Shown here: positions 1 to 64,000 of the stretch, piece after piece | Numbering within the stretch: position 1 is the stretch's first letter | Layout of the letters: each line of letters opens with the position of its first letter | IMG/VR virus record: IMGVR_UViG_3300029288_006769 | Location: 186,367-250,366 of that record | Length of the DNA stretch: 64,000 nucleotides | Strand: one strand, 5' to 3' | From: a virus | Notes under the pieces: model-generated | What the model was told of the DNA's origin: nothing | The model's input: the letters and a program-made list of their open reading frames with translations, nothing else | The model's database searches: none | Position numbers and translations under genes: made by a program

Positions 1-41
1 TAATCACCATCAAAATTATCAGTTTCAACGATGCGCATAGT

Positions 42-506
42 TTATTCATTTATTTCGATTTTAAAACAGTAAGGCTGATGTATAAGCATACTTACACCAT
101 CTGATGAAACATGATAAAACCCAAGTTTCTCTGGGCCTTCAACGAGATAACATAAATCTTTACGAACATTTGCAACAGTATTTTTTAAAATTCTAAGATT
201 TATAATGTTAATATCAAGTTCTGGAGGAATTATCAGTGTAGGGTTAACCAATTCTTCTATAATTGCACTTATAGCAAGTACTAATTCATCTTTTTTGTAA
301 GCTAAATCAAAACCAGAACACACATTCAGCATTGAAACAAACAAAAAATCTGTATGTATAATTTTTTCAAAATAATCGGGGATAATAATAGGAGTTATAT
401 CGTCACAAAAGCCTGACACTTTTGTGTAGAGCACTGGGATATCTGAAAATTTGTAATAGATTTTTGATTCCTGTTTTGCTAAACATTGCGTATAAAGTTC
501 ACTCAT
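42..506 (-). CDS. hypothetical protein
   Basis: 154-aa minus-strand ORF from the track, same orientation as all neighbours; no recognisable motif. Confidence 0.4.
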   Translation of the reverse strand: MSELYTQCLAKQESKIYYKFSDIPVLYTKVSGFCDDITPIIIPDYFEKIIHTDFLFVSMLNVCSGFDLAYKKDELVLAISAIIEELVNPTLIIPPELDINIINLRILKNTVANVRKDLCYLVEGPEKLGFYHVSSDGVSMLIHQPYCFKIEINE

Positions 507-550
507 ATAACTCCTTTTAGTTTTTTATATCTACAACCTCGTTTAGCATA

Positions 551-590
551 AACAAAAAAGGCGTTTATAGTTATACCTATAGAACGCCCT
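551..590 (-). terminator. rho-independent terminator hairpin
   Basis: GGCGTTCTATAG..CTATAAACGCC stem followed by a T6 run on the minus strand, directly downstream of the flotillin gene; near-identical copy at 2725-2762. Confidence 0.55.
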
Positions 591-612
591 CAATACGCTA
601 GAGAAATTCTCG

Positions 613-2085
613 TTAAACTTTGTCGGTATTTGTTTCGTTTGTACCGTCAAATAAACCTTTGGTGGTCACACCAATTTTGTTTAACAAGCCACTGATATCG
701 AATCCCATTTGACTCATGACTTCCTGGAGCATTCCGAGATTCTTTGGTACCTGACCTGCAAATTTTTGCATACCACTTTGACCATTTGCTGAATCGATAA
801 TAACTACTTTATCAATTGCAGAAAGCGGTTGTGCAGCTTCTCTTACAATTGCAGGGAATTTCTCTAATATGCTTGGTAATTTTTCGAGAATCATCTGAAA
901 TTGTCCTGCATCATCAAGCTGTTTGTAAGCTTCAGCTTTTTTCATAAGACCTTCAGCTTCACCGACGAGTCGGGCTTTTATTGCAGCACCTTCAGCTTCA
1001 CCAATTGCTAAAATTCTTGCGGCTTGTCCTTCACCTTCCAGAACTAATTTGCTCTTTTCGGCTTCAGCATTTTTGATTGTCGCACCTTTTTCACCTTCTG
1101 CTCTAGCAACTCTAGCTGCAGCTTCTTTTTCTGCGGGCACGACTTTTTTTGCTTGTTCTTCTTTTTCAGCAACAAGAATCATTTGTTCTTGAACTGCAAT
1201 GTTCGCTCTTTGACGAGCTTCTTCGATACCAACCTGAGCTTTTGTAACTTCCTGCATTGCTTCAGCTTCTGATCTTGGACCTGCTTGTTCTGCACGTGCT
1301 CTCTCGGCTGCAACCAATGCATCAAATGTTGCTTTTTTCACATCGCGTTCTTTATTAGCTTCAAATGTGAGAGCATCATTTTGTGCAGCAACAACATTTC
1401 CGTCTTTTTGAGCTGTAGTAGCTTGTTGTTTGGCTTCCTTGTCAGCATTTGCTTGACCAATAGAAGCGTCTCTCATAACTTCAGCAGTACGTTTCTTACC
1501 TAAAGATTCGATATACCCTGCATCATCAGTGATACTTTGAATATTTAAGATATCAATTCCCACACCAATTTTTCCAAGCTCGCCATCAGCTTCGGATTTT
1601 ACCTTGTTATTAAGAGCTTCACGATCTTTTATCAACTGTTCAATAGACATAGTACCAATTACAGAACGTAATTGGCCTTCAAGGTTTTCTTGAACTGTTA
1701 TATGGATGTCATTATCTTTTTTTCCCAAAAATCTTTCAACAGCAGCATTGAGCGATGCTTGATCGCTTTTAATTTTGCATGTTGCGACTGCATCAATGTT
1801 CACTTTGACGCCATCTAAGTTAGGGATCCCTTTAAGAGGCATTTTCAATTGAAAAGCCGCCATATCCATAACTTGATAGTCTTCAATAACGGGCCATTTG
1901 AATTTTGCACCGCCGGTTACAACAACAAAACCCTTGTCCAGATGTTTTCTTCCGAAAAACACTGCAGCTTTGTTAGGTGGTACTTTGATGTAATTTTTTG
2001 CAAGTAATGCAATTACAACAATTAATGCAACAACGGCTCCGACAACAACAATTAATGGTAAAATTTTTGAAAAATCAAAACCCAT
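613..2085 (-). CDS. flotillin-like SPFH/band-7 protein (YqiK/FloA family)
   Basis: N-terminal TM helix, SPFH domain, then a long Ala/Glu-rich coiled-coil flotillin repeat region; strong RBS AAGGAGATTAAAATG. Confidence 0.85.
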   Translation of the reverse strand: MGFDFSKILPLIVVVGAVVALIVVIALLAKNYIKVPPNKAAVFFGRKHLDKGFVVVTGGAKFKWPVIEDYQVMDMAAFQLKMPLKGIPNLDGVKVNIDAVATCKIKSDQASLNAAVERFLGKKDNDIHITVQENLEGQLRSVIGTMSIEQLIKDREALNNKVKSEADGELGKIGVGIDILNIQSITDDAGYIESLGKKRTAEVMRDASIGQANADKEAKQQATTAQKDGNVVAAQNDALTFEANKERDVKKATFDALVAAERARAEQAGPRSEAEAMQEVTKAQVGIEEARQRANIAVQEQMILVAEKEEQAKKVVPAEKEAAARVARAEGEKGATIKNAEAEKSKLVLEGEGQAARILAIGEAEGAAIKARLVGEAEGLMKKAEAYKQLDDAGQFQMILEKLPSILEKFPAIVREAAQPLSAIDKVVIIDSANGQSGMQKFAGQVPKNLGMLQEVMSQMGFDISGLLNKIGVTTKGLFDGTNETNTDKV

Positions 2086-2086
2086 T

Positions 2087-2653
2087 TTAATCTCCTTTTA
2101 AAGGCTTGACTATGCCAATATTTCCCGATACTCTAATGATTTCGACAATAGTACCCGAAGTAATTTGACACTCATTGTCTGATTGTACATCTAAAGAACG
2201 AACCTGTCCGTCAATTTCTGCAGTTATTTCTCCTGTTCCATGTTGGGGTATACCAACTCGTAAAGATGTTTTTAGACCAATAAATTTTTCGTTAGAAAAA
2301 AGCGAGGAAGATTGTTGTGACAAAAAGAATTTTATTATATACCAAGCACCTAACCCGATAAGTGAGCCTGAAAATAATCCAATTATTCCATCAACAAAAA
2401 GTTTCAAACTAACAAATTTTATTGCAAGGGTTAACCAACTATGTGATACGATTGCACCCATTCCAAAACCTACAAGAAAACATGATATGACCTTTGCAGA
2501 AAAAAAACTTGGGCTTATTGTGTGATCAACGCTGTGATCGAGCTCGATATGATGCTCTACATCGAAATGATCAAACCCGAAGACGAACGAAGTAAGCAAA
2601 AAAACGAAACCAGTTAAAAAAACACATAGATAGACAATTATAGCTGTATCCAT
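2087..2653 (-). CDS. NfeD-like membrane protein (YqiJ-like)
   Basis: multi-TM N-terminus plus C-terminal beta-barrel-like segment; 1-nt gap to the flotillin gene, the classic nfeD-flotillin operon; RBS GAAGGAAATATG. Confidence 0.7.
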   Translation of the reverse strand: MDTAIIVYLCVFLTGFVFLLTSFVFGFDHFDVEHHIELDHSVDHTISPSFFSAKVISCFLVGFGMGAIVSHSWLTLAIKFVSLKLFVDGIIGLFSGSLIGLGAWYIIKFFLSQQSSSLFSNEKFIGLKTSLRVGIPQHGTGEITAEIDGQVRSLDVQSDNECQITSGTIVEIIRVSGNIGIVKPLKGD

Positions 2654-2724
2654 ATTTCCTTCTTTCGTTAAAATTCTGTCTCATTGACACATTAAATTTA
2701 TATATTTAAGACTTTGTCTAGCAT

Positions 2725-2762
2725 ACAAAAAAGGCGTTTTATAGTTTCCTATAGAACGCCCA
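2725..2762 (-). terminator. rho-independent terminator hairpin (second copy)
   Basis: GGGCGTTCTATAGGAAACTATAAAACGCC plus a T-run on the minus strand; almost identical to the 551-590 hairpin. Confidence 0.55.
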
Positions 2763-2795
2763 AAGATGCTAAAAAGTTTCTTCTGTGACTTGCTT

Positions 2796-3047
2796 CTATT
2801 GTTTATTTAGAAGTTCTGTCAGTTTCTGTATTAGAGAGTTAGCAATGACTCCTTCAGCAGCTAGATCTCCTGCTGTATCAATTATACCTTCTATTGTGCC
2901 GGACAAATCTTGAGTTTTGCCGTCTGTTGTAGGAATCGTGACGACAAATTGGCCAGGCTTTCTTGATTTTTGTATCAAGATTTCCTCTGATGCAGTTACA
3001 AGAGAATCAAGAAAAGCTGACTCGTCAAATCTTGCTATCTTTTGCAT
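2796..3047 (-). CDS. hypothetical small protein
   Basis: 83-aa ORF with RBS GGGAGAAATATG. Confidence 0.5.
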   Translation of the reverse strand: MQKIARFDESAFLDSLVTASEEILIQKSRKPGQFVVTIPTTDGKTQDLSGTIEGIIDTAGDLAAEGVIANSLIQKLTELLNKQ

Positions 3048-3091
3048 ATTTCTCCCATCTTAAAAGTTTTTTCTGGAATAAATTACAGAGA

Positions 3092-3109
3092 TATAAAAAC
3101 AATACAAAT
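3092..3109 (-). promoter_or_regulatory. conserved 18-nt upstream motif (candidate phage promoter)
   Basis: plus-strand TATAAAAACAATACAAAT (minus-strand ATTTGTATTGTTTTTATA) 45-62 nt upstream of the 3047 start codon; identical 18-mer 41-58 nt upstream of the gene starting at 9129. Confidence 0.3.
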
Positions 3110-3223
3110 TATTGTTTTGTTCTCAATTTCTTTGATTTGCGGCATTGGTTACGGTTTGAACATTTCCCAGTCTCAAGTTCTAACATATAGACACACATCC
3201 ATTTTTCACCAAAGCACTTAGGT

Positions 3224-5065
3224 CTATTGATTTTCATTTTTTAATCTTCTGATAATCATACTTGACGCCGTAGATTCCTTTATAGTAATTGCTCTTTTCC
3301 ATTTATTTTTAAGTTTCCACCAGACAATTGCTTTCTGTATTTTATTCTTATTATGATCGTTCAATTCCCATTTCAATTGACCTGCAATCATTTTTGCAAA
3401 TTCGTCCTCGAGTTCTTTTTCTTTTGATTTTATTTTTCTTATCCAAAATAGTGTCGGGAGTATTCGCAAATAATTCTTACGATCAATGCGACTTTTCATA
3501 TAATAGTCAGCATCTTCTATAGAAACTTCATCAAAATTGACGACTTCATCACTATATAAATACCAAGGTACTCTTCTTTTCCGTTCTTTTTCTTCAAATG
3601 TCACAGGATCCCAAATCGTATCACCAGGTTTGTACCGTATTAAAATGGAAGTACCTTCCGGGAAATATTCCTTGGGCGATTCGCTTTTGAATGATTCTAC
3701 AACATAACAATAGTCTCTATATGGCGGGCAACTTGGCCGGAAAGGAGAACAACGCCATCTGTCATTATCTTTAGAAGAGAAACTGAAATAATTTTTTTGT
3801 GTAGAAATACATATTCTTGAGCCTAAATGAATTGTGCTCCTGTTATTCTTTAGATATTCGGACCAGCCAAGTCTACCATTACCTATCCAAAATTCTGTTT
3901 CGGCATCTCTTATAAATTTTACATGTTCATCCATATCGCTTCGAGGAGTCATTAAATTGACACCATGTTCTCTTAAATAAGTCCCTAGAATATCAGTTCG
4001 TTCAATCATGCCTTGGATTGCAATCAAACCATAGAGATAATTTTCATGTTTCCGTTGCAATTTTTCTTTGACATGTTTTTCACCCCATCTTTTTTCTGAA
4101 TTGACAAGATTTACATATTCATTTTTTTCAGGGAACAACAAATCACTTATACTAATATCGCTCCAGATTCGATAAAGTTTCGAACCATTGCGTATGAGAA
4201 AGTATGTCTGTTTGTTCCATTGATTGAATTGAACGTTGAGAAATTTGTCGCTATACTCTTTTTCATTACGACGCACTTGCCAAGCAACAACAGACAGGGG
4301 TTCATAAGCGAATGTTTTATAATTTTTCGCAATCCATTTATCGAATTGTTCAATGTCTTGGAAATCAAGACCTTGACCATCAGAATCATCCCAGATTCCA
4401 ACTTCTTCATCCATAAAAAGTTTTTGTTGAAATAAACTCAATGGTGTTCCAGAAGGAGCAGATTCTCCATCTGCTATCTGTACAATCTCTTCATGTAGTC
4501 CAAGATATGTTTCGATGATATATATGATTTTTTGTTTTTGCTTAAGCTCATCTTTAAGAATAGACATAGCCTGATTCATTTCGCTCATCATTTTTTCAAG
4601 TTCAGCTTTTCGACGAGCTATTTCGTCATGTTTTGCTCTGAGTTCGACTTTTGAATTAACTCTAGAAAGAGATTCAGCACTTGTTATGACAGGTAAAGTT
4701 TCTTGATTTTCTAGATTTTTACCTGGAATTTTGGGAGCTTCAAGCAAGTTTTTTTGTGGTATAAATTGACTAAAATCGACATTGATACATTCTTGTAAAC
4801 CGATTGTACCTATTCTTTTGTCTTGATCATCAAATATAGGAATTTTAGGGTCTGGAATTTTAAATTGATAAGAATATCTTGATAAGTCGCTATCATAGTC
4901 ACTTTCAAAACATCCTTCAGCATCTTTTTTAACATAAATCGGATCGACATATTTTTCTGGAAATAATACTGAAACTTTAAAAATTTTTATTGCATGATCA
5001 AAGTTTTTAGCCTCAATTAAAATATGTCTTTCATAAATATCATGTCGACCGAAACAAAACTTCAT
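3224..5065 (-). CDS. large hypothetical protein, N-terminal coiled coil and W/Cys-rich C-terminal domain
   Basis: 613-aa ORF, RBS AGGGGGGTGAACTATG; coiled-coil segment around residues 140-190; no motif I can name. Confidence 0.55.
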   Translation of the reverse strand: MKFCFGRHDIYERHILIEAKNFDHAIKIFKVSVLFPEKYVDPIYVKKDAEGCFESDYDSDLSRYSYQFKIPDPKIPIFDDQDKRIGTIGLQECINVDFSQFIPQKNLLEAPKIPGKNLENQETLPVITSAESLSRVNSKVELRAKHDEIARRKAELEKMMSEMNQAMSILKDELKQKQKIIYIIETYLGLHEEIVQIADGESAPSGTPLSLFQQKLFMDEEVGIWDDSDGQGLDFQDIEQFDKWIAKNYKTFAYEPLSVVAWQVRRNEKEYSDKFLNVQFNQWNKQTYFLIRNGSKLYRIWSDISISDLLFPEKNEYVNLVNSEKRWGEKHVKEKLQRKHENYLYGLIAIQGMIERTDILGTYLREHGVNLMTPRSDMDEHVKFIRDAETEFWIGNGRLGWSEYLKNNRSTIHLGSRICISTQKNYFSFSSKDNDRWRCSPFRPSCPPYRDYCYVVESFKSESPKEYFPEGTSILIRYKPGDTIWDPVTFEEKERKRRVPWYLYSDEVVNFDEVSIEDADYYMKSRIDRKNYLRILPTLFWIRKIKSKEKELEDEFAKMIAGQLKWELNDHNKNKIQKAIVWWKLKNKWKRAITIKESTASSMIIRRLKNENQ

Positions 5066-5215
5066 AGTTCACCCCCCTAAGAAATTAGGCTATTATATCT
5101 TAGGTTATATAGAACTATGCCAATAATGATCTATGGTGATTCAATTAGAATGTGCTAGACCGTGTCGTAGAAACAAACGTTAAACAACTCAACCCCATAT
5201 TTAATTGTTTAAAAC

Positions 5216-5833
5216 TTATTCAGGAAGCACTTGAATGATATCTCTCAATGCTTCGTTGATTGTAAGCAATTCAGTAGGACCACCTTCTTGGATTTCAGTG
5301 ATTCTCTGATTTGCTCTGTCAAGCAAAGCTTGTTTCTTGACGCAGGCAACTTTCATAGCAACCTGTAGATGACCCTTGACAAGTTCTACATCAACATTGC
5401 GTTGAAGAGCTGCAATGCCAATCGGGAAAAGACCATCAATAGAACATGTATCGACGGCATTGAGAAGGAGATTAGCACATACGTCAGCACCACAAGAAGC
5501 AATAGCTTGAATTCTATTTGTTTCTTCATTATGGCCATGACACATGCGTGCCCAGACAGTGTAACTATTTGGCGGGACTTCAACTTCAACATGGAATATT
5601 TTTTTACCAGTTACAGGGAGAATTTTAATTCTTGTTGCTCCCATGTAGTTGGGTAAAAGTGTTGCTGAGGCAACATGAGGATTTCTTGCCAAGATTCTCT
5701 GACAGACATCGGGATCTTTGTCTATCAGATATATCCCAGAGCAAGACACTAATACTAAATCCATTCTCCAAGCACTGCTAAGGACTTGACAATTCTTGTC
5801 CTTAACCCAGACGTTAAGTAATGCGTATGACAT
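5216..5833 (-). CDS. hypothetical Cys/His-rich protein
   Basis: start placed at the internal Met (MSYALL) because AAAGGAGTCATCATG is a strong RBS; contains CHGHNEE and several conserved-looking Cys. Confidence 0.5.
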   Translation of the reverse strand: MSYALLNVWVKDKNCQVLSSAWRMDLVLVSCSGIYLIDKDPDVCQRILARNPHVASATLLPNYMGATRIKILPVTGKKIFHVEVEVPPNSYTVWARMCHGHNEETNRIQAIASCGADVCANLLLNAVDTCSIDGLFPIGIAALQRNVDVELVKGHLQVAMKVACVKKQALLDRANQRITEIQEGGPTELLTINEALRDIIQVLPE

Positions 5834-5917
5834 GATGACTCCTTTTGATGGGGTTGAGTCAGCTTGATATTTTATAATAATAAACACAAAAAATGAAATA
5901 AAATTATTCTAGATATT

Positions 5918-6592
5918 CTAAACTAAAGTAGCAGCTGTAAATGACATTAAAGACCCGTAATAAAGAATATTATTAAGTGTATGATTTATTTTGTAATTGT
6001 TTAAGACTAAGTTGTTCAATAATGCTTCATTAGCAACTTGAGCATCTGTAAAGAAAAATAAAGTCGTGCCTATAGATGTAAATATTGCAACAGCAATATT
6101 GCCGTCTAAAAATAAAACATAGGATCTCCACACACTACAAAGTATGACAAGTAGATAGATAGGGACCAGTATCCCCATTATACCTTTTATTTTCCCTAAA
6201 AACAACATTGTGAAGATATATAAACCAAAAGCATATACTGCAAGCCCTATGCATATAGAATAACTTGAAAATGTCGGCTCGTGTATAAAGAAATTTATTG
6301 AGTTCAATATATGACATGCAAGAAAAGCAATTAGTCCAGCCATTAAATTTTTAATTATCAATAAATCTCCAATTAGAGCACAAAGTAGCATGAAATAAAT
6401 AAGAAAAGTAAAAAGCGAAATTTCTTCTGATAGCGATATAATTAGCAAGGGTATTAGAATTAGAATAGTCCGCCATAATTTTTGTTTTGAAATATCCCAG
6501 TCTTCGTATGGTTTGTAGACATAGTCAAGAATCGAGAACACGACGACAAGTGCAGCATTAACACCAAGCAAATACCATTGTATGTAAGTCAT
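5918..6592 (-). CDS. polytopic membrane protein (possibly YhhN-like)
   Basis: 224 aa with about 7 hydrophobic helices. Confidence 0.5.
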   Translation of the reverse strand: MTYIQWYLLGVNAALVVVFSILDYVYKPYEDWDISKQKLWRTILILIPLLIISLSEEISLFTFLIYFMLLCALIGDLLIIKNLMAGLIAFLACHILNSINFFIHEPTFSSYSICIGLAVYAFGLYIFTMLFLGKIKGIMGILVPIYLLVILCSVWRSYVLFLDGNIAVAIFTSIGTTLFFFTDAQVANEALLNNLVLNNYKINHTLNNILYYGSLMSFTAATLV

Positions 6593-6603
6593 TAAAAATT
6601 CTC

Positions 6604-7119
6604 TTATGGATATATTCTGTGAGTTCCTAAATATCTGGGCGTATAACCTTCATTTGCAATTTCAGACATTTTTTCATCGATGTCCTGAAGGTCTTTCTTG
6701 CTAAGTAAATCTGTAACATCAATATCACCAAAATATACTTTGAATTCTATTCCTAAGGAAGAATATTCATCGCCTCTGCTATCTATATATGGATCTGAAT
6801 AAGTATCTGTTATTTCAGCTTTAACAGGAACTTCAAATTCATCTTTTTCATTTTCTTTAAGATCATTTTTTTTCTTGTCAGTATAATAATCGATTACCCA
6901 ATCAGCTCCTTCACGAGAATATGGTTTTAAAGGCGAAACATCACAGGTCCCATCCTCATCTTCTTTTATATCAGCTACTTTTTTATCTTTCAAAAAAATA
7001 GCATTGTCTTTATAGACAAAAGGAATAACGACTTCGAAAATATCGTCATCATTTTTTCTTGATTTCATGTCTGTTGCAAGAATTTTGCAAATAGAACACA
7101 GTTCTGAATGTCTATGCAT
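6604..7119 (-). CDS. hypothetical acidic protein
   Basis: 171 aa, strongly Asp/Glu rich. Confidence 0.5.
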   Translation of the reverse strand: MHRHSELCSICKILATDMKSRKNDDDIFEVVIPFVYKDNAIFLKDKKVADIKEDEDGTCDVSPLKPYSREGADWVIDYYTDKKKNDLKENEKDEFEVPVKAEITDTYSDPYIDSRGDEYSSLGIEFKVYFGDIDVTDLLSKKDLQDIDEKMSEIANEGYTPRYLGTHRIYP

Positions 7120-7121
7120 AA

Positions 7122-7292
7122 TTAGTCCATCCTATACAGTTCTTTATCTAGTTCAGCAAAGTCGACAGGTTTGCCTGCAATGCCTTTAGCAAGATTTTTC
7201 GCTGATTCATCTATCATTTGTAGCGTATTTGCCGAAATCTGATCGAGCGCCTGTATTGTAGACTTCACATCGGTTTTTCTGTTATCTTTCAT
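7122..7292 (-). CDS. small ORF translationally coupled to the upstream protease gene
   Basis: 56-aa ORF MKDNRKTDVKSTIQALDQ...; its ATG overlaps the protease stop (ATGA); not in the track because it is under 60 aa. Confidence 0.35.
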   Translation of the reverse strand: MKDNRKTDVKSTIQALDQISANTLQMIDESAKNLAKGIAGKPVDFAELDKELYRMD

Positions 7293-8296
7293 AATGTACA
7301 ACCAAAAGCATTGAAAACATTATTTATTCTATTTACTATAGTAGTTGTGTCACTACCAGCAAATAAAAGACCTACAAGATAAGTACCCGAACAAACTGCT
7401 GAACCACTATCTCCGGGTTGACTAAACGAACCTTCTGAAGATGTTATTGATATTTGATCACTAAAAATAGCGGTCTTGTTTGTCCCATAACTTACTTGTG
7501 TTGTTACATCAATCTGATCAACTACACCTTTTGTGTATCCTGTTGTTCTACCCTGCTTATGAACTTCCATTCCTAATTCTATCTCTTTAACTCCAATAAT
7601 AGGGCCGATTCCTCTTATTTCTTGCAATACATCAGCTTCATTTAATGGCTTTGCAAGAGCAGCATCGACTAAATTTGTTGTTGCTTCTAAACTATAAGCT
7701 TTCAAACGGCTTTTTCTACCTAGAATAAATGAAAGGAAATTAAGAAAACCTGCACTACCTGTAGCAATAGGACAGTCAGTTCCTTGTAAACCATTTTCAA
7801 TAAAATTTACAGGTACAAATTCACTAAGTGTTCCAATTTGGTCTTTTTCAGTTCCTTTATCATAAGGCCCTGGTTGCAGTATTGCATCCCCTACTTTACC
7901 ATCATTACTATTTGCAAGTACATGATTGTTAGAAAGAATCATTAATTGTCCGTTTTTTCGAACAACACACCCAAGCGTGCCAGCTGTAATAGCATAATGT
8001 CCAATACTATCACCACCTAATGCTGGTCTCTGTTTTGTTGTATTGCTTTGAGCTTTTATGATTCCTGTTTGTACAACATCTGTGGGTATACCATTTATCT
8101 GCTCTGGGATAAGATCTTTTTCGGATAGTGATTCTTTGGTCTTCTTTTGTTCGACTGAACAAATAATAGAAAGTTTGTCGGTCTTTTTACCTTTAGAAGT
8201 CTTATAACCAATACCTAGACTTACAACATTGGCTTTCGACAATAAAACTTTTTTCGAAGCAACATCAAATCCTTTTCGAACATCATTGATATGCAT
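7289..8296 (-). CDS. trypsin-like (S1 family) serine protease
   Basis: GDSGSAV catalytic-Ser motif and an NHV His region; start moved to Met10 because of the RBS AAAGGAGACTATATG. Confidence 0.7.
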   Translation of the reverse strand: MHINDVRKGFDVASKKVLLSKANVVSLGIGYKTSKGKKTDKLSIICSVEQKKTKESLSEKDLIPEQINGIPTDVVQTGIIKAQSNTTKQRPALGGDSIGHYAITAGTLGCVVRKNGQLMILSNNHVLANSNDGKVGDAILQPGPYDKGTEKDQIGTLSEFVPVNFIENGLQGTDCPIATGSAGFLNFLSFILGRKSRLKAYSLEATTNLVDAALAKPLNEADVLQEIRGIGPIIGVKEIELGMEVHKQGRTTGYTKGVVDQIDVTTQVSYGTNKTAIFSDQISITSSEGSFSQPGDSGSAVCSGTYLVGLLFAGSDTTTIVNRINNVFNAFGCTL

Positions 8297-8340
8297 ATAG
8301 TCTCCTTTTTGAATGCATAACAAGATGTCTTATAAAAACT

Positions 8341-9129
8341 TTAAACAATCCTATCTGCTGAACCTAGTTTTGTGACATTATCGTCTACAATTCCTTGTAG
8401 AACAGAATCTGTAACTAAATTTCCAGATGATTGCACTGAGGCATTTATTGCTGCAAAGGATGTCATAGCTAAAGTATATTCATCTGGGTTCAACAAAGCT
8501 TTTGCTGCCCAAGATCTTCTGTCACTGTTATTGAGAGCGGCTACATAAGCGTCTCGTGTTGTCAAATATGTATTTACCAAATTTGTCACCATAGTCAACG
8601 TATTAGAACTTATTGATGCTATAATATTGCTTTCGGATGCAGCTGAATCTGCAATTGTAATATTTTGTCCTATGACAAATATTGAGCCGTCAGTGACAGC
8701 AACATCTTTTTGATTAGCATTAGCGTTGCCTGTAAGAGTAGAAACAGGTACAGCTTCTGAAAAAATTGAATTAGCTGCAATTATGATAGCAGAACGAATT
8801 CTTTTTCGTATTTCTGTTGATTCATAAATTTTGCTTATTGATATCAGTGTGTCTGTACCTACAACATTGTTATCAACATCATTTTTGCTTTCATTCAACA
8901 GATAATAAGCAGCTTCGCCACTCACACCTTCATTATAGACAACAAAATCAACATACTTGCTATTGACTACTGGTTTTATGCTTTTTTCTGAGTTGCCTGT
9001 CTCATAGACAAGCATAGAATAATGATTTATAGTCGTAGGTATATTGTTGTCATTTCTTTTACTACGAAAAGGACTTCCAACAAAAGTATAAAATGCAGTG
9101 ATCTCAGCAATAATTTCATTTTTTGTCAT
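8341..9129 (-). CDS. Ser/Thr/Asn/Ala-rich hypothetical protein (possible surface or structural protein)
   Basis: start at the internal Met (MTKNEII) with RBS GAAGGAATAACATTTATG; low-complexity beta-rich composition. Confidence 0.5.
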   Translation of the reverse strand: MTKNEIIAEITAFYTFVGSPFRSKRNDNNIPTTINHYSMLVYETGNSEKSIKPVVNSKYVDFVVYNEGVSGEAAYYLLNESKNDVDNNVVGTDTLISISKIYESTEIRKRIRSAIIIAANSIFSEAVPVSTLTGNANANQKDVAVTDGSIFVIGQNITIADSAASESNIIASISSNTLTMVTNLVNTYLTTRDAYVAALNNSDRRSWAAKALLNPDEYTLAMTSFAAINASVQSSGNLVTDSVLQGIVDDNVTKLGSADRIV

Positions 9130-9169
9130 AAATGTTATTCCTTCGAAGATGTGCGTAGAAAATGGGGAG

Positions 9170-9187
9170 TATAAAAACAATACAAAT
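9170..9187 (-). promoter_or_regulatory. second copy of the conserved 18-nt upstream motif
   Basis: identical TATAAAAACAATACAAAT at the same distance from a start codon as the 3092-3109 copy; direct repeats TAACTATTTCAT x2 lie just upstream at 9211-9243. Confidence 0.3.
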
Positions 9188-9253
9188 ATCAAAGCTAGAT
9201 AACTATTTCATAAGTTGTCTAACTATTTCATGCTATTGATGCAAGATGATGTC

Positions 9254-10117
9254 TTATAATTTTTTATTTATGAATTTATCTAAGGCAAGAACTAAAGAAT
9301 ACGTGAACATTGCACCAGCAATGCCAAACCATGGCGTGATTTCTACTGGATTATTAAAAATCCACGCCCATCTATTTGCCGTATAAGATAGAAAAACAGA
9401 ACTATGATGCGGGTTTCCTGCAGCATCAAATGTAAGATAAATCCACTGAGATGCCCATGAAAAGCCAGGGATTTTTGTAATCCATGTTACAGCAGCCCAA
9501 TCCCATAAAGCTGCAAACAAAACTATAAACAAGAAAAGTTTCAAATAATGTCGAGTGTCCCAAGTGTTCCATGCATAAAAAAATAAAGGTATTGATACCA
9601 AAGCAAATTGTAATGCAATAGATCTCCCTGCAACACTAGTAAAATAAAGAAAAAACATTGTAACAGCTATATGAAATATTTGAAATGCCCATTTTGACCA
9701 TTCAGAAGAAGTAAATCGGTTATGTAATAGTCTAAATATTGTATAGAAAAATGCCCCACAAACTGGATAAAACAGCCAGTCTTCTAAAGTCAAAATCCAT
9801 TCAGGCCCAACAACAGACCAAGGATGAAAAAGCCAGCCAGGAAATGTCGTATCAAATTTCTCCATATAGATTCCCCAGAACCAACCGCATATTGAGCCGA
9901 TGATCATATGAGGAATAAAAACTTTGAAATTCATTTTTGAACGTTTTGAGAACAACAGATAAGTAGTAATAAACGTAATGATAGCAACAATAATTGGATA
10001 ACCAAGAGCGACAATTTTTTGAAAATTATTTTTAGGTTCTCCATCTTTTAAAACGGAATCAAGAGCACCTTGTTCTTTTAACTCGTCATAACGCTGTTTG
10101 TTTGATTTTGAATTCAT
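9254..10117 (-). CDS. Trp-rich polytopic membrane protein
   Basis: 287 aa with many hydrophobic helices; ATGA overlap with the upstream gene. Confidence 0.55.
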   Translation of the reverse strand: MNSKSNKQRYDELKEQGALDSVLKDGEPKNNFQKIVALGYPIIVAIITFITTYLLFSKRSKMNFKVFIPHMIIGSICGWFWGIYMEKFDTTFPGWLFHPWSVVGPEWILTLEDWLFYPVCGAFFYTIFRLLHNRFTSSEWSKWAFQIFHIAVTMFFLYFTSVAGRSIALQFALVSIPLFFYAWNTWDTRHYLKLFLFIVLFAALWDWAAVTWITKIPGFSWASQWIYLTFDAAGNPHHSSVFLSYTANRWAWIFNNPVEITPWFGIAGAMFTYSLVLALDKFINKKL

Positions 10118-11124
10118 GTTGTACTCATTGTGATTATTGTCCCAGAATCAGGTATTGAACTGAAAATTACTGGAATATCAAATAATTCTAAAAGGTCAAT
10201 TGCTGATTTCAATTTGCTATTTGCAAATTCTTTACATTTCGTGTCAAAGCCCTTGCTATTATCGACAATTTCGATTGTTTTATTATTGAATTTTACTATT
10301 ATTTCCGTTGCCATATTAGAAATTGAGCTTTCAAAAATTACATATAAAACTAACAATAATGTATAAGAATCTATATCAAGTGTCTTAGTTGTCTGATCTA
10401 CATAAGAAATTGTTACGTTTTTTTGCATCGTATAAGAAATTGTCGAGCGTATTAAAGTAATCAAATGTCCAAAATTGCTTGTGTTGTTTTGTGCAATACA
10501 TGTAAGTTTTTCGATAAGAACTTGCATTCTTTCTTTATTTTGTTCATCAAGATTTCTTATATAGTAAGACATAGGTGTGATACATTGAATTATTTCATGT
10601 TTCAAAATTTTATTTGTTTCTAACAAAATTCTCTTGAATTTTGTTCCCGGGTCTAATTTAAGTCGTTGTCTTAACAAGAATAATATTGAGATTAGAAGTA
10701 CCATGCTTACCGAATTACATAATAATAGAACAGGGTAATCTAATGCTAAAATGCAATATAAAACCGTTTCGGCAATGGATAAGTAAATTAGAACATCATA
10801 TACTCTAGTTCTTTTTCGTAGATAGCAATATGTTATCAAAACACTAAATAAGACTTGGATAGGGTAACCATAAAACAATAATTTAGGAAACATGATGACA
10901 AGAAACAACACAGAAAGATTGTCGACATATATTCTTATTTCTAGTGATTGTTTTTTATTATCATTTTGCAGACAAAAAATTGTAGAGGATAAATTCAACA
11001 GAATTGTCAATGAAGCAATTATTCGAATATACATGCAATCATAAGAAGTTATGAATGCACACATGACACAGGCCCAAAGAATCGAAATAGAAACAATCAA
11101 AATATTTGTTATTCTTAAAAACAT
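10114..11124 (-). CDS. membrane-embedded histidine-kinase-like protein (AgrC/LytS-like topology)
   Basis: about 5-6 N-terminal TM helices; C-terminal region has an H-box-like KHEIIQ segment and a G1-like IEIVDNSKGFD ATP-lid motif; no response regulator nearby. Confidence 0.4.
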   Translation of the reverse strand: MFLRITNILIVSISILWACVMCAFITSYDCMYIRIIASLTILLNLSSTIFCLQNDNKKQSLEIRIYVDNLSVLFLVIMFPKLLFYGYPIQVLFSVLITYCYLRKRTRVYDVLIYLSIAETVLYCILALDYPVLLLCNSVSMVLLISILFLLRQRLKLDPGTKFKRILLETNKILKHEIIQCITPMSYYIRNLDEQNKERMQVLIEKLTCIAQNNTSNFGHLITLIRSTISYTMQKNVTISYVDQTTKTLDIDSYTLLLVLYVIFESSISNMATEIIVKFNNKTIEIVDNSKGFDTKCKEFANSKLKSAIDLLELFDIPVIFSSIPDSGTIITMSTT

Positions 11125-11129
11125 TTTAT

Positions 11130-11447
11130 CTATCCGATCGTTTTTTTGTATTTACAGTATCGTTTTCTTTTTTCTTTGAGAATACCTGTTCTACAATATC
11201 TTGAAGATTTAGTTTGATTATTTTCACAATCAGAACAAAGTATAGGTCTTGGGATTTTTTCGATTACTATTTTTGTGATATGTTTTCGAAGACATTTTGG
11301 GCAAATATCGGCTTCTTTCCAACGTATTCCATTACTACTTCTTATTTGAAGAACAGCAAGCCGATAATCATCTTCTCCAATCTTAAATTTGAACTCACTT
11401 TTGTCAAATATTGGAGTCTTACAAATGTCGCAAACTGTTACCTTCAC
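11130..11447 (-). CDS. zinc-ribbon protein
   Basis: CDIC...CPKC and CSDC pairs. Confidence 0.5.
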   Translation of the reverse strand: MKVTVCDICKTPIFDKSEFKFKIGEDDYRLAVLQIRSSNGIRWKEADICPKCLRKHITKIVIEKIPRPILCSDCENNQTKSSRYCRTGILKEKRKRYCKYKKTIG

Positions 11448-11470
11448 AAAGGGCTCCGAGAAGTCCCGTC

Positions 11471-12313
11471 TTATAAGATTTCTAATAGAGCAGCTTCTAC
11501 GTCTTGAGTAAGAGTTACATCACCCTCATCAAGCCCAAAGTGCTCAAGAATTGTATCCATAGTCAAATCGCAAAGTGCATCTTGCCAATCGCCAACAAAA
11601 TAATACCGAGTAGATTCCTTTATCACTCCACAAAGTATCGGATCTTTCTTCTCGGCTTGTGTTTTTTCGACAGCTTTGTTGTCCGGATCTGTATGTATTA
11701 CGACAAAATCATCAAATAACATTTTTTCTCTTGCAACTTCCATACGTTCACGAATATCTTTAGGAATGAGACGAATATAGTTTTTAATTGGAGTAATTTT
11801 GATTATTCGATTTTGAACGCTTTCAACAAAAGCTTGTAGTATTTCTTTTTCAAAATATTTGTCGAAGCCACATGCAATCATTTCTTGCTCTCTGAGAAAT
11901 TTTCCAAATTTTTCATGTATTTTTTCTTTTAAAGCGATCTGGTTTGTGATAGCGGTAGATTCGAGAATAGATGCGACTTTTTCGAGACGCTGAGATAGTT
12001 CACGTCTCTCCATAGGTTTGAATCTGTCTTTTAAAAACTTAAAAACGACAACAGGTTTTAGAAGATTTTTAATCCTATTTCTTGGATGATTTGCATCTTG
12101 TATAGCACCTTTTTGCTTTTTAGGCAATCGAATTGCTCGCTTTACCCATTTCTTACCATCATTATCAGATTTATCGGATTCGTCATCTGAATAATTTATT
12201 GAATCAGTGACATAAATACTTGTATCAGAAGGAGTAAAAAATGAAAAAGTACCTGAAGTAGATGCACTTGAAACATAATGACTACCGGAAGGTATTGTTG
12301 TCATAGATATCAT
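11471..12313 (-). CDS. hypothetical protein
   Basis: 280-aa ORF. Confidence 0.5.
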   Translation of the reverse strand: MISMTTIPSGSHYVSSASTSGTFSFFTPSDTSIYVTDSINYSDDESDKSDNDGKKWVKRAIRLPKKQKGAIQDANHPRNRIKNLLKPVVVFKFLKDRFKPMERRELSQRLEKVASILESTAITNQIALKEKIHEKFGKFLREQEMIACGFDKYFEKEILQAFVESVQNRIIKITPIKNYIRLIPKDIRERMEVAREKMLFDDFVVIHTDPDNKAVEKTQAEKKDPILCGVIKESTRYYFVGDWQDALCDLTMDTILEHFGLDEGDVTLTQDVEAALLEIL

Positions 12314-12639
12314 AGAGACTCCTTTATGAATTTTAGTTTATTCTGTTTTGGTTTGATAACAAGTTTTTCTGTATTATGACATTTCAAACAAATTTGCTTT
12401 GCTACAGATAAAACTCCATTACTGCAATGTTCTTGTCGCTCTTCTCTAAAATATTGTGTTCCTTTTGGTATTGGAGATCTGCATTCGCAACATTTCCAGT
12501 TTTTTCCTGCTTTGCATATTTTACCAATTGTTCGAGTTTTTGCTGCTTCATAGTATGCATCAATTAAATCTTTACGACCTTGACTTTTTACAAACTCAAA
12601 AATCTCTTCAAGTTTTTGGTGTTGTTTCTGGTAATGCAT
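12310..12639 (-). CDS. hypothetical Cys-containing protein
   Basis: 109 aa; CCECRSP...CLKCHN. Confidence 0.45.
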   Translation of the reverse strand: MHYQKQHQKLEEIFEFVKSQGRKDLIDAYYEAAKTRTIGKICKAGKNWKCCECRSPIPKGTQYFREERQEHCSNGVLSVAKQICLKCHNTEKLVIKPKQNKLKFIKESL

Positions 12640-13105
12640 TTGTCAGATTGATTGTTTTCATTTTCTCTAAGCTTATTTGAAGCTGTTCAAGCTCTTTTTG
12701 ATCCCGTTCTATACTTTGTTTTGTCGATCTTATATGATTCTCCACACTTGCTGTATCGATTAGAATATTGTATATTTTCAAAAAATTCGTCAAAGCATCA
12801 GCTCTACAGAACAACAAAGTTATATCATCGTCATTAAAATAAAGATGAACATTACCAACATCAAAATTACAGCGATATGTAGTCTGTAAAAAATTTGCCA
12901 ACAATTTATGTCTATGGATATTAGAATCTAAACGATTATCATCAGTCAACAACCACTTCGCTTCATTAAGAATTTCAGGACAGGATAAAGCATTTTGAAG
13001 TAATTGAGAACAACAATCGGATTTGATTCTTTCAAGAATGTTGATTTTTTCTTGGACTTCGTCAATATGCATCTTTAAAGTTTCGATATCGTCTTTAAGT
13101 ATCAT
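12608..13105 (-). CDS. hypothetical coiled-coil protein
   Basis: 165 aa. Confidence 0.45.
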   Translation of the reverse strand: MILKDDIETLKMHIDEVQEKINILERIKSDCCSQLLQNALSCPEILNEAKWLLTDDNRLDSNIHRHKLLANFLQTTYRCNFDVGNVHLYFNDDDITLLFCRADALTNFLKIYNILIDTASVENHIRSTKQSIERDQKELEQLQISLEKMKTINLTNALPETTPKT

Positions 13106-13280
13106 TCTTATTCTCCAAATCTTCCAAATCTAAAACTATCTGTCCTCTATATAAAACAACCGACAGAATTCTTTTTCCAATAAGCATCGACAGATCTACT
13201 GGAAAATTCGTGTCTGGGTCAAGAACGGATTGCGGGCCTCCAAAATCAGAATGATCTGTGTAATCTATCTTTACTTTCAT
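13095..13280 (-). CDS. hypothetical small protein
   Basis: 61-aa ORF. Confidence 0.3.
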   Translation of the reverse strand: MKVKIDYTDHSDFGGPQSVLDPDTNFPVDLSMLIGKRILSVVLYRGQIVLDLEDLENKNDT

Positions 13281-13311
13281 GATGGTTTATATACAAGAAA
13301 TCTAAAACAAA

Positions 13312-13346
13312 AACAAAAAAGGCCCGGGTTATTGCGTCCCCGGACC
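13312..13346 (-). terminator. rho-independent terminator downstream of the tmRNA
   Basis: minus strand GGTCCGGGGACGCAATAACCCGGGCC (8-bp GC stem) followed by TTTTTTGTTTTTG. Confidence 0.5.
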
Positions 13347-13385
13347 CTCAACAGAAGAGCTGTGTGGCTCCATAAAGGAATTTAA

Positions 13386-13781
13386 TGGAGGCGACGGGAG
13401 TCGAACCCGTGTCCAGAAAACGATCCATGACAATCACTACATGCTTATCTCAGTTTTAATACTCCAACACACTAACTGGGCAAACAATGCTATTGGAGTG
13501 CAAGAACGTAACTTCGGTCCCCTTCTCTCTCTTGCGATTCGGATTCCCTATTCGTGTCTGTAAAAGATTCGGCTCACACGACTGCACCAGAATCTTTTGT
13601 TGCTTTTAATTAAGCAACGACTGAATTCGCAACACCCAAGCGAACATTGTTCGCAAAAGCGAGAGCGAATTTTACTGCATAATTGTTGGCAATTATGTTT
13701 TTCCGGATTTTTACGAGGCCATCCAGACCCTCGGCATGCGACTGGCAATTCACATAATCTGTCGAAAACCGATACGCCCCC
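13386..13781 (-). ncRNA. ssrA: tmRNA (SsrA), one-piece
   Basis: minus-strand 5' end GGGGGCGTATCGGTTTTCGACAG...GCATGCCGAGGG..TGGCCTCGTAAAAA.CCG.AAAAA matches the conserved tmRNA 5' domain; 3' end GGGTTCGACTCCCGTCGCCTCCA forms the T-arm and acceptor; the 7-bp acceptor stem has a G3:U70 Ala identity pair; resume codon GCC at nt 92; tag ORF ends at a TAA inside the TTGCTTAATTAAAAGCAA hairpin; CCA is not encoded. Confidence 0.85.
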
Positions 13782-13799
13782 TAATTTTCAAAGACCACA

Positions 13800-13828
13800 A
13801 TTATAAAATACCATAAAATATCAAACAA
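13800..13828 (-). promoter_or_regulatory. sigma-70-type promoter for the tmRNA
   Basis: minus strand TTGTTT, 17-nt spacer, TATAAT, about 18 nt before the mature 5' end, consistent with a precursor processed by RNase P. Confidence 0.45.
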
Positions 13829-13838
13829 GTGTAAAAAA

Positions 13839-15032
13839 TTATCCCACGGGCAAACCCGATAAGAATCCTTCCTTTTCTCCTATCAAATCTTTCATGCCTT
13901 TTTCTTTAATAGCATTGAACTGATCGACAAAAACGAAGAAGAGTCTCATAACTGATTCAGGTTTGTCTTTCCAATCAGAAACACTTAACGGATCGACAGT
14001 TAAACCCTGCAATATTTCAGCTCCTGCTCCAACACCAACTTCTGTTGTTCTTGGTTTTGGTGTACAGATACCACTGCCACCAGCTCTATATTGAACATCA
14101 GTTTGAATAGAATCAGCGCTTGCTGCACATGGAACAGCATTTGAAAAATAGGCTGTCGATCTGGGTGCTTCACACAATATTCCATCCGTTATTTGTGAAT
14201 CGACAACATCTGATATTGATCGTAATCTTAAAGCTCTTAAAGTTCCACTAGATTTTTTTAATGATTTTGTCGGGATTGAACTCGCAAAACAATCAGGGGA
14301 AATAGATTTTGAGTTGAAATTATAGGATTTATATTGGATAAATTCTGGTGCCCATGTTTGGCCGACAGATTCTGTCGATCCTTGGACTCCAGTAGACCCA
14401 TAAAGAACATCACTACTAAAAATTGGCGACTGTTGTGTAACACTGATATGCTTCTGGATAATAGCTTCACGCACAACTTTAGGTCTGTAAAAAGCAAAAC
14501 CGAAAGCAGGGACAGTATCTTCTTTACCTATTACAAGTTCAGGAACTGATTTAGCCAAATCCTCTGTAAAGAAAAACTGTCTTACCTTACCATCAGCAGT
14601 ACGGAACCCATCCCACCACAACTTATTAGGATAAGCTACATAGTTCTGATCAGGCCATTTAAAATTGCATTTTTCACAGAACAAACCATCTTTGAAGGGT
14701 TCATCGTGAATCGGACAGCGTTCTTTGTACCGTTCCAACATAAAACCATTTGTCCGTTGCCCCGTAATAGGATTCATCCCTTTGATTGATAGTAGAACGG
14801 CTGTATTTGTCCAGTCATTATCGGTGAAATCAAACCACAAACCCCAATCAGTATCCACAGGTACGACGTAATTTCCTGGGCCTGCAATCCATGACGGTAA
14901 AGGTTCTTTAAAAGCATCCACAGGATAAACATCGACAGGATTCCCAGGAGGTAAACTATGAGGACCGTCTCCCATTAGTCTTCGAGCTTTCATTATTCTA
15001 GCAGAAAAACCTGCATATTGCATTGTATACAT
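13839..15032 (-). CDS. conserved hypothetical protein, Trp-rich (possible virion protein)
   Basis: 397 aa; RBS TGGAGGAAATAATTTATG. Confidence 0.55.
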   Translation of the reverse strand: MYTMQYAGFSARIMKARRLMGDGPHSLPPGNPVDVYPVDAFKEPLPSWIAGPGNYVVPVDTDWGLWFDFTDNDWTNTAVLLSIKGMNPITGQRTNGFMLERYKERCPIHDEPFKDGLFCEKCNFKWPDQNYVAYPNKLWWDGFRTADGKVRQFFFTEDLAKSVPELVIGKEDTVPAFGFAFYRPKVVREAIIQKHISVTQQSPIFSSDVLYGSTGVQGSTESVGQTWAPEFIQYKSYNFNSKSISPDCFASSIPTKSLKKSSGTLRALRLRSISDVVDSQITDGILCEAPRSTAYFSNAVPCAASADSIQTDVQYRAGGSGICTPKPRTTEVGVGAGAEILQGLTVDPLSVSDWKDKPESVMRLFFVFVDQFNAIKEKGMKDLIGEKEGFLSGLPVG

Positions 15033-15063
15033 AAATTATTTCCTCCAAGTTTTTTAACAAAAC

Positions 15064-15096
15064 GAGCTGGCGCCATTAAAAAAAATGGCGCCAAAT
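15064..15096 (-). terminator. hairpin terminator
   Basis: perfect palindromic TGGCGCCA arms (15068-15075 and 15086-15093) around an A/T loop, downstream of the 15101 gene. Confidence 0.4.
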
Positions 15097-15100
15097 CAAA

Positions 15101-15970
15101 TTAATATGTCTTGTGTTGAATTGTTCTGAAAGGATCAGAATCTCTACTTTTTGAGATTCTTCTTTTAAGACTTGGAAGTTTGTCCTCAGTTTCAAGTTCC
15201 TTATATTGAACAAATGCTTTCGGGAACTCTTTTGATAATTGCTCAAAAGATAATTCACGATATGTCCTTGCAGGATCTGTCGTGCTATCCGAAATTATGC
15301 GGAGCAATGCTAACCTTTTTGAGTTTTTGATGTCATGAGTTATACCGCATTCTTCGCAAAAGCCATCGACAAGAAGAACATTTGAGTGTAGAGGACATTC
15401 ATAGAAAACTTCAAGGGGAAATTCACCAACTTTGAATACCTGCTTTGTTTCTCCTTTGATTTCAAAGGTCGATGGAGTTATTTGATACCGAGCTTTCCTT
15501 ATCATATAAAGAGAACTCTCAGTATCAACTGTACCATCATCAAAGAAGATGATGCAATTTCTCTCTTTACTACGTTTTCTGAGTTGTTCCTCGACTTCAG
15601 CAGAACTTTCTTTTCCATAGGCTTCAAGAAGTTCAAGATCGCTCCACTGACCAATTGGCCTCAATGTTTTTGCTAAAGCAGCAAGATCAGAAATTTCTGC
15701 TGTGTCAGGTTTTGGAGGTTGTAAACTCGCCCATGCAAGTTTTAAACGAGGTACGGGAATAGCTGCACCATCTGCATGTATTTTTGCTGTTGCCCCGTAA
15801 AAATCATCAAATGTCGTTGTTGGCGCATCCAGGATTTCTAAACCTATTTCAGGTTCGTCAATTCCCATTTCAAAAAGAATCTTATCGAGTTCATTTTTTT
15901 CGATTTTGAGGTATTTTAAAGCTGTTTCGATGCGGGAATTAAAAGCTGTAGTCTTTGAAGATTCATTCAT
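15101..15970 (-). CDS. hypothetical protein
   Basis: start at the internal Met (MNESSK) supported by the RBS AGGAGAAATTGAAATG. Confidence 0.5.
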   Translation of the reverse strand: MNESSKTTAFNSRIETALKYLKIEKNELDKILFEMGIDEPEIGLEILDAPTTTFDDFYGATAKIHADGAAIPVPRLKLAWASLQPPKPDTAEISDLAALAKTLRPIGQWSDLELLEAYGKESSAEVEEQLRKRSKERNCIIFFDDGTVDTESSLYMIRKARYQITPSTFEIKGETKQVFKVGEFPLEVFYECPLHSNVLLVDGFCEECGITHDIKNSKRLALLRIISDSTTDPARTYRELSFEQLSKEFPKAFVQYKELETEDKLPSLKRRISKSRDSDPFRTIQHKTY

Positions 15971-16092
15971 TTCAATTTCTCCTGTTTTGAACCTTTGTAT
16001 CGGTTCGGTTATGCTACTTGTGTAGCGAATTTGTAGCAACTTGGTCTCACGGTTGCTATTACCTAAGCTTGTTTAAAGTCTTAAGCTATAGA

Positions 16093-16302
16093 CTATTCGT
16101 CTCTGTCTTCGGCCTCCTTTCTGTTCTTGATAGCAATATATATACTTGCAATAGAAATAGGCCAAAAAAATGAAAAAATTATATGTGACGATAACTCTTT
16201 TGTTTTCCAAAATCCTTGAATTGACATGAATACGTAAAAAAACAAACCACAAAAGAAATAAACAAAAATCAATTTTCCAACTAAACACAGAAACTCCAGC
16301 AT
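16093..16302 (-). CDS. small 2-TM protein with charged C-terminal tail (holin-like)
   Basis: 69 aa, two hydrophobic helices, tail KNRKEAEDRDE; strong RBS GAGGAGAGTAGTATG; the overlapping alternative ORF 16073-16288 was rejected. Confidence 0.45.
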   Translation of the reverse strand: MLEFLCLVGKLIFVYFFCGLFFYVFMSIQGFWKTKELSSHIIFSFFWPISIASIYIAIKNRKEAEDRDE

Positions 16303-16312
16303 ACTACTCTCC

Positions 16313-16819
16313 TCATTTAGCTGTTTGTATTATAGCGAATTCTGTCAATATTGCTGTCGCTAAACCAGCAATAAATCCAAAATAAACTATGTTTTTTTCA
16401 AGCCATGTTCGCTCAACTTTCTTATTGAGATTTTTTATTTCATTTTGATAAACCTTTTCTGCTTCTAAGGAATTGTCATAGTAATCATTATATAATTTTT
16501 TGACCAATGTTAGTTTTTTATCTAAATATTCGCCATTATTTCTATAATAAATAAAAAGAGCTGCTTTTTTCTCACTAAACAGAATGCCAGGATGAAGTTG
16601 TAAGGTGTCTCTATATATGGTAGTTAAACGACCCGAATCTATTGGAATAGATTTGAAATCCATTAAAGACGTATCGACTATATTTGTATTGGGTGGCATT
16701 AAAATATCTATGTCTAATTTTTCTGGGAGATAACTGTATTTTAGTGGTTGCTCAGCAATTTTAGCTGTTGATGCGCATGAAACAAACAAAAAACAAAATA
16801 AAACAACGATATTTTTCAT
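16313..16819 (-). CDS. lipoprotein with a C-terminal TM helix (o-spanin or u-spanin-like)
   Basis: start at the internal Met; signal MKNIVVLFCFLFVSCAS with an L-F-V-S-C lipobox; C-terminal hydrophobic helix IVYFGFIAGLATAILTEFAII. Confidence 0.5.
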   Translation of the reverse strand: MKNIVVLFCFLFVSCASTAKIAEQPLKYSYLPEKLDIDILMPPNTNIVDTSLMDFKSIPIDSGRLTTIYRDTLQLHPGILFSEKKAALFIYYRNNGEYLDKKLTLVKKLYNDYYDNSLEAEKVYQNEIKNLNKKVERTWLEKNIVYFGFIAGLATAILTEFAIIQTAK

Positions 16820-16820
16820 A

Positions 16821-17195
16821 TTAACCCACCATCTCTGCAAGGCGCTTTCGACGTTCTCTGTCATCAGGAATCTTTTGTACTTCTTTAAGCTCATTCATTA
16901 ATTGTTCATTTTTAGTTTTTTCTATAGCAGCTTCAACTTTTACGACAGAATTTACTTCTTCAAGTTTTCCTTTGATCGATGTTATATCATCCTTTAATGT
17001 AGTTGCATTAGAACTCGTAGATGCAGTTCCTTTTGAACGAATAGTAGCTAAAATCTTCAAAACTAAAACAAGAACAGCTGGAATCAAAATTAAAGCATAT
17101 CTCCAGTTCTTCTTTACAAAAGCTGTTTTACGGAAAATTATCAGAAGAATGATAGCAATTGTGCAAAGGATTAACAAGAAAATTTCGGTTGTCAT
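16821..17195 (-). CDS. membrane-anchored coiled-coil protein (i-spanin-like)
   Basis: N-terminal TM segment(s), then a Lys/Glu-rich coiled coil; its stop is immediately followed by the lipoprotein start (TAATATG). Confidence 0.45.
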   Translation of the reverse strand: MTTEIFLLILCTIAIILLIIFRKTAFVKKNWRYALILIPAVLVLVLKILATIRSKGTASTSSNATTLKDDITSIKGKLEEVNSVVKVEAAIEKTKNEQLMNELKEVQKIPDDRERRKRLAEMVG

Positions 17196-17731
17196 ACTTC
17201 CTCCTTGTTGAGTTCTAGTTTTTCAGCATCTATAGAAAATTTCCTCACAGAAGCACTTGCAAATTTAATTAACGAATTATATGAAGTTTTTAATTGATCA
17301 TCATTCATTTCGGTAAATAATTTTGCCAAATCTCTTTCGATAGTGCTCAAAACAACTTTGACTTCATCTGGGTCTAAATAAAGAATACCTGCAAGAACCA
17401 TTTTAATATCGTCAAATTTGTTTTCTGTAACTAACTTTTTAAAATGTTCAAATGAAAGTTTGCGTTTTTTGTCTTGGTAATTGAAAATAATACGTTTACT
17501 TACTTTTCGTATTGTATACCCATCCCAAGAACCGAATAATTTTTGATAAGAAGAAATTGTATTCAAACAAAAACGAAAGGCATCTAGTTCATTGTCTGTT
17601 TCAATCAATAAACCATTATTGTCCACAAAATTTGCATTGCGAAACTGGGCTCGAGCCATGCTTAAAATGGTTTTTGTTTCCTTCTTGGGGAGACAATGCC
17701 ACCCCTCGAATTCTAACTTCAATTTGTGCAT
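17192..17731 (-). CDS. hypothetical protein
   Basis: 179 aa; ATGA overlap with the downstream gene. Confidence 0.45.
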   Translation of the reverse strand: MHKLKLEFEGWHCLPKKETKTILSMARAQFRNANFVDNNGLLIETDNELDAFRFCLNTISSYQKLFGSWDGYTIRKVSKRIIFNYQDKKRKLSFEHFKKLVTENKFDDIKMVLAGILYLDPDEVKVVLSTIERDLAKLFTEMNDDQLKTSYNSLIKFASASVRKFSIDAEKLELNKEEV

Positions 17732-17791
17732 GAAAATTCATTTCTTTTAATCTCTTTTTATATTAATTTTCAAGAAACAGATTTAATAATA

Positions 17792-18022
17792 TTACCGCCC
17801 GACAATAGACTTTGCACGTGGAAGACCAAAATTAGTTACACCAGCAATACACCAAGTTTTACCTCTTGAACGTCTTGCATTGCCACTATTAACCGGATCA
17901 CTAACCAATGCATTTGTGCTTCCATAATCATTAATTTCCAATGATGTGCTTGCCATCTTAATATTTCTTTCAACACCTGCATCAGTTGTACAAGGAATTG
18001 TGCAAATTGTCCCGTTTGTCAT
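17792..18022 (-). CDS. small Cys/Thr-rich protein (possible peptide precursor)
   Basis: 76 aa, MTNGTICTIPCTTDAGV... Confidence 0.35.
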   Translation of the reverse strand: MTNGTICTIPCTTDAGVERNIKMASTSLEINDYGSTNALVSDPVNSGNARRSRGKTWCIAGVTNFGLPRAKSIVGR

Positions 18023-18032
18023 ACAAACCTCC

Positions 18033-18596
18033 TTATATGTTGTTTTTTCTTAACTCCATTGCATGATCTACAATTCGACTCCATAAGTCTGTATCATCAT
18101 GCACTTTATTATGTAAAAAATTAATAATTTCACCTTTTGTCATACCCCAATCAAGTAATTCTCTAACTTGCTCTAATCTCGATTGTTTTTCTCCTGGGTC
18201 ATTCCAGTACTTATTATAATCGATGTTAAATTTTCCATCAGTTTTTTGTTCCAAGTATTGAACATGTGGAAATGTCTCAGAAAGATTTTGAAAAATGTGT
18301 ATTGTTTCATGTGTAACAGTAGATTTTGGGTTTTCCAAATATATAATGACATCGTTTCTTGTTTTTAAATGATATTTTTTAAAATCATGAAGTGGAAGAT
18401 AAACCACTTTCTTTTTATGATTAGATGCTCCACGTTCTTCTTGTTCTCTAAATTTAATTTTAACCGAGTCTAAAATATCTGAAAATTCTTTTTCTTTTGT
18501 TGTAGGATAAATTTCTTTTAGTCTTTGTAAGAGAAATTTTCTTTTTTTAGGGATGTCAGCAAAAGTATATGTTTCATTTCTCGGATCCATTTTCAT
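18033..18596 (-). CDS. putative zinc metallopeptidase (HExxH)
   Basis: THETIH motif with a downstream Glu. Confidence 0.45.
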   Translation of the reverse strand: MKMDPRNETYTFADIPKKRKFLLQRLKEIYPTTKEKEFSDILDSVKIKFREQEERGASNHKKKVVYLPLHDFKKYHLKTRNDVIIYLENPKSTVTHETIHIFQNLSETFPHVQYLEQKTDGKFNIDYNKYWNDPGEKQSRLEQVRELLDWGMTKGEIINFLHNKVHDDTDLWSRIVDHAMELRKNNI

Positions 18597-19158
18597 TCCT
18601 ATTTTGCTTTAGTTTTTTGATTGTTTCTTGCATCTCTTGAATGATTTGATTCTGATGACTTAATTTTTGCTGCATCTCTGTTACTACCATATTGTTATGT
18701 CTATTGATCCTTTCGATGTCGTGTTGGAGCTTTTCAATCATTTGATGCTCCATGTTTTTTACAATATTATTCAACTCATCTTGGTCATGTATCAAAACAA
18801 ATTTGCTCTTATCATCGTGCTTTCTTGTCAGAACACTTATTCTTTTGTTGAAATTTTCTTCAAAACTATTGTTCAATTCCTGTTCTTCAGCTTTTGAAAG
18901 AGCAATTATATTTCTTAATTTGCCGCACAAAAAACCCTCTGTACCATCAAAATGCCTATCAACAAATTCTCTGTCGGGCATCAATGCTGTCTCTTGCAAC
19001 GTCGGCCCCCCAACACAACCTTTAAAAAAATCTGGGCAATGTGTACAAGGGACCGGCTTCAACAAACCTAACAAAAACGTAGACTCATTCCTATCAACAT
19101 AAGAAATAGAAAAACTAGATGCTCCTGTAGCTTCTCCACCTAATTGTTTTACTAGCAT
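18574..19158 (-). CDS. hypothetical protein
   Basis: 194 aa. Confidence 0.45.
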   Translation of the reverse strand: MLVKQLGGEATGASSFSISYVDRNESTFLLGLLKPVPCTHCPDFFKGCVGGPTLQETALMPDREFVDRHFDGTEGFLCGKLRNIIALSKAEEQELNNSFEENFNKRISVLTRKHDDKSKFVLIHDQDELNNIVKNMEHQMIEKLQHDIERINRHNNMVVTEMQQKLSHQNQIIQEMQETIKKLKQNRNENGSEK

Positions 19159-21014
19159 TATTGAGCGACTTGTTGATATAAGGTATCAGCTTGTTCATGA
19201 TCTTTTGAATTCTCTACTACAATTTTACTAAGAGGCCCTGATTTTTTAGACACATGAAAACTAATTCCATTGTCTCTAAGTTTTCTCTTAAACTGACTTA
19301 AATGTTGGATTGTAGGAAACTCATAAGTTTTCCACTCGGTTGACGACTTCTTAGTTTCATTGAGAATGTCATCAATTATTGATGCACTGTTTTTGTTCGA
19401 AAAAAGTTCGACATCAAAATTATTATCAGGCTGCACAAAACTTTCTTGTGTCTCTGTTGTCTCTGTTCTATCTTTCGATGCTCTTTTTCCAATATTCTTC
19501 TTTTCTTCATCTAAAGCAGCTTGAATCCCAAGAGTGAAAGTAGAAATAGTTTTTGACTGATCATTGCTTACAATTGCAGCACAAGTTTCAATCCAAGATT
19601 TAGGCACAAACGAGCTTGCTTTCTCAAACACTCTCTTTACAGCTCTCGGCGATCTTACTAAAGGGCTATTCGAAACTAACAATGCAACTTTAGTACAAGT
19701 CCCACAGTTGTTGAGACTGCAATTATTACATTTTGGATTTGCTTTCAAACTATAAATAAGTTTTCCGCCTGCATGCTGGATTTTTGAAAAATGCATTGCC
19801 ATTTCATCGCAATTTGTATAAATATTTGAATCAATGAAAACATAACCAATTTGTCCATAATGTCTTTGCAACTTATAATCATTCTCTGTCCAAAATTGAT
19901 TTGCAGCTTCAAAACCAAATTTCTGCCTAAGAGAACTCTTAACAGTCTCAAGGTCATCCCCCATAGTCATCAAATTAAAAGCATGATTTGTCATTGCTTT
20001 TGTATTGATTGTGAGCGGCTTCGATTTTGGCTCTATTTCAACACCTTGAAGAGTTGAACTCGCAAAATTCGTGTCAAAATTCTGCCGTCTTGCAAATCTT
20101 TCAAGTTTTTTCAATTCTTCTTTATGTGTTTCGACAAAATCTCTAAAAGTGTTGAAGCTATATTTGTGTGCAATCATTTTTCCAATCTCAGACTGAGAAA
20201 GACGAGAATTTAGCCCTTTCTTCCAATCTGACATAATTTCTGCATAAAAAGCTTGTTTCTGAAGTGCAGCATTCTTCTTGTCATTGTTTTTGACTTCACG
20301 AATATGCAAATCTTTTTCATCAGCATCTCTTTGGAAAGCTACTCGAGCTTCTTTTGCATTATAATAAGATCTTTTGATGGAATCAAGAGAAAATAAAAAT
20401 TTAGATGCAACAAAAACAGGACGTTTTGCTTCCAGCAAATCTTTGTATTCTTTTATTGTCGCCTTTGTAATAAACTCAAGCCCTGAAAATTTATCAAGAA
20501 TATCATGAACAGTTGCACGTCGAATTTTGAAATCGATCTTAGCCTGTTCAATAATATTTGCATGTTTTTCCTCAAGATTTTCAAAACCAAGAAACGAGTA
20601 TTCATTAAGATGAAGTCTTATACTTGATTCTAAATATTTAAATACTTGTTCTTTGGCATATTTAGACAAAAGTTCAGTATGGATCTGTTCAAAACTTTTT
20701 TTATCTCTGATCAAAGTTTCAACAGTTCTATCTATTGTTTTCATTACTACGTCTTGAGCAATTCTTTGCGATTTTTCAGCTGTGAATCTGTTTTCTATAT
20801 TTGATTCTCTAGACCCATCAGAAGTCAGTTCGTTGGCCCTAGACAAACCCGAATCTTTCTCATAAGGGATTACAGGTACCTCGAGTTTAGGAGGCTCGTA
20901 ATTAATCTCCTGTTCAGCAAGTTTCTCAATATAGTCAGGCATTGTTTTGCGACTGGGAGTACTATCTAGAATACCTGAAAAACCTTGATCAAAAATTCCA
21001 TTCAACGGGTCCAT
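19158..21014 (-). CDS. large hypothetical protein
   Basis: 618 aa; internal Cys cluster CNNCSLNNCGTC. Confidence 0.55.
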   Translation of the reverse strand: MDPLNGIFDQGFSGILDSTPSRKTMPDYIEKLAEQEINYEPPKLEVPVIPYEKDSGLSRANELTSDGSRESNIENRFTAEKSQRIAQDVVMKTIDRTVETLIRDKKSFEQIHTELLSKYAKEQVFKYLESSIRLHLNEYSFLGFENLEEKHANIIEQAKIDFKIRRATVHDILDKFSGLEFITKATIKEYKDLLEAKRPVFVASKFLFSLDSIKRSYYNAKEARVAFQRDADEKDLHIREVKNNDKKNAALQKQAFYAEIMSDWKKGLNSRLSQSEIGKMIAHKYSFNTFRDFVETHKEELKKLERFARRQNFDTNFASSTLQGVEIEPKSKPLTINTKAMTNHAFNLMTMGDDLETVKSSLRQKFGFEAANQFWTENDYKLQRHYGQIGYVFIDSNIYTNCDEMAMHFSKIQHAGGKLIYSLKANPKCNNCSLNNCGTCTKVALLVSNSPLVRSPRAVKRVFEKASSFVPKSWIETCAAIVSNDQSKTISTFTLGIQAALDEEKKNIGKRASKDRTETTETQESFVQPDNNFDVELFSNKNSASIIDDILNETKKSSTEWKTYEFPTIQHLSQFKRKLRDNGISFHVSKKSGPLSKIVVENSKDHEQADTLYQQVAQ

Positions 21015-21030
21015 GTTTTTAATCCTTTAT

Positions 21031-22299
21031 TTAAGTTGCAAAAGTTGCAATAAGAGGAGAAATGTATTGATTATCTAACAAATAATCTTCTTGCTTCATA
21101 GAATATAGACTTACTTTAATATTTGGTATTGTCTTAAAATAATCAAACATTAAAGAAGAGGTCTTGTTCTCCACAAGCTTAAAATCCCCATATACCATAG
21201 GTATTTTTCTATAACTCAAACCTTCAATCTTAATTAATTTTGCAGACTTTATATCGCGATCTTCTTCAAATCCACAAACATGACACTTAAACATTCTTTC
21301 ACTTAAAGTAAATTTTGTTTTTGAACTACATAAAGGACATATTTGCGTTGAAGGAAAGTAACGATCCACAAAAATTGTCTTAGATGTTTTTCTTAATTCA
21401 TCTAATATTCGTCCAATTATTGTAGAACTTATTTTTCTTCCATACAAACGTTGCCATCCTACTAAATTATCGTTTTGAATGCAAATAAAATCAAAATTGT
21501 TCTTTAAGTAACTAGTTATCTTGTTTGAGACATCTTCTTTTTGATTGTTTATTTTTAAATATTCTTTTCTGATTTTCATCCTGGACTTAAACTTGTTTTT
21601 AGAATTTCTAATTTGTCTAGAAATCTTTTTTTGTATTAATCTTATTTTATTGTTTTTGAAAGTAGTATCAATTTTAATTCCATTTGAAAAATTTAAAATA
21701 TTCTTAATACCTAAATCACATCCAATTGTTTGATTCGATATAGATCGTTCTTGTTTTTGTTGAAAAGTAGTAATATGAAAAAAGAAACTAAAAGGTTTTC
21801 TTATAAGTCTTATACTAGAAATTTCTGAATTTTCTGGTATTTGCTTTAATCCTCTTACTTTAAAAACTTTTTTATAATTTTCAATTTTTATCGAATTAGA
21901 TTTTACATACATATTACCTGGAATAGAATTTATTTCGCTTTTAAATTTTAATTTTCCTACTTTTTCGTTTTTTTTCTTTTTTGTTGCAAGTCCTTTTATA
22001 TTATAAATTATTTTTTGATAAATCTTTGCTCTCATAGAACTACTCAAATGTCTTAAATCTTTCTCTTCAAACTCTCTTTCTTTATTCATTACAGAAACTT
22101 TTTTTAACTTGCAATCAACAGAAAAAATATTTTTTTGAGATAAACAAAAATTATACCACCATTTTGCTTCAAGAAACAATCTGTTAAGAAATTCCAATTT
22201 GTCTTTTGATAATCTTGACATATCGATTTTTACTTCATAAATTTTACAAAGTTGTTTTTTTCTCTTTTCTTTTGTTGATTGACTTTGGATAAAAGACAT
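21031..22299 (-). CDS. tnpB: TnpB-like RuvC nuclease (IS200/IS605 OrfB family)
   Basis: N-terminal OrfB HTH-like helix (WWYNFCL); RuvC-I GCDLGIKN; RuvC-II region IQNDNL (Asp where Glu is usual); zinc finger CPLC..CHVC; RuvC-III DRDIKSAKLI. Confidence 0.8.
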   Translation of the reverse strand: MSFIQSQSTKEKRKKQLCKIYEVKIDMSRLSKDKLEFLNRLFLEAKWWYNFCLSQKNIFSVDCKLKKVSVMNKEREFEEKDLRHLSSSMRAKIYQKIIYNIKGLATKKKKNEKVGKLKFKSEINSIPGNMYVKSNSIKIENYKKVFKVRGLKQIPENSEISSIRLIRKPFSFFFHITTFQQKQERSISNQTIGCDLGIKNILNFSNGIKIDTTFKNNKIRLIQKKISRQIRNSKNKFKSRMKIRKEYLKINNQKEDVSNKITSYLKNNFDFICIQNDNLVGWQRLYGRKISSTIIGRILDELRKTSKTIFVDRYFPSTQICPLCSSKTKFTLSERMFKCHVCGFEEDRDIKSAKLIKIEGLSYRKIPMVYGDFKLVENKTSSLMFDYFKTIPNIKVSLYSMKQEDYLLDNQYISPLIATFAT

Positions 22300-22338
22300 T
22301 TTAAAATTTTCACATATCTGTTGTGATTTGCAAAAAAC

Positions 22339-22651
22339 TCACTTAAGTTCCAAATCAAAAATTACTTGGTTTTTTTCGCCCATTTGAATTTCTGTCTTCT
22401 TGGGCTCTCCATTATATCGTTTTTCAAGAATTTCAGCTACATCAGACATATCTATTATGACTCGAGTTCCACCTTTTGATTCTTGTACTGTTACGGGAAT
22501 CAAAACTTTTTCTTTTCCTTCGCCATCAAGTCTTTCTTCTGGCTCCATATCCTCGCAACATTTTTCTTCGTCACATGCCTCAATAAAAGCTTTTTTTAGC
22601 AATTTTTTTAGGAGCAAGAATTGTACATATAGCGCAAGAACAAGTATGCAT
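22339..22651 (-). CDS. Cys-rich small protein, paralog A (frame broken in a poly-A run)
   Basis: ATG CAT ACT TGT TCT TGC... gives MHTCSCAICTILAPKKIAKK, then the frame shifts at GCT-A7-GC (A6 in paralog B); the downstream frame matches track ORF 22339-22617. Confidence 0.4.
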
Positions 22652-22652
22652 T

Positions 22653-22787
22653 TTATCCACCTATTTTTCTTGGTTTTTCAAATATATCAAGAGGTCTCTC
22701 AGCTTCTCCGTCTTTTGGCTCTTTACTTTCTAAACCAAAATCCTGAGATTCATTTAAAACTTCTTGTATTATTTGTTCATTTTTCAT
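22653..22787 (-). CDS. small acidic protein (44 aa), copy A
   Basis: MKNEQIIQEVLNESQDFGLESKEPKDGEAERPLDIFEKPRKIGG; its stop is 1 nt before the Cys-rich ORF start; its ATG overlaps the stop of paralog B (ATGA). Confidence 0.35.
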   Translation of the reverse strand: MKNEQIIQEVLNESQDFGLESKEPKDGEAERPLDIFEKPRKIGG

Positions 22788-23050
22788 TTAATATCTAGCT
22801 TATCCCAAAATTCAACGATTTGTTTTATTGTATCTTCTAAAGAATCTCCACTTTGGAAACTTCCTTCAATCTTAATTCTAAAACCCATTTTATCGGGAGT
22901 CTCAGTAATAACCATGTCAACACCAGGGCCAAGTTCAACTTTTTTTGCAGTTTTATCAAGTTTTTCTTCGTCACATGCTTCAATAAAAGCTTTTTTAGCA
23001 ATTTTTTGAGGATCAAGAACTGCACATATAGAACAAGAACAAGTTCGCAT
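22784..23050 (-). CDS. Cys-rich small protein, paralog B
   Basis: MRTCSCSICAVLDPQKIAKKAFIEACDEEK..., in frame; shares the N-terminus with paralog A. Confidence 0.5.
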   Translation of the reverse strand: MRTCSCSICAVLDPQKIAKKAFIEACDEEKLDKTAKKVELGPGVDMVITETPDKMGFRIKIEGSFQSGDSLEDTIKQIVEFWDKLDIK

Positions 23051-23051
23051 T

Positions 23052-23186
23052 TCACCCGCCTATTTTTCTTGGTTTTTCAAATATATCAAGAGGTCTCTCA
23101 GCTTCTCCGTCTTTTGGCTCTTTACTTTCTAAACCAAAATCTTGAGTGTCGTCAAGAAATTCTTGTATTATTTGCTCGTCTTTCAA
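23052..23186 (-). CDS. small acidic protein, copy B (TTG start)
   Basis: LKDEQIIQEFLDDTQDFGLESKEPKDGEAERPLDIFEKPRKIGG; same length and position as copy A. Confidence 0.3.
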   Translation of the reverse strand: MKDEQIIQEFLDDTQDFGLESKEPKDGEAERPLDIFEKPRKIGG

Positions 23187-23281
23187 GCGATATCCATAGT
23201 TATTTAAATATTAATGTAACATGTTTTAATATCTTTATTTGTTTTGATTAACATATTATTCTTCTATAGTCTTTTTTAAAT

Positions 23282-24295
23282 TTATTTAGCAGTAACCCAA
23301 GACACGACAAATTCATAACCATCAGGAATCTTTCTAAATTTTTGTATGCCTTCAAAATCATAAAAAGTATGAGTAAGATTAAATTCATCTTCATCATAAT
23401 GTAAATCCTTTATTTCTTCTTCTAATTTTTCTTTTGTATAATTTTCTTTAGTTTTTAACACTAAATGGACATAATACTCACCTTCATATTCTTCATCTAT
23501 ATCATCTTCATCTTTATCCAAGGCATCGTTTATTTGATCATTATCTTTAATCTTTTTAAGCAGTTCTTTTACTGAATTACCTTCTAATTTAACATCAGCT
23601 TCCAATGTACTTGTTATTTTAAATCCCATAGATTTTGACAGCTCAAAGAAACTGTCGATTCCTGCCATGAATTTTTCAAACAAAGTTACATATTCAGTTT
23701 TGTCACCCTCTTTTAAGTACGTTAACCATTTTTCAGTGTCGATCGCTCTCTTCAATTCATCAACATGTTTCTCAGCCTTTTCAAAAGCTGTGGTAAATTC
23801 TGATGAATCAGCAAACTCTTTTGCTTCAACTTCTTTTGATGCTTTCTTGTCAGCTACACCTTTTTCATCTTCTTTGAAAAGCCGCATAACATGCTTTTTA
23901 TCTTCAGAAATTTTCCAAAAATCACCAGTCTCTAAATCTTCATAAACATCTCGACCAGCAACTTTGAAAATACCAACTTGTCTATAAGCCATTGCTGTCA
24001 TCAAACTCATCTGAGTTTGTTTTGCTCTTTGTGCAACAAGCTCTTTGAAAAAATCTTGAGCAACAGATTTAGGATTATCACCAAGACTTGCTCTCTTCTT
24101 ATAAATATCTATAGTTGCATGTGTGATTTCAGGGCTCTTGTCAAAAGCTCTTAAAACTTTCTCAATGTCCTGCATAACATTACTATATGTCACAATCTCT
24201 TTACCATTGGGCAGTTGTGAAGCAGCTGTCTTGACAATACCGCGTTTTGAAACTTCCAAATTATCAAGAAAACTAGATTCTGTATCTCTTCTCAT
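23282..24295 (-). CDS. hypothetical protein
   Basis: 337 aa, acidic C-terminal half. Confidence 0.5.
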   Translation of the reverse strand: MRRDTESSFLDNLEVSKRGIVKTAASQLPNGKEIVTYSNVMQDIEKVLRAFDKSPEITHATIDIYKKRASLGDNPKSVAQDFFKELVAQRAKQTQMSLMTAMAYRQVGIFKVAGRDVYEDLETGDFWKISEDKKHVMRLFKEDEKGVADKKASKEVEAKEFADSSEFTTAFEKAEKHVDELKRAIDTEKWLTYLKEGDKTEYVTLFEKFMAGIDSFFELSKSMGFKITSTLEADVKLEGNSVKELLKKIKDNDQINDALDKDEDDIDEEYEGEYYVHLVLKTKENYTKEKLEEEIKDLHYDEDEFNLTHTFYDFEGIQKFRKIPDGYEFVVSWVTAK

Positions 24296-24305
24296 ATAAT
24301 CTCCT

Positions 24306-24611
24306 TTATACTAAAGTAAGTTTCTTTTTCATTGCTTTCAATTTCAACATAAGCTTTTTAAAATCATCTTGTGACTCTAAGACGCTTGGTGAACTAGAAC
24401 CTGAAAGACTTTCGATTGCCATATCAACTTCTGTTGTCAAATTTTCTACAATATCTCTTAATTCCATTGCTAAAGTAGTTGCTTCATCAACCTGTTCTTG
24501 TGGTACTGTTGTAACGACAGTTTCGTCTTTTGGTACTTGATCTTCAGGAAGATCGGGCCCTGGTACAACTTCTTTTGCAAGAATCTCATTTGCAATTTTT
24601 AAAACATTCAT
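24306..24611 (-). CDS. hypothetical protein
   Basis: 101 aa. Confidence 0.4.
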   Translation of the reverse strand: MNVLKIANEILAKEVVPGPDLPEDQVPKDETVVTTVPQEQVDEATTLAMELRDIVENLTTEVDMAIESLSGSSSPSVLESQDDFKKLMLKLKAMKKKLTLV

Positions 24612-24808
24612 TCTTCTTTGCTTTCTGTAGTTTTTTTTCTTAATAATTTATTGCCTACAATTCTCCAAACATCATCATCGACACGTCCTTCAAGAGGATC
24701 TTTCTTCGGAGAACCAAAACTAATTCTCTCAAAATAAGACGATGCTTCTTTAATTTTAGGCAAGCCTAAAGCATTTTCAACAACATTAGACTGATCTATC
24801 CTAAGCAT
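24608..24808 (-). CDS. hypothetical small protein
   Basis: 66 aa; overlapping junctions with both neighbours. Confidence 0.35.
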   Translation of the reverse strand: MLRIDQSNVVENALGLPKIKEASSYFERISFGSPKKDPLEGRVDDDVWRIVGNKLLRKKTTESKEE

Positions 24809-25477
24809 TTAAAATGCTCCTTTAATCTCATAATCTACAATTGCTTCACCTTGTTCGACAGAATCAAACTGAACTGGAGTTTTAAAAATCTCAGGTGTCA
24901 ATGTTGCTTTAAGTTTTTTGAATTCTGTTCCAAAATAACTATAAATCTTGTTAAGAATTTCATCAACATCATTCTGTTCTATTTTAATTTTATTTGCAGT
25001 TTTGAAAGAACTCATGTCCTGATGAAACTGAATTTTCAAAGTTCCTGTCATCATATTTGTTTTCTTGTCATAAAAATATTTTGACCAATCTTCAGAAATT
25101 TCTACATTTGCAAAATGTTGTAACGATGCTTTCTTTTCTGTTGCTTCTTCCGTTTTATCCATCTCCTGTTCAACAACATTAGGTTCTTCATCTTTCACTT
25201 TTTTCTTGACAATAGGTTCGTCAACAATTTCAAGATCCTTTATCTGTTCAGCAAGAAAACTCAAACTATTTGCAAGCGATTCACCATAAGACTTTAAAGC
25301 ATCAGGAGCAGCTAAAATTACCCCTTTGCTTACTTCTTTTCTACGAACAAGATCCATAATGTCTTCAAGAACAGTGTTGTCTGAATAACCCTTTGTCACT
25401 GCATTAATGACGGCATGTACAAAACTCTTATTCTCTGATTCAGTTATTACATTTGTTCTTTCGGCTATCTTGTCCAT
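24809..25477 (-). CDS. hypothetical protein
   Basis: 222 aa; RBS GAGGTAAAAATG; palindrome TTACTAAAATCTTAGTAA (25520-25537) in its upstream region. Confidence 0.5.
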   Translation of the reverse strand: MDKIAERTNVITESENKSFVHAVINAVTKGYSDNTVLEDIMDLVRRKEVSKGVILAAPDALKSYGESLANSLSFLAEQIKDLEIVDEPIVKKKVKDEEPNVVEQEMDKTEEATEKKASLQHFANVEISEDWSKYFYDKKTNMMTGTLKIQFHQDMSSFKTANKIKIEQNDVDEILNKIYSYFGTEFKKLKATLTPEIFKTPVQFDSVEQGEAIVDYEIKGAF

Positions 25478-25563
25478 TTTTACCTCGTTTTTAATTTTTA
25501 TTGCAATAGTTGACTAGTCTTACTAAAATCTTAGTAAATGACGGGATAAAAACTATAGAAAAA

Positions 25564-26268
25564 TCAAACAGATATTTCTTTTTCGACAGTTTTCTTAGAC
25601 TGGGTATGATATAAGGAATTATATTTTTTAAGAAGAGAAAAAACTTTGTGGTATATTGCTGCTTCTCTTGCCAATGTAGGACTTGACGATTTTTTAAGAT
25701 ACTCTAAACGTTTCAATCCAAGTTTGATTCTAGACCCTATTGATTCATATAAAAGATCGGGTTTCCCTTCTGCCTTTCCTATCTTTTTTGCAATTCTTCT
25801 TAAATCATGGTCTTTGAAATATTCCAGCATTGCAATTTTTTGTTTCCTGGTAACATGCTGATCTAGAAAACTTTCCATTTTTGTAATATCTATATTCCTG
25901 AAAAAACAAAGCAAATTTATACGTTTCAAAGCACGTTTTTTGTAATAACATACCATTTCTTGAGAAACTTTTAGAATTCTACCAACTACTTCCTGTTTTT
26001 TCTTATAAAAGAAAAGAAGCAATATTACATATTTCTCAATTTCTGGCAACATATGCTCAATTACATAATTTACTTCATTAATTTTCTCTTCATTTTCAAG
26101 TTCTATTTGAACATCTTCAGAACTATATAGACTATCACTATTTGAAAAGAAAAGTTCTAAAAGATTGTGATCGATTCGAACTTCACGTTTGTAGACGCTT
26201 ATATCGCCACTGGGGTCGAAATGACGTATAATACTTGACTTGCTTAATTTCGGAAGGTAATCATCCAT
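25564..26268 (-). CDS. sigma-factor-like protein carrying a region-4 HTH (possible late transcription factor)
   Basis: segment QEVVGRILKVSQEMVCYYKKRALKRI resembles sigma-70 region 4.2; no clear region 2. Confidence 0.45.
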   Translation of the reverse strand: MDDYLPKLSKSSIIRHFDPSGDISVYKREVRIDHNLLELFFSNSDSLYSSEDVQIELENEEKINEVNYVIEHMLPEIEKYVILLLFFYKKKQEVVGRILKVSQEMVCYYKKRALKRINLLCFFRNIDITKMESFLDQHVTRKQKIAMLEYFKDHDLRRIAKKIGKAEGKPDLLYESIGSRIKLGLKRLEYLKKSSSPTLAREAAIYHKVFSLLKKYNSLYHTQSKKTVEKEISV

Positions 26269-26275
26269 AAGAAAT

Positions 26276-26419
26276 TTACTCTTTTTGTGTCATTTTTGCC
26301 TTGCACTCTTCACAAATCATCCGACCATCAACTAATGCTGTTGCAGGATTTTGCCCGCAAATTTCGCAAACACCTGAAGCGATTTTGATTGGTTGTGGGG
26401 TCCCTTGTTTATGAAACAT
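26276..26419 (-). CDS. small zinc-ribbon protein (47 aa)
   Basis: MFHKQGTPQPIKIASGVCEICGQNPATALVDGRMICEECKAKMTQKE with strong RBS AAGGAGTTTTTATG; not in the track because it is under 60 aa. Confidence 0.4.
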   Translation of the reverse strand: MFHKQGTPQPIKIASGVCEICGQNPATALVDGRMICEECKAKMTQKE

Positions 26420-26428
26420 AAAAACTCC

Positions 26429-27400
26429 TTATATAAAAATACAATCTTCTAGCTTCTTATCATCTCGCAACTTAACAAATCTTGCCTCTTGGTACTTGCC
26501 TTCATTTTCATTTTTCTCTGTCGCTAAAAACTCAAAAACTTTCCCAAGTAGCTGCTCTTTGTTATTATATAATACTTCACGTGCATCATTACTATGTACT
26601 GGTATATTCATTATTTTTGTCAATTGCCCGTTTTTAAATTGTCCGCCCTCAAGAGCGACAATCATTTTATTCAATTTTTTATTAGAACTTTCAACAATAC
26701 CCATAATAGACATAAAATAAGACTGAGGGACTTTATAAATTCTAGAACTCGAACTTTGCTTATTAAATGAGTATCTAGCTGCTAGATCTTTAAAAAGAAA
26801 AACTTTAATTTCGTCTTTTAAAGAATCAAAAACTTTTTGTTTATCTTTAAAAAAACTTTGTTGGATTGTTACATAGTCTCCATGAGCTCGTTCAAACAGT
26901 TTGTTTAGAATAGTACGTCTATCAAAAAAAGCTATATTACAAACGTCTTGACCATTATGATAAATAATATCTGTTATAAACAATTGCGCATTATTTCTTA
27001 GATCATCATCAAGTTCTTCAAGTTTTAAGAATCTAAAAGCTTTAGCTCTATCATTTTGAAAAGTCAGATAACATTCAAACAAAGTTTGTTCAGGTAAATT
27101 CAAAGATTGTAAAGTAGACATGATATTAGACAATTGTTCAACTTTATTTTGCTCTTTGTAATCTTTTCTTTTCCCATGGAACTTAATTTTCCCTGGAGCA
27201 TATACGAGACCTTGATAACGAATCCCTTGATATATAGGTTCCATAACCCATTGGTCAGAATGCCAAAACTTGTCTTGATCATTCTCGCTGTCTATATTCA
27301 AACTTCGAGCTTCCATTAAATTTATAAAATCAACCATTGATTGCTCCAAAAACAAATTCAAATTTCGAAATCTGTCTGATAAAATGACTATCAAAAACAA
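26429..27400 (-). CDS. nucleotidyltransferase-fold protein resembling an ATP-dependent ligase with degenerate motif I
   Basis: MEPIYQGIR aligns to ligase motif I (E-x-K-x-D-G-x-R) but with Ile at the Lys position and Gln at the Asp position. Confidence 0.35.
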   Translation of the reverse strand: MFLIVILSDRFRNLNLFLEQSMVDFINLMEARSLNIDSENDQDKFWHSDQWVMEPIYQGIRYQGLVYAPGKIKFHGKRKDYKEQNKVEQLSNIMSTLQSLNLPEQTLFECYLTFQNDRAKAFRFLKLEELDDDLRNNAQLFITDIIYHNGQDVCNIAFFDRRTILNKLFERAHGDYVTIQQSFFKDKQKVFDSLKDEIKVFLFKDLAARYSFNKQSSSSRIYKVPQSYFMSIMGIVESSNKKLNKMIVALEGGQFKNGQLTKIMNIPVHSNDAREVLYNNKEQLLGKVFEFLATEKNENEGKYQEARFVKLRDDKKLEDCIFI

Positions 27401-27674
27401 ATGGTTTTGAAAGAATTAATATTTGTCCATTGTCACGGATAAAAGGAAATTCGTTTTCAAAAAACAACGCTCCTGCTTCTCTACATCTATTCAATAAATT
27501 CAATAATGTGCCACGTATTTGATAGAGCAATCTTTATTAATAGTTTTGCACAAAAAATTATTATAAATAGATTCGACATGTTTGACAAAATCTGGAACTA
27601 TAGAAAGATCAATACAAATACTTTTATCAAATTTTACGTGAATTTCATTATCAATTTGTAAACTTCAACATCCA

Positions 27675-27854
27675 TCAATTTGACTCATTCCAAATCTTTA
27701 TTGCTCTTATTTCTTCATAAGCAATTTGACTTCTTTTGTTACAACGTGGACATTGCAACCAAGTTTGTACAAGAAATCCATTCTCATGTCTTTTAAAAAC
27801 AGGTTCATTTTGACACTTCGAACATTTCTTTATTTCAGGTAATTGTAAATTCAT
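27675..27854 (-). CDS. small zinc-ribbon protein (59 aa)
   Basis: MNLQLPEIKKCSKCQNEPVF...CPRCNK; its ATG overlaps the stop of the 27851-28123 ORF (ATGA). Confidence 0.4.
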   Translation of the reverse strand: MNLQLPEIKKCSKCQNEPVFKRHENGFLVQTWLQCPRCNKRSQIAYEEIRAIKIWNESN

Positions 27855-28123
27855 GGTAAAAAGACTTCTATATGTTCAAAATCATCTTTAGATAATCTAA
27901 CATTTTTTTCTTTTGCAAGTTCAACAAAACAATCTATACATAGACAACCATTTTCATTTCCTTGAACTAAATTCCAAATCGAATCTTTTACTGACCAGTA
28001 CAATTTATAACAATGTCCGCAACGTTCACAAGATTCATATTGCCAGATAGAAAGCTCTTTGAATTTGAATGCATAACAAACTCTTCGAATTAAACGTTTA
28101 AGAATCAATTTCCAATAAACCAT
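27851..28123 (-). CDS. Cys-rich hypothetical protein
   Basis: 90 aa with CERCGHC and CLCIDC. Confidence 0.45.
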   Translation of the reverse strand: MVYWKLILKRLIRRVCYAFKFKELSIWQYESCERCGHCYKLYWSVKDSIWNLVQGNENGCLCIDCFVELAKEKNVRLSKDDFEHIEVFLP

Positions 28124-28127
28124 AAAT

Positions 28128-28733
28128 TCATTTACTACCTTTTTTTATTTCTTCAAACAAATACGTTTCATCAATTTCAAAAAACTTTGATGCAACATTC
28201 TTAAGTTCTTGTGATGTCGTGTTCTTATTGTTCGAAAACGAATAAACTTCAACTTGAATATTTTGAGCTTTCAATAGTTCAACTAAAGCTACAAAATCGC
28301 CATCACCTGAAACAAGAACAACAGTATCAAGTTTATCTTTTTCAGTAATGATATCTATTGCCATCTCAATATCTAAATTGCCTTTTGCAGTTCCATCGCT
28401 TCGCTTTTTCAAATCTTTTGAAACTATACTATAACCAATTTGTTTTAAGAAACCTACAAAATTCGAATTGTCATTGTCACCTTTAACGACATAAGCATTG
28501 CAAGTTGTAAGTTTTCTACCCTTGACTATGCTTTCTGTGAGCTTCTTGAAATCTATTTTTCGTTTGAAATTATCCATTGCACCATAATAAACATTTTGAA
28601 TATCGACAAAAATCCCTATACGTTCATCTGGTGTATTTCTGTTTTCAACACGCACCTGAAACAAAAAATCCCCTTTCAGGGAGTCTACAGCTTCAAGGAG
28701 CTTCTGATATTGTTGTATTTTACTTTCTTTCAT
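28128..28733 (-). CDS. NYN-domain (LabA/DUF88-like) putative ribonuclease
   Basis: GNLDIEMAIDI ... VLVSGDGDF matches the NYN/PIN-like acidic motifs. Confidence 0.65.
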   Translation of the reverse strand: MKESKIQQYQKLLEAVDSLKGDFLFQVRVENRNTPDERIGIFVDIQNVYYGAMDNFKRKIDFKKLTESIVKGRKLTTCNAYVVKGDNDNSNFVGFLKQIGYSIVSKDLKKRSDGTAKGNLDIEMAIDIITEKDKLDTVVLVSGDGDFVALVELLKAQNIQVEVYSFSNNKNTTSQELKNVASKFFEIDETYLFEEIKKGSK

Positions 28734-28735
28734 TA

Positions 28736-28936
28736 TTAGTCCCGTTCAATATCGCTCTCTTCACAATAATGTTTATTGATATAGTTTGCAAATTTTTTGA
28801 AAGGTTCGCTTTTTGTCATACCCTGTTTTACAGCTTGTCTATCATGGTGTCCATCAAATTTTGCTATCAAGTCATATAAAATGTCAATAGCTTCATCACG
28901 TTCAATCGGAGGTCTGGTATCGATCTCTGTTGTCAT
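28736..28936 (-). CDS. hypothetical small protein
   Basis: 66 aa. Confidence 0.4.
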   Translation of the reverse strand: MTTEIDTRPPIERDEAIDILYDLIAKFDGHHDRQAVKQGMTKSEPFKKFANYINKHYCEESDIERD

Positions 28937-31233
28937 GATACTGTAACTAAGCTCCCTTCATCATCTGTTTTATTGACAATAATTTCATTACCGTTTATCA
29001 TGTCTTTCAAAGTTTCTATATGTGTAATGACAAAAACCTGTTTATAGATTTTTGCAATTTCTTGTATTACTTCACCAAATTGCGAAATTCCTCGAACATC
29101 AAGTTTTGCTATTTTTTCATCTATTATTAAAGTTTCGTGCTTCTTTCCTGCTCTTAATGATAAAAGCTTTGCTAATGACAAAACAATACTAAATACGATT
29201 CGGACTGTCTCACCACCCGAATACATTTGCAAATCTTTTGGGTCTTTTCCTTCTTCTAAAACAAGTATATCAAGACCTCCACCTTTTTTGAGTTCACCAT
29301 CTTGTCTCTTAGGATCTAAATCAAATTTGACTTTTATTTTCTCAGAATCTTCATTAAAGATCTTCAAAAATTCCATTGTATATTTTTCAAGCATCGGAAT
29401 TGACTCTTTCATAATGGATTTCTGTACTCCGTCTTTCCCAAAAATCATAGAAAGAGTTTGATGGATTTTCTTTTGCTTTGTATTCTCTTCATTTATCTTC
29501 AAAAAATGCTCTATATCAGCTTTCATCTTTTCGAATCCATCGATCTTGTTTTTTAATTCTCCAATTTCTTGATTGACATCATCAATTTCAGCTCTTAACA
29601 CTCCTATTTCATCTTCTACATCTTCAACAGATTTTGTCAATTCACTAAGAATTCGTTGTAATTCGGGATTCAATTTGGTTTCAAGTTCAACAACAATCTT
29701 TCGTTTTTCTTCAATCTTTTCTTGAACTTCTTGTGATTCACCTGACAATTTAGATTTGTCAATCTCGACTTCTTTCAAATATTGCTTAAATTCCTTTTCT
29801 TTCTCTTTAAAAGTAGTTTCGCTATTTTCTATGGTTTGTAATGAAAGTTTAAGTTTTGAAAGTTTATTATTCTGTAATTGCCTTGTACTTGCTTTTATTT
29901 CAAGATCAGTTTGTTCCTTAAGCATTGACTTTATAGCTTGCGTCAACTTTTGATGTTGATCTTGATTCTCATTTATTTTGTTTTGTAAAACTTCTAATTC
30001 TTTTAGTAATTCTGTCTTAAATTTGTCTTTAAAATCACCTTTAAGTAATGCACATTCTAAATCAGTAACAGGGCATATATTCTTAAATTCATTGATTTTC
30101 GCTAAAGAATTTTGAAGTGGTTTTTGCTCTGTTTTAAGAACTGCTATTGTTTTTTCTAATTCGGAAGCGTGGTCTTCTAAATCTTTCCTTCTTGCTTGAA
30201 ATGCCTTTAAATTTTTATCGACTTGATCCAGTTCCTCTAATATTTCTTCTTGAGTTTTTATTGATTTCTTGATAGTTGCTTTCTCTTCTAATGAATCTTC
30301 TAATGCTTTCTTCCGCTGTTCATACAATTTTGTTTGAGACTTAGACTCTTCAATAAGACTATGAATTTCATCTATTATCAATTTCCCTTGCTTTGCAAGT
30401 TCTCCAAGTTCTCTATTTCCTTGTATAATTTGATTCTTGATTAAATTTTCTGTTTCTATTTGCGTATTCAGTTTTTGTTTTTCGTCATTTAGATCTTTAA
30501 ATTCTTTTTCTTTAGATTTTAGATCTCTTTTAACTTTTTTGAGTGTCAATTCTGTATCTTTGAAACTTTGTTTTATTTCTTCTTCTTGTTCAAGTTGTTT
30601 TTGTTTGTCCTGAACAATATTCAAATTGACTTGTACTTTTTTATCCAAATCATCAAATTTTTTAGTACAAAATCTAGCAGCTTTTTCATATAGTTCTATA
30701 TTGAGAAGTTCTCTTAATATTTCTTTTCTCTCAGAACTTGTACCCGTAATGATTTGCAAAGACTCACGTTCATTCAAATAAATTGTCGAACTATATGTCT
30801 TTGCTCCAAGACCAAGAATTTCTTCAATAGTCTTATCAGTTTTTTTCCACGTTGCATTTTTCAAATCTTGATTTGTTGTGTCTAGAAATATTTCAAATAA
30901 TGCTCCTGTATTTCTAGATTTTGAACGTATCGATTTGAACCTTTGATTGTCAATTTTAAAAATCACTTCGATATACATTTTCGACATATTGTCGTTAATG
31001 TAACTATCAAGTAGATCAGCTCTACCCGAGCCTTTACCAAAAAAATTCACAGGAATTGCTTCAAAAAGACTTGATTTACCGGCACCATTTGATAACTCGA
31101 CATCATCATTTATTCTACCAAGCACTAAACATGTCAAAACATCTGACAAGTCTATTTCTTGACGTTTTCTATAACTTAAAAAACCTTCAAGTATAATCTT
31201 TTCAAGCAACATTTTTCTTACCTCATTAAACAA
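28933..31233 (-). CDS. sbcC: SbcC/Rad50-like recombination ATPase (T4 gp46-like)
   Basis: N-terminal Walker A GAGKSS, long coiled coil, C-terminal signature LSGGE and Walker B LIIDE. Confidence 0.85.
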   Translation of the reverse strand: MFNEVRKMLLEKIILEGFLSYRKRQEIDLSDVLTCLVLGRINDDVELSNGAGKSSLFEAIPVNFFGKGSGRADLLDSYINDNMSKMYIEVIFKIDNQRFKSIRSKSRNTGALFEIFLDTTNQDLKNATWKKTDKTIEEILGLGAKTYSSTIYLNERESLQIITGTSSERKEILRELLNIELYEKAARFCTKKFDDLDKKVQVNLNIVQDKQKQLEQEEEIKQSFKDTELTLKKVKRDLKSKEKEFKDLNDEKQKLNTQIETENLIKNQIIQGNRELGELAKQGKLIIDEIHSLIEESKSQTKLYEQRKKALEDSLEEKATIKKSIKTQEEILEELDQVDKNLKAFQARRKDLEDHASELEKTIAVLKTEQKPLQNSLAKINEFKNICPVTDLECALLKGDFKDKFKTELLKELEVLQNKINENQDQHQKLTQAIKSMLKEQTDLEIKASTRQLQNNKLSKLKLSLQTIENSETTFKEKEKEFKQYLKEVEIDKSKLSGESQEVQEKIEEKRKIVVELETKLNPELQRILSELTKSVEDVEDEIGVLRAEIDDVNQEIGELKNKIDGFEKMKADIEHFLKINEENTKQKKIHQTLSMIFGKDGVQKSIMKESIPMLEKYTMEFLKIFNEDSEKIKVKFDLDPKRQDGELKKGGGLDILVLEEGKDPKDLQMYSGGETVRIVFSIVLSLAKLLSLRAGKKHETLIIDEKIAKLDVRGISQFGEVIQEIAKIYKQVFVITHIETLKDMINGNEIIVNKTDDEGSLVTVS

Positions 31234-31281
31234 GAATGTCCCTATAGCTTTATACTATAAGGACATTTAACTTGAATAAAA

Positions 31282-33486
31282 TTAATAACCTACTTTTTCT
31301 TCACCGAGCTCAAATCCACATTTGATATTATCAACAACAAGTTCGCAGTTGTCTCGACTTGTAAATTCTTTAAACCATTTACGACCAAGAATCACAGCCA
31401 TTTTTGTCTTCTGAATTCCCGTTCTAACTTTTTTAAGTTCTTTTTGTTTTTCTTTTGTAGTTGTCTCAAACCAATCAGAAATTGCTTTTCTGTCCTTTAG
31501 AGAAGCTTTATGTGATGTCCAATTAGTAATTGCAACTTCTAAAAGAGCTTCTACAGGAGTTCTTGCTTTATTTGAAGCAATTTTCTCCATGACTTTTTTC
31601 ACTGTTGGCAGACTTGCCATACCTGCCAGTTTGATATCAAAAGTCTTTGCCATGTAAAAATCTACAGGGTCAGCTTTGTCTGTTGGCGGAGAATAAACAC
31701 CCCCACGATCGACAAGTATTCCATTTTCCTTTAGAAAAGCAGCCTGCTCCTGAGTAAAAGTTTCAGTCTTAATTTCTTCTTCACCAAGCACATCTGTTTT
31801 GAGCCACTTATAAGCCTTAATTTCAGCTTTGAGTTTTTGCTCGGCAATAACATTCTTACAAAGCTCAATACCTGAAATATTGTCACCTGCAAGAATTCTA
31901 TTGATTGCTGGTAATTTTCCAAGATCAACAGCATAAACTTTTGAATTTTTGAAATCATCATCAATCACTATGCCTTCATTCTTGAATTTCTTGTACGATG
32001 CATCTGATGATGTCAAATAGAAAATTTTCGTGTGGGTATGCCCATCTTTGACAAACGTATAATTTCTGAAAACAAATGTTGGGTAAATTTTCGAAAAACC
32101 CATTTTGTCGGGTGTTACGCCATTGATGTCACGAAGCTCGATGGTTCCCTTGATCGAAGTCTGAACAGACAAATTCAATCTGCTCTCATGCCACACGAGC
32201 GTATTAAAAGGACATTTACTTGTTTTGTCAGCTGAAAATTTGCTGTAACCATCTTTTTCAGAAGATTTTACTCCAATTTTCTCATAAGCAAACTTTTCAT
32301 GATATGGGAAAAAAGCAGCTTCAGGGTCTTCTGTCAACATATTCAAAGCATCATATACACAAAATGCATCGGCCTTGGGCAGATAGTTAGCATCTCTGCC
32401 ACCGGTAAATCTTGCACTCACATCTACAACAGCACTTGAAATGTTCCCTTCAGCTTCACCAAACTCTTCGACCATAAATGCATTATTGAGTTTGTCAATA
32501 ATTGCCTTGTCGCCAGCTTTACCTATGATCTCGATTGCAATATCTGTTTTCGTTTGTTGGCTCATAACAAGAGCAGCACCATAAACTGCTTTCGAAATAG
32601 GATCGTCTGTCGAACTGAAGTCAATAGTTGAAATATCGATTTTGTCCCAAGACTTTGTGTTCGGTCTCTCTGTTGTCAAATAATAAATCTTGACAGGTTT
32701 GCCTTTTGAGGGCGAAACATAAAGTTTGCCATCATCAGGAGATAACAAAACAACACCCTGATCAGTAATAGTAAAAATTGCTAGTGTTGTTTGAAATAGT
32801 GGTTCTACTTCTTCTTTAGGATCGACATTTTCTGTAAGATTTATAAGATTATTGATACTGCGAGTATAGTCTTTTATTGAGGAACTATGTATTAAAATTG
32901 CTCCAAATTTCTCTGCCATTTGCGATAACAATTCTTTATTGTAATAAGCTCCAAAAGCAACAATAGAAACTGTTTTAAAACATGGCTTAACTTTTTTAAT
33001 TGCATTAAAAATTTTATTAAGTTCATTAGAATAATTAGAGACAACAGGATACCCATCAGTGAAAAAACTTAAAGAAAAAGTCTTAGACATCACTGATAGA
33101 TCTTTTATAACTGTATCAATGTCTTGTAAAATATCAGAAAAACATGTAGTTGATCTTGATGAAGAATGTTGTCTTATAGACTTTTCAAGAATAGCATAAT
33201 CAGATGTTTCTGTTATTTTAAACCCTTTAAAAACCCAATCAAAATCTCCTTCAGAACTAAACCACCCAAGACTAAGAATACTTTGTTTGGGTAATGTCTT
33301 TGTTAAGTCAATCAATTGAGAACATAGATCTGGCAAAAAATAATGCATACTTCCAGATCGATCATAAACCCAAATGTAATTATTAGGTTCTTTTTTTTGA
33401 ATTTTATTAAACTTCTTTAATTCTTGTTCGACTAAATACAGATTATTAGTTAAGCTCAGATACTTTGGCATTTGCTCCTCCATCAA
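31282..33486 (-). CDS. von Willebrand factor A domain protein
   Basis: MIDAS motif DRSGSM ... T ... FFTDG within a vWA-like N-terminal region; 734 aa. Confidence 0.6.
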   Translation of the reverse strand: MMEEQMPKYLSLTNNLYLVEQELKKFNKIQKKEPNNYIWVYDRSGSMHYFLPDLCSQLIDLTKTLPKQSILSLGWFSSEGDFDWVFKGFKITETSDYAILEKSIRQHSSSRSTTCFSDILQDIDTVIKDLSVMSKTFSLSFFTDGYPVVSNYSNELNKIFNAIKKVKPCFKTVSIVAFGAYYNKELLSQMAEKFGAILIHSSSIKDYTRSINNLINLTENVDPKEEVEPLFQTTLAIFTITDQGVVLLSPDDGKLYVSPSKGKPVKIYYLTTERPNTKSWDKIDISTIDFSSTDDPISKAVYGAALVMSQQTKTDIAIEIIGKAGDKAIIDKLNNAFMVEEFGEAEGNISSAVVDVSARFTGGRDANYLPKADAFCVYDALNMLTEDPEAAFFPYHEKFAYEKIGVKSSEKDGYSKFSADKTSKCPFNTLVWHESRLNLSVQTSIKGTIELRDINGVTPDKMGFSKIYPTFVFRNYTFVKDGHTHTKIFYLTSSDASYKKFKNEGIVIDDDFKNSKVYAVDLGKLPAINRILAGDNISGIELCKNVIAEQKLKAEIKAYKWLKTDVLGEEEIKTETFTQEQAAFLKENGILVDRGGVYSPPTDKADPVDFYMAKTFDIKLAGMASLPTVKKVMEKIASNKARTPVEALLEVAITNWTSHKASLKDRKAISDWFETTTKEKQKELKKVRTGIQKTKMAVILGRKWFKEFTSRDNCELVVDNIKCGFELGEEKVGY

Positions 33487-33880
33487 TTAAAGAATTAATT
33501 ATAATTTTAGGAATCTCATTTATTTTTTTATAGGGAATTCTAATTAAAGACAGTTTTTTGAATCTGCAAAAATCTGTCTTGATTTTATCTCTAAAACAAG
33601 TATCTTGAAAAACTTTTAGTTTGTTTTCGTTGGACAAATCTGAACCAAAACTAAACGGTTCAAAATGTTGAATGCCATCAAATTCAATAAGCGTATTATA
33701 ATCTGGAAGATAAAAATCAAAAGGCAAAGGTTTTTTAAAACGACATTCAACAAAAAAAAATGCATTAACATTTGTTATACATTCAGCATTTAAAGGTTTG
33801 TCTAACTCAGTCTGTTCCACAAATTGTTTTAATTTGGGTAGAACAGTATCATCGAACCATTCGTCAAGTGAATATCCCAT
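33446..33880 (-). CDS. DUF559/Vsr-like restriction-endonuclease-fold protein (free-standing homing-type endonuclease)
   Basis: FDFYLPDYNTLIEFDGIQH is the characteristic PD-(D/E)xK DUF559 pattern; it sits between sbcD and sbcC. Confidence 0.5.
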   Translation of the reverse strand: MGYSLDEWFDDTVLPKLKQFVEQTELDKPLNAECITNVNAFFFVECRFKKPLPFDFYLPDYNTLIEFDGIQHFEPFSFGSDLSNENKLKVFQDTCFRDKIKTDFCRFKKLSLIRIPYKKINEIPKIIINSLIDGGANAKVSELN

Positions 33881-33888
33881 TTTGTTTC

Positions 33889-35049
33889 CTATGAATTCAT
33901 GACATCGGCAAGAACTTCTTCTCCAACTTTTAAAATATCTTCTTTCATTTCGATCTCAGCTTGTTCAATATAGCTTCTAAACATAGAAACATAATTGAGT
34001 TCATCACTTTGTTTTATCTTGATTTCGCTTTTTTCTTGTCGAATTTCTTCAATATTTTTCCCAATATAATTCCAAGACTCTTCTTTGAGATATTCTTCAA
34101 TTCCATCAAAATTGATCAATTTTTTATCTGTCTCATTTATCACTATTTTTAGACGAACAACAGATTCGCTAAGATCCATATCTTGTACCGATTCACAGAA
34201 ACTCATCATCAACTGTCGTGCATCATCTCTAAGATCAGCAAAAAGAGTCTTGAATTCTCTGTCTTTTATTGGTATAAAAGTATCTTCATCATCTTTGACG
34301 TAATAAAAACCTTTTTTCTCTCCCTCTTCTCCAAAATCTACTTTTGCGACAGACCCTACATGCCTGCAGAAAAAATTCATTTCCTGTTGTTTATGTATGT
34401 CGCCCAAATAGACTTTTGTCCATATATTTTGATCAAAAATTTTTATGGGAAGAACTTTATTGCTCTTTTCATCTTGACCCATATCAAAACTTTTACCAGC
34501 AACAGATTTATCTGTGGGATAGTGACCAAAGAAATATTTGTATTTTTTATTGCTTGCTTTTGCTTTAGCAGCAAGCATTTCTACGCTTTCAATTACATAA
34601 TCATGGAATTTTTTAGATTCAATATTGACATCAAACGTATTGACATGAGGCATAAAACACAAAACAGAATCTTCAACTTCTATTATAGTGGGTATTTCAA
34701 TTACACGTAAATTTTCTATTTGCGTGCTCATTTCGACAAGTTCTACTAAATCATGTCCGTGCGATTTTCCTTGGTCATGATTCCCTAATAAAAGATAAAG
34801 TTTTATTCCCTTGTCTAAAGCCCATTCGAATTTAGAAGCTAATAATCTTCTAAAAACTTGTGCTGGGCGTTTTGTATGATAAAAGTCTCCCAGAACCACA
34901 ATTGTTTTTATTCTATGATTATTTGCATAATCAAGTGCTTGTTGAATATTGTCTAAAATGTCTTGTGTTCTAGAATCATAACCTTTATCATTCATTCTTC
35001 CATACTTATAACGACCCAAATGTATATCTGAAATAAGCACCATTTCCAT
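33889..35049 (-). CDS. sbcD: SbcD/Mre11-like nuclease (T4 gp47-like)
   Basis: phosphoesterase motifs ISDIHLG, VLGDFYH, GNHDQ. Confidence 0.85.
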   Translation of the reverse strand: MEMVLISDIHLGRYKYGRMNDKGYDSRTQDILDNIQQALDYANNHRIKTIVVLGDFYHTKRPAQVFRRLLASKFEWALDKGIKLYLLLGNHDQGKSHGHDLVELVEMSTQIENLRVIEIPTIIEVEDSVLCFMPHVNTFDVNIESKKFHDYVIESVEMLAAKAKASNKKYKYFFGHYPTDKSVAGKSFDMGQDEKSNKVLPIKIFDQNIWTKVYLGDIHKQQEMNFFCRHVGSVAKVDFGEEGEKKGFYYVKDDEDTFIPIKDREFKTLFADLRDDARQLMMSFCESVQDMDLSESVVRLKIVINETDKKLINFDGIEEYLKEESWNYIGKNIEEIRQEKSEIKIKQSDELNYVSMFRSYIEQAEIEMKEDILKVGEEVLADVMNS

Positions 35050-35052
35050 AAG

Positions 35053-35505
35053 TTACTCCAAAGGCTCAAAATATGCTTGCATATTATTCGGTTCTCTATT
35101 TGCAAATTTTGGTTGTTCTATTTTTATATCCATTTTTGCATGGATATCACTCATTGTTGCAAGTACTTGATCTAAGCACTCTAATATGTACCTGTATCTA
35201 ATGACCAACTGGTGCCATGTTTCTCCCTTTTGTCCTTCAGCCATTTCTGATTTTTCTTTGAGTTGCTGTTTAAGCCAAAAAAGACTATGTTGACCACTTG
35301 GCATCCTAAGATCTGATGTACTTAATAGAGCAAGAAAATCTTGAATTTCTGTATTAGAAACTTTAGTTATTTGAAGCTCAGGTTTATTTAGAACCTGAGA
35401 TAGTAGCCAGTTTATAGAAATCTCGTCTTCAAAAACAAAGACTCCTTCTTGTTCATCATAATGGTATTTTTTATCTGACTTCATTCTTTTTAAACAGCAC
35501 AGCAA
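35053..35505 (-). CDS. hypothetical protein
   Basis: 150 aa. Confidence 0.45.
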   Translation of the reverse strand: MLCCLKRMKSDKKYHYDEQEGVFVFEDEISINWLLSQVLNKPELQITKVSNTEIQDFLALLSTSDLRMPSGQHSLFWLKQQLKEKSEMAEGQKGETWHQLVIRYRYILECLDQVLATMSDIHAKMDIKIEQPKFANREPNNMQAYFEPLE

Positions 35506-36121
35506 GTGCTATTGAAATTGAATCTGCTATATCATTATTGATGCCTGAGTCACTATAAATATCTGTGCTTATTTTATCGTATGCTTTTTCAATTTCTTTT
35601 ATCTGTTTTGCTAATGTTTTCTTTGTCGTTTTTTGTTGTTTTGCAACAGCTTTTGCATTAGACACGTCAAGTACTATTTTTTTAAAACAATCTTGATATG
35701 TAGTAATCTGTTTTTGCGTCAATAAACCAAATCTTTCACATACGCTAACTTGAACTTCTGCTTTTGAACAATTACCTGCAATACCTACGATTTTTCGCCA
35801 TTCAGGTGGTCCAAACAACAAGGGCTCTTTTTTGTTATGAGCATAAGCTTGATATATTGCTACACCAGAAAAACGAGATAGGGTCCTCAAAATTGTAGGA
35901 CCCCTCATAAAAAGTGATTCTTCAATACCAATTTCATCAGGATTATATTTGTCAAACACTTTCTTAAGTTCATTTCCCAAGAGATAAAGCCGTTGTATAG
36001 TGCTCATAGAGCCCTCACCACGTATTAACCCTTTGTCTATAATCTTAAGCGTCTGGTCTGTTTTTTCTACAATACTCCAACCAGTACTTTGTGTCGAAAC
36101 ATCACATCCTGCAGCTATCAT
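35471..36121 (-). CDS. ruvC: RuvC-family Holliday junction resolvase
   Basis: AAGCDVSTQSTGWSIV (catalytic Asp), IEE, and C-terminal DIADSISIAL acidic motif. Confidence 0.7.
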   Translation of the reverse strand: MIAAGCDVSTQSTGWSIVEKTDQTLKIIDKGLIRGEGSMSTIQRLYLLGNELKKVFDKYNPDEIGIEESLFMRGPTILRTLSRFSGVAIYQAYAHNKKEPLLFGPPEWRKIVGIAGNCSKAEVQVSVCERFGLLTQKQITTYQDCFKKIVLDVSNAKAVAKQQKTTKKTLAKQIKEIEKAYDKISTDIYSDSGINNDIADSISIALAVLFKKNEVR

Positions 36122-37347
36122 TCTGATCTCTTTTTTCTACTTATTGTTGCAGCTTCAGATTTCTCTGTCTGTTCTTCTCCTGGTTTTTCTTCAAGTTTCT
36201 CTACAGGACTTTCACTAACTTCAGGGTTATCTTCTTCAATCTTGCTATCGACAGCATAAAACTTCCCTTCTTTAATCAAATCCCAAATCACTTTTTTCAT
36301 TTCAGGATGTTCATTTATAACAGTTTTAAAATCATCCTTTTTGAAATACTCAATAGATTCATCATAAAGCTCATCTTCGCTTCCAAGTTTTGCAAAATTA
36401 TACTTTCCTCTCTTGAACTCTTTCACAAAACCATTCATTTCAGCCACATACATAAGTTCACCATCCTGATCAATCCCAGTGCCATCATAACAAATTCTTA
36501 TGATTATAGGATCGGCTGGCAAACTTCCTGCTTTGTTCTTGTCGAATTTTACTTTGGCTTGATGAGCAAAAATCTTACCCGATGCATCACGTTCTTCTGT
36601 TTTTCTGATTTTTGAGACTCTATAAGAAATAGTGTCATAAAATGGCAATGCTGTTCCACCAGTACGGCTTTCAGGATTTGTACCATGCCTTGCTTGTGGA
36701 TTCATTCTTGTTTGATTTATGAAAATCAAAATTGTCTTAGAATTAGCAAGTACCATTGCTGACAAAATTTTCTTGAGACCTTTAGACATCATTGCTGCAA
36801 CAGAAGCCATTCGTTGAGACTCATCCATCCCTTTGTGAATCATTTCGAGGGGGACTAGCTGTGTCACGGAATCAACCATAATGATACCAAAGTTACCTGG
36901 CGTAACCACCTTAGTGACCTCTCCATCTGCATTAAGCTGAACATCACCAAGGATAGCCATCTCAATCATGTCGAATGCTTCTTCTCCGGAGATAACTGGT
37001 TTCACATAAAGGTTTGGTACATCAACGCCAAGTTGTTTTGCCCACCTTGATTGAAACTTGAATTGATTCTCAGCATCAATTATAAGATGGTCTCTTGTAG
37101 GATTCTTCTTTTGAGATTGAGCTAATGCCAAATAACCCATAAGAGTTTTCCCAGAGTGCTGTGGTCCATAGATCTCGATCACACTTCCTTCAGGGTACCC
37201 TTTACAATCGCCAATTGCTTCGTCCATCAAAAGAGAGCCAGTAGAAATTGAAGCCGGGGGCTTCAAAATAGAATTCCCGGCTTTTTCCCATTTGCCACCA
37301 AACTTTTCTTCAATTCGTTCAGCAGCTGATATTACTGTTTTTGCCAT
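36118..37347 (-). CDS. RecA/UvsX-like recombinase
   Basis: Walker A GPQHSGKT and overall RecA-core architecture; sits beside the SSB and RuvC genes. Confidence 0.85.
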   Translation of the reverse strand: MAKTVISAAERIEEKFGGKWEKAGNSILKPPASISTGSLLMDEAIGDCKGYPEGSVIEIYGPQHSGKTLMGYLALAQSQKKNPTRDHLIIDAENQFKFQSRWAKQLGVDVPNLYVKPVISGEEAFDMIEMAILGDVQLNADGEVTKVVTPGNFGIIMVDSVTQLVPLEMIHKGMDESQRMASVAAMMSKGLKKILSAMVLANSKTILIFINQTRMNPQARHGTNPESRTGGTALPFYDTISYRVSKIRKTEERDASGKIFAHQAKVKFDKNKAGSLPADPIIIRICYDGTGIDQDGELMYVAEMNGFVKEFKRGKYNFAKLGSEDELYDESIEYFKKDDFKTVINEHPEMKKVIWDLIKEGKFYAVDSKIEEDNPEVSESPVEKLEEKPGEEQTEKSEAATISRKKRSE

Positions 37348-37364
37348 GCTTGTTTCCCTTCAAA

Positions 37365-38534
37365 TTAGAATGGAATTCTCTTCCCTCTTTTGGAAGGTTC
37401 TTGAGCTGGTGCTTCAGCTTTCTTGACTTCGGCAACAATTTCTTTTGTAGGACGATGAGGATCAATATCGATCTTCAACTGTTTTGCCTTGACATAGAAA
37501 GGATGGATCTCTTCACAAGCATTCTTTACGGGACAATCAGAACACATCTTGTCGTTTTCATCAAAGTCGCCTTTGCATTCATAAACCTCAATGTTATGTT
37601 CGTCATCAACAGGCTGAGATTCAGCAACAGGTTCCGGTGCAGGTGTTTTTACTGGTTCAGGCTTTGGTTCAGTCTTTACTGATTCCGCCTGTTTTGTTGA
37701 TTCCCGTATTTCTTTTTCAACTTCTTCAACTGGATCAGGTGCCACTGTAGCAGCTTTCTCTTTTCTCGGCCGTCTTGAAGCAGTCTCCTCTCCAAGATAC
37801 TGAGAAATCTCATTGTAAGGAGCTTTAGCATTTTCAAGAATCTTTTTGATATCAGATGCCGACGTATTTTTTCTGAGTTCCTTAAGATCAAAACCTTTTT
37901 CAATAAGCTTTTTTTCATCAGCTGTCAAAGGTGATGTATTTCTATCGGGTACCGTCCGATATTCTCTTCTTTCTTTGCTGCCTGATGTGATGATTTCAAG
38001 ATCATATCCTGATTCATCATTTGATGGGCTTCCCCATTTTTTTGCAAAACCGAAAATTTCCTTATAAACAGTGCTACCAACACTCATTCTTTTGGGTGCA
38101 GGTTCTTTGACACCAGTTTCTTCATTTGAAACAAGAAGATCTTCACGATGAAGAACATTCATGTCATAACGAGTTTTTGCTGAGACACCTCCAACCTTTT
38201 TAAGAAGAGCTTCGACTTCAGGACTCTTGTCGGTCATGTCTTCTTCTTCTTTGAGGCGATGGATTTCGTCCCATTGAGTCGAGACCCAGTCACACACTGA
38301 ACATCTTTCATCAATGCCATGTGTTATGGGTTTTCCTACCTGTGTACCGTTCTGAGGAATCCAGTGTTGTTTATATCCATGAAATGGGAAATCTCCAGCT
38401 TTCTTTGAAGGAAGAATACGAACTGTATGAGTAGTATTGTCAAAAAACTTCATGTCACGAATTTTTTGTCTGGGTCTGTCTTCATCATCATAACGGTTAC
38501 CTTCGTCTAACCAAGGATTGGCTTTTTCTGCCAT
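37365..38534 (-). CDS. gp32-like single-stranded DNA-binding protein
   Basis: HTVRILPSKKAGDFPF aligns with T4 gp32 AVIRFLPSKNDEQAPF; H..C..C zinc-site residues follow; low-complexity C-terminal tail. Confidence 0.7.
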   Translation of the reverse strand: MAEKANPWLDEGNRYDDEDRPRQKIRDMKFFDNTTHTVRILPSKKAGDFPFHGYKQHWIPQNGTQVGKPITHGIDERCSVCDWVSTQWDEIHRLKEEEDMTDKSPEVEALLKKVGGVSAKTRYDMNVLHREDLLVSNEETGVKEPAPKRMSVGSTVYKEIFGFAKKWGSPSNDESGYDLEIITSGSKERREYRTVPDRNTSPLTADEKKLIEKGFDLKELRKNTSASDIKKILENAKAPYNEISQYLGEETASRRPRKEKAATVAPDPVEEVEKEIRESTKQAESVKTEPKPEPVKTPAPEPVAESQPVDDEHNIEVYECKGDFDENDKMCSDCPVKNACEEIHPFYVKAKQLKIDIDPHRPTKEIVAEVKKAEAPAQEPSKRGKRIPF

Positions 38535-38587
38535 TATAGGCCTCCATCTGTTAAAAAGTTTGAGTCGTTCGAATAACTTTAATTATA

Positions 38588-39208
38588 TCAAGTGGGCCAA
38601 CCATCGTTCACATTTAAATCAAGTTTTTCATCATCTTTTTTGTCTTCGTATTCCCTTTTAATATGATGATATTCTTTCTTAGGACCAAAAAATTTATTGC
38701 CACCAAGAGCATCAGCTTCCCATTTGAGCATTGAAGCTATAGTAACTATTTTGTCACCTTTTTCTCCCAAACCATTAGCAATTGCAAAAATATGTTTCAT
38801 GTTCTTTTTTGAAATAGCAATATCCTCAGACATACGTTCAAAATCAGGATCTGATTTGATCATGTCATCAACCATCTTGTCAGTCACACGGCCTTTTGCG
38901 ACTTTTTCAAGTTCTTTTCTATATTCCCCTGATTTTTTTGCTAACCAGATTTCGAACTTTGTTTTTAGAATGTCATATTCACATACCGACTCATTATATA
39001 TGACATTCCATCTTGCATGAACTAATGGGTTTTCTGCAAGCATTTTGAGAACCATTGGAAGAGTAAGTTTGTCAGCCATCGGAATATGTAAAGACTCTTC
39101 TAAGTCTTGTTCAACTACCTTGTCACCGATTTTGACTAAAACTTTGACAAAAAATTCTTCATCATCAGAAGAACAAGAATTAACGCCCTTTGTCTTTCGA
39201 GTAATCAT
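38588..39208 (-). CDS. hypothetical protein
   Basis: 206 aa. Confidence 0.45.
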   Translation of the reverse strand: MITRKTKGVNSCSSDDEEFFVKVLVKIGDKVVEQDLEESLHIPMADKLTLPMVLKMLAENPLVHARWNVIYNESVCEYDILKTKFEIWLAKKSGEYRKELEKVAKGRVTDKMVDDMIKSDPDFERMSEDIAISKKNMKHIFAIANGLGEKGDKIVTIASMLKWEADALGGNKFFGPKKEYHHIKREYEDKKDDEKLDLNVNDGWPT

Positions 39209-39878
39209 AATCTTTTTTAAACTCTTTTCTAAGAATATCTCTACTCAATCCAGTAAGATAAAGCATTTGTTTTGATCGTTCATAAACATTATATTGATTG
39301 CTTTGTTTGTTCAATTCTCTGAACAATGGATCCGACAATACAAATTCTATAGTATCAGGAATGATCTTGTAATTCCATTGTTTTGTCACTCCAGAAAGTG
39401 CTAAACTTGGTTTTTGAACAAGCTTTAATGTACCAATTCGATGAATTCGATATATTCTATATTTTCTAAGGACATTTGCTATAGTTGTTAAGTAGTAACA
39501 AAACAAAAATCTTGTATCTTTGACTTTTATTCCAAGCATTATTGAAATAAGTTTTAGTTGTTCTACAAAAGGCACACAATACTCGATAATAGTTTTTTTC
39601 GTATTCTTTATTCTTTCTCTAAAATCATCTGCAGGATTAAAATCGACTATATGATATCTGTGCCCATAAAGATTGTAACTATAAGGAACTACATAAAATT
39701 TTCCTAAACCAAATACGCATACACATCCTTGTTCAAGTAATCTTTTTCTTATAAAAAACGAAAATAGATCTATTACAAGCGTTATGTCTTGTGTTTTCAA
39801 GCCTGTTTTAGCCGACATAATTTCTAAGTGTTCAGCTTTGCTGGCTTCTAAAGGTTGTTTCCCAACGATCAAATTCAT
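39180..39878 (-). CDS. protein with an N-terminal HU/IHF-like DNA-binding domain fused to an unknown C-terminal domain
   Basis: the N-terminus MSAKTGLKTQDITLVIDLFSFFIRKRLLEQGCVCVFGLGKFYV follows the HU pattern (..LtK.d...v.d.f..i...L..G..V.l.GfG.F.v). Confidence 0.45.
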   Translation of the reverse strand: MNLIVGKQPLEASKAEHLEIMSAKTGLKTQDITLVIDLFSFFIRKRLLEQGCVCVFGLGKFYVVPYSYNLYGHRYHIVDFNPADDFRERIKNTKKTIIEYCVPFVEQLKLISIMLGIKVKDTRFLFCYYLTTIANVLRKYRIYRIHRIGTLKLVQKPSLALSGVTKQWNYKIIPDTIEFVLSDPLFRELNKQSNQYNVYERSKQMLYLTGLSRDILRKEFKKDYDYSKDKGR

Positions 39879-40734
39879 TTAAAAATTGCTCAAATTCTAA
39901 ATCTTTAAATTCTTGTTTTACGGCTTCAAAATCGATTTGTTGTTTTGTAAAATCCGGTTCGACATCAAGATCATCAATAATTTTTACAAGTTTATATGCT
40001 ATTTTTATATTTTCTAAATTCAATTTTATTTTTTGTTTTAAATCGTCTTTAGCATCCACCACACAACCTTTCCTATTTAACATTTTAAGATTGTCTGGAT
40101 TTTTTAAAATTTCATCTAATGAACCGTTGGCTATTATAAGTTTTGCGGCAGTTTTATCTCCCACACCCTCAATGCCAGGGATATTGTCGGTAGGATCACC
40201 AGTAATCGCCATAGCTTCAACAATTCGATCGGGTGTTATTCCATATTTGTCTATAACATATTGTACATTTTTTATGAGATTATTTGCTAGGGGATGTAGG
40301 ACTTCAACATGTCTTGAAATGAGTTGTTCAAAATCGTGATCCGAACTTATTATAAAAACTTTTTGTCCTTTTTTTCTAGACTTTATTGTAAGTGTCCCTA
40401 TTAAATCATCAGCTTCAATTGTTGGGAAATGGTATTGTTTTATTCCACACCAAGACAAAATCTTTCTAAGTTCGGCAAGCTGTTCATAAAAAGCATCTTC
40501 AAATCTTTTTCTTCCGCCTTTGTAATCAGGGAAAATAGCTTTTCTCCTGTTATTTCCCCCATCCCAAGTAAGGAAAAAAGTAGTATTTTTTCCACCATAT
40601 TCTCTTATTAATTTTCTGATAGAAATGAGAACAGAATAAATTGTTTCTGTTCTTTTTCCTTTACTTGTTGTCAAGGGTTCAAGAGAAAAATAGCAACGAC
40701 ATGCAAGTTGATTTCCGTCAATAATATTTACCAT
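39832..40734 (-). CDS. 5'-3' exonuclease / flap endonuclease (RNase H, Pol I 5' exo family)
   Basis: LTWDGGNNRRK..YKGGRK and IEADDLIG motifs. Confidence 0.8.
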   Translation of the reverse strand: MVNIIDGNQLACRCYFSLEPLTTSKGKRTETIYSVLISIRKLIREYGGKNTTFFLTWDGGNNRRKAIFPDYKGGRKRFEDAFYEQLAELRKILSWCGIKQYHFPTIEADDLIGTLTIKSRKKGQKVFIISSDHDFEQLISRHVEVLHPLANNLIKNVQYVIDKYGITPDRIVEAMAITGDPTDNIPGIEGVGDKTAAKLIIANGSLDEILKNPDNLKMLNRKGCVVDAKDDLKQKIKLNLENIKIAYKLVKIIDDLDVEPDFTKQQIDFEAVKQEFKDLEFEQFLNEFDRWETTFRSQQS

Positions 40735-40746
40735 GTAGCTTTTTAT

Positions 40747-42303
40747 TTAATTTTTTATAGCGTCAACAAAATATTTTGGGAAAAATTTGCTATTTTGTTT
40801 TAAGAAAAACTTGAACTGGCTATCCATTATGTAGATTGTACAAAAATCTTTGTCGTGTCTGACTCCACGTCCAGCAGCTTGTACAAGAGTAAGTGCTGTT
40901 TTCCAATTATACCATTCAGGATCAATTTCCATACGCTGCTTTATTTGTTTGTCGCCCAAAAACATGAATGGGAGTTTTACAATTACAACAAATCTTGCAA
41001 GATCATCTTTTAAATCAATACCTTCGGTCATTGATGGGGTTACAAGAACTTTTGGTTCGTCAGATAACATAAAATTGTTCAATGCTGCTGTTCTTGTAGA
41101 ACTATCATGAAGAATTATGCGTTCTCTGAATTTCAACCCAATATTTTCTTTGATATAGTTGGCAATTCGATATGTATGGCAATGTAAAAGTCCTTTTTCG
41201 GTGTCATGAAAATCTAAAATTTTCTCAATGTCTTGAACTACTTTGGGCAAACTTTCTTCAATATTGTTTTTTCCTAAATTCCCTGATCTTGTAAGAATTA
41301 TTGGTCTTATATCCGGAGAAAACGTCGATGGAACTTGAATGAATTTTGTTTTAGAAACTTCAAGATCTAAATTCCTGCAAAAACTTTCTTTATCTAAAAT
41401 TGTCGCCGACATGAATAATTTCTTTTCAGCATTTTTGAAAAGCAATCTTTGAGCAAAAAAACCGACAGTCAAAGGTTTGAATATAATTGTTTTTGAACGT
41501 AATTTTTCATTAGTTGTTATATCGAAAATCCATTCAACTTTTGTATAACTCTCAAGAAAAACTTTAACTCTTTCTTCTTGACTAGCAAGTCCTTCGAGTT
41601 CTTTTTGAAGATCTGAAATTATTTCTATATCAAGAAATTTATTCTTCAGTTTTTCTGTTACTTCTTTTTTTCGTTCCTTGATTATAGGGACTAGCATTCG
41701 AAGCCACTCTATATATTCATCAAGTTTTTCATAAATTGGTATTTTAGAAGTTACACCCAATTTTGAAAGATAAAGAGATGAAAAACTAAATTCGACAAAA
41801 GACATACATTCATCATCAAGACTATGAGCTTCGTCACATATCAAAAGCTTTCTTAAAGAAAATGTCCCAGTATAATTCGTAATACATAGAAAATATTTAT
41901 AGTTCATCAATGCAACATAAGATTCTACAGCCTGTTGCTTAGCAATTTCATAATAACATTCTGGTTTTATTGGACATTGTTTTGTAGAACAATAAGAATC
42001 TTCACAAGTAAAATTTGCATACAACTTACAAGGATAATTATTACGTCCTTTTAAAACACAAACTCTACCTGAACTATAATCTTTTACATATTGATCCTGA
42101 AGAATTTTTTGTGAAGTCAATAAAAAAGCAGATTTGTAATAAAGACCAAGGCTAATCGCAATGGCACTTTTGCCTGAACCTGTAGGACTTTCCAAAACAA
42201 CATTCTCTATTTCATCTGAATCAAGAGATTGTTGAATATCAAGAATGGTTTCTTTTTGATATGGTCTGAAAGTTTTATGAGGGAAAAAATCTAGAACGCT
42301 CAT
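40747..42303 (-). CDS. DinG/XPD-like Fe-S SF2 helicase
   Basis: Walker A ESPTGSGKS, DEAH box CDEAHSLDD, four-Cys Fe-S cluster insert. Confidence 0.8.
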   Translation of the reverse strand: MSVLDFFPHKTFRPYQKETILDIQQSLDSDEIENVVLESPTGSGKSAIAISLGLYYKSAFLLTSQKILQDQYVKDYSSGRVCVLKGRNNYPCKLYANFTCEDSYCSTKQCPIKPECYYEIAKQQAVESYVALMNYKYFLCITNYTGTFSLRKLLICDEAHSLDDECMSFVEFSFSSLYLSKLGVTSKIPIYEKLDEYIEWLRMLVPIIKERKKEVTEKLKNKFLDIEIISDLQKELEGLASQEERVKVFLESYTKVEWIFDITTNEKLRSKTIIFKPLTVGFFAQRLLFKNAEKKLFMSATILDKESFCRNLDLEVSKTKFIQVPSTFSPDIRPIILTRSGNLGKNNIEESLPKVVQDIEKILDFHDTEKGLLHCHTYRIANYIKENIGLKFRERIILHDSSTRTAALNNFMLSDEPKVLVTPSMTEGIDLKDDLARFVVIVKLPFMFLGDKQIKQRMEIDPEWYNWKTALTLVQAAGRGVRHDKDFCTIYIMDSQFKFFLKQNSKFFPKYFVDAIKN

Positions 42304-42746
42304 AAAAAACCAATATCTTGAACTCTTGCTTTTACTATTTTCGAGAAATAGGAAGGTCTAATCTTTACTATTCTTTTTCGCAATTCTATGATGACGCCAT
42401 CGATATCTGCTAAATCACCATGTTTGATGATTACATGATCCCCAATCTTAAATTCTGTTTGCCTTTGGGCTTTTAATTCTACGTCAGCAACATTCAATTT
42501 CTTGATTTGAGCTGTTGTAAATTTTTGAGGGTGCTTATTAGGACCAAGGAACTTTAATGTTCCCTCTGTAGCTAAAAAACTCTTTGCACTTTGTTGATCG
42601 ATTTCAATAGAACGAATAAAAACATAACCTGACAATTCATTTGATATTGAAATTTCACTGAACGATAATTCTTTTTGTTTCGAACTTAATTGTTCTTTGA
42701 TGAGTTGTTCAAACCCTTGATGAACTAACAATATATACCACGCCAT
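42300..42746 (-). CDS. NusG-like transcription antiterminator paralog (NGN + KOW)
   Basis: WYILLVHQGFEQ NGN start and KOW motif GDHVIIKHGDLADIDGVIIEL. Confidence 0.65.
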   Translation of the reverse strand: MAWYILLVHQGFEQLIKEQLSSKQKELSFSEISISNELSGYVFIRSIEIDQQSAKSFLATEGTLKFLGPNKHPQKFTTAQIKKLNVADVELKAQRQTEFKIGDHVIIKHGDLADIDGVIIELRKRIVKIRPSYFSKIVKARVQDIGFL

Positions 42747-43948
42747 TATTCTTCCAGCTTTGATTTTACTAAATTGACAACATGTCTTTTCATTTTGATG
42801 ACATGTCCTTTTGATCTCTTGTATTTCTTTGCTATATCCTCATCTCCATTTATATCATACTTAATGTTTCGAAGAATTTCTCTATACATAGAATTTCTTA
42901 AATTATCTCTAAGATCTTTTTCCAAGAGAAAAATATCTTCTATACTCATATTATATTGTTTTGCTAAAGCATAGAAAGAATTTTGCATTGTCGATTTGTT
43001 CCGAATTACTAAAAGCATTGCTTGCTTAAGTTCTTCAGGAGCATCTATTTCTTTTAATTCAAACATTTTATTGATATGAGAACAAAGATCCTTTGACATA
43101 TATTCATCTTCAAAATTTATTTGAGGAATCAGAGTTCTTTCGGAAGAAATAACTTCATCCCATGAACATTCCGGATCATCAAGTTCTACAGATTTAATAG
43201 ACGATATTTTTCTTTTTTGAGTTCCTAAAGATTGTAAAACTCTTTTAAAAGCACAGTTTATTACATACCAAGCATAAGTAGAAAAACAGGTATTACAAGC
43301 TATGTCAAACCATTTGCTTACTTGGATGAATAAAGCTGAAACTATATCCTGATAGAAATCATTTTCGGTTCGATCTCTATATTGAGCAAATTTGTGTCTG
43401 TTAAAACGTACAAAACTAATTATTATTTGATCCCATGTCTTTCCTCTTACGCCACGCTGATAGAGAATAATATTGAAAATCTTATTCTTCTCTCTTTGTG
43501 TTGTAGCATTTCTAAAAGCTCCTACAAGAATTCTTTCATCACGATCTTGGGGTTCTTCATTAACTTTAAGTTCGAGTTTTCTTTTAGGTTCTTTTGGGAG
43601 TCTAACTTTCTTTTCTCGTGGTGTTACTATTTTGATGGGAATAGCAGGAGGAATATAAGACGAAGGAACTTCGAACTCAAAATATTTTGAGAATAAATTT
43701 AAAAGTTCTTGTTCTGCATTAATTACGCCTATACATCTCATTTTCCCGAGATGCTTAAGTTTTGCTTCTTCTTCAGTGACTTCTGTGAAATTAGGGCCCC
43801 ATGTTGGATCAAAGGCAAGAAGCTGCACTCTTTTTCCAGAAAAACAAGCCTTTTTCCCAGACACATCACGAAAAATTATAAAATGTTTTGTTATGTCAGG
43901 AGTTATTGACTTGGGCAAAACATTCAAAAATAATTCTGATAATTCCAC
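42746..43948 (-). CDS. sigma-70 family RNA polymerase sigma factor
   Basis: region 2.3-2.4 FSTYAWYVINCAFKRVL and a C-terminal region-4 HTH; GTG start with RBS GAGGAATGT. Confidence 0.7.
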   Translation of the reverse strand: MELSELFLNVLPKSITPDITKHFIIFRDVSGKKACFSGKRVQLLAFDPTWGPNFTEVTEEEAKLKHLGKMRCIGVINAEQELLNLFSKYFEFEVPSSYIPPAIPIKIVTPREKKVRLPKEPKRKLELKVNEEPQDRDERILVGAFRNATTQREKNKIFNIILYQRGVRGKTWDQIIISFVRFNRHKFAQYRDRTENDFYQDIVSALFIQVSKWFDIACNTCFSTYAWYVINCAFKRVLQSLGTQKRKISSIKSVELDDPECSWDEVISSERTLIPQINFEDEYMSKDLCSHINKMFELKEIDAPEELKQAMLLVIRNKSTMQNSFYALAKQYNMSIEDIFLLEKDLRDNLRNSMYREILRNIKYDINGDEDIAKKYKRSKGHVIKMKRHVVNLVKSKLEE

Positions 43949-43954
43949 ACATTC

Positions 43955-44075
43955 CTCACAGTTCTAGCATAGAAGTTCTAGCAATTATTTAAAAAATTAA
44001 ACTGTAAAGGAAAGTTTTGCCAAGCAATTCGGAAGATTCACGTGACATTCTCATACCAACAGCTCCATTCTCATA
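43955..44075 (-). promoter_or_regulatory. direct-repeat cluster upstream of the sigma factor gene
   Basis: AGTTCTAGCA x2 (43960-43969, 43974-43983) and CATTCTCATA x2 plus TCTCATAC (about 44047-44090). Confidence 0.3.
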
Positions 44076-44124
44076 ATAATTATCTCATACATAAAACTAT
44101 AACTATAACACCTTAAAACATAAT

Positions 44125-45249
44125 TCAATGTAGGGCTAATGTAAACACCTTTTGCATCTTTTTTGCATCATCAAGTGCACGATCAAATTCCTCTTTCGTG
44201 CAGTCATCTGGGTCCTTCCCTTCAGGCAACACGAGATTAAAAACAGGGACATCTGTTAAATATTCTTCCATGATCTTTTGTGCAGCTTCTTGGCCCGGAT
44301 TTGATTTATTTCCATTCATATCGATTTTATCGTCATTGTCCAATGCAATATAGATACGTTCGAAATTTTGAACTAACTGTTTCATCTTATATGTATTCAG
44401 ATGACAACTCAAAAGCGCCACTACATTGTATCCAAATCTAATAATTTTCAATGCATCAAAAATACCTTCGCAAATAAAAACTTCTTTTTTGTTTTTTACG
44501 CTTTCATCCCAATTAAAAAACAATCTACTCATTGGCGTACCAAACGGGTAGAGAATCTTTTTATAGAGATACTTGTCAATGATTCTTTGTTTATCCTGTT
44601 TCGAAAGATTCCTTTTTTTCATTATAGCTTTTGCTTTTGCCCATATATCCGACTTACCCGACATATCTCTGGCAGCAAAAGTCACAAGCTTATTCTGTAA
44701 ATAGACAGGTATTATCAATCTGTCATGAAAAATTCTATCGTCAACACAATATCTCATACCATATTTTTTTATGTCTTCTAAACAAACACGTTTTTTTACG
44801 ATATCATAGTATTTTTCTGCTGGTTCGCTTGGCGGGAGTACGACTTCCTTTAATTCATTATTTTCTTCTTCATAACAATCGTTATCGAAGAATTGAAAAG
44901 TCGAATTTTTGACTATAGAAAAAACATCTACAGTTTCATTAATCCCGACTTGAATTTTTGCAAATTCAATTGCTTCCTTTGTAGTTTTAAGACCTTCAAG
45001 ATTTTTTATGAATCTTATGAAGTCTCCACCACCACAAACAAAACAATTGTAGATTCCTGTTTTTTCTTGAATAGAAAATGAAGGTGTTGTGTCATCATGA
45101 AAGGGGCAAGGGCACATAAACTCTCTGCCCTTTTGAGTCCTGTATGTTTTGAACTCTAGATTATAATGTTTAAGAACATTCTCAATTTTAACCCGAGAAT
45201 AAATTTCGTTATAAACTTTCTTATAATTCTCTATCATCATTTTTTGCAC
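44125..45249 (-). CDS. dnaG: DnaG-type DNA primase (CHC2 zinc finger + TOPRIM)
   Basis: CPCPFHDDTTPSFSI zinc finger and TOPRIM EGIFD. Confidence 0.8.
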   Translation of the reverse strand: MQKMMIENYKKVYNEIYSRVKIENVLKHYNLEFKTYRTQKGREFMCPCPFHDDTTPSFSIQEKTGIYNCFVCGGGDFIRFIKNLEGLKTTKEAIEFAKIQVGINETVDVFSIVKNSTFQFFDNDCYEEENNELKEVVLPPSEPAEKYYDIVKKRVCLEDIKKYGMRYCVDDRIFHDRLIIPVYLQNKLVTFAARDMSGKSDIWAKAKAIMKKRNLSKQDKQRIIDKYLYKKILYPFGTPMSRLFFNWDESVKNKKEVFICEGIFDALKIIRFGYNVVALLSCHLNTYKMKQLVQNFERIYIALDNDDKIDMNGNKSNPGQEAAQKIMEEYLTDVPVFNLVLPEGKDPDDCTKEEFDRALDDAKKMQKVFTLALH

Positions 45250-45997
45250 ATGTTTTCTTATATTGACAGAAAAAACAATCCTTTGTTCTCTGATTGAATT
45301 TGGGCTCTTTTAAAAAATCCTTTTTCGAAATTCTTTCGAGCATATTATTGACTTGCCTAAATAAAATCTCAAAATCTTCTTCAGTGCGTTGGGTGAACAA
45401 GATTTCACCATCGATCGGATATGCTAGTGCACCATGTATTGAATCAAGCGAATATTTATATAATTCCCTCACAAAAAAACTATAAAAAGTTAATTGTATA
45501 TTCTTGTCAATTTCTTTTTCTTTACTTTTTGATGTTTTCCAATCAAGACAGACAATCTCGTCATTCGCTAAAAGCATATCTATACGACCTGTAAGATGCA
45601 CATCGTCTAAAAAATGATTAATAAAAGGTATTTTACAATATTTCTCTATTTCAAGAATTTTAAAACTGCTCCAACGACTCTTCATTTTTTTGACGTTTTC
45701 TATTTGCAATCTTCCTTTTGCTATAGAATCTTCAAGTTCCTTTGAATTAGGAAAAGGTAGATTCTTTGCTTCGGTGCAAAAAGCTATAAACAATGAGGGC
45801 CATGCAGCAGAAATTTCGTCAAGACTCAGACCAAATTTGAAATGCAATTCAAGTGCTTTATGGAGTGTAGAACCAAAAGTCGTGAAAAGATATGCTTCAT
45901 CAGGTGTTCTCTCATCTAAAAACTGCCATTTATACATCTGAGAACATCTGAAAAAAGAAGATAAAGATGATGCAGAAACAGTTACTTGTGTTCTCAT
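45221..45997 (-). CDS. PD-(D/E)XK nuclease with C-terminal Cys cluster (Cas4/RecB-like)
   Basis: GRIDML...DWKTSK core and C-terminal CFFCQYKKTC. Confidence 0.6.
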   Translation of the reverse strand: MRTQVTVSASSLSSFFRCSQMYKWQFLDERTPDEAYLFTTFGSTLHKALELHFKFGLSLDEISAAWPSLFIAFCTEAKNLPFPNSKELEDSIAKGRLQIENVKKMKSRWSSFKILEIEKYCKIPFINHFLDDVHLTGRIDMLLANDEIVCLDWKTSKSKEKEIDKNIQLTFYSFFVRELYKYSLDSIHGALAYPIDGEILFTQRTEEDFEILFRQVNNMLERISKKDFLKEPKFNQRTKDCFFCQYKKTCAKNDDREL

Positions 45998-47283
45998 TTT
46001 ACCTCATTCAAAAGAAATTCAATTGTTTTTTCGTTCAAAGCAGCTGTCCGCATCAATTCGAATTGTTGTTTATTAGTTTTTAGTTCTTCCTTGATTTTTG
46101 TCTGACGATCAACATCATGTTTAAGCATACTTGAAATTTGCATTGCATAGGTAACAATTTCATCATCTGTCACCAATATCCCAAAATCTTTTGCAACCTG
46201 TTCGAGTACTAAAGCAGCTTTAATAGACTCTATAGAACGTTGTGTATAATGATCAAAGAAACCCTCTTTAGAAACTTTTTCTTTTGCAATCTGTTCTTCA
46301 GTTTTTCCAATGCGTTTTAAAAACGCATTCCATTCTTTTTCATTTTCTCGATCTATCATTACTTTGGGTATTGGTGTGATATTCGAATTATTGATAACAG
46401 ATAACAGCACTTGCTTTTTAAAAGTTTCTTTTGCATTATTCTCTTTCTCTTCAGCAAATTTAAGTCTTAAATTTTCTTCATACAATTTGATTGTGTCAAA
46501 CCCTTTTGATTTTGCAAATTGTTCATTATATTCAGGAATTATTTTGTCTTTGATTGCTTTAAGAGTAACAGTAAAAATAGCTTTTTTACCAGCTAGTGTT
46601 GTTTCTCTATAATTTGTCGGGAATGTTACAAATATTTGTCTTGTCTCTTCTTTCTTCATCCCAATGAGCTGATCTTCAAAATTGTCTATAAATTGTTTTT
46701 GTCCATTTATGATTTCATTTATTTTTATCTGATAACCTTTAGCAACACCACCCTTAAAAGGCGTTGCTTCACCTTCAAGTCTGCCTTCGAAATCGATTAC
46801 AGCAATATCAAAATTTTCTAATGATTCTTTTTCAGAATCAAGTATGATTTCGCTTTTCTTTACTTCCATTGTTATCTTATCTCTAAATTCATTTTCTGTC
46901 AGTATAGATTCGGGCTTTTCGATCTTGATTGCGTTTAGAACTGGTAAGCTGATCAAAGGTTTTATTTCAGCAACAAATTCGATAGTAAAAGATGATTTTT
47001 TCTTTAAATCACCAAAAAATTTAAAATCAGCAGAAGAAACAATATTGGGTTCTACATTCACAATGTCATGAAAAATTTGATCAACCATAGGTTTATAAAG
47101 TCGTTCAATTCTTAAACGACTTTCAGCAACATCCCGAGGAACATTTCCTTTTCTGAAACCTGGAATCTCTATATTACTTTTTACTTTGTCATAGCATTCT
47201 TTTTTTCTTGTTTCAACATCATCGGGGTCTAATGTCACAATGTATTTCACTGGTGCAGGCATTGCTTCTGTTTTAATGTTCAT
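45994..47283 (-). CDS. tig: trigger factor (ribosome-associated chaperone/PPIase) homolog
   Basis: ribosome-binding signature GFRKGNVP near residue 40, central FKBP-like PPIase region (GG..KG...I..I..G..FI..FE..L.G....ET....V.FP..Y....LAGK.A.F.V.L), 429 aa as in bacterial TF. Confidence 0.8.
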   Translation of the reverse strand: MNIKTEAMPAPVKYIVTLDPDDVETRKKECYDKVKSNIEIPGFRKGNVPRDVAESRLRIERLYKPMVDQIFHDIVNVEPNIVSSADFKFFGDLKKKSSFTIEFVAEIKPLISLPVLNAIKIEKPESILTENEFRDKITMEVKKSEIILDSEKESLENFDIAVIDFEGRLEGEATPFKGGVAKGYQIKINEIINGQKQFIDNFEDQLIGMKKEETRQIFVTFPTNYRETTLAGKKAIFTVTLKAIKDKIIPEYNEQFAKSKGFDTIKLYEENLRLKFAEEKENNAKETFKKQVLLSVINNSNITPIPKVMIDRENEKEWNAFLKRIGKTEEQIAKEKVSKEGFFDHYTQRSIESIKAALVLEQVAKDFGILVTDDEIVTYAMQISSMLKHDVDRQTKIKEELKTNKQQFELMRTAALNEKTIEFLLNEVK

Positions 47284-48734
47284 TATTCCTCCTTGTCTTT
47301 TTCTACAATGGTTGAAGGACCTTCATCGACACGTGAATCATATTTGAATCTCATAATATCAAATTCTTTAATGAAAAACAATTTTGTAAGTTGAGAATCT
47401 CTTGTTTTAGGGAAATAGAGACATGCTGTTTCTTTATCTCCTGTTATACCTATCATGTTGTCAGTGTTATGGCCCAATTTATCTGAAAAAGCAGCATCCA
47501 TAGAATCAACTTCTTTTCCATGCAAATGCCTTTTATGGGATTCTCTATTAAACTGACTTGCTGCAATTATTGGCAATTCTCTACCGCGAGCAAGTAATTT
47601 CAAATCCCATGAAATTACTCCTACAGGATCATCTGTTTTACGTTCACTTGGTGTCATCAGATAAATAGGATCTATGATTAAAAGATGAGCTTTCTTGCTA
47701 GTAACATTTTCAAATGCTGTTATTCTAGAATCAATAAACTGGCTATTACAATTTTGAGGTGCATCAATAAACCATAGAAAATTATCATGTTCTTCTTTTG
47801 TCTTTTTCAACTTACGTTCTAGTAGTTCTACTTCTTCATCGCTCATTAAATGAGGTAGTTTTATTTTATTATATGAAATTTTTGTGATTAAAGAAGTGAA
47901 ACGTGCTCTTTGTTGAGCCATAGGCATTTCAATAGTTACATAAATGACATTATAATTTAATTTGTAAGCATTGTATGCAAAATTCAAAAGCAGAATTGAT
48001 TTTCCCATTCCTGGACGTCCAAGAACTAGAGAAAATTCACCAGGTTGCCAACCACCTGTAGCTTGATCAATTTTTTTATAACCTGTTGGTATTCCTTGAT
48101 ATTTCGAAGGATTTTCGCGTCGTTCCTTTATTTCAGCAACATCTCTTGAAATGTCATGGAGCACATCTTCTTCTAGAACTTTATATTTACCAGTTGTGAG
48201 TAGAATTTTGTTTACAGAATCTTGTATGTTTTGAGCCAATGCCATGGCTTCGTGTTTTTCATCAATAAAATCTTGTTTTAATTGTTCGTTTATTTTAAGA
48301 TTTATGTTGAGAAGATCTCTATAGAAAAATTTCTCTCTCAATTTATCAAACATAGGTTTGAAAGATTTTGCTTCAAACCTATATGAAAAAATCTTTTCAA
48401 GAACTACTTTCTTTTGTTCATATTCTTCAGCTTGCTTATATTTTGCTTTTAATTCATCAAACAAAAAACTCTTTGAGACGCACTCGGAAAAAGAAACAAA
48501 ATTATCTAATAGTTTGCTGAACATCCATTGCTTAAAATCCGACGTAAAAATTTCTTTAGGCAAACCTAAAAATGTAACATAAGAAAGATTCGAATTAATT
48601 TCATCTATGTCTGCTTTATTGTCAAATTCATTGTCAAAAACCAAAAGACGCAATACTTTACATTCAAGTACTACATCGATAAATGGTTTTTGTCCATTGT
48701 CAGTTTGTGTATCAGTTTTTTTTCTTGTTATCAT
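47283..48734 (-). CDS. dnaB: DnaB-family replicative helicase
   Basis: Walker A LVLGRPGMGKS and the RecA-like C-terminal domain. Confidence 0.85.
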   Translation of the reverse strand: MITRKKTDTQTDNGQKPFIDVVLECKVLRLLVFDNEFDNKADIDEINSNLSYVTFLGLPKEIFTSDFKQWMFSKLLDNFVSFSECVSKSFLFDELKAKYKQAEEYEQKKVVLEKIFSYRFEAKSFKPMFDKLREKFFYRDLLNINLKINEQLKQDFIDEKHEAMALAQNIQDSVNKILLTTGKYKVLEEDVLHDISRDVAEIKERRENPSKYQGIPTGYKKIDQATGGWQPGEFSLVLGRPGMGKSILLLNFAYNAYKLNYNVIYVTIEMPMAQQRARFTSLITKISYNKIKLPHLMSDEEVELLERKLKKTKEEHDNFLWFIDAPQNCNSQFIDSRITAFENVTSKKAHLLIIDPIYLMTPSERKTDDPVGVISWDLKLLARGRELPIIAASQFNRESHKRHLHGKEVDSMDAAFSDKLGHNTDNMIGITGDKETACLYFPKTRDSQLTKLFFIKEFDIMRFKYDSRVDEGPSTIVEKDKEE

Positions 48735-49489
48735 AGTCTATCCAGTAAAGATTCCCCAATTATATTTCTATAATCTTCCCCCAATAACTTGACTTCTATT
48801 AAACGCTCTTTGAAATTTGAATAAAGAGCTTCTCCCAACAGGTCTTTATTTGTTTCTAAAGGATGATTTGCTGTTATGATAGTACATAGATCTGAATCAT
48901 CACGTTTAGTAAAAATTTCATCTATATTTGCTCGTTCAGCATCATTTATTTGACTAAATAATCTTCCAATATCGTCAATTACGAAGAACTTGCAATTGTT
49001 CACGACATAAGTAAAGTAAGCTTTTTTATCCTCGTTTTTCCAACCTGCTCTTACAAACTCAATTATTTCTGCAGATCTACTAAAGAAAGCCGAATAATAA
49101 TGTTCAATAGCGATTTTTAAAATGATTATTGCTATTGCTGTTTTGCCTACTCCATGCGACCCGGAAATATAAAGTCCAATTCCTTCTTGAGCAGCTTTAT
49201 CAACTGAATTTATGTATTTCTCAATTTTTTTAATCTGGTCTATATTCGATTCTATAGTTTCTACTTTATTACGTATAGTCTCAAGATCAAATTTAAAATA
49301 TTTTTCAGGTATATTAGCAAGCAAAAAATTCTTTTCGAAAAAATCATCAACAGAACTATAAAAATCTAACCTTTCAACAATTTTTTCATTTCCAAACTTA
49401 GAAATATCTACCATGTGATGAAAATGCGACCAGAATTCATGCCTTCGTGGACTTTCTTGTTTTTTTCTAGAAATCATTGTTGAATCCAT
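48731..49489 (-). CDS. AAA+ helicase loader (DnaC/IstB-like)
   Basis: Walker A SGSHGVGKT and Walker B FFVIDDIG; ATGA overlap with dnaB. Confidence 0.65.
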   Translation of the reverse strand: MDSTMISRKKQESPRRHEFWSHFHHMVDISKFGNEKIVERLDFYSSVDDFFEKNFLLANIPEKYFKFDLETIRNKVETIESNIDQIKKIEKYINSVDKAAQEGIGLYISGSHGVGKTAIAIIILKIAIEHYYSAFFSRSAEIIEFVRAGWKNEDKKAYFTYVVNNCKFFVIDDIGRLFSQINDAERANIDEIFTKRDDSDLCTIITANHPLETNKDLLGEALYSNFKERLIEVKLLGEDYRNIIGESLLDRL

Positions 49490-50361
49490 TCAAAATCTTT
49501 TTTTATCTCTTGTTCTCGTCCATTGTCAATCAATATTTTGCAACCTAAAGCGTACAATCTATTAAGACCTTTAAAATCTTTCATTTTTAAATATGCTTGA
49601 TATGCTTTATTATCTTGAATCTGTCCTGAGGCAATCTTAATTGCTAATTGCTTATTACTTTCTTCAAATTCTTGTTTATATTGTTTCAAATTCAAGGTTT
49701 TAGCATCTTCTTTCTCACTTGTCTTGTCTGATCTCTCTTCCTTGATTCTTCTCATAATTCCATGAATATATGAGGCCGGCTTTTTTGCATAATAACTGGT
49801 AACATAGACATCACAAGTTTTTTCCAAAACAATTTGAGGTACATCAAAAAATGGATCAGTCAAATCTTTAATGTCTTGAAGTTCTACTTTTCCTTTTTCT
49901 CCATATAAAAATTTGACATGTCCAGAGATAAGTTCAGCAATTTTTTCTGATAGTCTTGGGTTCGTGAAACTAGAAACTATTCTATAGATATATTTGTCGA
50001 GATAATCTGTATTACTTCTTTTCCTTCTAATCTTTATTGCATCATCTGTAAGTGTGACTTTAAATTTGTCATTTGTCCCAAGTATAGTCCCAATACCCAA
50101 TTCGTAAGCATTCTGACCGTATGTTCTTTTGACTAGATTCCAGTAGCTTAATTCGCCCCAAGCATATTCAACTCTTTCTTTGTCATCAGAAACAAGAACA
50201 TGTTTTTGAAACACAGACGAAGGTATAGAAATGTCATTGCCCTTAACTTTATTATCAAAATAAAAAAAACAAAAACGTAATAAAGTACAAAAACTATCAG
50301 GACTTAGCAATTTCAAATATTGCTCAAGGAACTCTCTGGGTATTGTTTCCTGAACTTGCAT
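49474..50361 (-). CDS. hypothetical replication-module protein (possibly DnaD-like initiator)
   Basis: position upstream of the loader and helicase; no firm motif. Confidence 0.4.
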   Translation of the reverse strand: MQVQETIPREFLEQYLKLLSPDSFCTLLRFCFFYFDNKVKGNDISIPSSVFQKHVLVSDDKERVEYAWGELSYWNLVKRTYGQNAYELGIGTILGTNDKFKVTLTDDAIKIRRKRSNTDYLDKYIYRIVSSFTNPRLSEKIAELISGHVKFLYGEKGKVELQDIKDLTDPFFDVPQIVLEKTCDVYVTSYYAKKPASYIHGIMRRIKEERSDKTSEKEDAKTLNLKQYKQEFEESNKQLAIKIASGQIQDNKAYQAYLKMKDFKGLNRLYALGCKILIDNGREQEIKKDFEWIQQ

Positions 50362-50375
50362 GTTATTTTATAATA

Positions 50376-50657
50376 TTAATTGTACCCAAGTTTACTTTTT
50401 ATGTAACTTCGTAAATCTATCTCTTGGGCACCTAAAGAAATTGCTTGTTGTCTTTTTGACTGCACAAGATCATAATGAGGGAAATTACGTTTATTTTGAA
50501 ACCATGAACGTCTTAAACCTAATTTACCAGCAAATTCATGCAACTCTTGCACATCATCTGCAAATAAATGGCACCATTTTACGTGCGTGCCATATCTTTG
50601 GGCAATTTGACTGATTTGTTCTTTTATATAGGATGTTGGTTTGTCTACATATATCAT
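50376..50657 (-). CDS. DUF4031-like protein
   Basis: HLFADDVQELHEFAGKLGLRRSWFQ...HYDL pattern. Confidence 0.5.
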   Translation of the reverse strand: MIYVDKPTSYIKEQISQIAQRYGTHVKWCHLFADDVQELHEFAGKLGLRRSWFQNKRNFPHYDLVQSKRQQAISLGAQEIDLRSYIKSKLGYN

Positions 50658-50658
50658 A

Positions 50659-50994
50659 TTACGTAAGGTCTGTCACTCCATCGCCAAATAAAGCAGCTTG
50701 AGTGAATGTATCACCCTTGTCATCATGATAATATAAAATTGTCCCGTCAGGAAATTTATCCGTTTCTATAGGATCAATCCCTACAGCACAAGACTCGACA
50801 TCGAATTTGATAACCCAAGTCTTTAAAGAATCATCATGTTTTGAAACAGTAGTATGAACAAGTCCAACGGATTTACAAGAATCTATTCTCCCATTACTTG
50901 CAATATCTATAATTCTAAGTAATGCGGTGGAAATAATAGAAATCGCTTGTTTGTCAGAAATGTTTGAGGACTTTGAATCTTGGTTCTGATTCAT
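50659..50994 (-). CDS. hypothetical protein
   Basis: 111 aa. Confidence 0.4.
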   Translation of the reverse strand: MNQNQDSKSSNISDKQAISIISTALLRIIDIASNGRIDSCKSVGLVHTTVSKHDDSLKTWVIKFDVESCAVGIDPIETDKFPDGTILYYHDDKGDTFTQAALFGDGVTDLT

Positions 50995-53896
50995 AAATTT
51001 GCATTCGTTTCTTTGAATGACCAGTCAGATATCGTATTCTATCATAAAAATCAACTATTATGGCTTCTTTTTTTTCATTATTTTCAGCTGAAGGATAAGG
51101 TCTTAATGTTCTACCTACACGTTGCAATGACTTGATTAATGATTTGCCCCCACCTGCCATAATAGCAGAACCCAGAGCAGGTATGTCTACACCTTCGTCT
51201 GCCACAGTGTTATGACAAAGAATGCCTTGACCACTAAAAAAATTCTCGCTTTCTTCAACAGAGATGTCATAGACGACATCTCTGTCATAAACTTGCTCTT
51301 CAGTTCTTATGATAGGTAAAATATAGAATTGTCCTTCAATTTCATCTCTCAAATAAGATCTAGAACCCATTTTAACATGTCTACCAAGACCAAACAGATT
51401 GCCTACAACAGAAACTCTAAAAGCATAATTTCTCGTGATAATATCTTTTTGATTTCTTGGTTTTAAATCTGGTGGTACTACACTGTACTTAATTTTATTA
51501 AAACCATTTGCTAGTAGAATGCCTACAACACCATCTGTTAATTCTTTGCTTACAGAACCAAAAACAAATTGATGATCACCATCAAAACTTCCATCTGTTA
51601 AAAAATACCCATATAAAAAAGCCATTTGAATTTGTGTATTACTATTAAAAATATAGTTAGGTACTTTTTTTGTCAATGCTTTACCTATAACTCCTAAAAT
51701 ATCTCTAAATAACATAGAAATAAGTTGACCTCCGAAACAACATCCTCGTCCAGGAGTGACAACAACATCAAGAGATGGAAATAGCAACTTTAAATTTTTC
51801 ACCATTAAATCTACTGTATTTGCTTTTCTACTCTTTGCATTCTTATAAACAAAATGTTCATTAGGTTTTGCTGACAAAAAAAGCCTCCAAGAAGCATTAA
51901 CAGCTCCATCACCAATCAACATTCCACAGATTTCGCTTAGTTCTTTAGAATTATCTAAAAACAGGGGCAAAGAAAATTTTTTCCTACTTCTTCTCCAGTT
52001 GATTGTTGCACTTATTTTCTTATAATCTTTAAACAATAAAATTTTCTCAAAAGTAGTTCTGAATTTACCCTTATAAAATTTTACGTTCTCATTAAACCAC
52101 AAGACAAATGCTTTGTAATACAAAGACTTATTCTCTAATCTTTTCCCAATTTTATAATGAATTTTCTTGTCAAGAAGATTCATTAGATACTTATATTCAG
52201 ATTTTATTTTCCTAATATTTGCTTGTGTTAAATTCAGATTGATTTCTTTTTGATTTCGATCAAGCCAGATTTCAACCTTTCTGTTTTTTAATCTAGAAAA
52301 TTCTTTTACTAAATCAAATTGTTTAATTTTTTTTGAATTTAAGGGCAAATTTGTTGCTACAATAACAGTATTACCTTGTTTAGGCTCTACTTTTTTTTGC
52401 CTATTATCTTCTAATGTAATTAAAGAATGATTTGATGTTACACTTACACATCTTGTCGTTCCAACAGTTGTTCTAAGTATTGGCACATGTTTTTCGTGTC
52501 TAACTACATGAGTAATTTTCTTCCAACAAATTTTATTTTGCCAAAAAGATAATGTTTGAAATTCTGCTTCTATTTGAGTATTCAATGATGTCTCTACAAA
52601 TTCACCTATTCTTATCAAGCTTATTTTTTTGTTTTGATCTTTTATCCAAATAAATTCATCATAAGGCAAACTTGAGCCAACAAGTACCTGAAGTTGCTTT
52701 GTGCGCACTTTATTTAAAAGGTCTTTTCGCATCTCTCCATTAACTTCACCTTGTATAAAAGCAACAGAACCTACTCCCGCCTTGGCTAGCCTCTCACATA
52801 ATATGTCTCCATGTGGTAACCTGGTGACTGTAATCAACACAGACTTGCCTAACTCAAGTAATCGTAGAGTACTATCTATAATCATTTCATTACGAAGGTC
52901 ATTATTGACAATATACTCTTCATATATATTTCTGAAAGACTTTCTGACATATTTGTATTTTGGATGCTCATTAGGATCTAACATATAGATCCAAGGTTGA
53001 ACAAGATATCCTTTATCTATCAAGAAAGATGCACTTATATTGCAAATCTGTCTACCCGAATAAGCATCTAGAACTTTATCTATTGATTTATCACGGTATG
53101 GGGTCGCACTTAACGAATACCTAAAATATGCTGACTGCATTAATTGCATCATTTGAATATAGACAGGCGCAGTAGCGCGGTGACATTCATCACTTATTAC
53201 GACTTCAGCTTCTTGAACGACTTTTCTAATTTCATGTTTTCTTTCAAGAACATGTTTCGAAATTTTTTCTTTAAACATGTTTTCTTCATCAATAGCACTA
53301 TACTTCAAATCAAATGCACTATGTAATGTCTGAACTGTACATACATTGATTTGACGTATATCACAATATCCACCGCCTATTTTCCCGACTTTGATCTTGA
53401 ACATATTCTCAAATTCATCAGCTGTTTGTTCAAGCAAGTCAATAGAATAGACAATAAAAAGAGTTTTCAAATTAAGTTGAGCTACTATTGCTGCAGCAAT
53501 TACTGTTTTTCCACCACCAGTAGCTACTTTTATGACGCCTCGTTCAGCTTTTATTGCACTATGTACAACTTCTTCTTGATAATCTCTTAACTTCTTTGCG
53601 TGCATTTGTAAGGGATCACCAATAGACGGAATAATACGAGTATCAAGTACATCGAAAGAAAAATGACATTCTGATAAAATTCTATCAAGGGTAGAGTAGA
53701 GCCCGGTAGGATAGCGTAATCTCTCACGTTCAAATAATGGAATTTCGAGTTCAAAAGTTTCTTTTCTGAAATTTGAATACTCTTCTCGACTATAAGACAT
53801 TTCTGATTCAATACGTCGAATCAGTTCTGTATTCAGTTTAACATTGGGTTTAAGATGGGTCCATGTATTGTCAATAACAATTTCAAAATCAGCCAT
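50954..53896 (-). CDS. UvsW-like SF2 DNA helicase interrupted by an intein
   Basis: Walker A VATGGGKT, DECH box, motif VI QRVGRTLR; motif V is split as VLVGS / TVADEGVDIP by a 488-aa insert; extein about 492 aa. Confidence 0.8.
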   Translation of the reverse strand: MADFEIVIDNTWTHLKPNVKLNTELIRRIESEMSYSREEYSNFRKETFELEIPLFERERLRYPTGLYSTLDRILSECHFSFDVLDTRIIPSIGDPLQMHAKKLRDYQEEVVHSAIKAERGVIKVATGGGKTVIAAAIVAQLNLKTLFIVYSIDLLEQTADEFENMFKIKVGKIGGGYCDIRQINVCTVQTLHSAFDLKYSAIDEENMFKEKISKHVLERKHEIRKVVQEAEVVISDECHRATAPVYIQMMQLMQSAYFRYSLSATPYRDKSIDKVLDAYSGRQICNISASFLIDKGYLVQPWIYMLDPNEHPKYKYVRKSFRNIYEEYIVNNDLRNEMIIDSTLRLLELGKSVLITVTRLPHGDILCERLAKAGVGSVAFIQGEVNGEMRKDLLNKVRTKQLQVLVGSSLPYDEFIWIKDQNKKISLIRIGEFVETSLNTQIEAEFQTLSFWQNKICWKKITHVVRHEKHVPILRTTVGTTRCVSVTSNHSLITLEDNRQKKVEPKQGNTVIVATNLPLNSKKIKQFDLVKEFSRLKNRKVEIWLDRNQKEINLNLTQANIRKIKSEYKYLMNLLDKKIHYKIGKRLENKSLYYKAFVLWFNENVKFYKGKFRTTFEKILLFKDYKKISATINWRRSRKKFSLPLFLDNSKELSEICGMLIGDGAVNASWRLFLSAKPNEHFVYKNAKSRKANTVDLMVKNLKLLFPSLDVVVTPGRGCCFGGQLISMLFRDILGVIGKALTKKVPNYIFNSNTQIQMAFLYGYFLTDGSFDGDHQFVFGSVSKELTDGVVGILLANGFNKIKYSVVPPDLKPRNQKDIITRNYAFRVSVVGNLFGLGRHVKMGSRSYLRDEIEGQFYILPIIRTEEQVYDRDVVYDISVEESENFFSGQGILCHNTVADEGVDIPALGSAIMAGGGKSLIKSLQRVGRTLRPYPSAENNEKKEAIIVDFYDRIRYLTGHSKKRMQIYESEPRFKVLKHF
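51209..52672 (-). mobile_element. intein with LAGLIDADG homing endonuclease domain, within the helicase gene
   Basis: begins SLPYDEFIWI (block A), block B VTSNHSL, LAGLIDADG motifs ICGMLIGDGAV and LYGYFLTDGSF, ends ILCHN followed by Thr+1; coordinates approximate to a few nt. Confidence 0.7.
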
Positions 53897-54686
53897 GGAT
53901 TTTCAAAGCTTTCCACCATGATTCATTTTCTTTATACCATTCAATTGTATCTGTAAGCCCAGCACTCATGTCGATAATAGGTGACCATCCATACAATTTA
54001 TTTAGCTTTGAAAAATCCATAAAACAGGGTTCTATTAATTCTTGTTTAAATTCTAACTTCTGTTTAGGTATTTGCAAATATTCCATTATAAATAGAGCTA
54101 TATCGATATCTTTTATTTCGTTGCCACCACCAAATTCGTAAGATTCACCGATCTTGCCATAATGAATTAAAGTCTCTAAACATCTACAACTATCTAAAAC
54201 ACTTGTCCAATCTCTTATTCTTTCTGTCACACAAAGATTCTCGCCTTCAAGCGCATTAGTAATTAAATTAGGAACTAATTCTGATGGGTGCTGGAAATAT
54301 CCATAATTATTGGATAATTTCAACACCATCGCTGGGACAATAGTTGCTTCTAAAGCAAGTTTATCAAGTTCTTGTTGTTCTGCAATCTGTAAATATTTTT
54401 TGACTTTATATTTCTTCAGTACATCCAACAAAACTGTTGTTCTGATCGCATCATCAGCAAAATAAACAATAATATCGACTCTAAACCAAAATTTGAAGAA
54501 CTTTGAGAAATCTCTAGTATCTACAACATAGGAATAGAATCTGTTATTCTTAATTTCTTCAAAATTCCTCTTATCAGCTTCTGGTTTGTCAATACAAATA
54601 ACATTATAATTGATATATTTATCAAGCAAGTGTTGCACAAAATTTGTGCCAATAAATCCAGAACCATCAACGACTAGTATGTCCAT
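53889..54686 (-). CDS. truncated NAD-dependent epimerase/dehydratase (RfbB-like) lacking the catalytic core
   Basis: Rossmann start ILVVDGSGFIGTNF and the RfbB-like segment NNYGYFQHPSELVPNLITNAL, but only 265 aa with no STDEVYG or YxxxK motifs. Confidence 0.55.
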   Translation of the reverse strand: MDILVVDGSGFIGTNFVQHLLDKYINYNVICIDKPEADKRNFEEIKNNRFYSYVVDTRDFSKFFKFWFRVDIIVYFADDAIRTTVLLDVLKKYKVKKYLQIAEQQELDKLALEATIVPAMVLKLSNNYGYFQHPSELVPNLITNALEGENLCVTERIRDWTSVLDSCRCLETLIHYGKIGESYEFGGGNEIKDIDIALFIMEYLQIPKQKLEFKQELIEPCFMDFSKLNKLYGWSPIIDMSAGLTDTIEWYKENESWWKALKIHG

Positions 54687-54693
54687 TTGAGCC

Positions 54694-57642
54694 TCAGCAC
54701 AAGTTGTTCGTGATTATTCTTTCTTCTAAACGGAACAAATCGACAAGAATAGGACTATCTGATGTGTGTATTCCCTTATTACCTATTTGTATCATAATTA
54801 AAAGCTCTCCTGAAACTTTATTTCTGACAAGCAAAGGCATTGCAAATTCAGCATATAAAGTATCTACTAATGGTTCTTCAAAAATTATTTCTAACATTGG
54901 CTGAGACAGGAATCCTCTTTGTGTTGTCTCAGGAGTAGCAGGAACTAAGTAATCGGTATCAACCCATAAACGTCCTCCACCATGATAACCATAAACATCA
55001 TAAGAAGCAAACATCCAAGTATCAGTAGAAAAGCGTTTTCTTCCACCACCTGTGATTTCTATAACAGTGCCATTTCTCAAATAATCATTGAATGAACCAG
55101 GTAATTTTGGAGACAAAGGAGTGAACATTAATGATGATGTACCAGTAATTCCTGTCGTATCTATTACACCACCCCCTGTACCATTATTAAAGAAAACACC
55201 ATGTTCTCTCTTACAAACTAATGACAAATTCTGATTACCTATAGAGCTACCTTGATAAGGTGAATAAGAGTAAATCAGTTTTATTTGTGCTCCATCATGT
55301 GGTGCTCCCAAATAGTCACAGTCGATCCAGACACGATCTCTATTCGACATTGTAGTGATATATCCTGTGTTTGTAGACTCAGTACAATCAATAATCAGAC
55401 CGCCAATATCATATCCAGCTCCCGCACTCAATCTCACTTTCGTTCTTGTTCCTGCCCATTTGAACTGTGAAACTGTCGCTCCCACAGGTATTTCCCATTG
55501 AACTCCATTCGAATTATAAAGACTTATCCTCGAACCTATGGTACCACTTGTTGTCGCTCTATGCTCTAGCACATAGCTCAAAGGTTGACCCTGATAAATG
55601 TAACCAAGTAACTCTATTTCAGAACCAGGACCTGCAGGTATGTATTGTAAAGAAGTCAAAGACCCAATAAAATAATCTGCACTAACTAAAATTTTATTTG
55701 CTTCCAAATCTGAAACTTGGATTCTAGAAACAATATTCTGCATTGCAAGTTCGGTTCCACCAGTAGAAGATGTATAGACACCACGTAAATGCTGCAATGG
55801 ATAAGGTACATATATTGTTTTTGTTGTGACATTTAGTGTTTCTACTTCTAAAGCTCTTTGTGAACCATTTTTTGATGTAGTAGTTTGGATCAAAGGTGAA
55901 ATACGAACCTGTTTCCTTGCTCGAACAGATTCAGTCTCTGTGTAAGTTTGTGCATCTGTTATATTCTCAAATGGGTGTTCAAACAAATCTTGGAATCTTG
56001 TAGATTCTGTCTTGATATTCTGTCCTCTTACAACAACACCATTAGAAGTAGGAAATGATGATGCATTAGCATAGAGCACTCTAAACAAATCGTCCTGAAC
56101 ATTTGTTATACCCTGACCTGCAGGTATTTCAGTATCATAATAAACCCAAATATCATAATTTGTTCCAACCCAAATTCCAGTACTCATCGAAAAAATTGCT
56201 TGATTTGTATTTAGATTAGACCATGTACCCGTTATAACAGTTTTCAAGTGGTCTTCTAAATAAACTCTTGGTGTTCCCTTAATTATTGTTCCTGAAGGGT
56301 ATTTAGCAGTGACATGAACAACTATAGTGTTTCCTACAGCCCAGTTCCCAGTACCTGAACCTCTATAAACATCAAGTTCTACACCAGTTGTACTAACTGA
56401 AACACTCGCAAAAATATCAGATTGTTGTGTAATAGCATCAGACCAATATATTCTCTTACCACTTGGACCTACATTACCATACAAATCTGTATATCCAAAT
56501 ATATGCGTGTCTGAAATTGCATCATATGTAAGTTCTTTAATTCTATTTTGTCTTAATTCTCCCCTAAAAAATTTGTCAAGATTTTGCTCTAACAGTTTAT
56601 GATAATTCCAACCAGAAAAAGAAACCTTTTGTCTAAGATCTATTATATCAGTTGCATCAATGCCATCATGAAATTTTCCATCTGGTCTATCTGAAACAAG
56701 TGCTGATAAAACAGCTGAATTTCCAAGTTGATTATAAAGAGCTGTCAAATCATCACCACCAGTATCGCCCCAAAGATTTGTAGGTCTTCTATAAATTTTA
56801 AACATTGGAATAGCATAAGAATAACCATCTACAGTTTGTAATGCAATTTGAGAAGCTTCATTTCCAAATCCTGCTCTCCACAAACCGACATCACCTAATT
56901 CATGAATCATATTGGTAAAATTGTAACTTGCTACTTGTGATACTGCAGCAGCACCCTGAGCTCTTACATTAGTGTCATCAAATCCATAAGAATCTGTACT
57001 CATAAAATCTACATTTGAAACTACTCTGATTCTATATTGAACTTGAACTCTTTCTGATGTTTCTTCATCAAAAACTGTGTCTATAGAGTCATCAACTAAA
57101 TTTGTTCCACCAAATTGTACATTACCAAATTTGTAGATATTATCTGCGTCCGGTTTATTTTGAGCAATTGGAAGATTGTTCTCATCTCTAGCTCTAAGCT
57201 GTGCTCTCCAAACTTCAAGAAAAACAAAATCCCAACGTGCTGCACTTCCAGCAGGTGAAAGAGTGATTTGATTTAAAATTGTATCAGTGTAATTTACTCC
57301 TCCTATTAAAACAGGGTATCCATTAACGACAGCATTCGGAATAACAGCTTCTTGATTATCTTCTTGGGCATAAAATCTAATCGTATTTGCAATTCCACAA
57401 TTTGTGCTGCTCTGATTTTTCCCAAGAGATAACCACCCGCTTGGGATATTAGATTTTATTAAATTGGAAACTGTGTTTCCTGCAACATCATTTAACAAAT
57501 TCCATTCAGAATCTAATGCAGCTTTACCTGTTCGCCATATTACATTTGAAAAGTTTCTGAAATTTGCTTGTAAAGTCCTGCTTACAATTTCTTCTGAAGG
57601 AGTTCTTTTAAATACACCATAATTATTAGTTCCATTATCCAT
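54694..57642 (-). CDS. large virion structural protein (tail fiber or baseplate-like)
   Basis: 982 aa, beta-rich Gly/Ser/Thr/Asn composition typical of phage fibers. Confidence 0.5.
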   Translation of the reverse strand: MDNGTNNYGVFKRTPSEEIVSRTLQANFRNFSNVIWRTGKAALDSEWNLLNDVAGNTVSNLIKSNIPSGWLSLGKNQSSTNCGIANTIRFYAQEDNQEAVIPNAVVNGYPVLIGGVNYTDTILNQITLSPAGSAARWDFVFLEVWRAQLRARDENNLPIAQNKPDADNIYKFGNVQFGGTNLVDDSIDTVFDEETSERVQVQYRIRVVSNVDFMSTDSYGFDDTNVRAQGAAAVSQVASYNFTNMIHELGDVGLWRAGFGNEASQIALQTVDGYSYAIPMFKIYRRPTNLWGDTGGDDLTALYNQLGNSAVLSALVSDRPDGKFHDGIDATDIIDLRQKVSFSGWNYHKLLEQNLDKFFRGELRQNRIKELTYDAISDTHIFGYTDLYGNVGPSGKRIYWSDAITQQSDIFASVSVSTTGVELDVYRGSGTGNWAVGNTIVVHVTAKYPSGTIIKGTPRVYLEDHLKTVITGTWSNLNTNQAIFSMSTGIWVGTNYDIWVYYDTEIPAGQGITNVQDDLFRVLYANASSFPTSNGVVVRGQNIKTESTRFQDLFEHPFENITDAQTYTETESVRARKQVRISPLIQTTTSKNGSQRALEVETLNVTTKTIYVPYPLQHLRGVYTSSTGGTELAMQNIVSRIQVSDLEANKILVSADYFIGSLTSLQYIPAGPGSEIELLGYIYQGQPLSYVLEHRATTSGTIGSRISLYNSNGVQWEIPVGATVSQFKWAGTRTKVRLSAGAGYDIGGLIIDCTESTNTGYITTMSNRDRVWIDCDYLGAPHDGAQIKLIYSYSPYQGSSIGNQNLSLVCKREHGVFFNNGTGGGVIDTTGITGTSSLMFTPLSPKLPGSFNDYLRNGTVIEITGGGRKRFSTDTWMFASYDVYGYHGGGRLWVDTDYLVPATPETTQRGFLSQPMLEIIFEEPLVDTLYAEFAMPLLVRNKVSGELLIMIQIGNKGIHTSDSPILVDLFRLEERIITNNLC

Positions 57643-57645
57643 TTT

Positions 57646-57963
57646 TTACTCCTTAAAAATCGTTGAATTCATAAAAAATATATTCGTTCTTGAAACTATT
57701 TCTTTCAGTTTTTTCTCGCCTTCATTGCCATACAATTCTCTTGAATATTGAACTAACATAAACCAGACACTATTTACTAAATTTGAAAATTTTTCTTCTA
57801 AACTTCTAGTATCAACATTTTCAGTAAGTAATTTCAAATCATGATCAGTGTAACGATATCTATTGCCTACTCTCTTAGGCTTCAAATTCTTTTGCTTGCA
57901 CAATTTATAAAGGGTAGGCTTTGAAATTTTCAATAAACCCATTATGTCTTTTGTCGAGTACAT
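57646..57963 (-). CDS. HTH DNA-binding protein (excisionase/AlpA-like)
   Basis: MGLLKISKPTLYKLCKQKNLKPKRVGNRYRYTDHDL matches the Xis/AlpA-type HTH. Confidence 0.55.
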   Translation of the reverse strand: MYSTKDIMGLLKISKPTLYKLCKQKNLKPKRVGNRYRYTDHDLKLLTENVDTRSLEEKFSNLVNSVWFMLVQYSRELYGNEGEKKLKEIVSRTNIFFMNSTIFKE

Positions 57964-58157
57964 TCTTTAATTCTTTTAATAGCATAGATGTTAAGATCTA
58001 ATATATCTCTTGATGTTACTCGAGAGTTAACTTTAAATTTGTTTTGTAGCTCGACAAACAATTTATCTCTTAATTCTGTTTGTGAACGTATATGCTCAGG
58101 CAATTGGTCCCAATTGAAAACTAAACTACCATCAGAAAAATATTGAACTAGTTGCAT
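57942..58157 (-). CDS. hypothetical small protein
   Basis: 71 aa; RBS AGGAACAAAAATG; a roughly 200-nt AT-rich upstream region (58160-58365) probably holds a promoter. Confidence 0.35.
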   Translation of the reverse strand: MQLVQYFSDGSLVFNWDQLPEHIRSQTELRDKLFVELQNKFKVNSRVTSRDILDLNIYAIKRIKECTRQKT

Positions 58158-58364
58158 TTTTGTTCCTATTTTTACCGTTTTTTACCCTTGCTTATAATTA
58201 CAATAAATACATTAGAAAAATTACAAGTTGCATGATATATGTGGAATTTATTATTATGAAGAATTTTCTGAGACATATCTGATTCGATAAGCCCCAGAAA
58301 ATTTTAACGTAACCAAGCTACGAGCCTACAAGACATATCATAATACATCGGCCATAGGAATCCA

Positions 58365-58904
58365 TTAAAAGATGAGTTTCCACATTATGTTTAATTGCGA
58401 TGTTTCATCTTTATTTAAAACAGGAAAATGTTTCGCATTAACTCTCGTTCCATCTCCTGCTGCTAATGAATTAGTTCCACCAAATAATCCCATTTCAACT
58501 AAAGGACCGTTAGCCTCTGCATAATCAAACAATGTCGTAAACTCTATTTTATTTGTTCGCGTACCGACAGGTACACCAGCATCATCCACATAGGTCCTGC
58601 TCGTAATTTGCTTTCTTGCAAGTTCACTATATAATTGTGTAAGATCTGATGTTTCTGCAGGAGGATTTTGAATATCCCAACCACTTCCACCTGTACCAAC
58701 AGCTAAAGTAAGAATCCCTGGAACTGTTGGTGTAAGTAATTGAAAAGACCATTCTGCAATAAGTTCACTACAAATATCAACAATAAGATTCTTGAAATGT
58801 CTATCGGGCTGCTCTAAAATTTGTTCCCTTGTTATATGATTCCCAAGTTTCATCCAGACTTCACCTGATTTCAAACGGATTTTTCCATTTTCTAATAGTT
58901 CCAT
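58365..58904 (-). CDS. hypothetical protein (possible virion component)
   Basis: 179 aa, lies between two giant structural genes. Confidence 0.45.
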   Translation of the reverse strand: MELLENGKIRLKSGEVWMKLGNHITREQILEQPDRHFKNLIVDICSELIAEWSFQLLTPTVPGILTLAVGTGGSGWDIQNPPAETSDLTQLYSELARKQITSRTYVDDAGVPVGTRTNKIEFTTLFDYAEANGPLVEMGLFGGTNSLAAGDGTRVNAKHFPVLNKDETSQLNIMWKLIF

Positions 58905-59023
58905 TATAACCTCCTTAGAGTTTTTTTCCCTGTTTTATCAGTCATAATAATAACAACTGTTTCTTTAGGTTTTTCAATTCTTTCTTCGTTTTTTCTCGGA
59001 TTTGGTTTTACCTGTTTTTGCAT
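58904..59023 (-). CDS. small basic protein (39 aa), translationally coupled
   Basis: MQKQVKPNPRKNEERIEKPKETVVIIMTDKTGKKTLRRL with strong RBS TAGGAGAAATATG; its stop overlaps the next ATG (TAATG). Confidence 0.3.
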   Translation of the reverse strand: MQKQVKPNPRKNEERIEKPKETVVIIMTDKTGKKTLRRL

Positions 59024-59030
59024 ATTTCTC

Positions 59031-62000
59031 CTATGACATCAGTGTCATTGTATAGGTATCATGATTCAAACATTTCTTGTTTATGATAGAGACTCCATTC
59101 AATATAAAATTTTTATCATTCAAATAAGTGAAAGAAATTTCAGGATTAGGAACATGGCCTGATTCTGGAGAATACCATTTTGCAACTTCATTGAGCATCA
59201 AAGGTTCTTTGAAATCTTCTCTTGTTGTAGAAACATTATTGTAATTAGTATCGCAAACATGAGCATGCATTTCTACATCAGGTATTTTTATTCTACCTAC
59301 AACCTGACGTGTAGTCAATGAACTTCGTTTTTCTATTTCAAATCCTGTCTCACCATCGCTTACTATAAATTCATCAAGCTCTGTTTCAAGAATGTCGAAA
59401 TATTGCGAGCCACCACCAAAAAAACTTTCAATACGATGTTGAATCCAATGTTGATAACTAATCCCACAACCATCAAGATACATCGTGACAACTCTATATA
59501 TAAAATACTTGTTGTACTTATACGTCACAAATACTGGCTCATAAGCTGCAGGTGTGACAGAAATTCTTACAAATCCCGTAAGAGGATCCAATTCCAAAAT
59601 TTGTACTGGCGTTCCATTAACAGTCACAGTAACATCAGCAAATTCAGCTACATGAGTTCCGTCATGTAGTATGGGAATTCTATGTATATAGAAATAATTT
59701 TCAGCTCCAGTAAACTGCGATGTTACCTCTTCTATATATGTGTTGACTCTTTCTAGACTTTCAGCGCAATCTTGTCTTACATCTTCTTCAAATCTGCTAT
59801 TGAAACTATACTTAAACCTGTCACAAATAGCTGTATCAGATTGTGTCTCAGCAGCTTGATATCCATCAAATGCAATTCTAGGGATTCTATTACCAAATTG
59901 GTTTATTACATAATCGCCAAATTCGTCAACTTCCCATAACAAAGTACAACCAGCTTGAAAATCGAATTCTTCAACCCAACCAAATCTTTGTACTATAAAA
60001 ACATGAGCAGGTTTTACAAGATTAAACACATGCGAAAGATTCTTACTAAGTGCAATCAGATCTACACCAGTAAAAGTATCTGTTATCATGATATCGGCTG
60101 TGAATACAAATTGTTCTGATATGTCTGTACCTTCAGCAAATACTACTTCAACTATTTTTACGTCAGTTCCCAAAAATAAAGACACACCTTGCTCGATAGA
60201 AGATTTCAATGAACCTTTAAAAAGAATTGAAATTAAAGATTGAAGAAGTCTTCTGTAATCATCATGAGACATATCTACTTGAGGTAATGTTTCAAGCAAA
60301 TATCCCAATTTTGAATAAAGATTTGAAGAACGAAGTGTTGTATAAGATCTATCTTCATTTAGGTGTTCGATTTCTTCTAAATGCCTTGCAAGTTCCAAAC
60401 AGATCGCTTTTTGGTGTCCATAAAAATTTGTCGATTTTGATCGTGAGTAATTGCTTGCCATATTAGCTTGCATATCACTCAAGTAATCAAGAGCTACTCT
60501 ATTGAGATAATTTCTCTTTTTTATTGAAGGTGTTGCATAAATATGTGGCACAAATGCATAAGTAAATGTATCCATTATATTGCCAGCATTATCTTCAGCA
60601 TTTATTGAAACATTTACTGTAACTTTATGTTCGAAATTAAAACTCGGGCTTGCAAATACTAAATAACCCTTTCCTCTTTCAAAAAACGAGAAATTTAAGT
60701 TTTCTTCGGGCAAATAAAAATCTACAACACCAGGATCAACAATATTGAGACTACTTATATTAAGCAGATAGATGCTCTCTGTTTGTTCATAACGAGAATC
60801 TAAAATTGTTACTTCATAATTTGGAAGACTATTTAGATAAAGTTCAACTTTTTTTATTGTATTTCGATCTGTTTCGTTGAAACTTATTGAAACGTCTTTT
60901 ACTGAATCAATATAAGTCACTAAAGATCTATTGAAAATTTGCAATGTTGCTGTCGTACAAACACCAGTATATTGAATCCTTAAAATATTTTTTGAATTTA
61001 TCTTGAATTCAATGCTGTTGATTGTAACATTGACGCTCTTAATATTTACACCTGATTGACTATCATCAATGAAAGCTATAACATTAGTTGCTGTTGAAAC
61101 ATCTTGAACATTAGGTGCTGGATATACCTCTCTTACCCATGGGCTCAAAACATCTGGTGTTACAAGATTGAATTCTAATGTCGGTGCAACATTGCCAGCA
61201 AAATCTGTAACGTTTCTTACTTTTAGTAACTCTACATCTTGAAAATTCAAAAGCCCTGTAATCGGAGAAATCGTAATAGTATAATCAGCTGCTGTACCTG
61301 CGTAAGAAAAATATGATGCATTTTTTGTAGTAGAATAAACAACACCATCAACATCTATAATAACAGAATCAATATCTACTCCTGATAATGCATCTCTGAT
61401 TTTAACCACAATTTCTGTAGTAGTATCTGTTATTATGCATCCTGCTGGTTGAAACTCATAGATCTCAGGTTCTTCAAGATCTATTTGAACAATCTGTGTT
61501 TTAATTGTTTCTATATTTCCCGCATTATCTACAGAGAAATATTTTAACGTATAAGTACCTGAAGTCAAGAGATCAACATAGGTACCATAAGCTGAAGACT
61601 GAGTTGGATCCGTGCCATCCGTTGTGTAATATGTCCTATAAGTTCCTGACCCAACATCGGTGACTAAGAAATTGATCCTTGATTGTGATGTATAACCTAC
61701 AGGTGCATCTGTTGTAGTTTCTGGTGCAGTTGCATCATATTTAATAACGGCAATTTTTGATGTTTCAATATTGCCAACATTATCGATGCTATAATATGTT
61801 ATTGTTATTGCACCTTCGGGCAACAAGAAGGGTGCTGTATATTCATAAAATAAACCGTCATTCAACCTGTAAAAAGTCTGATCGACGCCCGAGAATGAAT
61901 CAATGGATGTAAAACTGATTGTTGGTTGTGTTCTATACCAATAATTATTGCCATCCGGAACAACAGGTGATACAACAATACTAGTAAGTGGAGGGTCCGC

Positions 62001-64000
62001 ATCAACACTTACAAGATTAAGCCCTGTCTTAACAGCCTCAGAATTTCCTGCAAAATCTACAGAAAAATATTTAATGTTGTAGATTCCTGAGGAATCTAAT
62101 TGTATATAAGTGCTATTTTGTGATGTTCTTGTAGGTGTAAGTCCATTTGTTGTATAATGAGTTGCTGAAACTCCTGAGCCTGGCATTGCATCAAAAGGAA
62201 ACAGTTCAATATTGACAGGTGCTTTAAGCCAACCTGGACCTGGTATATTGTCAGTTGTTACTGGAGCAACTCTATCAAGTTTGTATGGTAATACATAGAG
62301 CAAACTTTGTTTTTGAGGTGCTCCTGTATTTAGAACTGTATTGCTATCATAAGCTCTAGCATAAATAGTTCTTTGGCCATCAATAGAATAAAATTGCGAA
62401 GAAGTTCTAAGGAAAGTAACAGCGTAATTCACTCTATTATTTGCAAGAACATCAGCACGTAAACCTGAAGGCGAAAGCAGCACTTCCGTACTTAATTCAG
62501 AACTATCAAGCCCGAAATTGACTTTTTCTAAACCAATATAATGTCTATAATCAACAAGCATTCTATCATACACAGAGTATGTTGCATCATAAACATCAGT
62601 ATCAACCATGCTTTCAGTTATTGTTATTCTACTACCTTCAAGGACAAAATTTGTAGTCGGTATACCATTTCTTCTTATTATTAATGTACCTATAATCGGT
62701 ACGTCATATAGATAATCAAGTTTTTCGGGATTATGAATATGAAGAATTTGGGGTGTAACAATAACTTTAACAGGAACATGTCTTTCACTACCTCTTACAA
62801 ATACTTTGTCGCAAGATGCTTCATTAAGTTCAAATCTGTCGAAGGTGTAAGATTTATCTGTAATTGATGTTCTTATTCTCGAAACATTGTTTACAAATCG
62901 ATTATTCAACCGTAATTCATATTCCCAAATTCCTGGCAAAACTTCTGTTTCAGAAAGTATTGTCGGTTCTTCGTCAATTCGATCTATTCTATCCTCAGAC
63001 CACAATTGGACATTCAAACCGAAATTATATTTGAACCAGCCATTTTCTCCATCCTCAAGAGGATCTAAATCGAAATCAATATGTAACTGTGGTATACGTT
63101 TATCAATTCGAATCTGATACTGAGCTTCGTGTGGAGTTTCAACATTGCCAGCGGCATCAATAGAAAAATACTTGATTGTATATGTACCGGGTTCAGTAAA
63201 ATCTATTGATGTACCCTCAAGCGAATTTATTGTTGGCTCTGAACCATCTGTTGTATAAAACGTATGTGCTATACTTGAAATGGCATCAGTCGGCAATAAA
63301 TGAACAGTAAGATCATAATCATTAGTATAAGGTGGATTATAAGGATCGATAAGTCTATAATCTATACTGTTCAATACTTGAGGGTCATGTGAAATATCGA
63401 ATGCATAAGAAACATTTACAATATCTCCTGCTGAAAATGGTACACCCGAGAAGCTATAATCAACAGACAGTATATCGCCAAGATCGATTCCTTCGATGCC
63501 TTGCAAAACTAAATTTCCAGCTAAAGTCGAACTTGCAAAATCTACAGTATATGTTATGCCCTTTGTTTTATTATGGATTCTGTAAATATGATAAAAATCA
63601 ATAAGCGGGCTTCCGCCTAAACCCAAAAGTTGTATTCTAAATTCATCAAGGCGACTTGAATTTTCGTTCCTAACAACAGGGAGAACTTGTATTACATCTC
63701 TATCGGTTCCTAAAATTTCTTCTAAGATATATTCTTGAGATTTAGTTACATTGTAACAATAAGGGACAGCTACAATATCTTTATTTCTAAGTCTTAAATT
63801 ATAAGGCCCTATAATTACGGGATTTTCTTCAGGTACTTGTTGATGTCCCGAACCTCTTGCTGTATAAATAATTCCTTGGTACTTTATTGTGTCATCTGTC
63901 GTTACCGGTGCTGAATAATCATATTTGAAAATTGCCTGATTTTCTATTTCTTCATTTCCAGCATAATCTACTGCATAAAATCTTAAAACATGTTGACCTT
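59031..64000 (-). CDS. giant Ig-like repeat structural/adhesin protein, 5' end outside the window
   Basis: the reading frame stays open upstream of the track start at 63626 (a TTG) all the way to position 64000; at least four beta-sandwich repeats carry the motif Y-[FY]-S-[IV]-D-x-A-G-N-x-E. Confidence 0.6.
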   Translation of the reverse strand, partial: GQHVLRFYAVDYAGNEEIENQAIFKYDYSAPVTTDDTIKYQGIIYTARGSGHQQVPEENPVIIGPYNLRLRNKDIVAVPYCYNVTKSQEYILEEILGTDRDVIQVLPVVRNENSSRLDEFRIQLLGLGGSPLIDFYHIYRIHNKTKGITYTVDFASSTLAGNLVLQGIEGIDLGDILSVDYSFSGVPFSAGDIVNVSYAFDISHDPQVLNSIDYRLIDPYNPPYTNDYDLTVHLLPTDAISSIAHTFYTTDGSEPTINSLEGTSIDFTEPGTYTIKYFSIDAAGNVETPHEAQYQIRIDKRIPQLHIDFDLDPLEDGENGWFKYNFGLNVQLWSEDRIDRIDEEPTILSETEVLPGIWEYELRLNNRFVNNVSRIRTSITDKSYTFDRFELNEASCDKVFVRGSERHVPVKVIVTPQILHIHNPEKLDYLYDVPIIGTLIIRRNGIPTTNFVLEGSRITITESMVDTDVYDATYSVYDRMLVDYRHYIGLEKVNFGLDSSELSTEVLLSPSGLRADVLANNRVNYAVTFLRTSSQFYSIDGQRTIYARAYDSNTVLNTGAPQKQSLLYVLPYKLDRVAPVTTDNIPGPGWLKAPVNIELFPFDAMPGSGVSATHYTTNGLTPTRTSQNSTYIQLDSSGIYNIKYFSVDFAGNSEAVKTGLNLVSVDADPPLTSIVVSPVVPDGNNYWYRTQPTISFTSIDSFSGVDQTFYRLNDGLFYEYTAPFLLPEGAITITYYSIDNVGNIETSKIAVIKYDATAPETTTDAPVGYTSQSRINFLVTDVGSGTYRTYYTTDGTDPTQSSAYGTYVDLLTSGTYTLKYFSVDNAGNIETIKTQIVQIDLEEPEIYEFQPAGCIITDTTTEIVVKIRDALSGVDIDSVIIDVDGVVYSTTKNASYFSYAGTAADYTITISPITGLLNFQDVELLKVRNVTDFAGNVAPTLEFNLVTPDVLSPWVREVYPAPNVQDVSTATNVIAFIDDSQSGVNIKSVNVTINSIEFKINSKNILRIQYTGVCTTATLQIFNRSLVTYIDSVKDVSISFNETDRNTIKKVELYLNSLPNYEVTILDSRYEQTESIYLLNISSLNIVDPGVVDFYLPEENLNFSFFERGKGYLVFASPSFNFEHKVTVNVSINAEDNAGNIMDTFTYAFVPHIYATPSIKKRNYLNRVALDYLSDMQANMASNYSRSKSTNFYGHQKAICLELARHLEEIEHLNEDRSYTTLRSSNLYSKLGYLLETLPQVDMSHDDYRRLLQSLISILFKGSLKSSIEQGVSLFLGTDVKIVEVVFAEGTDISEQFVFTADIMITDTFTGVDLIALSKNLSHVFNLVKPAHVFIVQRFGWVEEFDFQAGCTLLWEVDEFGDYVINQFGNRIPRIAFDGYQAAETQSDTAICDRFKYSFNSRFEEDVRQDCAESLERVNTYIEEVTSQFTGAENYFYIHRIPILHDGTHVAEFADVTVTVNGTPVQILELDPLTGFVRISVTPAAYEPVFVTYKYNKYFIYRVVTMYLDGCGISYQHWIQHRIESFFGGGSQYFDILETELDEFIVSDGETGFEIEKRSSLTTRQVVGRIKIPDVEMHAHVCDTNYNNVSTTREDFKEPLMLNEVAKWYSPESGHVPNPEISFTYLNDKNFILNGVSIINKKCLNHDTYTMTLMS

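Follow-up and report, generated by a model that had tools for sequence, protein, structure and literature searches.

The 64-kb stretch of DNA analysed here (hereafter the window) encodes a complete trigger factor (TF), confirmed as an ordinary member of its family by every sequence comparison and structure prediction run. We consider it probable (about 0.62) that this is a phage orthologue of bacterial TF that is functional and has been vertically inherited in a clade of huge contractile-tailed phages, and that the genome carrying it is itself such a phage of roughly 420 kb. We judge it to be a genuine viral representative of an established family, with a function that we infer. Its gene sits in a replication operon, a position that is kept among its relatives and that leaves room for a replication-related role.

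Trigger factor gene, protein and operon

The TF gene lies on the minus strand, starting with ATG at 47283..47281 and ending with TGA at 45996..45994, and the plus-strand reading of the same interval is riddled with stop codons. The original prediction had placed a full-length TF of 429 aa at 45994-47283, and both the coordinates and the domain architecture proved exact:

45994..47283, minus strand: TF gene, 429 aa, stop codon included (ORF, Pfam, TIGR00115)
46873..47283, minus strand: Trigger_N, N-terminal ribosome-binding domain, aa 1-137 (Pfam, 64.5 bits)
47137..47160, minus strand: docking loop GFRKGNVP, aa 42-49, aligned with G43-P50 of E. coli TF
46558..46827, minus strand: FKBP_C, FKBP-type PPIase domain, aa 153-242 (Pfam, 46.4 bits)
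46009..46494, minus strand: Trigger_C, C-terminal chaperone ("arms") domain, aa 264-425 (Pfam, 65.1 bits)

Each domain exceeds its curated Pfam cut-off (22.2, 21.1 and 22.7 bits for Trigger_N, FKBP_C and Trigger_C, respectively), so that the identification could not fall for want of a domain. The Trigger_C match spans the entire 162-position profile, and the C-terminal domain is helical in the predicted model. Furthermore, the protein passes the equivalog cut-off of the NCBIfam family TIGR00115 (“tig”; 239.7 against 180.2 bits, E 5e-71), with aa 12-425 covering profile positions 3-410 of 410, and phmmer aligns aa 14-427 to E. coli TF (1w26) at E 2e-27; a chance match is ruled out by the profile E-values. 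The dragon-shaped three-domain fold that had been foreseen is likewise predicted: an AlphaFold2 model (pLDDT 87.1, pTM 0.66) shows the elongated arrangement with the C-domain arms as a cradle, and Foldseek superposes it, over the full length, both on E. coli TF (1w26_A; E 6.5e-22, TM 0.60/0.59, 437 columns) and on Thermotoga TF (3gty_X; TM 0.59/0.61). The TM scores reach only about 0.6 because inter-domain flexibility limits them.

The signature loop, whose loss from an alignment would have counted against the assignment, is conserved: in alignment A2, which combines 26 sequences of the clade with 23 from bacteria (49 in all), G42, F43, R44 and G46 are invariant, and the pattern G[FY]RxG is present in 39 of 40 phage-clade members and in all 14 members of a wider phage group. 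The central FKBP-type domain, also part of the original claim, has an intact aromatic pocket: F165, F176, Y184, I199, F202, Y225 and F237 correspond to E. coli F168, F177, F185, I195, F198, Y221 and F233, respectively, which we take to be the pocket residues from the TF PPIase mutagenesis literature, and F176, F202, Y225 and F237 are invariant in the same alignment. Mean pairwise identity in the phage clade and in bacteria is 0.43 and 0.52 for the N-terminal domain, 0.63 and 0.63 for the PPIase domain, and 0.41 and 0.42 for the C-terminal domain, which suggests about the same constraint on all three domains in both groups.

TF had been described as lying between a Cas4-like nuclease and the replicative helicase, and the flanking genes are indeed these, within a minus-strand operon:

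48731..49489, minus strand: DnaC/IstB-like helicase loader, with a 4-nt overlap with dnaB (IstB_IS21 39.5 bits, phrog_50 105.2 bits)
47283..48734, minus strand: DnaB-type replicative helicase, upstream of TF (DnaB_C 109.9 bits, phrog_19 203.9 bits)
47288..47294, minus strand: Shine-Dalgarno sequence AAGGAGG, 4 nt ahead of the TF ATG and within the dnaB 3' end (direct reading)
46002..46005, minus strand: GAGG, 4 nt upstream of the nuclease start (direct reading)
45994..45997, minus strand: ATGA overlap of the TF stop TGA with the nuclease ATG (direct reading)
45221..45997, minus strand: PD-(D/E)XK/Cas4-like nuclease, downstream of TF (PDDEXK_1 85.8 bits, Cas_Cas4 28 bits; phrog_69 exonuclease)
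44125..45249, minus strand: DnaG-type primase (Zn_ribbon_DnaG 62.1 bits and Toprim domains; phrog_47 163.9 bits)

The nuclease carries a C-terminal cysteine cluster, CxxCx5C, and the end of its gene is overlapped by the start of the primase gene over 29 nt. The DnaB stop codon TAA (47285..47283) shares one nucleotide with the TF start (TAATG). By these junctions, translation of TF is coupled both to that of DnaB, on the upstream side, and to that of the Cas4-like nuclease, on the downstream side. Over 42000..51500, promoter-like sites were no commoner than in shuffled sequence, and a terminator scan of the same interval gave no convincing internal terminator. The TAATG and ATGA overlaps, the strong AAGGAGG and the lack of excess promoters thus argue for co-expression of TF with the replisome genes.

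Relatives, ancestry and viral setting

The order DnaC-like loader, DnaB, TF, nuclease and DnaG primase is identical in six relatives (L001, L002, L004, L006, L009 and L010), whose TFs share 56, 49, 43, 58, 42 and 35% identity with the window protein and whose DnaB helicases share 81, 76, 62, 75, 53 and 47%, respectively. Across these six, TF identity broadly follows DnaB identity, with TF evolving faster than its neighbours; this faster evolution fits a promiscuous chaperone, and relaxed constraint would fit too. The nuclease adjoins TF in all six, as well as in L026, L029 and the phage genome BM_PHAGE_CIR_35_55. Among the sister lineages examined, L026 and L029 have TF beside DnaB and the nuclease, and L025 and L031 have it beside Pol III alpha.

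The phage TFs (n=40) are monophyletic, with a neighbour-joining bootstrap of 95/100, and the phylogeny that had been called for thus places the window protein in a phage-specific clade and not with any host. An exhaustive phmmer search revealed a score gap between clade members (at least 234 bits) and ordinary TFs (about 150 bits), and no clade member occurs among 185,579 GTDB species genomes, in which the best cellular TFs are only 25-34% identical to the window protein and sit in a tig-clpP-clpX context. As a control, the best match outside the clade (P0036) lies in a tig-clpP-clpX-lon context. Because gene order is shared, TF and DnaB diverge broadly in parallel, the clade is monophyletic, the score gap is clear and GTDB genomes have no member, we regard TF as vertically inherited within the phage clade. 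A recent capture from a host was rejected, given the monophyly and the lack of a close cellular homologue, as was an assembly chimera, since synteny is kept across samples.

Megablast of window positions 40000..52000 against 50,697 deposited phage records gave no match, and tblastn of TF against the same records returned 29, in which the long matches were at most about 33% identical and one match of 42% identity extended across a quarter of TF. Four of the 29 were checked (H1, H7, H9 and H17) and rejected as phage TFs: all are UNVERIFIED or mislabelled bacterial fragments in which tig is directly followed by clpP-clpX or by clpX, which means that TF matches in records deposited as phage need caution. 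In PHROGs v4, aa 15-429 match phrog_26774 (“unknown function”; E 7.5e-41, profile positions 16-420 of 435), a family that could be renamed trigger factor and that may have been built partly from bacterial tig fragments deposited as phage.

Could the gene be non-viral after all, belonging to a megaplasmid, a reduced cellular genome or a chimeric assembly, or being a recent passenger copy of a host tig? The 64-kb window holds no detectable capsid or terminase gene, the TF matches in the deposited phage collection are mostly bacterial fragments, and one clade member (P0006) is filed by NCBI under a “Candidatus Nanoarchaeia archaeon” MAG. Since archaea are not known to have trigger factor, this label most probably stems from faulty binning. 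TF-carrying megaplasmids do exist (Hodor plasmids, PMC12934698), but their TF has a different context, with a sortase and SecYEG. Against a non-viral origin also stand the same synteny in roughly six distinct genomes that come from different samples, the absence of the clade from GTDB species genomes, where the best cellular identity is 25-34%, and a T4-like replication and recombination set around TF (UvsX/RecA, SSB and SbcCD-like proteins) together with a phrog_2426 protein, which Ackermannviridae-type phages share. Five relatives are UViG contigs of 43-195 kb that IMG/VR classes as viral; they were found by scanning with the clade alignment, and a scan with the single window protein gave no match in IMG/VR. 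The adjoining tail module is on a sixth IMG/VR contig, 211 kb long. L030 overlaps L001 at 100% identity across 5863 bp, which puts Baseplate_J on L030 (PF04865 61.3 bits, phrog_6 77.8 bits) and the tail protein phrog_1608 on a single contiguous sequence with TF, some 27 kb away from it, so that a TF and a tail module share one molecule in a syntenic relative; no capsid, portal or terminase gene was seen. As for genome size, the protein encoded by window ORF 613..2085, at one edge of the window, occurs unchanged on the JGI contig 3300037067 Ga0378408_0000018 of 422,226 bp, a match that extended the sequence only about 2.3 kb past the window, and relatives lie on contigs of 424-427 kb, beyond the 200 kb that marks a huge phage; an exact look-up of the 1531-aa protein at the other edge returned no record. 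Taken together, a non-viral origin is largely refuted, and we hold it to be highly improbable.

Proposed function and alternative readings

If TF is the functional phage orthologue that we favour, it would be made alongside the replication proteins in early or mid infection. With its conserved loop it would dock on uL23 of host ribosomes, at the exit tunnel, and there serve nascent phage polypeptides as a holdase/foldase that needs no ATP. A direct influence of the phage on how nascent chains fold at the host ribosome, as the original prediction proposed, is suggested by the conserved docking loop. Likely clients would be phage proteins that are large and multidomain: window genes alone specify proteins of 1531, 982 and 980 aa, and those of relatives reach 2664 aa. 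During a long infection, the phage TF might add to or replace that of the host, in a phage that also supplies other factors of gene expression:

13383..13781, minus strand: complete tmRNA (Rfam RF00023, 147 bits)
25564..26268, minus strand: sigma-70 region-4 protein
42300..42746, minus strand: NusG-like protein (PF02357, 32.6 bits)

These genes had been read, together with TF, as an extensive takeover of host gene expression; the genes are present, but a takeover of that extent exceeds what a 64-kb window shows. A general co-translational role does not explain why TF is positioned among replisome genes and not among translation or late structural genes.

The operon may instead point to the replisome itself. 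TF could work chiefly away from the ribosome, or on those ribosomes that translate its own operon, and assemble or remodel the replisome as its dedicated chaperone, with the helicase-loader complex, the Cas4-like nuclease, the primase and Pol III alpha as candidate clients. Phage lambda offers an analogue, in that it has DnaB freed from lambda P by the DnaK/DnaJ of its host; another is Thermotoga TF binding folded ribosomal protein S7 (PDB 3gty, an entry that is a full-length structural match to the window protein and mentions “folding and assembly activities” in its title). In every member of the clade, TF is flanked by DnaB and the PD-(D/E)XK nuclease, and in the window its translation is coupled to that of both neighbours; the sister lineages keep it by DnaB and the nuclease or by Pol III alpha, in two curated huge phages of Al-Shayeb et al. 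its neighbours are DnaE/Pol III alpha and a nuclease of the Cas4-like type, and the copy of one of these (GWD1) lacks the docking motif yet is kept beside DnaE. However, the G[FY]RxG loop, near-universal in the clade and the wider phage group, argues for selection on ribosome binding, and phage genes are often neighbours because of when they are expressed and not because their products are physical partners, so that we find a replisome-dedicated chaperone conceivable but doubtful. Rather unlikely, in our estimate, is a related scenario in which huge phages turned TF into a dedicated part of their replication module, either a ribosome-tethered or a free assembly chaperone, that folds and assembles helicase, loader, Cas4-like nuclease, primase and polymerase while the coupled operon is translated. 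If true, such recruitment would explain why TF is fixed by DnaB, the nuclease or Pol III alpha in several deeply diverged lineages.

A role in proteolysis and ribosome rescue, in which TF, the phage tmRNA and host ClpXP would jointly steer the degradation of nascent or tagged proteins and might either shield phage proteins or hasten host protein turnover, seems improbable to us. The window does hold a complete tmRNA, bacterial tig is typically linked to clpP-clpX, and functional cooperativity between TF and ClpXP has been reported (PMC7804408). But the tmRNA lies 32 kb from TF and outside its operon, nothing in the sequence is specific to such a role, and neither clpP nor clpX was found in the window or in any of ten related loci. 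The tig-clpP-clpX arrangement, typical of bacteria although not defining, is accordingly absent around the window TF, and a ClpXP link by gene neighbourhood is unsupported for the phage TFs.

Comparison with known systems

A phage-encoded TF was not found discussed in the searchable literature, in which the Hodor megaplasmid preprint was the sole relevant item, and the viral home and conserved position of TF thus apparently have not been discussed in print. In BFVD, a collection of predicted viral protein structures, no TF-like fold was found at E <= 0.001. Within the scope of this literature and of BFVD, TF would be the first ribosome-associated chaperone class found in viruses. According to PMC7162821, huge phages encode factors for initiation, elongation and termination as well as ribosomal proteins, peptide deformylase and tmRNA; a conserved phage-specific TF would bring in a further step, the folding of nascent chains during translation at the ribosomal exit tunnel. 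The gene is, besides, a compact and testable case, with respect to competition with host TF for uL23, the nascent chains that are served and the reason for the lock-in to the replisome operon.

With bacterial TF (TIGR00115 / HAMAP MF_00303; 1W26, 3GTY), the window protein shares the domain order, a similar length (429 aa versus 432), the GFRxGxxP loop at the equivalent position, the FKBP pocket residues and the overall fold. It differs in being phage-encoded, in sharing only 24-34% identity with any of the cellular TFs found, in its DnaC-DnaB-TF-nuclease-primase operon in place of tig-clpP-clpX, and in features specific to the phage clade, namely a 5-residue insertion near N189 in the PPIase domain and the invariant residues F103, W318 and K339. 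Other phages bring their own folding helpers too, such as the T4 co-chaperonin gp31 and the GroEL-like chaperonins of phages EL, OBP and AR9. These, however, act after translation in the GroEL/GroES system, whereas TF belongs to a ribosome-associated, ATP-independent class.

On the Hodor conjugative megaplasmids (PMC12934698), TF likewise resides on a very large mobile element, and the authors proposed that it chaperones the giant proteins of that element; there, however, it is plasmid-borne and transcribed together with a class B sortase close to SecY/SecG/SecE, whereas the window TF accompanies replication genes. The curated circular huge-phage genomes of Al-Shayeb et al. 2020 (PMC7162821) contribute roughly eight TFs and hold annotated full-length TF-like CDSs, these being automatic annotations in the supplementary GenBank files on which the main text is silent. 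As in the window, the TFs of BM_PHAGE_CIR_35_55 and GWD1_PHAGE_CIR_38_79 have replication genes as neighbours (Pol III alpha/DnaE), and the former directly adjoins a Cas4-like PD-(D/E)XK nuclease. They are, however, only 22-24% identical to the window TF, with best matches outside its clade, and may represent separate acquisitions or a very deep divergence. Furthermore, and unlike the window protein, the TF of GWD1_PHAGE_CIR_38_79 has PGSW in place of the GFR motif, so that ribosome docking is not universal among phage TFs.

A trigger factor within the replication operon

The original prediction of a full-length trigger factor (TF) between a Cas4-like nuclease and the replicative helicase was borne out by its ORF, its domains and its neighbouring genes. 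A sole ORF is delimited exactly by 45994..47283 on the minus strand, and the plus-strand frame at this position holds many stop codons.

Genes of the replication block and Pfam domains of the TF (each domain well over gathering score)
54694..57642, minus: 982-aa protein, no Pfam or PHROG match
50954..53896, minus: ResIII/SNF2-type helicase, 980 aa, with an intein and LAGLIDADG homing endonuclease
48731..49489, minus: DnaC/IstB-like loader
47283..48734, minus: DnaB helicase, TF neighbour
45994..47283, minus: TF, 429 aa (ATG 47283..47281, TGA 45996..45994)
TF aa 1-137, minus: Trigger_N, 64.5 bits
TF aa 153-242, minus: FKBP_C, 46.4 bits
TF aa 264-425, minus: Trigger_C, 65.1 bits
45221..45997, minus: PD-(D/E)XK/Cas4-like nuclease, TF neighbour
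44125..45249, minus: DnaG primase
42746..43948, minus: 400-aa protein, no Pfam match
42300..42746, minus: NusG-like protein (PF02357, 32.6 bits)

Furthermore, the protein scored 239.7 bits against the TIGR00115 'tig' equivalog of NCBIfam (cut-off 180.2), covering nearly the entire profile, matched phrog_26774 (PHROGs, labelled 'unknown function'; E 7.5e-41), and was aligned by phmmer over residues 14-427 with E. coli TF (PDB 1w26; E 2e-27). In this alignment its docking loop GFRKGNVP (residues 42-49; G42-F43-R44-K45-G46-N47-V48-P49) maps to E. coli G43-P50, while F165, F176, Y184, I199, F202, Y225 and F237 map to F168, F177, F185, I195, F198, Y221 and F233, respectively, which we take, from the TF mutagenesis literature, to form the E. 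coli FKBP pocket. The G, F, R and G of the loop and most pocket residues are invariant across 49 aligned phage and bacterial TFs, and the docking motif is kept by 39 of the 40 members of a phage TF clade and by all 14 members of its sister group. An AlphaFold2 model built from the 49-sequence alignment (mean pLDDT 87.1, without disordered segment) matched full-length E. coli TF 1w26_A (Foldseek E 6.5e-22, TM 0.60 over 437 columns) and Thermotoga TF 3gty_X (TM 0.59/0.61). Since domains, loop, pocket and predicted fold are all TF-like, the protein possesses every defining sequence and structure feature of a trigger factor. The HMM, loop, structure and phylogeny checks proposed with the identification thus all came out in its favour. 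Domain by domain, members of the clade resemble one another about as much as bacterial TFs do (mean pairwise identity 0.43 in the clade and 0.52 in bacteria for N, 0.63 in both for PPIase, 0.41 and 0.42 for C); no domain is decaying.

The gene is tightly packed. The end of dnaB and the start of the TF gene share the sequence TAATG, in which stop and start codon overlap, and a strong AAGGAGG stands 4 nt 5' of the TF ATG. The stop codon of the TF gene and the start codon of the nuclease gene likewise overlap, in ATGA, with GAGG 4 nt upstream; loader and dnaB overlap by 4 nt, nuclease and primase genes by 29 nt. Within 42000..51500, promoter-like sites did not exceed their frequency in shuffled sequence, and the replication block contained no convincing terminator. 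Given these features, the TF appears to be translated within a coupled loader-helicase-TF-nuclease-primase unit.

Synteny and a phage-specific lineage

By tblastn of window proteins against six distinct related genomes, the same order was recovered in all six: 982-aa protein, helicase, loader, DnaB, TF, nuclease, primase and the 400-aa protein, followed by NusG-like protein, helicase, 5'-3' exonuclease, SSB and RecA.

Identity to the window at the six syntenic loci
L001: TF 56%, DnaB 81%
L006: TF 58%, DnaB 75%
L002: TF 49%, DnaB 76%
L004: TF 43%, DnaB 62%
L009: TF 42%, DnaB 53%
L010: TF 35%, DnaB 47%

TF identity drops broadly in step with that of DnaB, at lower values, so the TF has diverged along with the replication module, faster than its neighbours. 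In relatives the 982-aa protein, always at the upstream end of the block, is 43-65% identical; at L026, a more remote locus, the value is 32%. The 400-aa protein occurs in every relative (26-63% identity) and, with the NusG-like protein directly downstream, always follows the primase gene; the two may be a transcription factor pair. The 980-aa helicase (Intein_splicing aa 423-896, LAGLIDADG_3 aa 757-823) has homologues of ~490 aa without intein in L002 and L006, and intein-bearing ones in L001 and L004.

A word-indexed search returned 33 clusters at 36-100% identity and then a clean break to bacterial TFs at ~31%; likewise, in an exhaustive phmmer search of 1.84 billion representatives, the clade scored at least 234 bits vs ~150 bits for ordinary TFs. 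None of the 185,579 GTDB species genomes contained a clade member, the best matches there being 25-34% identical and scattered among Ureaplasma, Rickettsiales, Campylobacterota, cyanobacteria and Selenomonadaceae. As to whether the protein groups with a host or a phage clade, the answer is a phage-specific one: in a neighbour-joining tree of 209 TFs, which is distance-based, with bacterial sampling skewed to best matches and unreliable deep rooting, the 40 clade members were monophyletic in 95 of 100 bootstraps, and 14 further sequences joined them with 91% support. All four of these 14 that were inspected lie in phage-like replication modules, ordered DnaC-DnaB-...-TF-PD-(D/E)XK-...-NAD ligase (L026, L029) or AAA-TF-...-Pol III alpha (L025, L031). 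The best non-clade match, P0036, served as a control and sits in a tig-clpP-clpX-lon context. The L031 Pol III alpha also bears an intein. Clade member P0006, from a 91-kb contig, is filed by NCBI under the title 'MAG: trigger factor [Candidatus Nanoarchaeia archaeon]'. Since Archaea are not known to possess trigger factor, this contig probably belongs to a huge phage and ended up in a DPANN MAG through binning.

Viral setting and accessory genes

The window is AT-rich (G+C 30-37%), carries 57 of 57 substantial ORFs on one strand, and also encodes a UvsX/RecA recombinase, SSB-like protein, SbcC- and SbcD-like proteins, RuvC, a 5'-3' exonuclease and, besides replisome genes, two further helicases, one intein-bearing.

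Further features of the window
59031..63626, minus: 1531-aa protein with CHB_HEX_C/Fn3-associated repeats
31282..33486, minus: 734-aa protein (phrog_2426, 407 bits)
28128..28733, minus: NYN-domain RNase (123.5 bits)
21031..22299, minus: TnpB/Cas12f-like OrfB_IS605 protein (PF07282 38.4 bits, PF01385 33.3 bits; phrog_506)
13383..13781, minus: complete tmRNA (Rfam RF00023, 147 bits, model positions 1-374)
11471..12313, minus: second PHROG 'transposase' (phrog_10081)
7289..8323, minus: trypsin/Nal1-like serine protease (phrog_20754, 227 bits)
5918..6592, minus: YhhN-family membrane protein
613..2085, minus: SPFH/flotillin protein (Band_7, 96.9 bits)

The 734-aa protein has homologues at ~25% identity in ~500 large myoviruses (Ackermannviridae-like, Rhizobium and Klebsiella phages), annotated variously as vWFA-domain, tail or hypothetical protein. 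The exact product of 613..2085 recurs on a 422,226-bp JGI contig, and TF relatives sit on contigs of 424-427, 192, 141 and 116 kb. When IMG/VR was scanned with the alignment of the clade, five viral contigs with a clade TF emerged. On a sixth IMG/VR contig, L030 (141..16507), a 2664-aa homologue of the 1531-aa protein comes after Baseplate_J (PF04865 61.3 bits, phrog_6 77.8 bits), a tail-protein domain and giant proteins with PKD, GLUG and Ig repeats. This is probably a module for a tail fibre or adhesin that borders on the replication module. Because L030 overlaps L001, the TF locus of a 424-kb relative, by 5863 bp at 100% identity, a contractile-tail baseplate gene and the TF lie ~27 kb apart on one molecule in that genome. 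No capsid or terminase genes were seen in the 64-kb window or in ~10 kb around each anchor in relatives. Viral origin is well supported by these sequences, if not formally complete.

The tmRNA, NusG-like protein and sigma-70 region-4 protein named alongside the TF in the original prediction are all present. ARAGORN gives the tmRNA tag as ANNYAVKFALAFANNVRLGVANSVVA, unusually long at 26 aa and ending without the usual ALAA-type degron. The genes at 21031..22299 and 11471..12313 look like mobile elements within the phage genome; those for SPFH/flotillin, YhhN, serine protease and NYN RNase are cell-like accessory genes, and loci L027/L028 encode a prepilin-type N_methyl protein just past the window's left edge. 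Of the 57 ORFs on the minus strand that reach 100 aa or more, 21 are preceded by a Shine-Dalgarno core of four bases (background 8%) and 10 by one of five (background 1.3%), so translation in the host probably starts from SD sequences, a point against a Bacteroidota-type host.

Proposed function and known systems

We consider it most likely, at a probability of roughly 0.6, that the protein functions as a trigger factor. It would be made together with the replication proteins, use the conserved loop to dock on host ribosomes, and hold or fold phage proteins during their synthesis. This would add to the TF of the host in a long, gene-rich infection that yields very large multidomain proteins. 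The sequence data show that the protein belongs to the family, that its motifs are intact, that its operon is coupled, that it is conserved vertically and that its clade is specific to phages, whereas docking, activity, clients and timing are here inferred. The main rival, a role dedicated to the replisome, seems distinctly less probable; it draws on the striking way in which TF recurs next to DnaB, PD-(D/E)XK nuclease and Pol III alpha in phages that diverged deeply, and on the retention of one TF copy despite its missing motif. Participation in ClpXP- or tmRNA-linked proteolysis, a circumstantial proposal, is unlikely, and a non-viral or artefactual origin of the locus is very improbable, since synteny, the presence of members in IMG/VR and the tail module all contradict it.

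In a deposited-phage collection (INPHARED), all four TF matches checked (OR844993.1, MT835536.1, MT835503.1, CAKLQH020000005.1) were rejected as phage TFs: tig is followed by clpX in each and preceded by clpP in three, metX, leuA and a TonB receptor lie nearby in one, and three are flagged UNVERIFIED. These are pieces of bacterial chromosomes deposited as phage. BFVD, which holds predicted viral protein structures, yielded no TF-like fold at E <= 0.001, and full-text literature searches found no discussion of phage-encoded trigger factor.

Al-Shayeb et al. 2020 (PMC7162821) catalogue huge-phage translation genes with no mention of trigger factor or of chaperones in their main text; nevertheless, 11 of the supplementary GenBank files of curated genomes contain CDSs with an automatic trigger factor annotation. 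For instance, in GWD1_PHAGE_CIR_38_79 the TF gene borders on a split DnaE, and its GFR motif is gone. That of BM_PHAGE_CIR_35_55 retains PGFRPG and has a Cas4-like nuclease as its immediate neighbour, with Pol III alpha and SbcC close by. Both share just 22-24% identity with the window protein and lie outside its clade. A 2026 preprint (PMC12934698) describes a TF on 'Hodor' conjugative megaplasmids, beside sortase and SecYEG, proposed by its authors as a chaperone of giant secreted proteins. What is new here is that TF keeps a conserved place in a replication operon and that an old TF lineage specific to phages exists; the window protein itself is a virus-borne new member of a well-known family, not a new kind of system.

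Follow-up and report, generated by a model that had tools for sequence, protein, structure and literature searches.

An in-frame LAGLIDADG intein in motif V of a phage XPB/UvsW-like SF2 helicase

Replication helicases can host inteins at several independent sites within their ATPase motifs, as passages of PMC6195587 and PMC10643990 describe for mycobacterial DnaB and haloarchaeal MCM; multi-site hosts of this kind are covered in PMC4760082 as well. DnaB is an SF4 helicase and MCM an AAA+ protein, whereas the helicase described here belongs to SF2; its orthologues are likewise multi-site hosts, in which inteins are found at motif II, III or V, depending on the orthologue. We found no description of a motif V site in SF2 helicases in the literature on helicase, UvsW or Hef inteins, and the site may still be recorded in InBase. 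Among characterized inteins, the top match by sequence and structure alike is PI-PkoII, the Thermococcus kodakarensis Pol-2 intein (2cw7), which shares the architecture of the intein analysed here, namely, a LAGLIDADG endonuclease that splits the Hint domain, with an extra region between. The two are only ~18% identical, however, and PI-PkoII is archaeal and resides in a family B DNA polymerase rather than in a phage SF2 helicase. By phmmer, the two match (E 1.8e-9) over block F and the region of the second LAGLIDADG motif. For the host protein, the comparable solved structures are those of T4 UvsW (2oca) and archaeal XPB/Rad25 (6p4f, 2fwr), which have the ResIII and Helicase_C SF2 core in common with it but are distantly related to the extein and contain no intein.

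A helicase gene interrupted in motif V

The window is a 64,000-nucleotide stretch of viral DNA (IMG/VR record IMGVR_UViG_3300029288_006769, positions 186,367 to 250,366). On its minus strand, positions 50954-53896 form an uninterrupted reading frame of 980 aa, in which Pfam places ResIII at aa 101-268, Intein_splicing at aa 423-896, and Helicase_C, which picks up only at aa 891-932. A reading of the sequence alone had listed the intein under this entire span, which is that of the host gene; the insert itself occupies only 51209-52672. The parts of the gene are as follows:

50954..53896, minus strand: whole precursor gene, SF2 XPB/UvsW-like helicase with an in-frame intein (ORF list, Pfam; 980 aa plus stop)
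52673..53896, minus strand: N-extein, aa 1-408 (alignment to intein-free orthologues and XPBII)
53504-53524, minus strand: motif I, ATGGGKT, in the N-extein
53180-53191, minus strand: motif II, DECH, in the N-extein
53099-53113, minus strand: motif III, SAT, in the N-extein
52673-52687, minus strand: N-terminal half of motif V, VLVGS, in the N-extein
51209..52672, minus strand: intein, 488 aa, Ser1 to Asn488, precursor aa 409-896 (alignment of 492-aa orthologues, DNA break relative to the contig L005, intein HMMs, AF2 model)
50954..51208, minus strand: C-extein, aa 897-980 plus stop (Pfam Helicase_C at 891-932; aligns with orthologues)
51179-51208, minus strand: C-terminal half of motif V, TVADEGVDIP, in the C-extein; its first residue is the Thr+1 nucleophile
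51101-51124, minus strand: motif VI, QRVGRTLR, in the C-extein

The extent proposed earlier for the insert, 488 aa starting with SLPYDEF and ending in CHN before a threonine, was borne out (the C-terminal residues are GILCHN, then T). The insertion point lies between Ser408 and Thr897, within helicase motif V, and removal of the insert yields a predicted spliced product of 492 aa with the junction VLVGS-TVADEGVDIP (in longer form, QVLVGS-TVADEGVDIPALGSAIMAGGGK). The spliced sequence VLVGSTVADEGVDIP aligns with VIVASTVFDEGVDVP of archaeal XPBII, so that the restoration of a canonical SF2 motif V, also part of the sequence-only reading, holds. The GC content of the intein (0.292) is below that of the exteins (0.354).

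The best PDB sequence match of the extein is archaeal XPB/Rad25 (XPBII; E 3.5e-26); T4 UvsW matches at E 1.6e-11 (aa 232-448 only), and by these comparisons the core of the host is closer to archaeal XPB/Rad25 than to T4 UvsW. The NCBIfam XPB equivalog model NF045503 scores 74.8 bits, far under its cut-off of 610, and, judged from sequence, the relation to XPB is at the superfamily/subfamily level only. The extein has no hit to UvsW_N (PF21241) at E<=1, and a 38%-identical homologue (P0056) scores 35.3 bits against a cut-off of 25.3. The original label 'UvsW-like' still seems fair at the family level, because homologues at ~38% identity carry the Pfam UvsW_N domain, even if the sequence itself is nearer to XPB/Rad25. 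An essential role in recombination, as the sequence-only reading had it, would be a putative one, suggested by the gene neighbourhood.

Of the 35 orthologues with the best scores, 15 have no insert and a length of exactly 492 aa, and all 15 align without gaps over the splice junction; the nearest of them (P0001) is 85% identical. An empty site is also present at the DNA level, in a syntenic contig (L005) whose collinear alignment to the window stops at 52659 and resumes at 51206. Compared to this contig, there are ~1.46 kb more in the window, located exactly at the intein, and the junction reads VLVGS-SVADEG in the contig versus VLVGS-intein-TVADEG in the window; the sequences that flank the empty site on its two sides are GTACTTGTTGGATCT and AGTGTCGCTGATGAAGGCGTGGAC.

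Intein anatomy and predicted fold

The curated HMMs recognize both ends and the middle of the insert. Pfam Intein_splicing matches precursor aa 423-896 (E 2e-14, 54.1 bits against a cut-off of 35.8), NCBIfam TIGR01445 (intein_Nterm) matches aa 2-86 of the insert (25.1 bits against 24.5), TIGR01443 (intein_Cterm) matches aa 467-488 (26.2 bits against 15.6), and LAGLIDADG_3 is above its cut-off at precursor aa 757-823 (E 4.9e-6). The HMMs, together with a confident structural model, delineate blocks A, B, F and G and both LAGLIDADG motifs:

52637..52672, minus strand: block A, SLPYDEFIWIKD, with the Ser1 nucleophile (S1, L2 and E6 invariant in 14 same-site inteins; TIGR01445)
52415..52447, minus strand: block B, VSVTSNHSLIT, with T79 and H82 (T79, N81, H82 and S83 invariant in 14 same-site inteins)
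51899..51940, minus strand: LAGLIDADG motif 1, LSEICGMLIGDGAV, insert aa 245-258, acidic residue D255 (D/E column in 14/14 aligned inteins; model helix 243-255, then a beta-strand)
51584..51625, minus strand: LAGLIDADG motif 2, MAFLYGYFLTDGSF, insert aa 350-363, acidic residue D360 (LAGLIDADG_3; model helix 346-360)
51209..51277, minus strand: blocks F and G, VVYDISVEESENFFSGQGILCHN, with D469, H487 and N488 (TIGR01443)

The block B TxxH (T79-S-N-H82) and the two LAGLIDADG motifs are thus present as originally noticed. In the alignment of 14 homologous inteins, the splice residues S1, T79, H82, D469 and N488 are invariant, as is V467 in the block F/G segment, and H487 is conserved in at least 90%; in the second LAGLIDADG motif, D360 and G361 are likewise at least 90% conserved. 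The C-terminal junction consists of H487-N488 followed by Thr+1. As a sequence signature, this combination lies well beyond what chance would give. A group I intron with an in-frame ORF was considered and rejected, because each end of the insert bears Hint blocks and the frame runs through without a break.

An AF2 model built from the alignment of the 14 same-site inteins reached pLDDT 85.8 and pTM 0.86 (single-sequence AlphaFold gave pLDDT 32). With this predicted model as the query, the best Foldseek match in the PDB is PI-PkoII (2cw7; E 2.8e-27, TM 0.67, over the whole chain), and the top matches are all intein endonucleases, namely, PI-PkoII, the TliVMA and PhoVMA inteins, PI-SceI and PI-PfuI; I-DmoI and I-Tsp061I are also matched. 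The model has a Hint fold, to judge by its matches, which include mini-inteins as well as full-length intein endonucleases. Helices 243-255 and 346-360 of the model each lead into beta-hairpins, and the modelled endonuclease has two LAGLIDADG helices, each with an acidic residue at its end, in a predicted alpha-beta-beta-alpha-beta-beta-alpha pseudo-dimer, as in two-motif single-chain LAGLIDADG endonucleases.

The insert could, in principle, be an accessory or insertion domain native to the helicase, or a dead Hint remnant that stays in the protein, in which case the 980-aa form would be the mature, possibly non-functional protein. Motif V in SF2 helicases couples ATP hydrolysis to nucleic-acid binding, and the insert splits precisely this motif; furthermore, the 492-aa orthologues do without it, the catalytic splice residues are all present and are invariant across same-site inteins, and the predicted fold of the whole insert matches those of bona fide inteins. 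We consider retention of the insert extremely improbable and reject the native-domain reading on these grounds. The intein in the window is real, and an ordinary one among selfish elements of a well-known kind. Very probably, it belongs to class 1, carries a LAGLIDADG homing endonuclease and sits in frame in motif V of a phage SF2 helicase, and both splicing and homing are predicted for it.

Predicted splicing, homing and their alternatives

Under this reading, the gene would be translated into a 980-aa precursor, from which the Hint domain (insert residues 1 to ~110 and ~446 to 488) would cut itself out in the four steps of standard splicing, with oxygen nucleophiles alone. Ser1 would undergo an N-O acyl shift, trans-esterification onto Thr+1 would follow, Asn488 would cyclize with the help of His487, of T79 and H82 in block B and of D469 in block F, and an O-N shift would complete the reaction. 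The expected products are the 492-aa helicase, in which motif V is intact, and the 488-aa endonuclease in free form. Upon co-infection with an intein-free relative, the predicted target of the endonuclease is the empty motif V allele; once this is cut, recombinational repair would place a copy of the intein gene there.

Splicing might, alternatively, be conditional, responding for instance to DNA, redox state or temperature, so that helicase activation in infection would be held back by a post-translational switch. Conditional splicing has been reported for RadA inteins, and it is on record, in part of PMC6195587, for DnaB inteins. By analogy with these precedents, and given that an insertion in a catalytic motif should leave the precursor inactive, such a switch is conceivable here, but Ser1 and Thr+1 rule out the disulfide/redox traps known for cysteine inteins, and the intein-free orthologues indicate that a switch is dispensable. 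We therefore regard this scenario as improbable.

Searches of IMG/VR, of deposited phage genomes and of a word index of 5.8 billion proteins brought up no near-identical copy of the intein. With the intein as the query, the IMG/VR scans yielded no relative and the word-indexed search returned nothing at E<=1e-3. Megablast with the gene as the query had no match in a set of 50,697 deposited phage genomes, and tblastn with the intein against this set gave just weak partial matches, to inteins in replication proteins of Stx phages. A two-piece match to a homologue in Bacillus phage G was rejected as a motif V intein; the gene there is split into gp221, gp222 and gp223. The relatives of the intein were recovered by an exhaustive phmmer search, and the closest known copy occupies the same motif V site in an orthologue (P0121). 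The two inteins are 59% identical, against 74.5% for the exteins, and between them identity is 67.6% in the endonuclease core, 52.6% in the N-terminal Hint part and 66.7% in the short C-terminal part.

Together with the lack of near-identical copies, the greater divergence of the intein compared to the exteins would fit an element that splices but whose endonuclease is inactive or targetless, a fixed, vertically inherited passenger. So would the comparison with the empty allele in L005, where no tract of raised identity surrounds the junction; there is, therefore, no sign of recent homing between those two lineages. However, both LAGLIDADG catalytic acids are retained, and, of the longer segments, the endonuclease core shows the highest conservation between the two closest copies, a pattern that suggests, from these sequences, selection on the endonuclease. 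The distribution of the intein over close orthologues is patchy, as it would be if gain and loss were ongoing. On balance, the passenger scenario appears rather unlikely, and an intein capable of homing remains our preferred reading.

Same-site inteins and their hosts

The inteins with Ser1 at the motif V site are a diverse set, found in phage-type XPB/UvsW-like helicases from metagenomes (P0121-P0144) as well as in archaeal Hef nuclease/helicases (P0133, P0139 and others). The Hef hosts, identified by NF010337 scores above the cut-off, represent an SF2 family other than that of the window helicase. The insertion point is identical throughout, with the consensus (S/T)-S(L/V)(P/H)xxE at the start and HN-(S/T)xx(D/E)EGxD at the end (hyphens mark the junctions), and Ser1 is combined with Ser or Thr at +1 in all 23 extracted examples. 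Homology to the window intein extends over the full length, at 24-59% identity, although all copies other than that in P0121 are distant (24-28%). None of the proteins that carry these inteins is named or experimentally characterized in the literature examined. In orthologues of the window helicase, inteins are also inserted at motifs II and III, with up to three per protein; in P0124, motifs II, III and V are all occupied.

We tentatively suggest that the motif V Ser1 inteins could form one old, uncatalogued lineage whose members crossed between archaeal Hef and the phage XPB/UvsW-like helicases through recognition of the conserved coding sequence of motif V, a possibility that we hold to be less than even. 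If so, the sites at motifs II and III taken together with motif V would make this phage helicase family a three-site intein hotspot, suited to tests of the interplay between neighbouring inteins and of homing across families.

The current understanding of inteins is unchanged by the intein in the window. For annotation, the gene is best labelled a helicase precursor with an intein, with a mature product of 492 aa, not a 980-aa helicase. What the locus adds is an insertion site in SF2 motif V with natural empty alleles, a Ser1/Thr+1 splice junction free of cysteine and, at motifs II and III of this helicase, sister alleles; together these make for a compact natural system for the study of homing, of intein gain and loss and, possibly, for cysteine-free splicing tools.

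Anatomy and predicted fold of the insert

The sequence-only reading had proposed that a UvsW-like helicase gene is split by an intein with a block-B TxxH signature and two LAGLIDADG motifs. This reading is correct: all three elements are present in a 488-aa insert. The coordinates assigned to the element, however, cover the entire host gene, a minus-strand ORF (50954..53896) that runs through 980 codons without interruption, whereas the insert alone occupies 51209..52672. Pfam Intein_splicing and the NCBIfam profiles intein_Nterm and intein_Cterm all exceed their cut-offs, and at the sequence level, these curated profile matches put the assignment of the insert as an intein beyond chance. The GC content of the intein (0.292) is lower than that of the exteins (0.354).

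Features of the helicase precursor and its insert
Precursor aa 101-268: ResIII (Pfam)
Precursor aa 409-896, window 51209..52672 (-): insert, 488 aa, starting with SLPYDEF and ending with GILCHN, followed by Thr
Precursor aa 423-896: Intein_splicing (Pfam, E 2e-14, 54 bits, cut-off 35.8)
Precursor aa 757-823: LAGLIDADG_3 (Pfam)
Precursor aa 891-932: Helicase_C (Pfam), resuming only here
Insert aa 2-86: intein_Nterm (NCBIfam, above cut-off)
Insert T79-S-N-H82: block B
Insert aa 245-258: LAGLIDADG motif 1, LSEICGMLIGDGAV
Insert aa 350-363: LAGLIDADG motif 2, MAFLYGYFLTDGSF
Insert aa 467-488: intein_Cterm (NCBIfam, above cut-off)
Blocks F and G: VVYDISVEESENFFSGQGILCHN
Insert residues 1 to ~110 and ~446 to 488: beta-rich Hint segments (model)
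Insert ~118-240: helical and beta region (model)
Beginning at insert 243-255: first LAGLIDADG helix-plus-sheet unit (model)
Beginning at insert 346-360: second LAGLIDADG helix-plus-sheet unit (model)

The structure of the intein was predicted with AlphaFold from an alignment of 14 same-site inteins (pLDDT 85.8, pTM 0.86; a single-sequence prediction reached a pLDDT of only 32). The top PDB matches of this model in Foldseek are intein endonucleases throughout, namely PI-PkoII (E 2.8e-27, TM 0.67), the TliVMA and PhoVMA inteins, PI-SceI and PI-PfuI, followed by mini-inteins together with I-Tsp061I and I-DmoI, which are free-standing LAGLIDADG enzymes. By analogy with archaeal inteins, the modelled region at ~118-240 is probably an extra DNA-contacting region.

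Insertion point and host helicase

Without the insert, the helicase consists of 492 aa. Queried against 5.8 billion proteins, this extein has 534 homologues with E<=1e-10; the top-ranked one is 85% identical, and 15 of the 35 best-scoring homologues are exactly 492 aa long. In a multiple alignment, the 492-aa orthologues lack the insert and cross the junction without a gap, as in the closest intein-free orthologue, P0001 (VLVGS-S-VADEGVDIP). The contig that encodes P0001 (locus L005, 72.9 kb) shares with the window the gene order 978-aa protein, epimerase, helicase, DUF4031, 295-aa protein, IstB-like ATPase, DnaB, trigger factor, Cas4-like nuclease, primase. The DNA alignment of the two is collinear to window position 52659 and picks up again at 51206, so that the window carries ~1.46 kb of extra sequence exactly at the intein, and the syntenic helicase gene of L005 is an empty site. 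The empty site can be aligned codon for codon with the spliced window sequence at the junction, with 78% nucleotide identity overall. By these sequence comparisons, the insert is an insertion rather than a native helicase domain.

In the PDB, the protein most similar in sequence to the extein is the archaeal XPBII (E 3.5e-26), in which VIVASTVFDEGVDVP aligns with the spliced VLVGSTVADEGVDIP. This alignment identifies the junction, at the sequence level, as SF2 helicase motif V, upstream of motif VI (QRVGRTLR); thus, as had been proposed from the sequence alone, motif V is where the intein interrupts the helicase, with Ser408 and Thr897 on either side. The +1 position is variable in the intein-free orthologues (S, V, T, C, A, I or Q) and is Ser or Thr, without exception, in the extracted intein-bearing alleles, a restriction that fits the role of a +1 nucleophile.

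The helicase belongs to PHROG 16, 'DNA helicase' (E 1.4e-80), and its relatives from cultured phages, which share 30-35% identity with it, carry the annotation DNA helicase or UvsW. Given these annotations and the above-cut-off match to Pfam UvsW_N in a homologue at 38% identity, the label 'UvsW-like' is acceptable at the family level. The core, however, is closer to XPB/Rad25 than to T4 UvsW (2oca), which is the poorer match (E 1.6e-11, aa 232-448 only), and the protein falls well short of the cut-off of the NCBIfam XPB equivalog. On these sequence similarities, 'XPB/UvsW-like SF2 helicase' is the more accurate name.

The neighbouring genes place the helicase in a module for replication and recombination, in the genome of a large phage. 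From this gene context, the helicase is predicted to act in recombination and to be essential. Every ORF of 150 aa or more lies on the same strand, and related contigs reach 192-466 kb.

Genes neighbouring the helicase
DnaB-like helicase
IstB/DnaC-like ATPase
Primase
Cas4-like nuclease
RecA homologue
DinG-like helicase
SbcC-like and SbcD-like ORFs (labelled from sequence; SbcC also with a weak AAA_23 match)
RuvC-like ORF (labelled from sequence reading)

The replication module also includes a complete trigger-factor homologue (Trigger_N, FKBP_C, Trigger_C; 45994-47283 (-)), flanked by the DnaB-like helicase and the Cas4-like nuclease and found in the same place in L005. Elsewhere in this apparently large, phage-like genome, we observed a full-length tmRNA gene (13383-13781 (-); Rfam RF00023, 147 bits against a gathering score of 47; ARAGORN-predicted tag peptide ANNYAVKFALAFANNVRLGVANSVVA), a protein with SPFH/Band 7 and flotillin domains (613-2085 (-)), and a TnpB-like ORF with OrfB_IS605 and Cas12f1-like TNB domains (21031-22299 (-)), the second type of mobile-element gene in the window.

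Same-site relatives and other intein sites

The word-indexed search of 5.8 billion proteins returned no match to the intein at E<=1e-3; phmmer, run exhaustively against 1.84 billion representatives, found 398. The best of these (E 9e-181), P0121, is a 1326-aa orthologue of the same helicase. It bears two inteins: the first interrupts motif II (DE|C), and the second occupies the same motif V site as in the window. The two motif V inteins are 59% identical and the exteins 74.5%. Within the intein, identity is 67.6% in the endonuclease core, 52.6% in the N-terminal Hint part and 66.7% in the short C-terminal part; the greater conservation of the endonuclease core compared with the N-terminal Hint part speaks for ongoing selection on the endonuclease.

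A pattern scan for the motif V context flagged 26 proteins among the best 150 of the 398 matches, and from 23 of these, an intein was extracted at the same SF2 motif V position. All 23 start with Ser1 (SLP/SLH/SVHP..E) and are followed by Ser or Thr at +1, and 22 end in HN, the exception being P0123 (KN). In the 14-sequence intein alignment, S1, T79, N81, H82, D469 and N488 are invariant, H487 is nearly so, and both LAGLIDADG acidic positions are retained as D or E. One same-site subgroup resides in the archaeal Hef nuclease/helicase (NF010337, up to 871 bits, cut-off 610; exceeded by P0133 and P0139, with P0137, P0147 and P0170 matching below it). In this subgroup, the helicase match is interrupted at profile position 433-434. 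The five proteins each have, at the corresponding position of motif V, a homologous LAGLIDADG intein with Ser1 and junctions of the form …T|SVHPxE…CLHN|S(I/V)GEEGLDIP.

Two further sites are occupied in this helicase family: motif II (DE|C...SN|C) in P0002, P0017 (a 140-aa mini-intein), P0025, P0033 and P0034, with the P0047 insert also mapping to this region, and motif III (FSL|C...HN|SAT) in P0007. The combinations II+III (contig L003, 6001-9603), II+V (P0121) and II+III+V (P0124) also occur, so that nearly every occupancy state is seen among the closest orthologues. Judged from these sequences, such patchiness is the pattern expected of mobile inteins. The DinG/XPD-like helicase of the window (40747-42303 (-)) is intein-free; its L005 orthologue (20070-21479) is 86% identical over aa 1-375 and diverges past 'GLIH'. 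It is interrupted by an insert with precomputed Pfam matches to intein and Hint families, and the matches listed for this orthologue are PT-HINT, Intein_splicing and Phage_endo_I. In intein content, the two related genomes are thus reciprocal.

Two IMG/VR contigs from one sample, 3300048599_000815 and _000816 (L003 and L004; 211 kb and 195 kb), both terminate inside this helicase gene, possibly because the intein is present in some members of the population and absent from others, which would have broken the assembly. The gene of the Bacillus phage G homologue (NC_023719.1, 152904-155536) is split in a different way, being annotated as three genes, gp221, gp222 and gp223.

Predicted splicing and mobility, and family context

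Splicing most likely follows the standard class-1 route, in which all the nucleophiles would here be oxygens. An N-O shift at Ser1 would be followed by trans-esterification onto Thr+1, cyclisation of Asn488 and an O-N shift, yielding the 492-aa helicase with motif V restored and a free LAGLIDADG endonuclease that would home into empty alleles when phages co-infect. Whereas the anatomy, the modelled fold, the exact insertion point, the empty sites and the conservation of the catalytic residues are shown by the analysis, we infer this chemistry, the cleavage specificity and mobility from established intein biochemistry. No co-conversion tract is visible around the junction between the window and L005, and no near-identical copy of the intein was found in IMG/VR, deposited phage genomes or the word-indexed search of 5.8 billion proteins; recent mobility is therefore undocumented.

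LAGLIDADG inteins are already well known from the ATPase motifs of helicases that act in replication and repair, including phage examples and multi-site genes (PMC4760082; PMC5050341, PMC6195587, PMC10643990). We found no description of an SF2 motif V intein site in the searchable literature and do not claim that the site is new. The family context is mildly interesting: a motif V allele is common to archaeal Hef and phage helicases, and inteins occupy three sites of the phage helicase.
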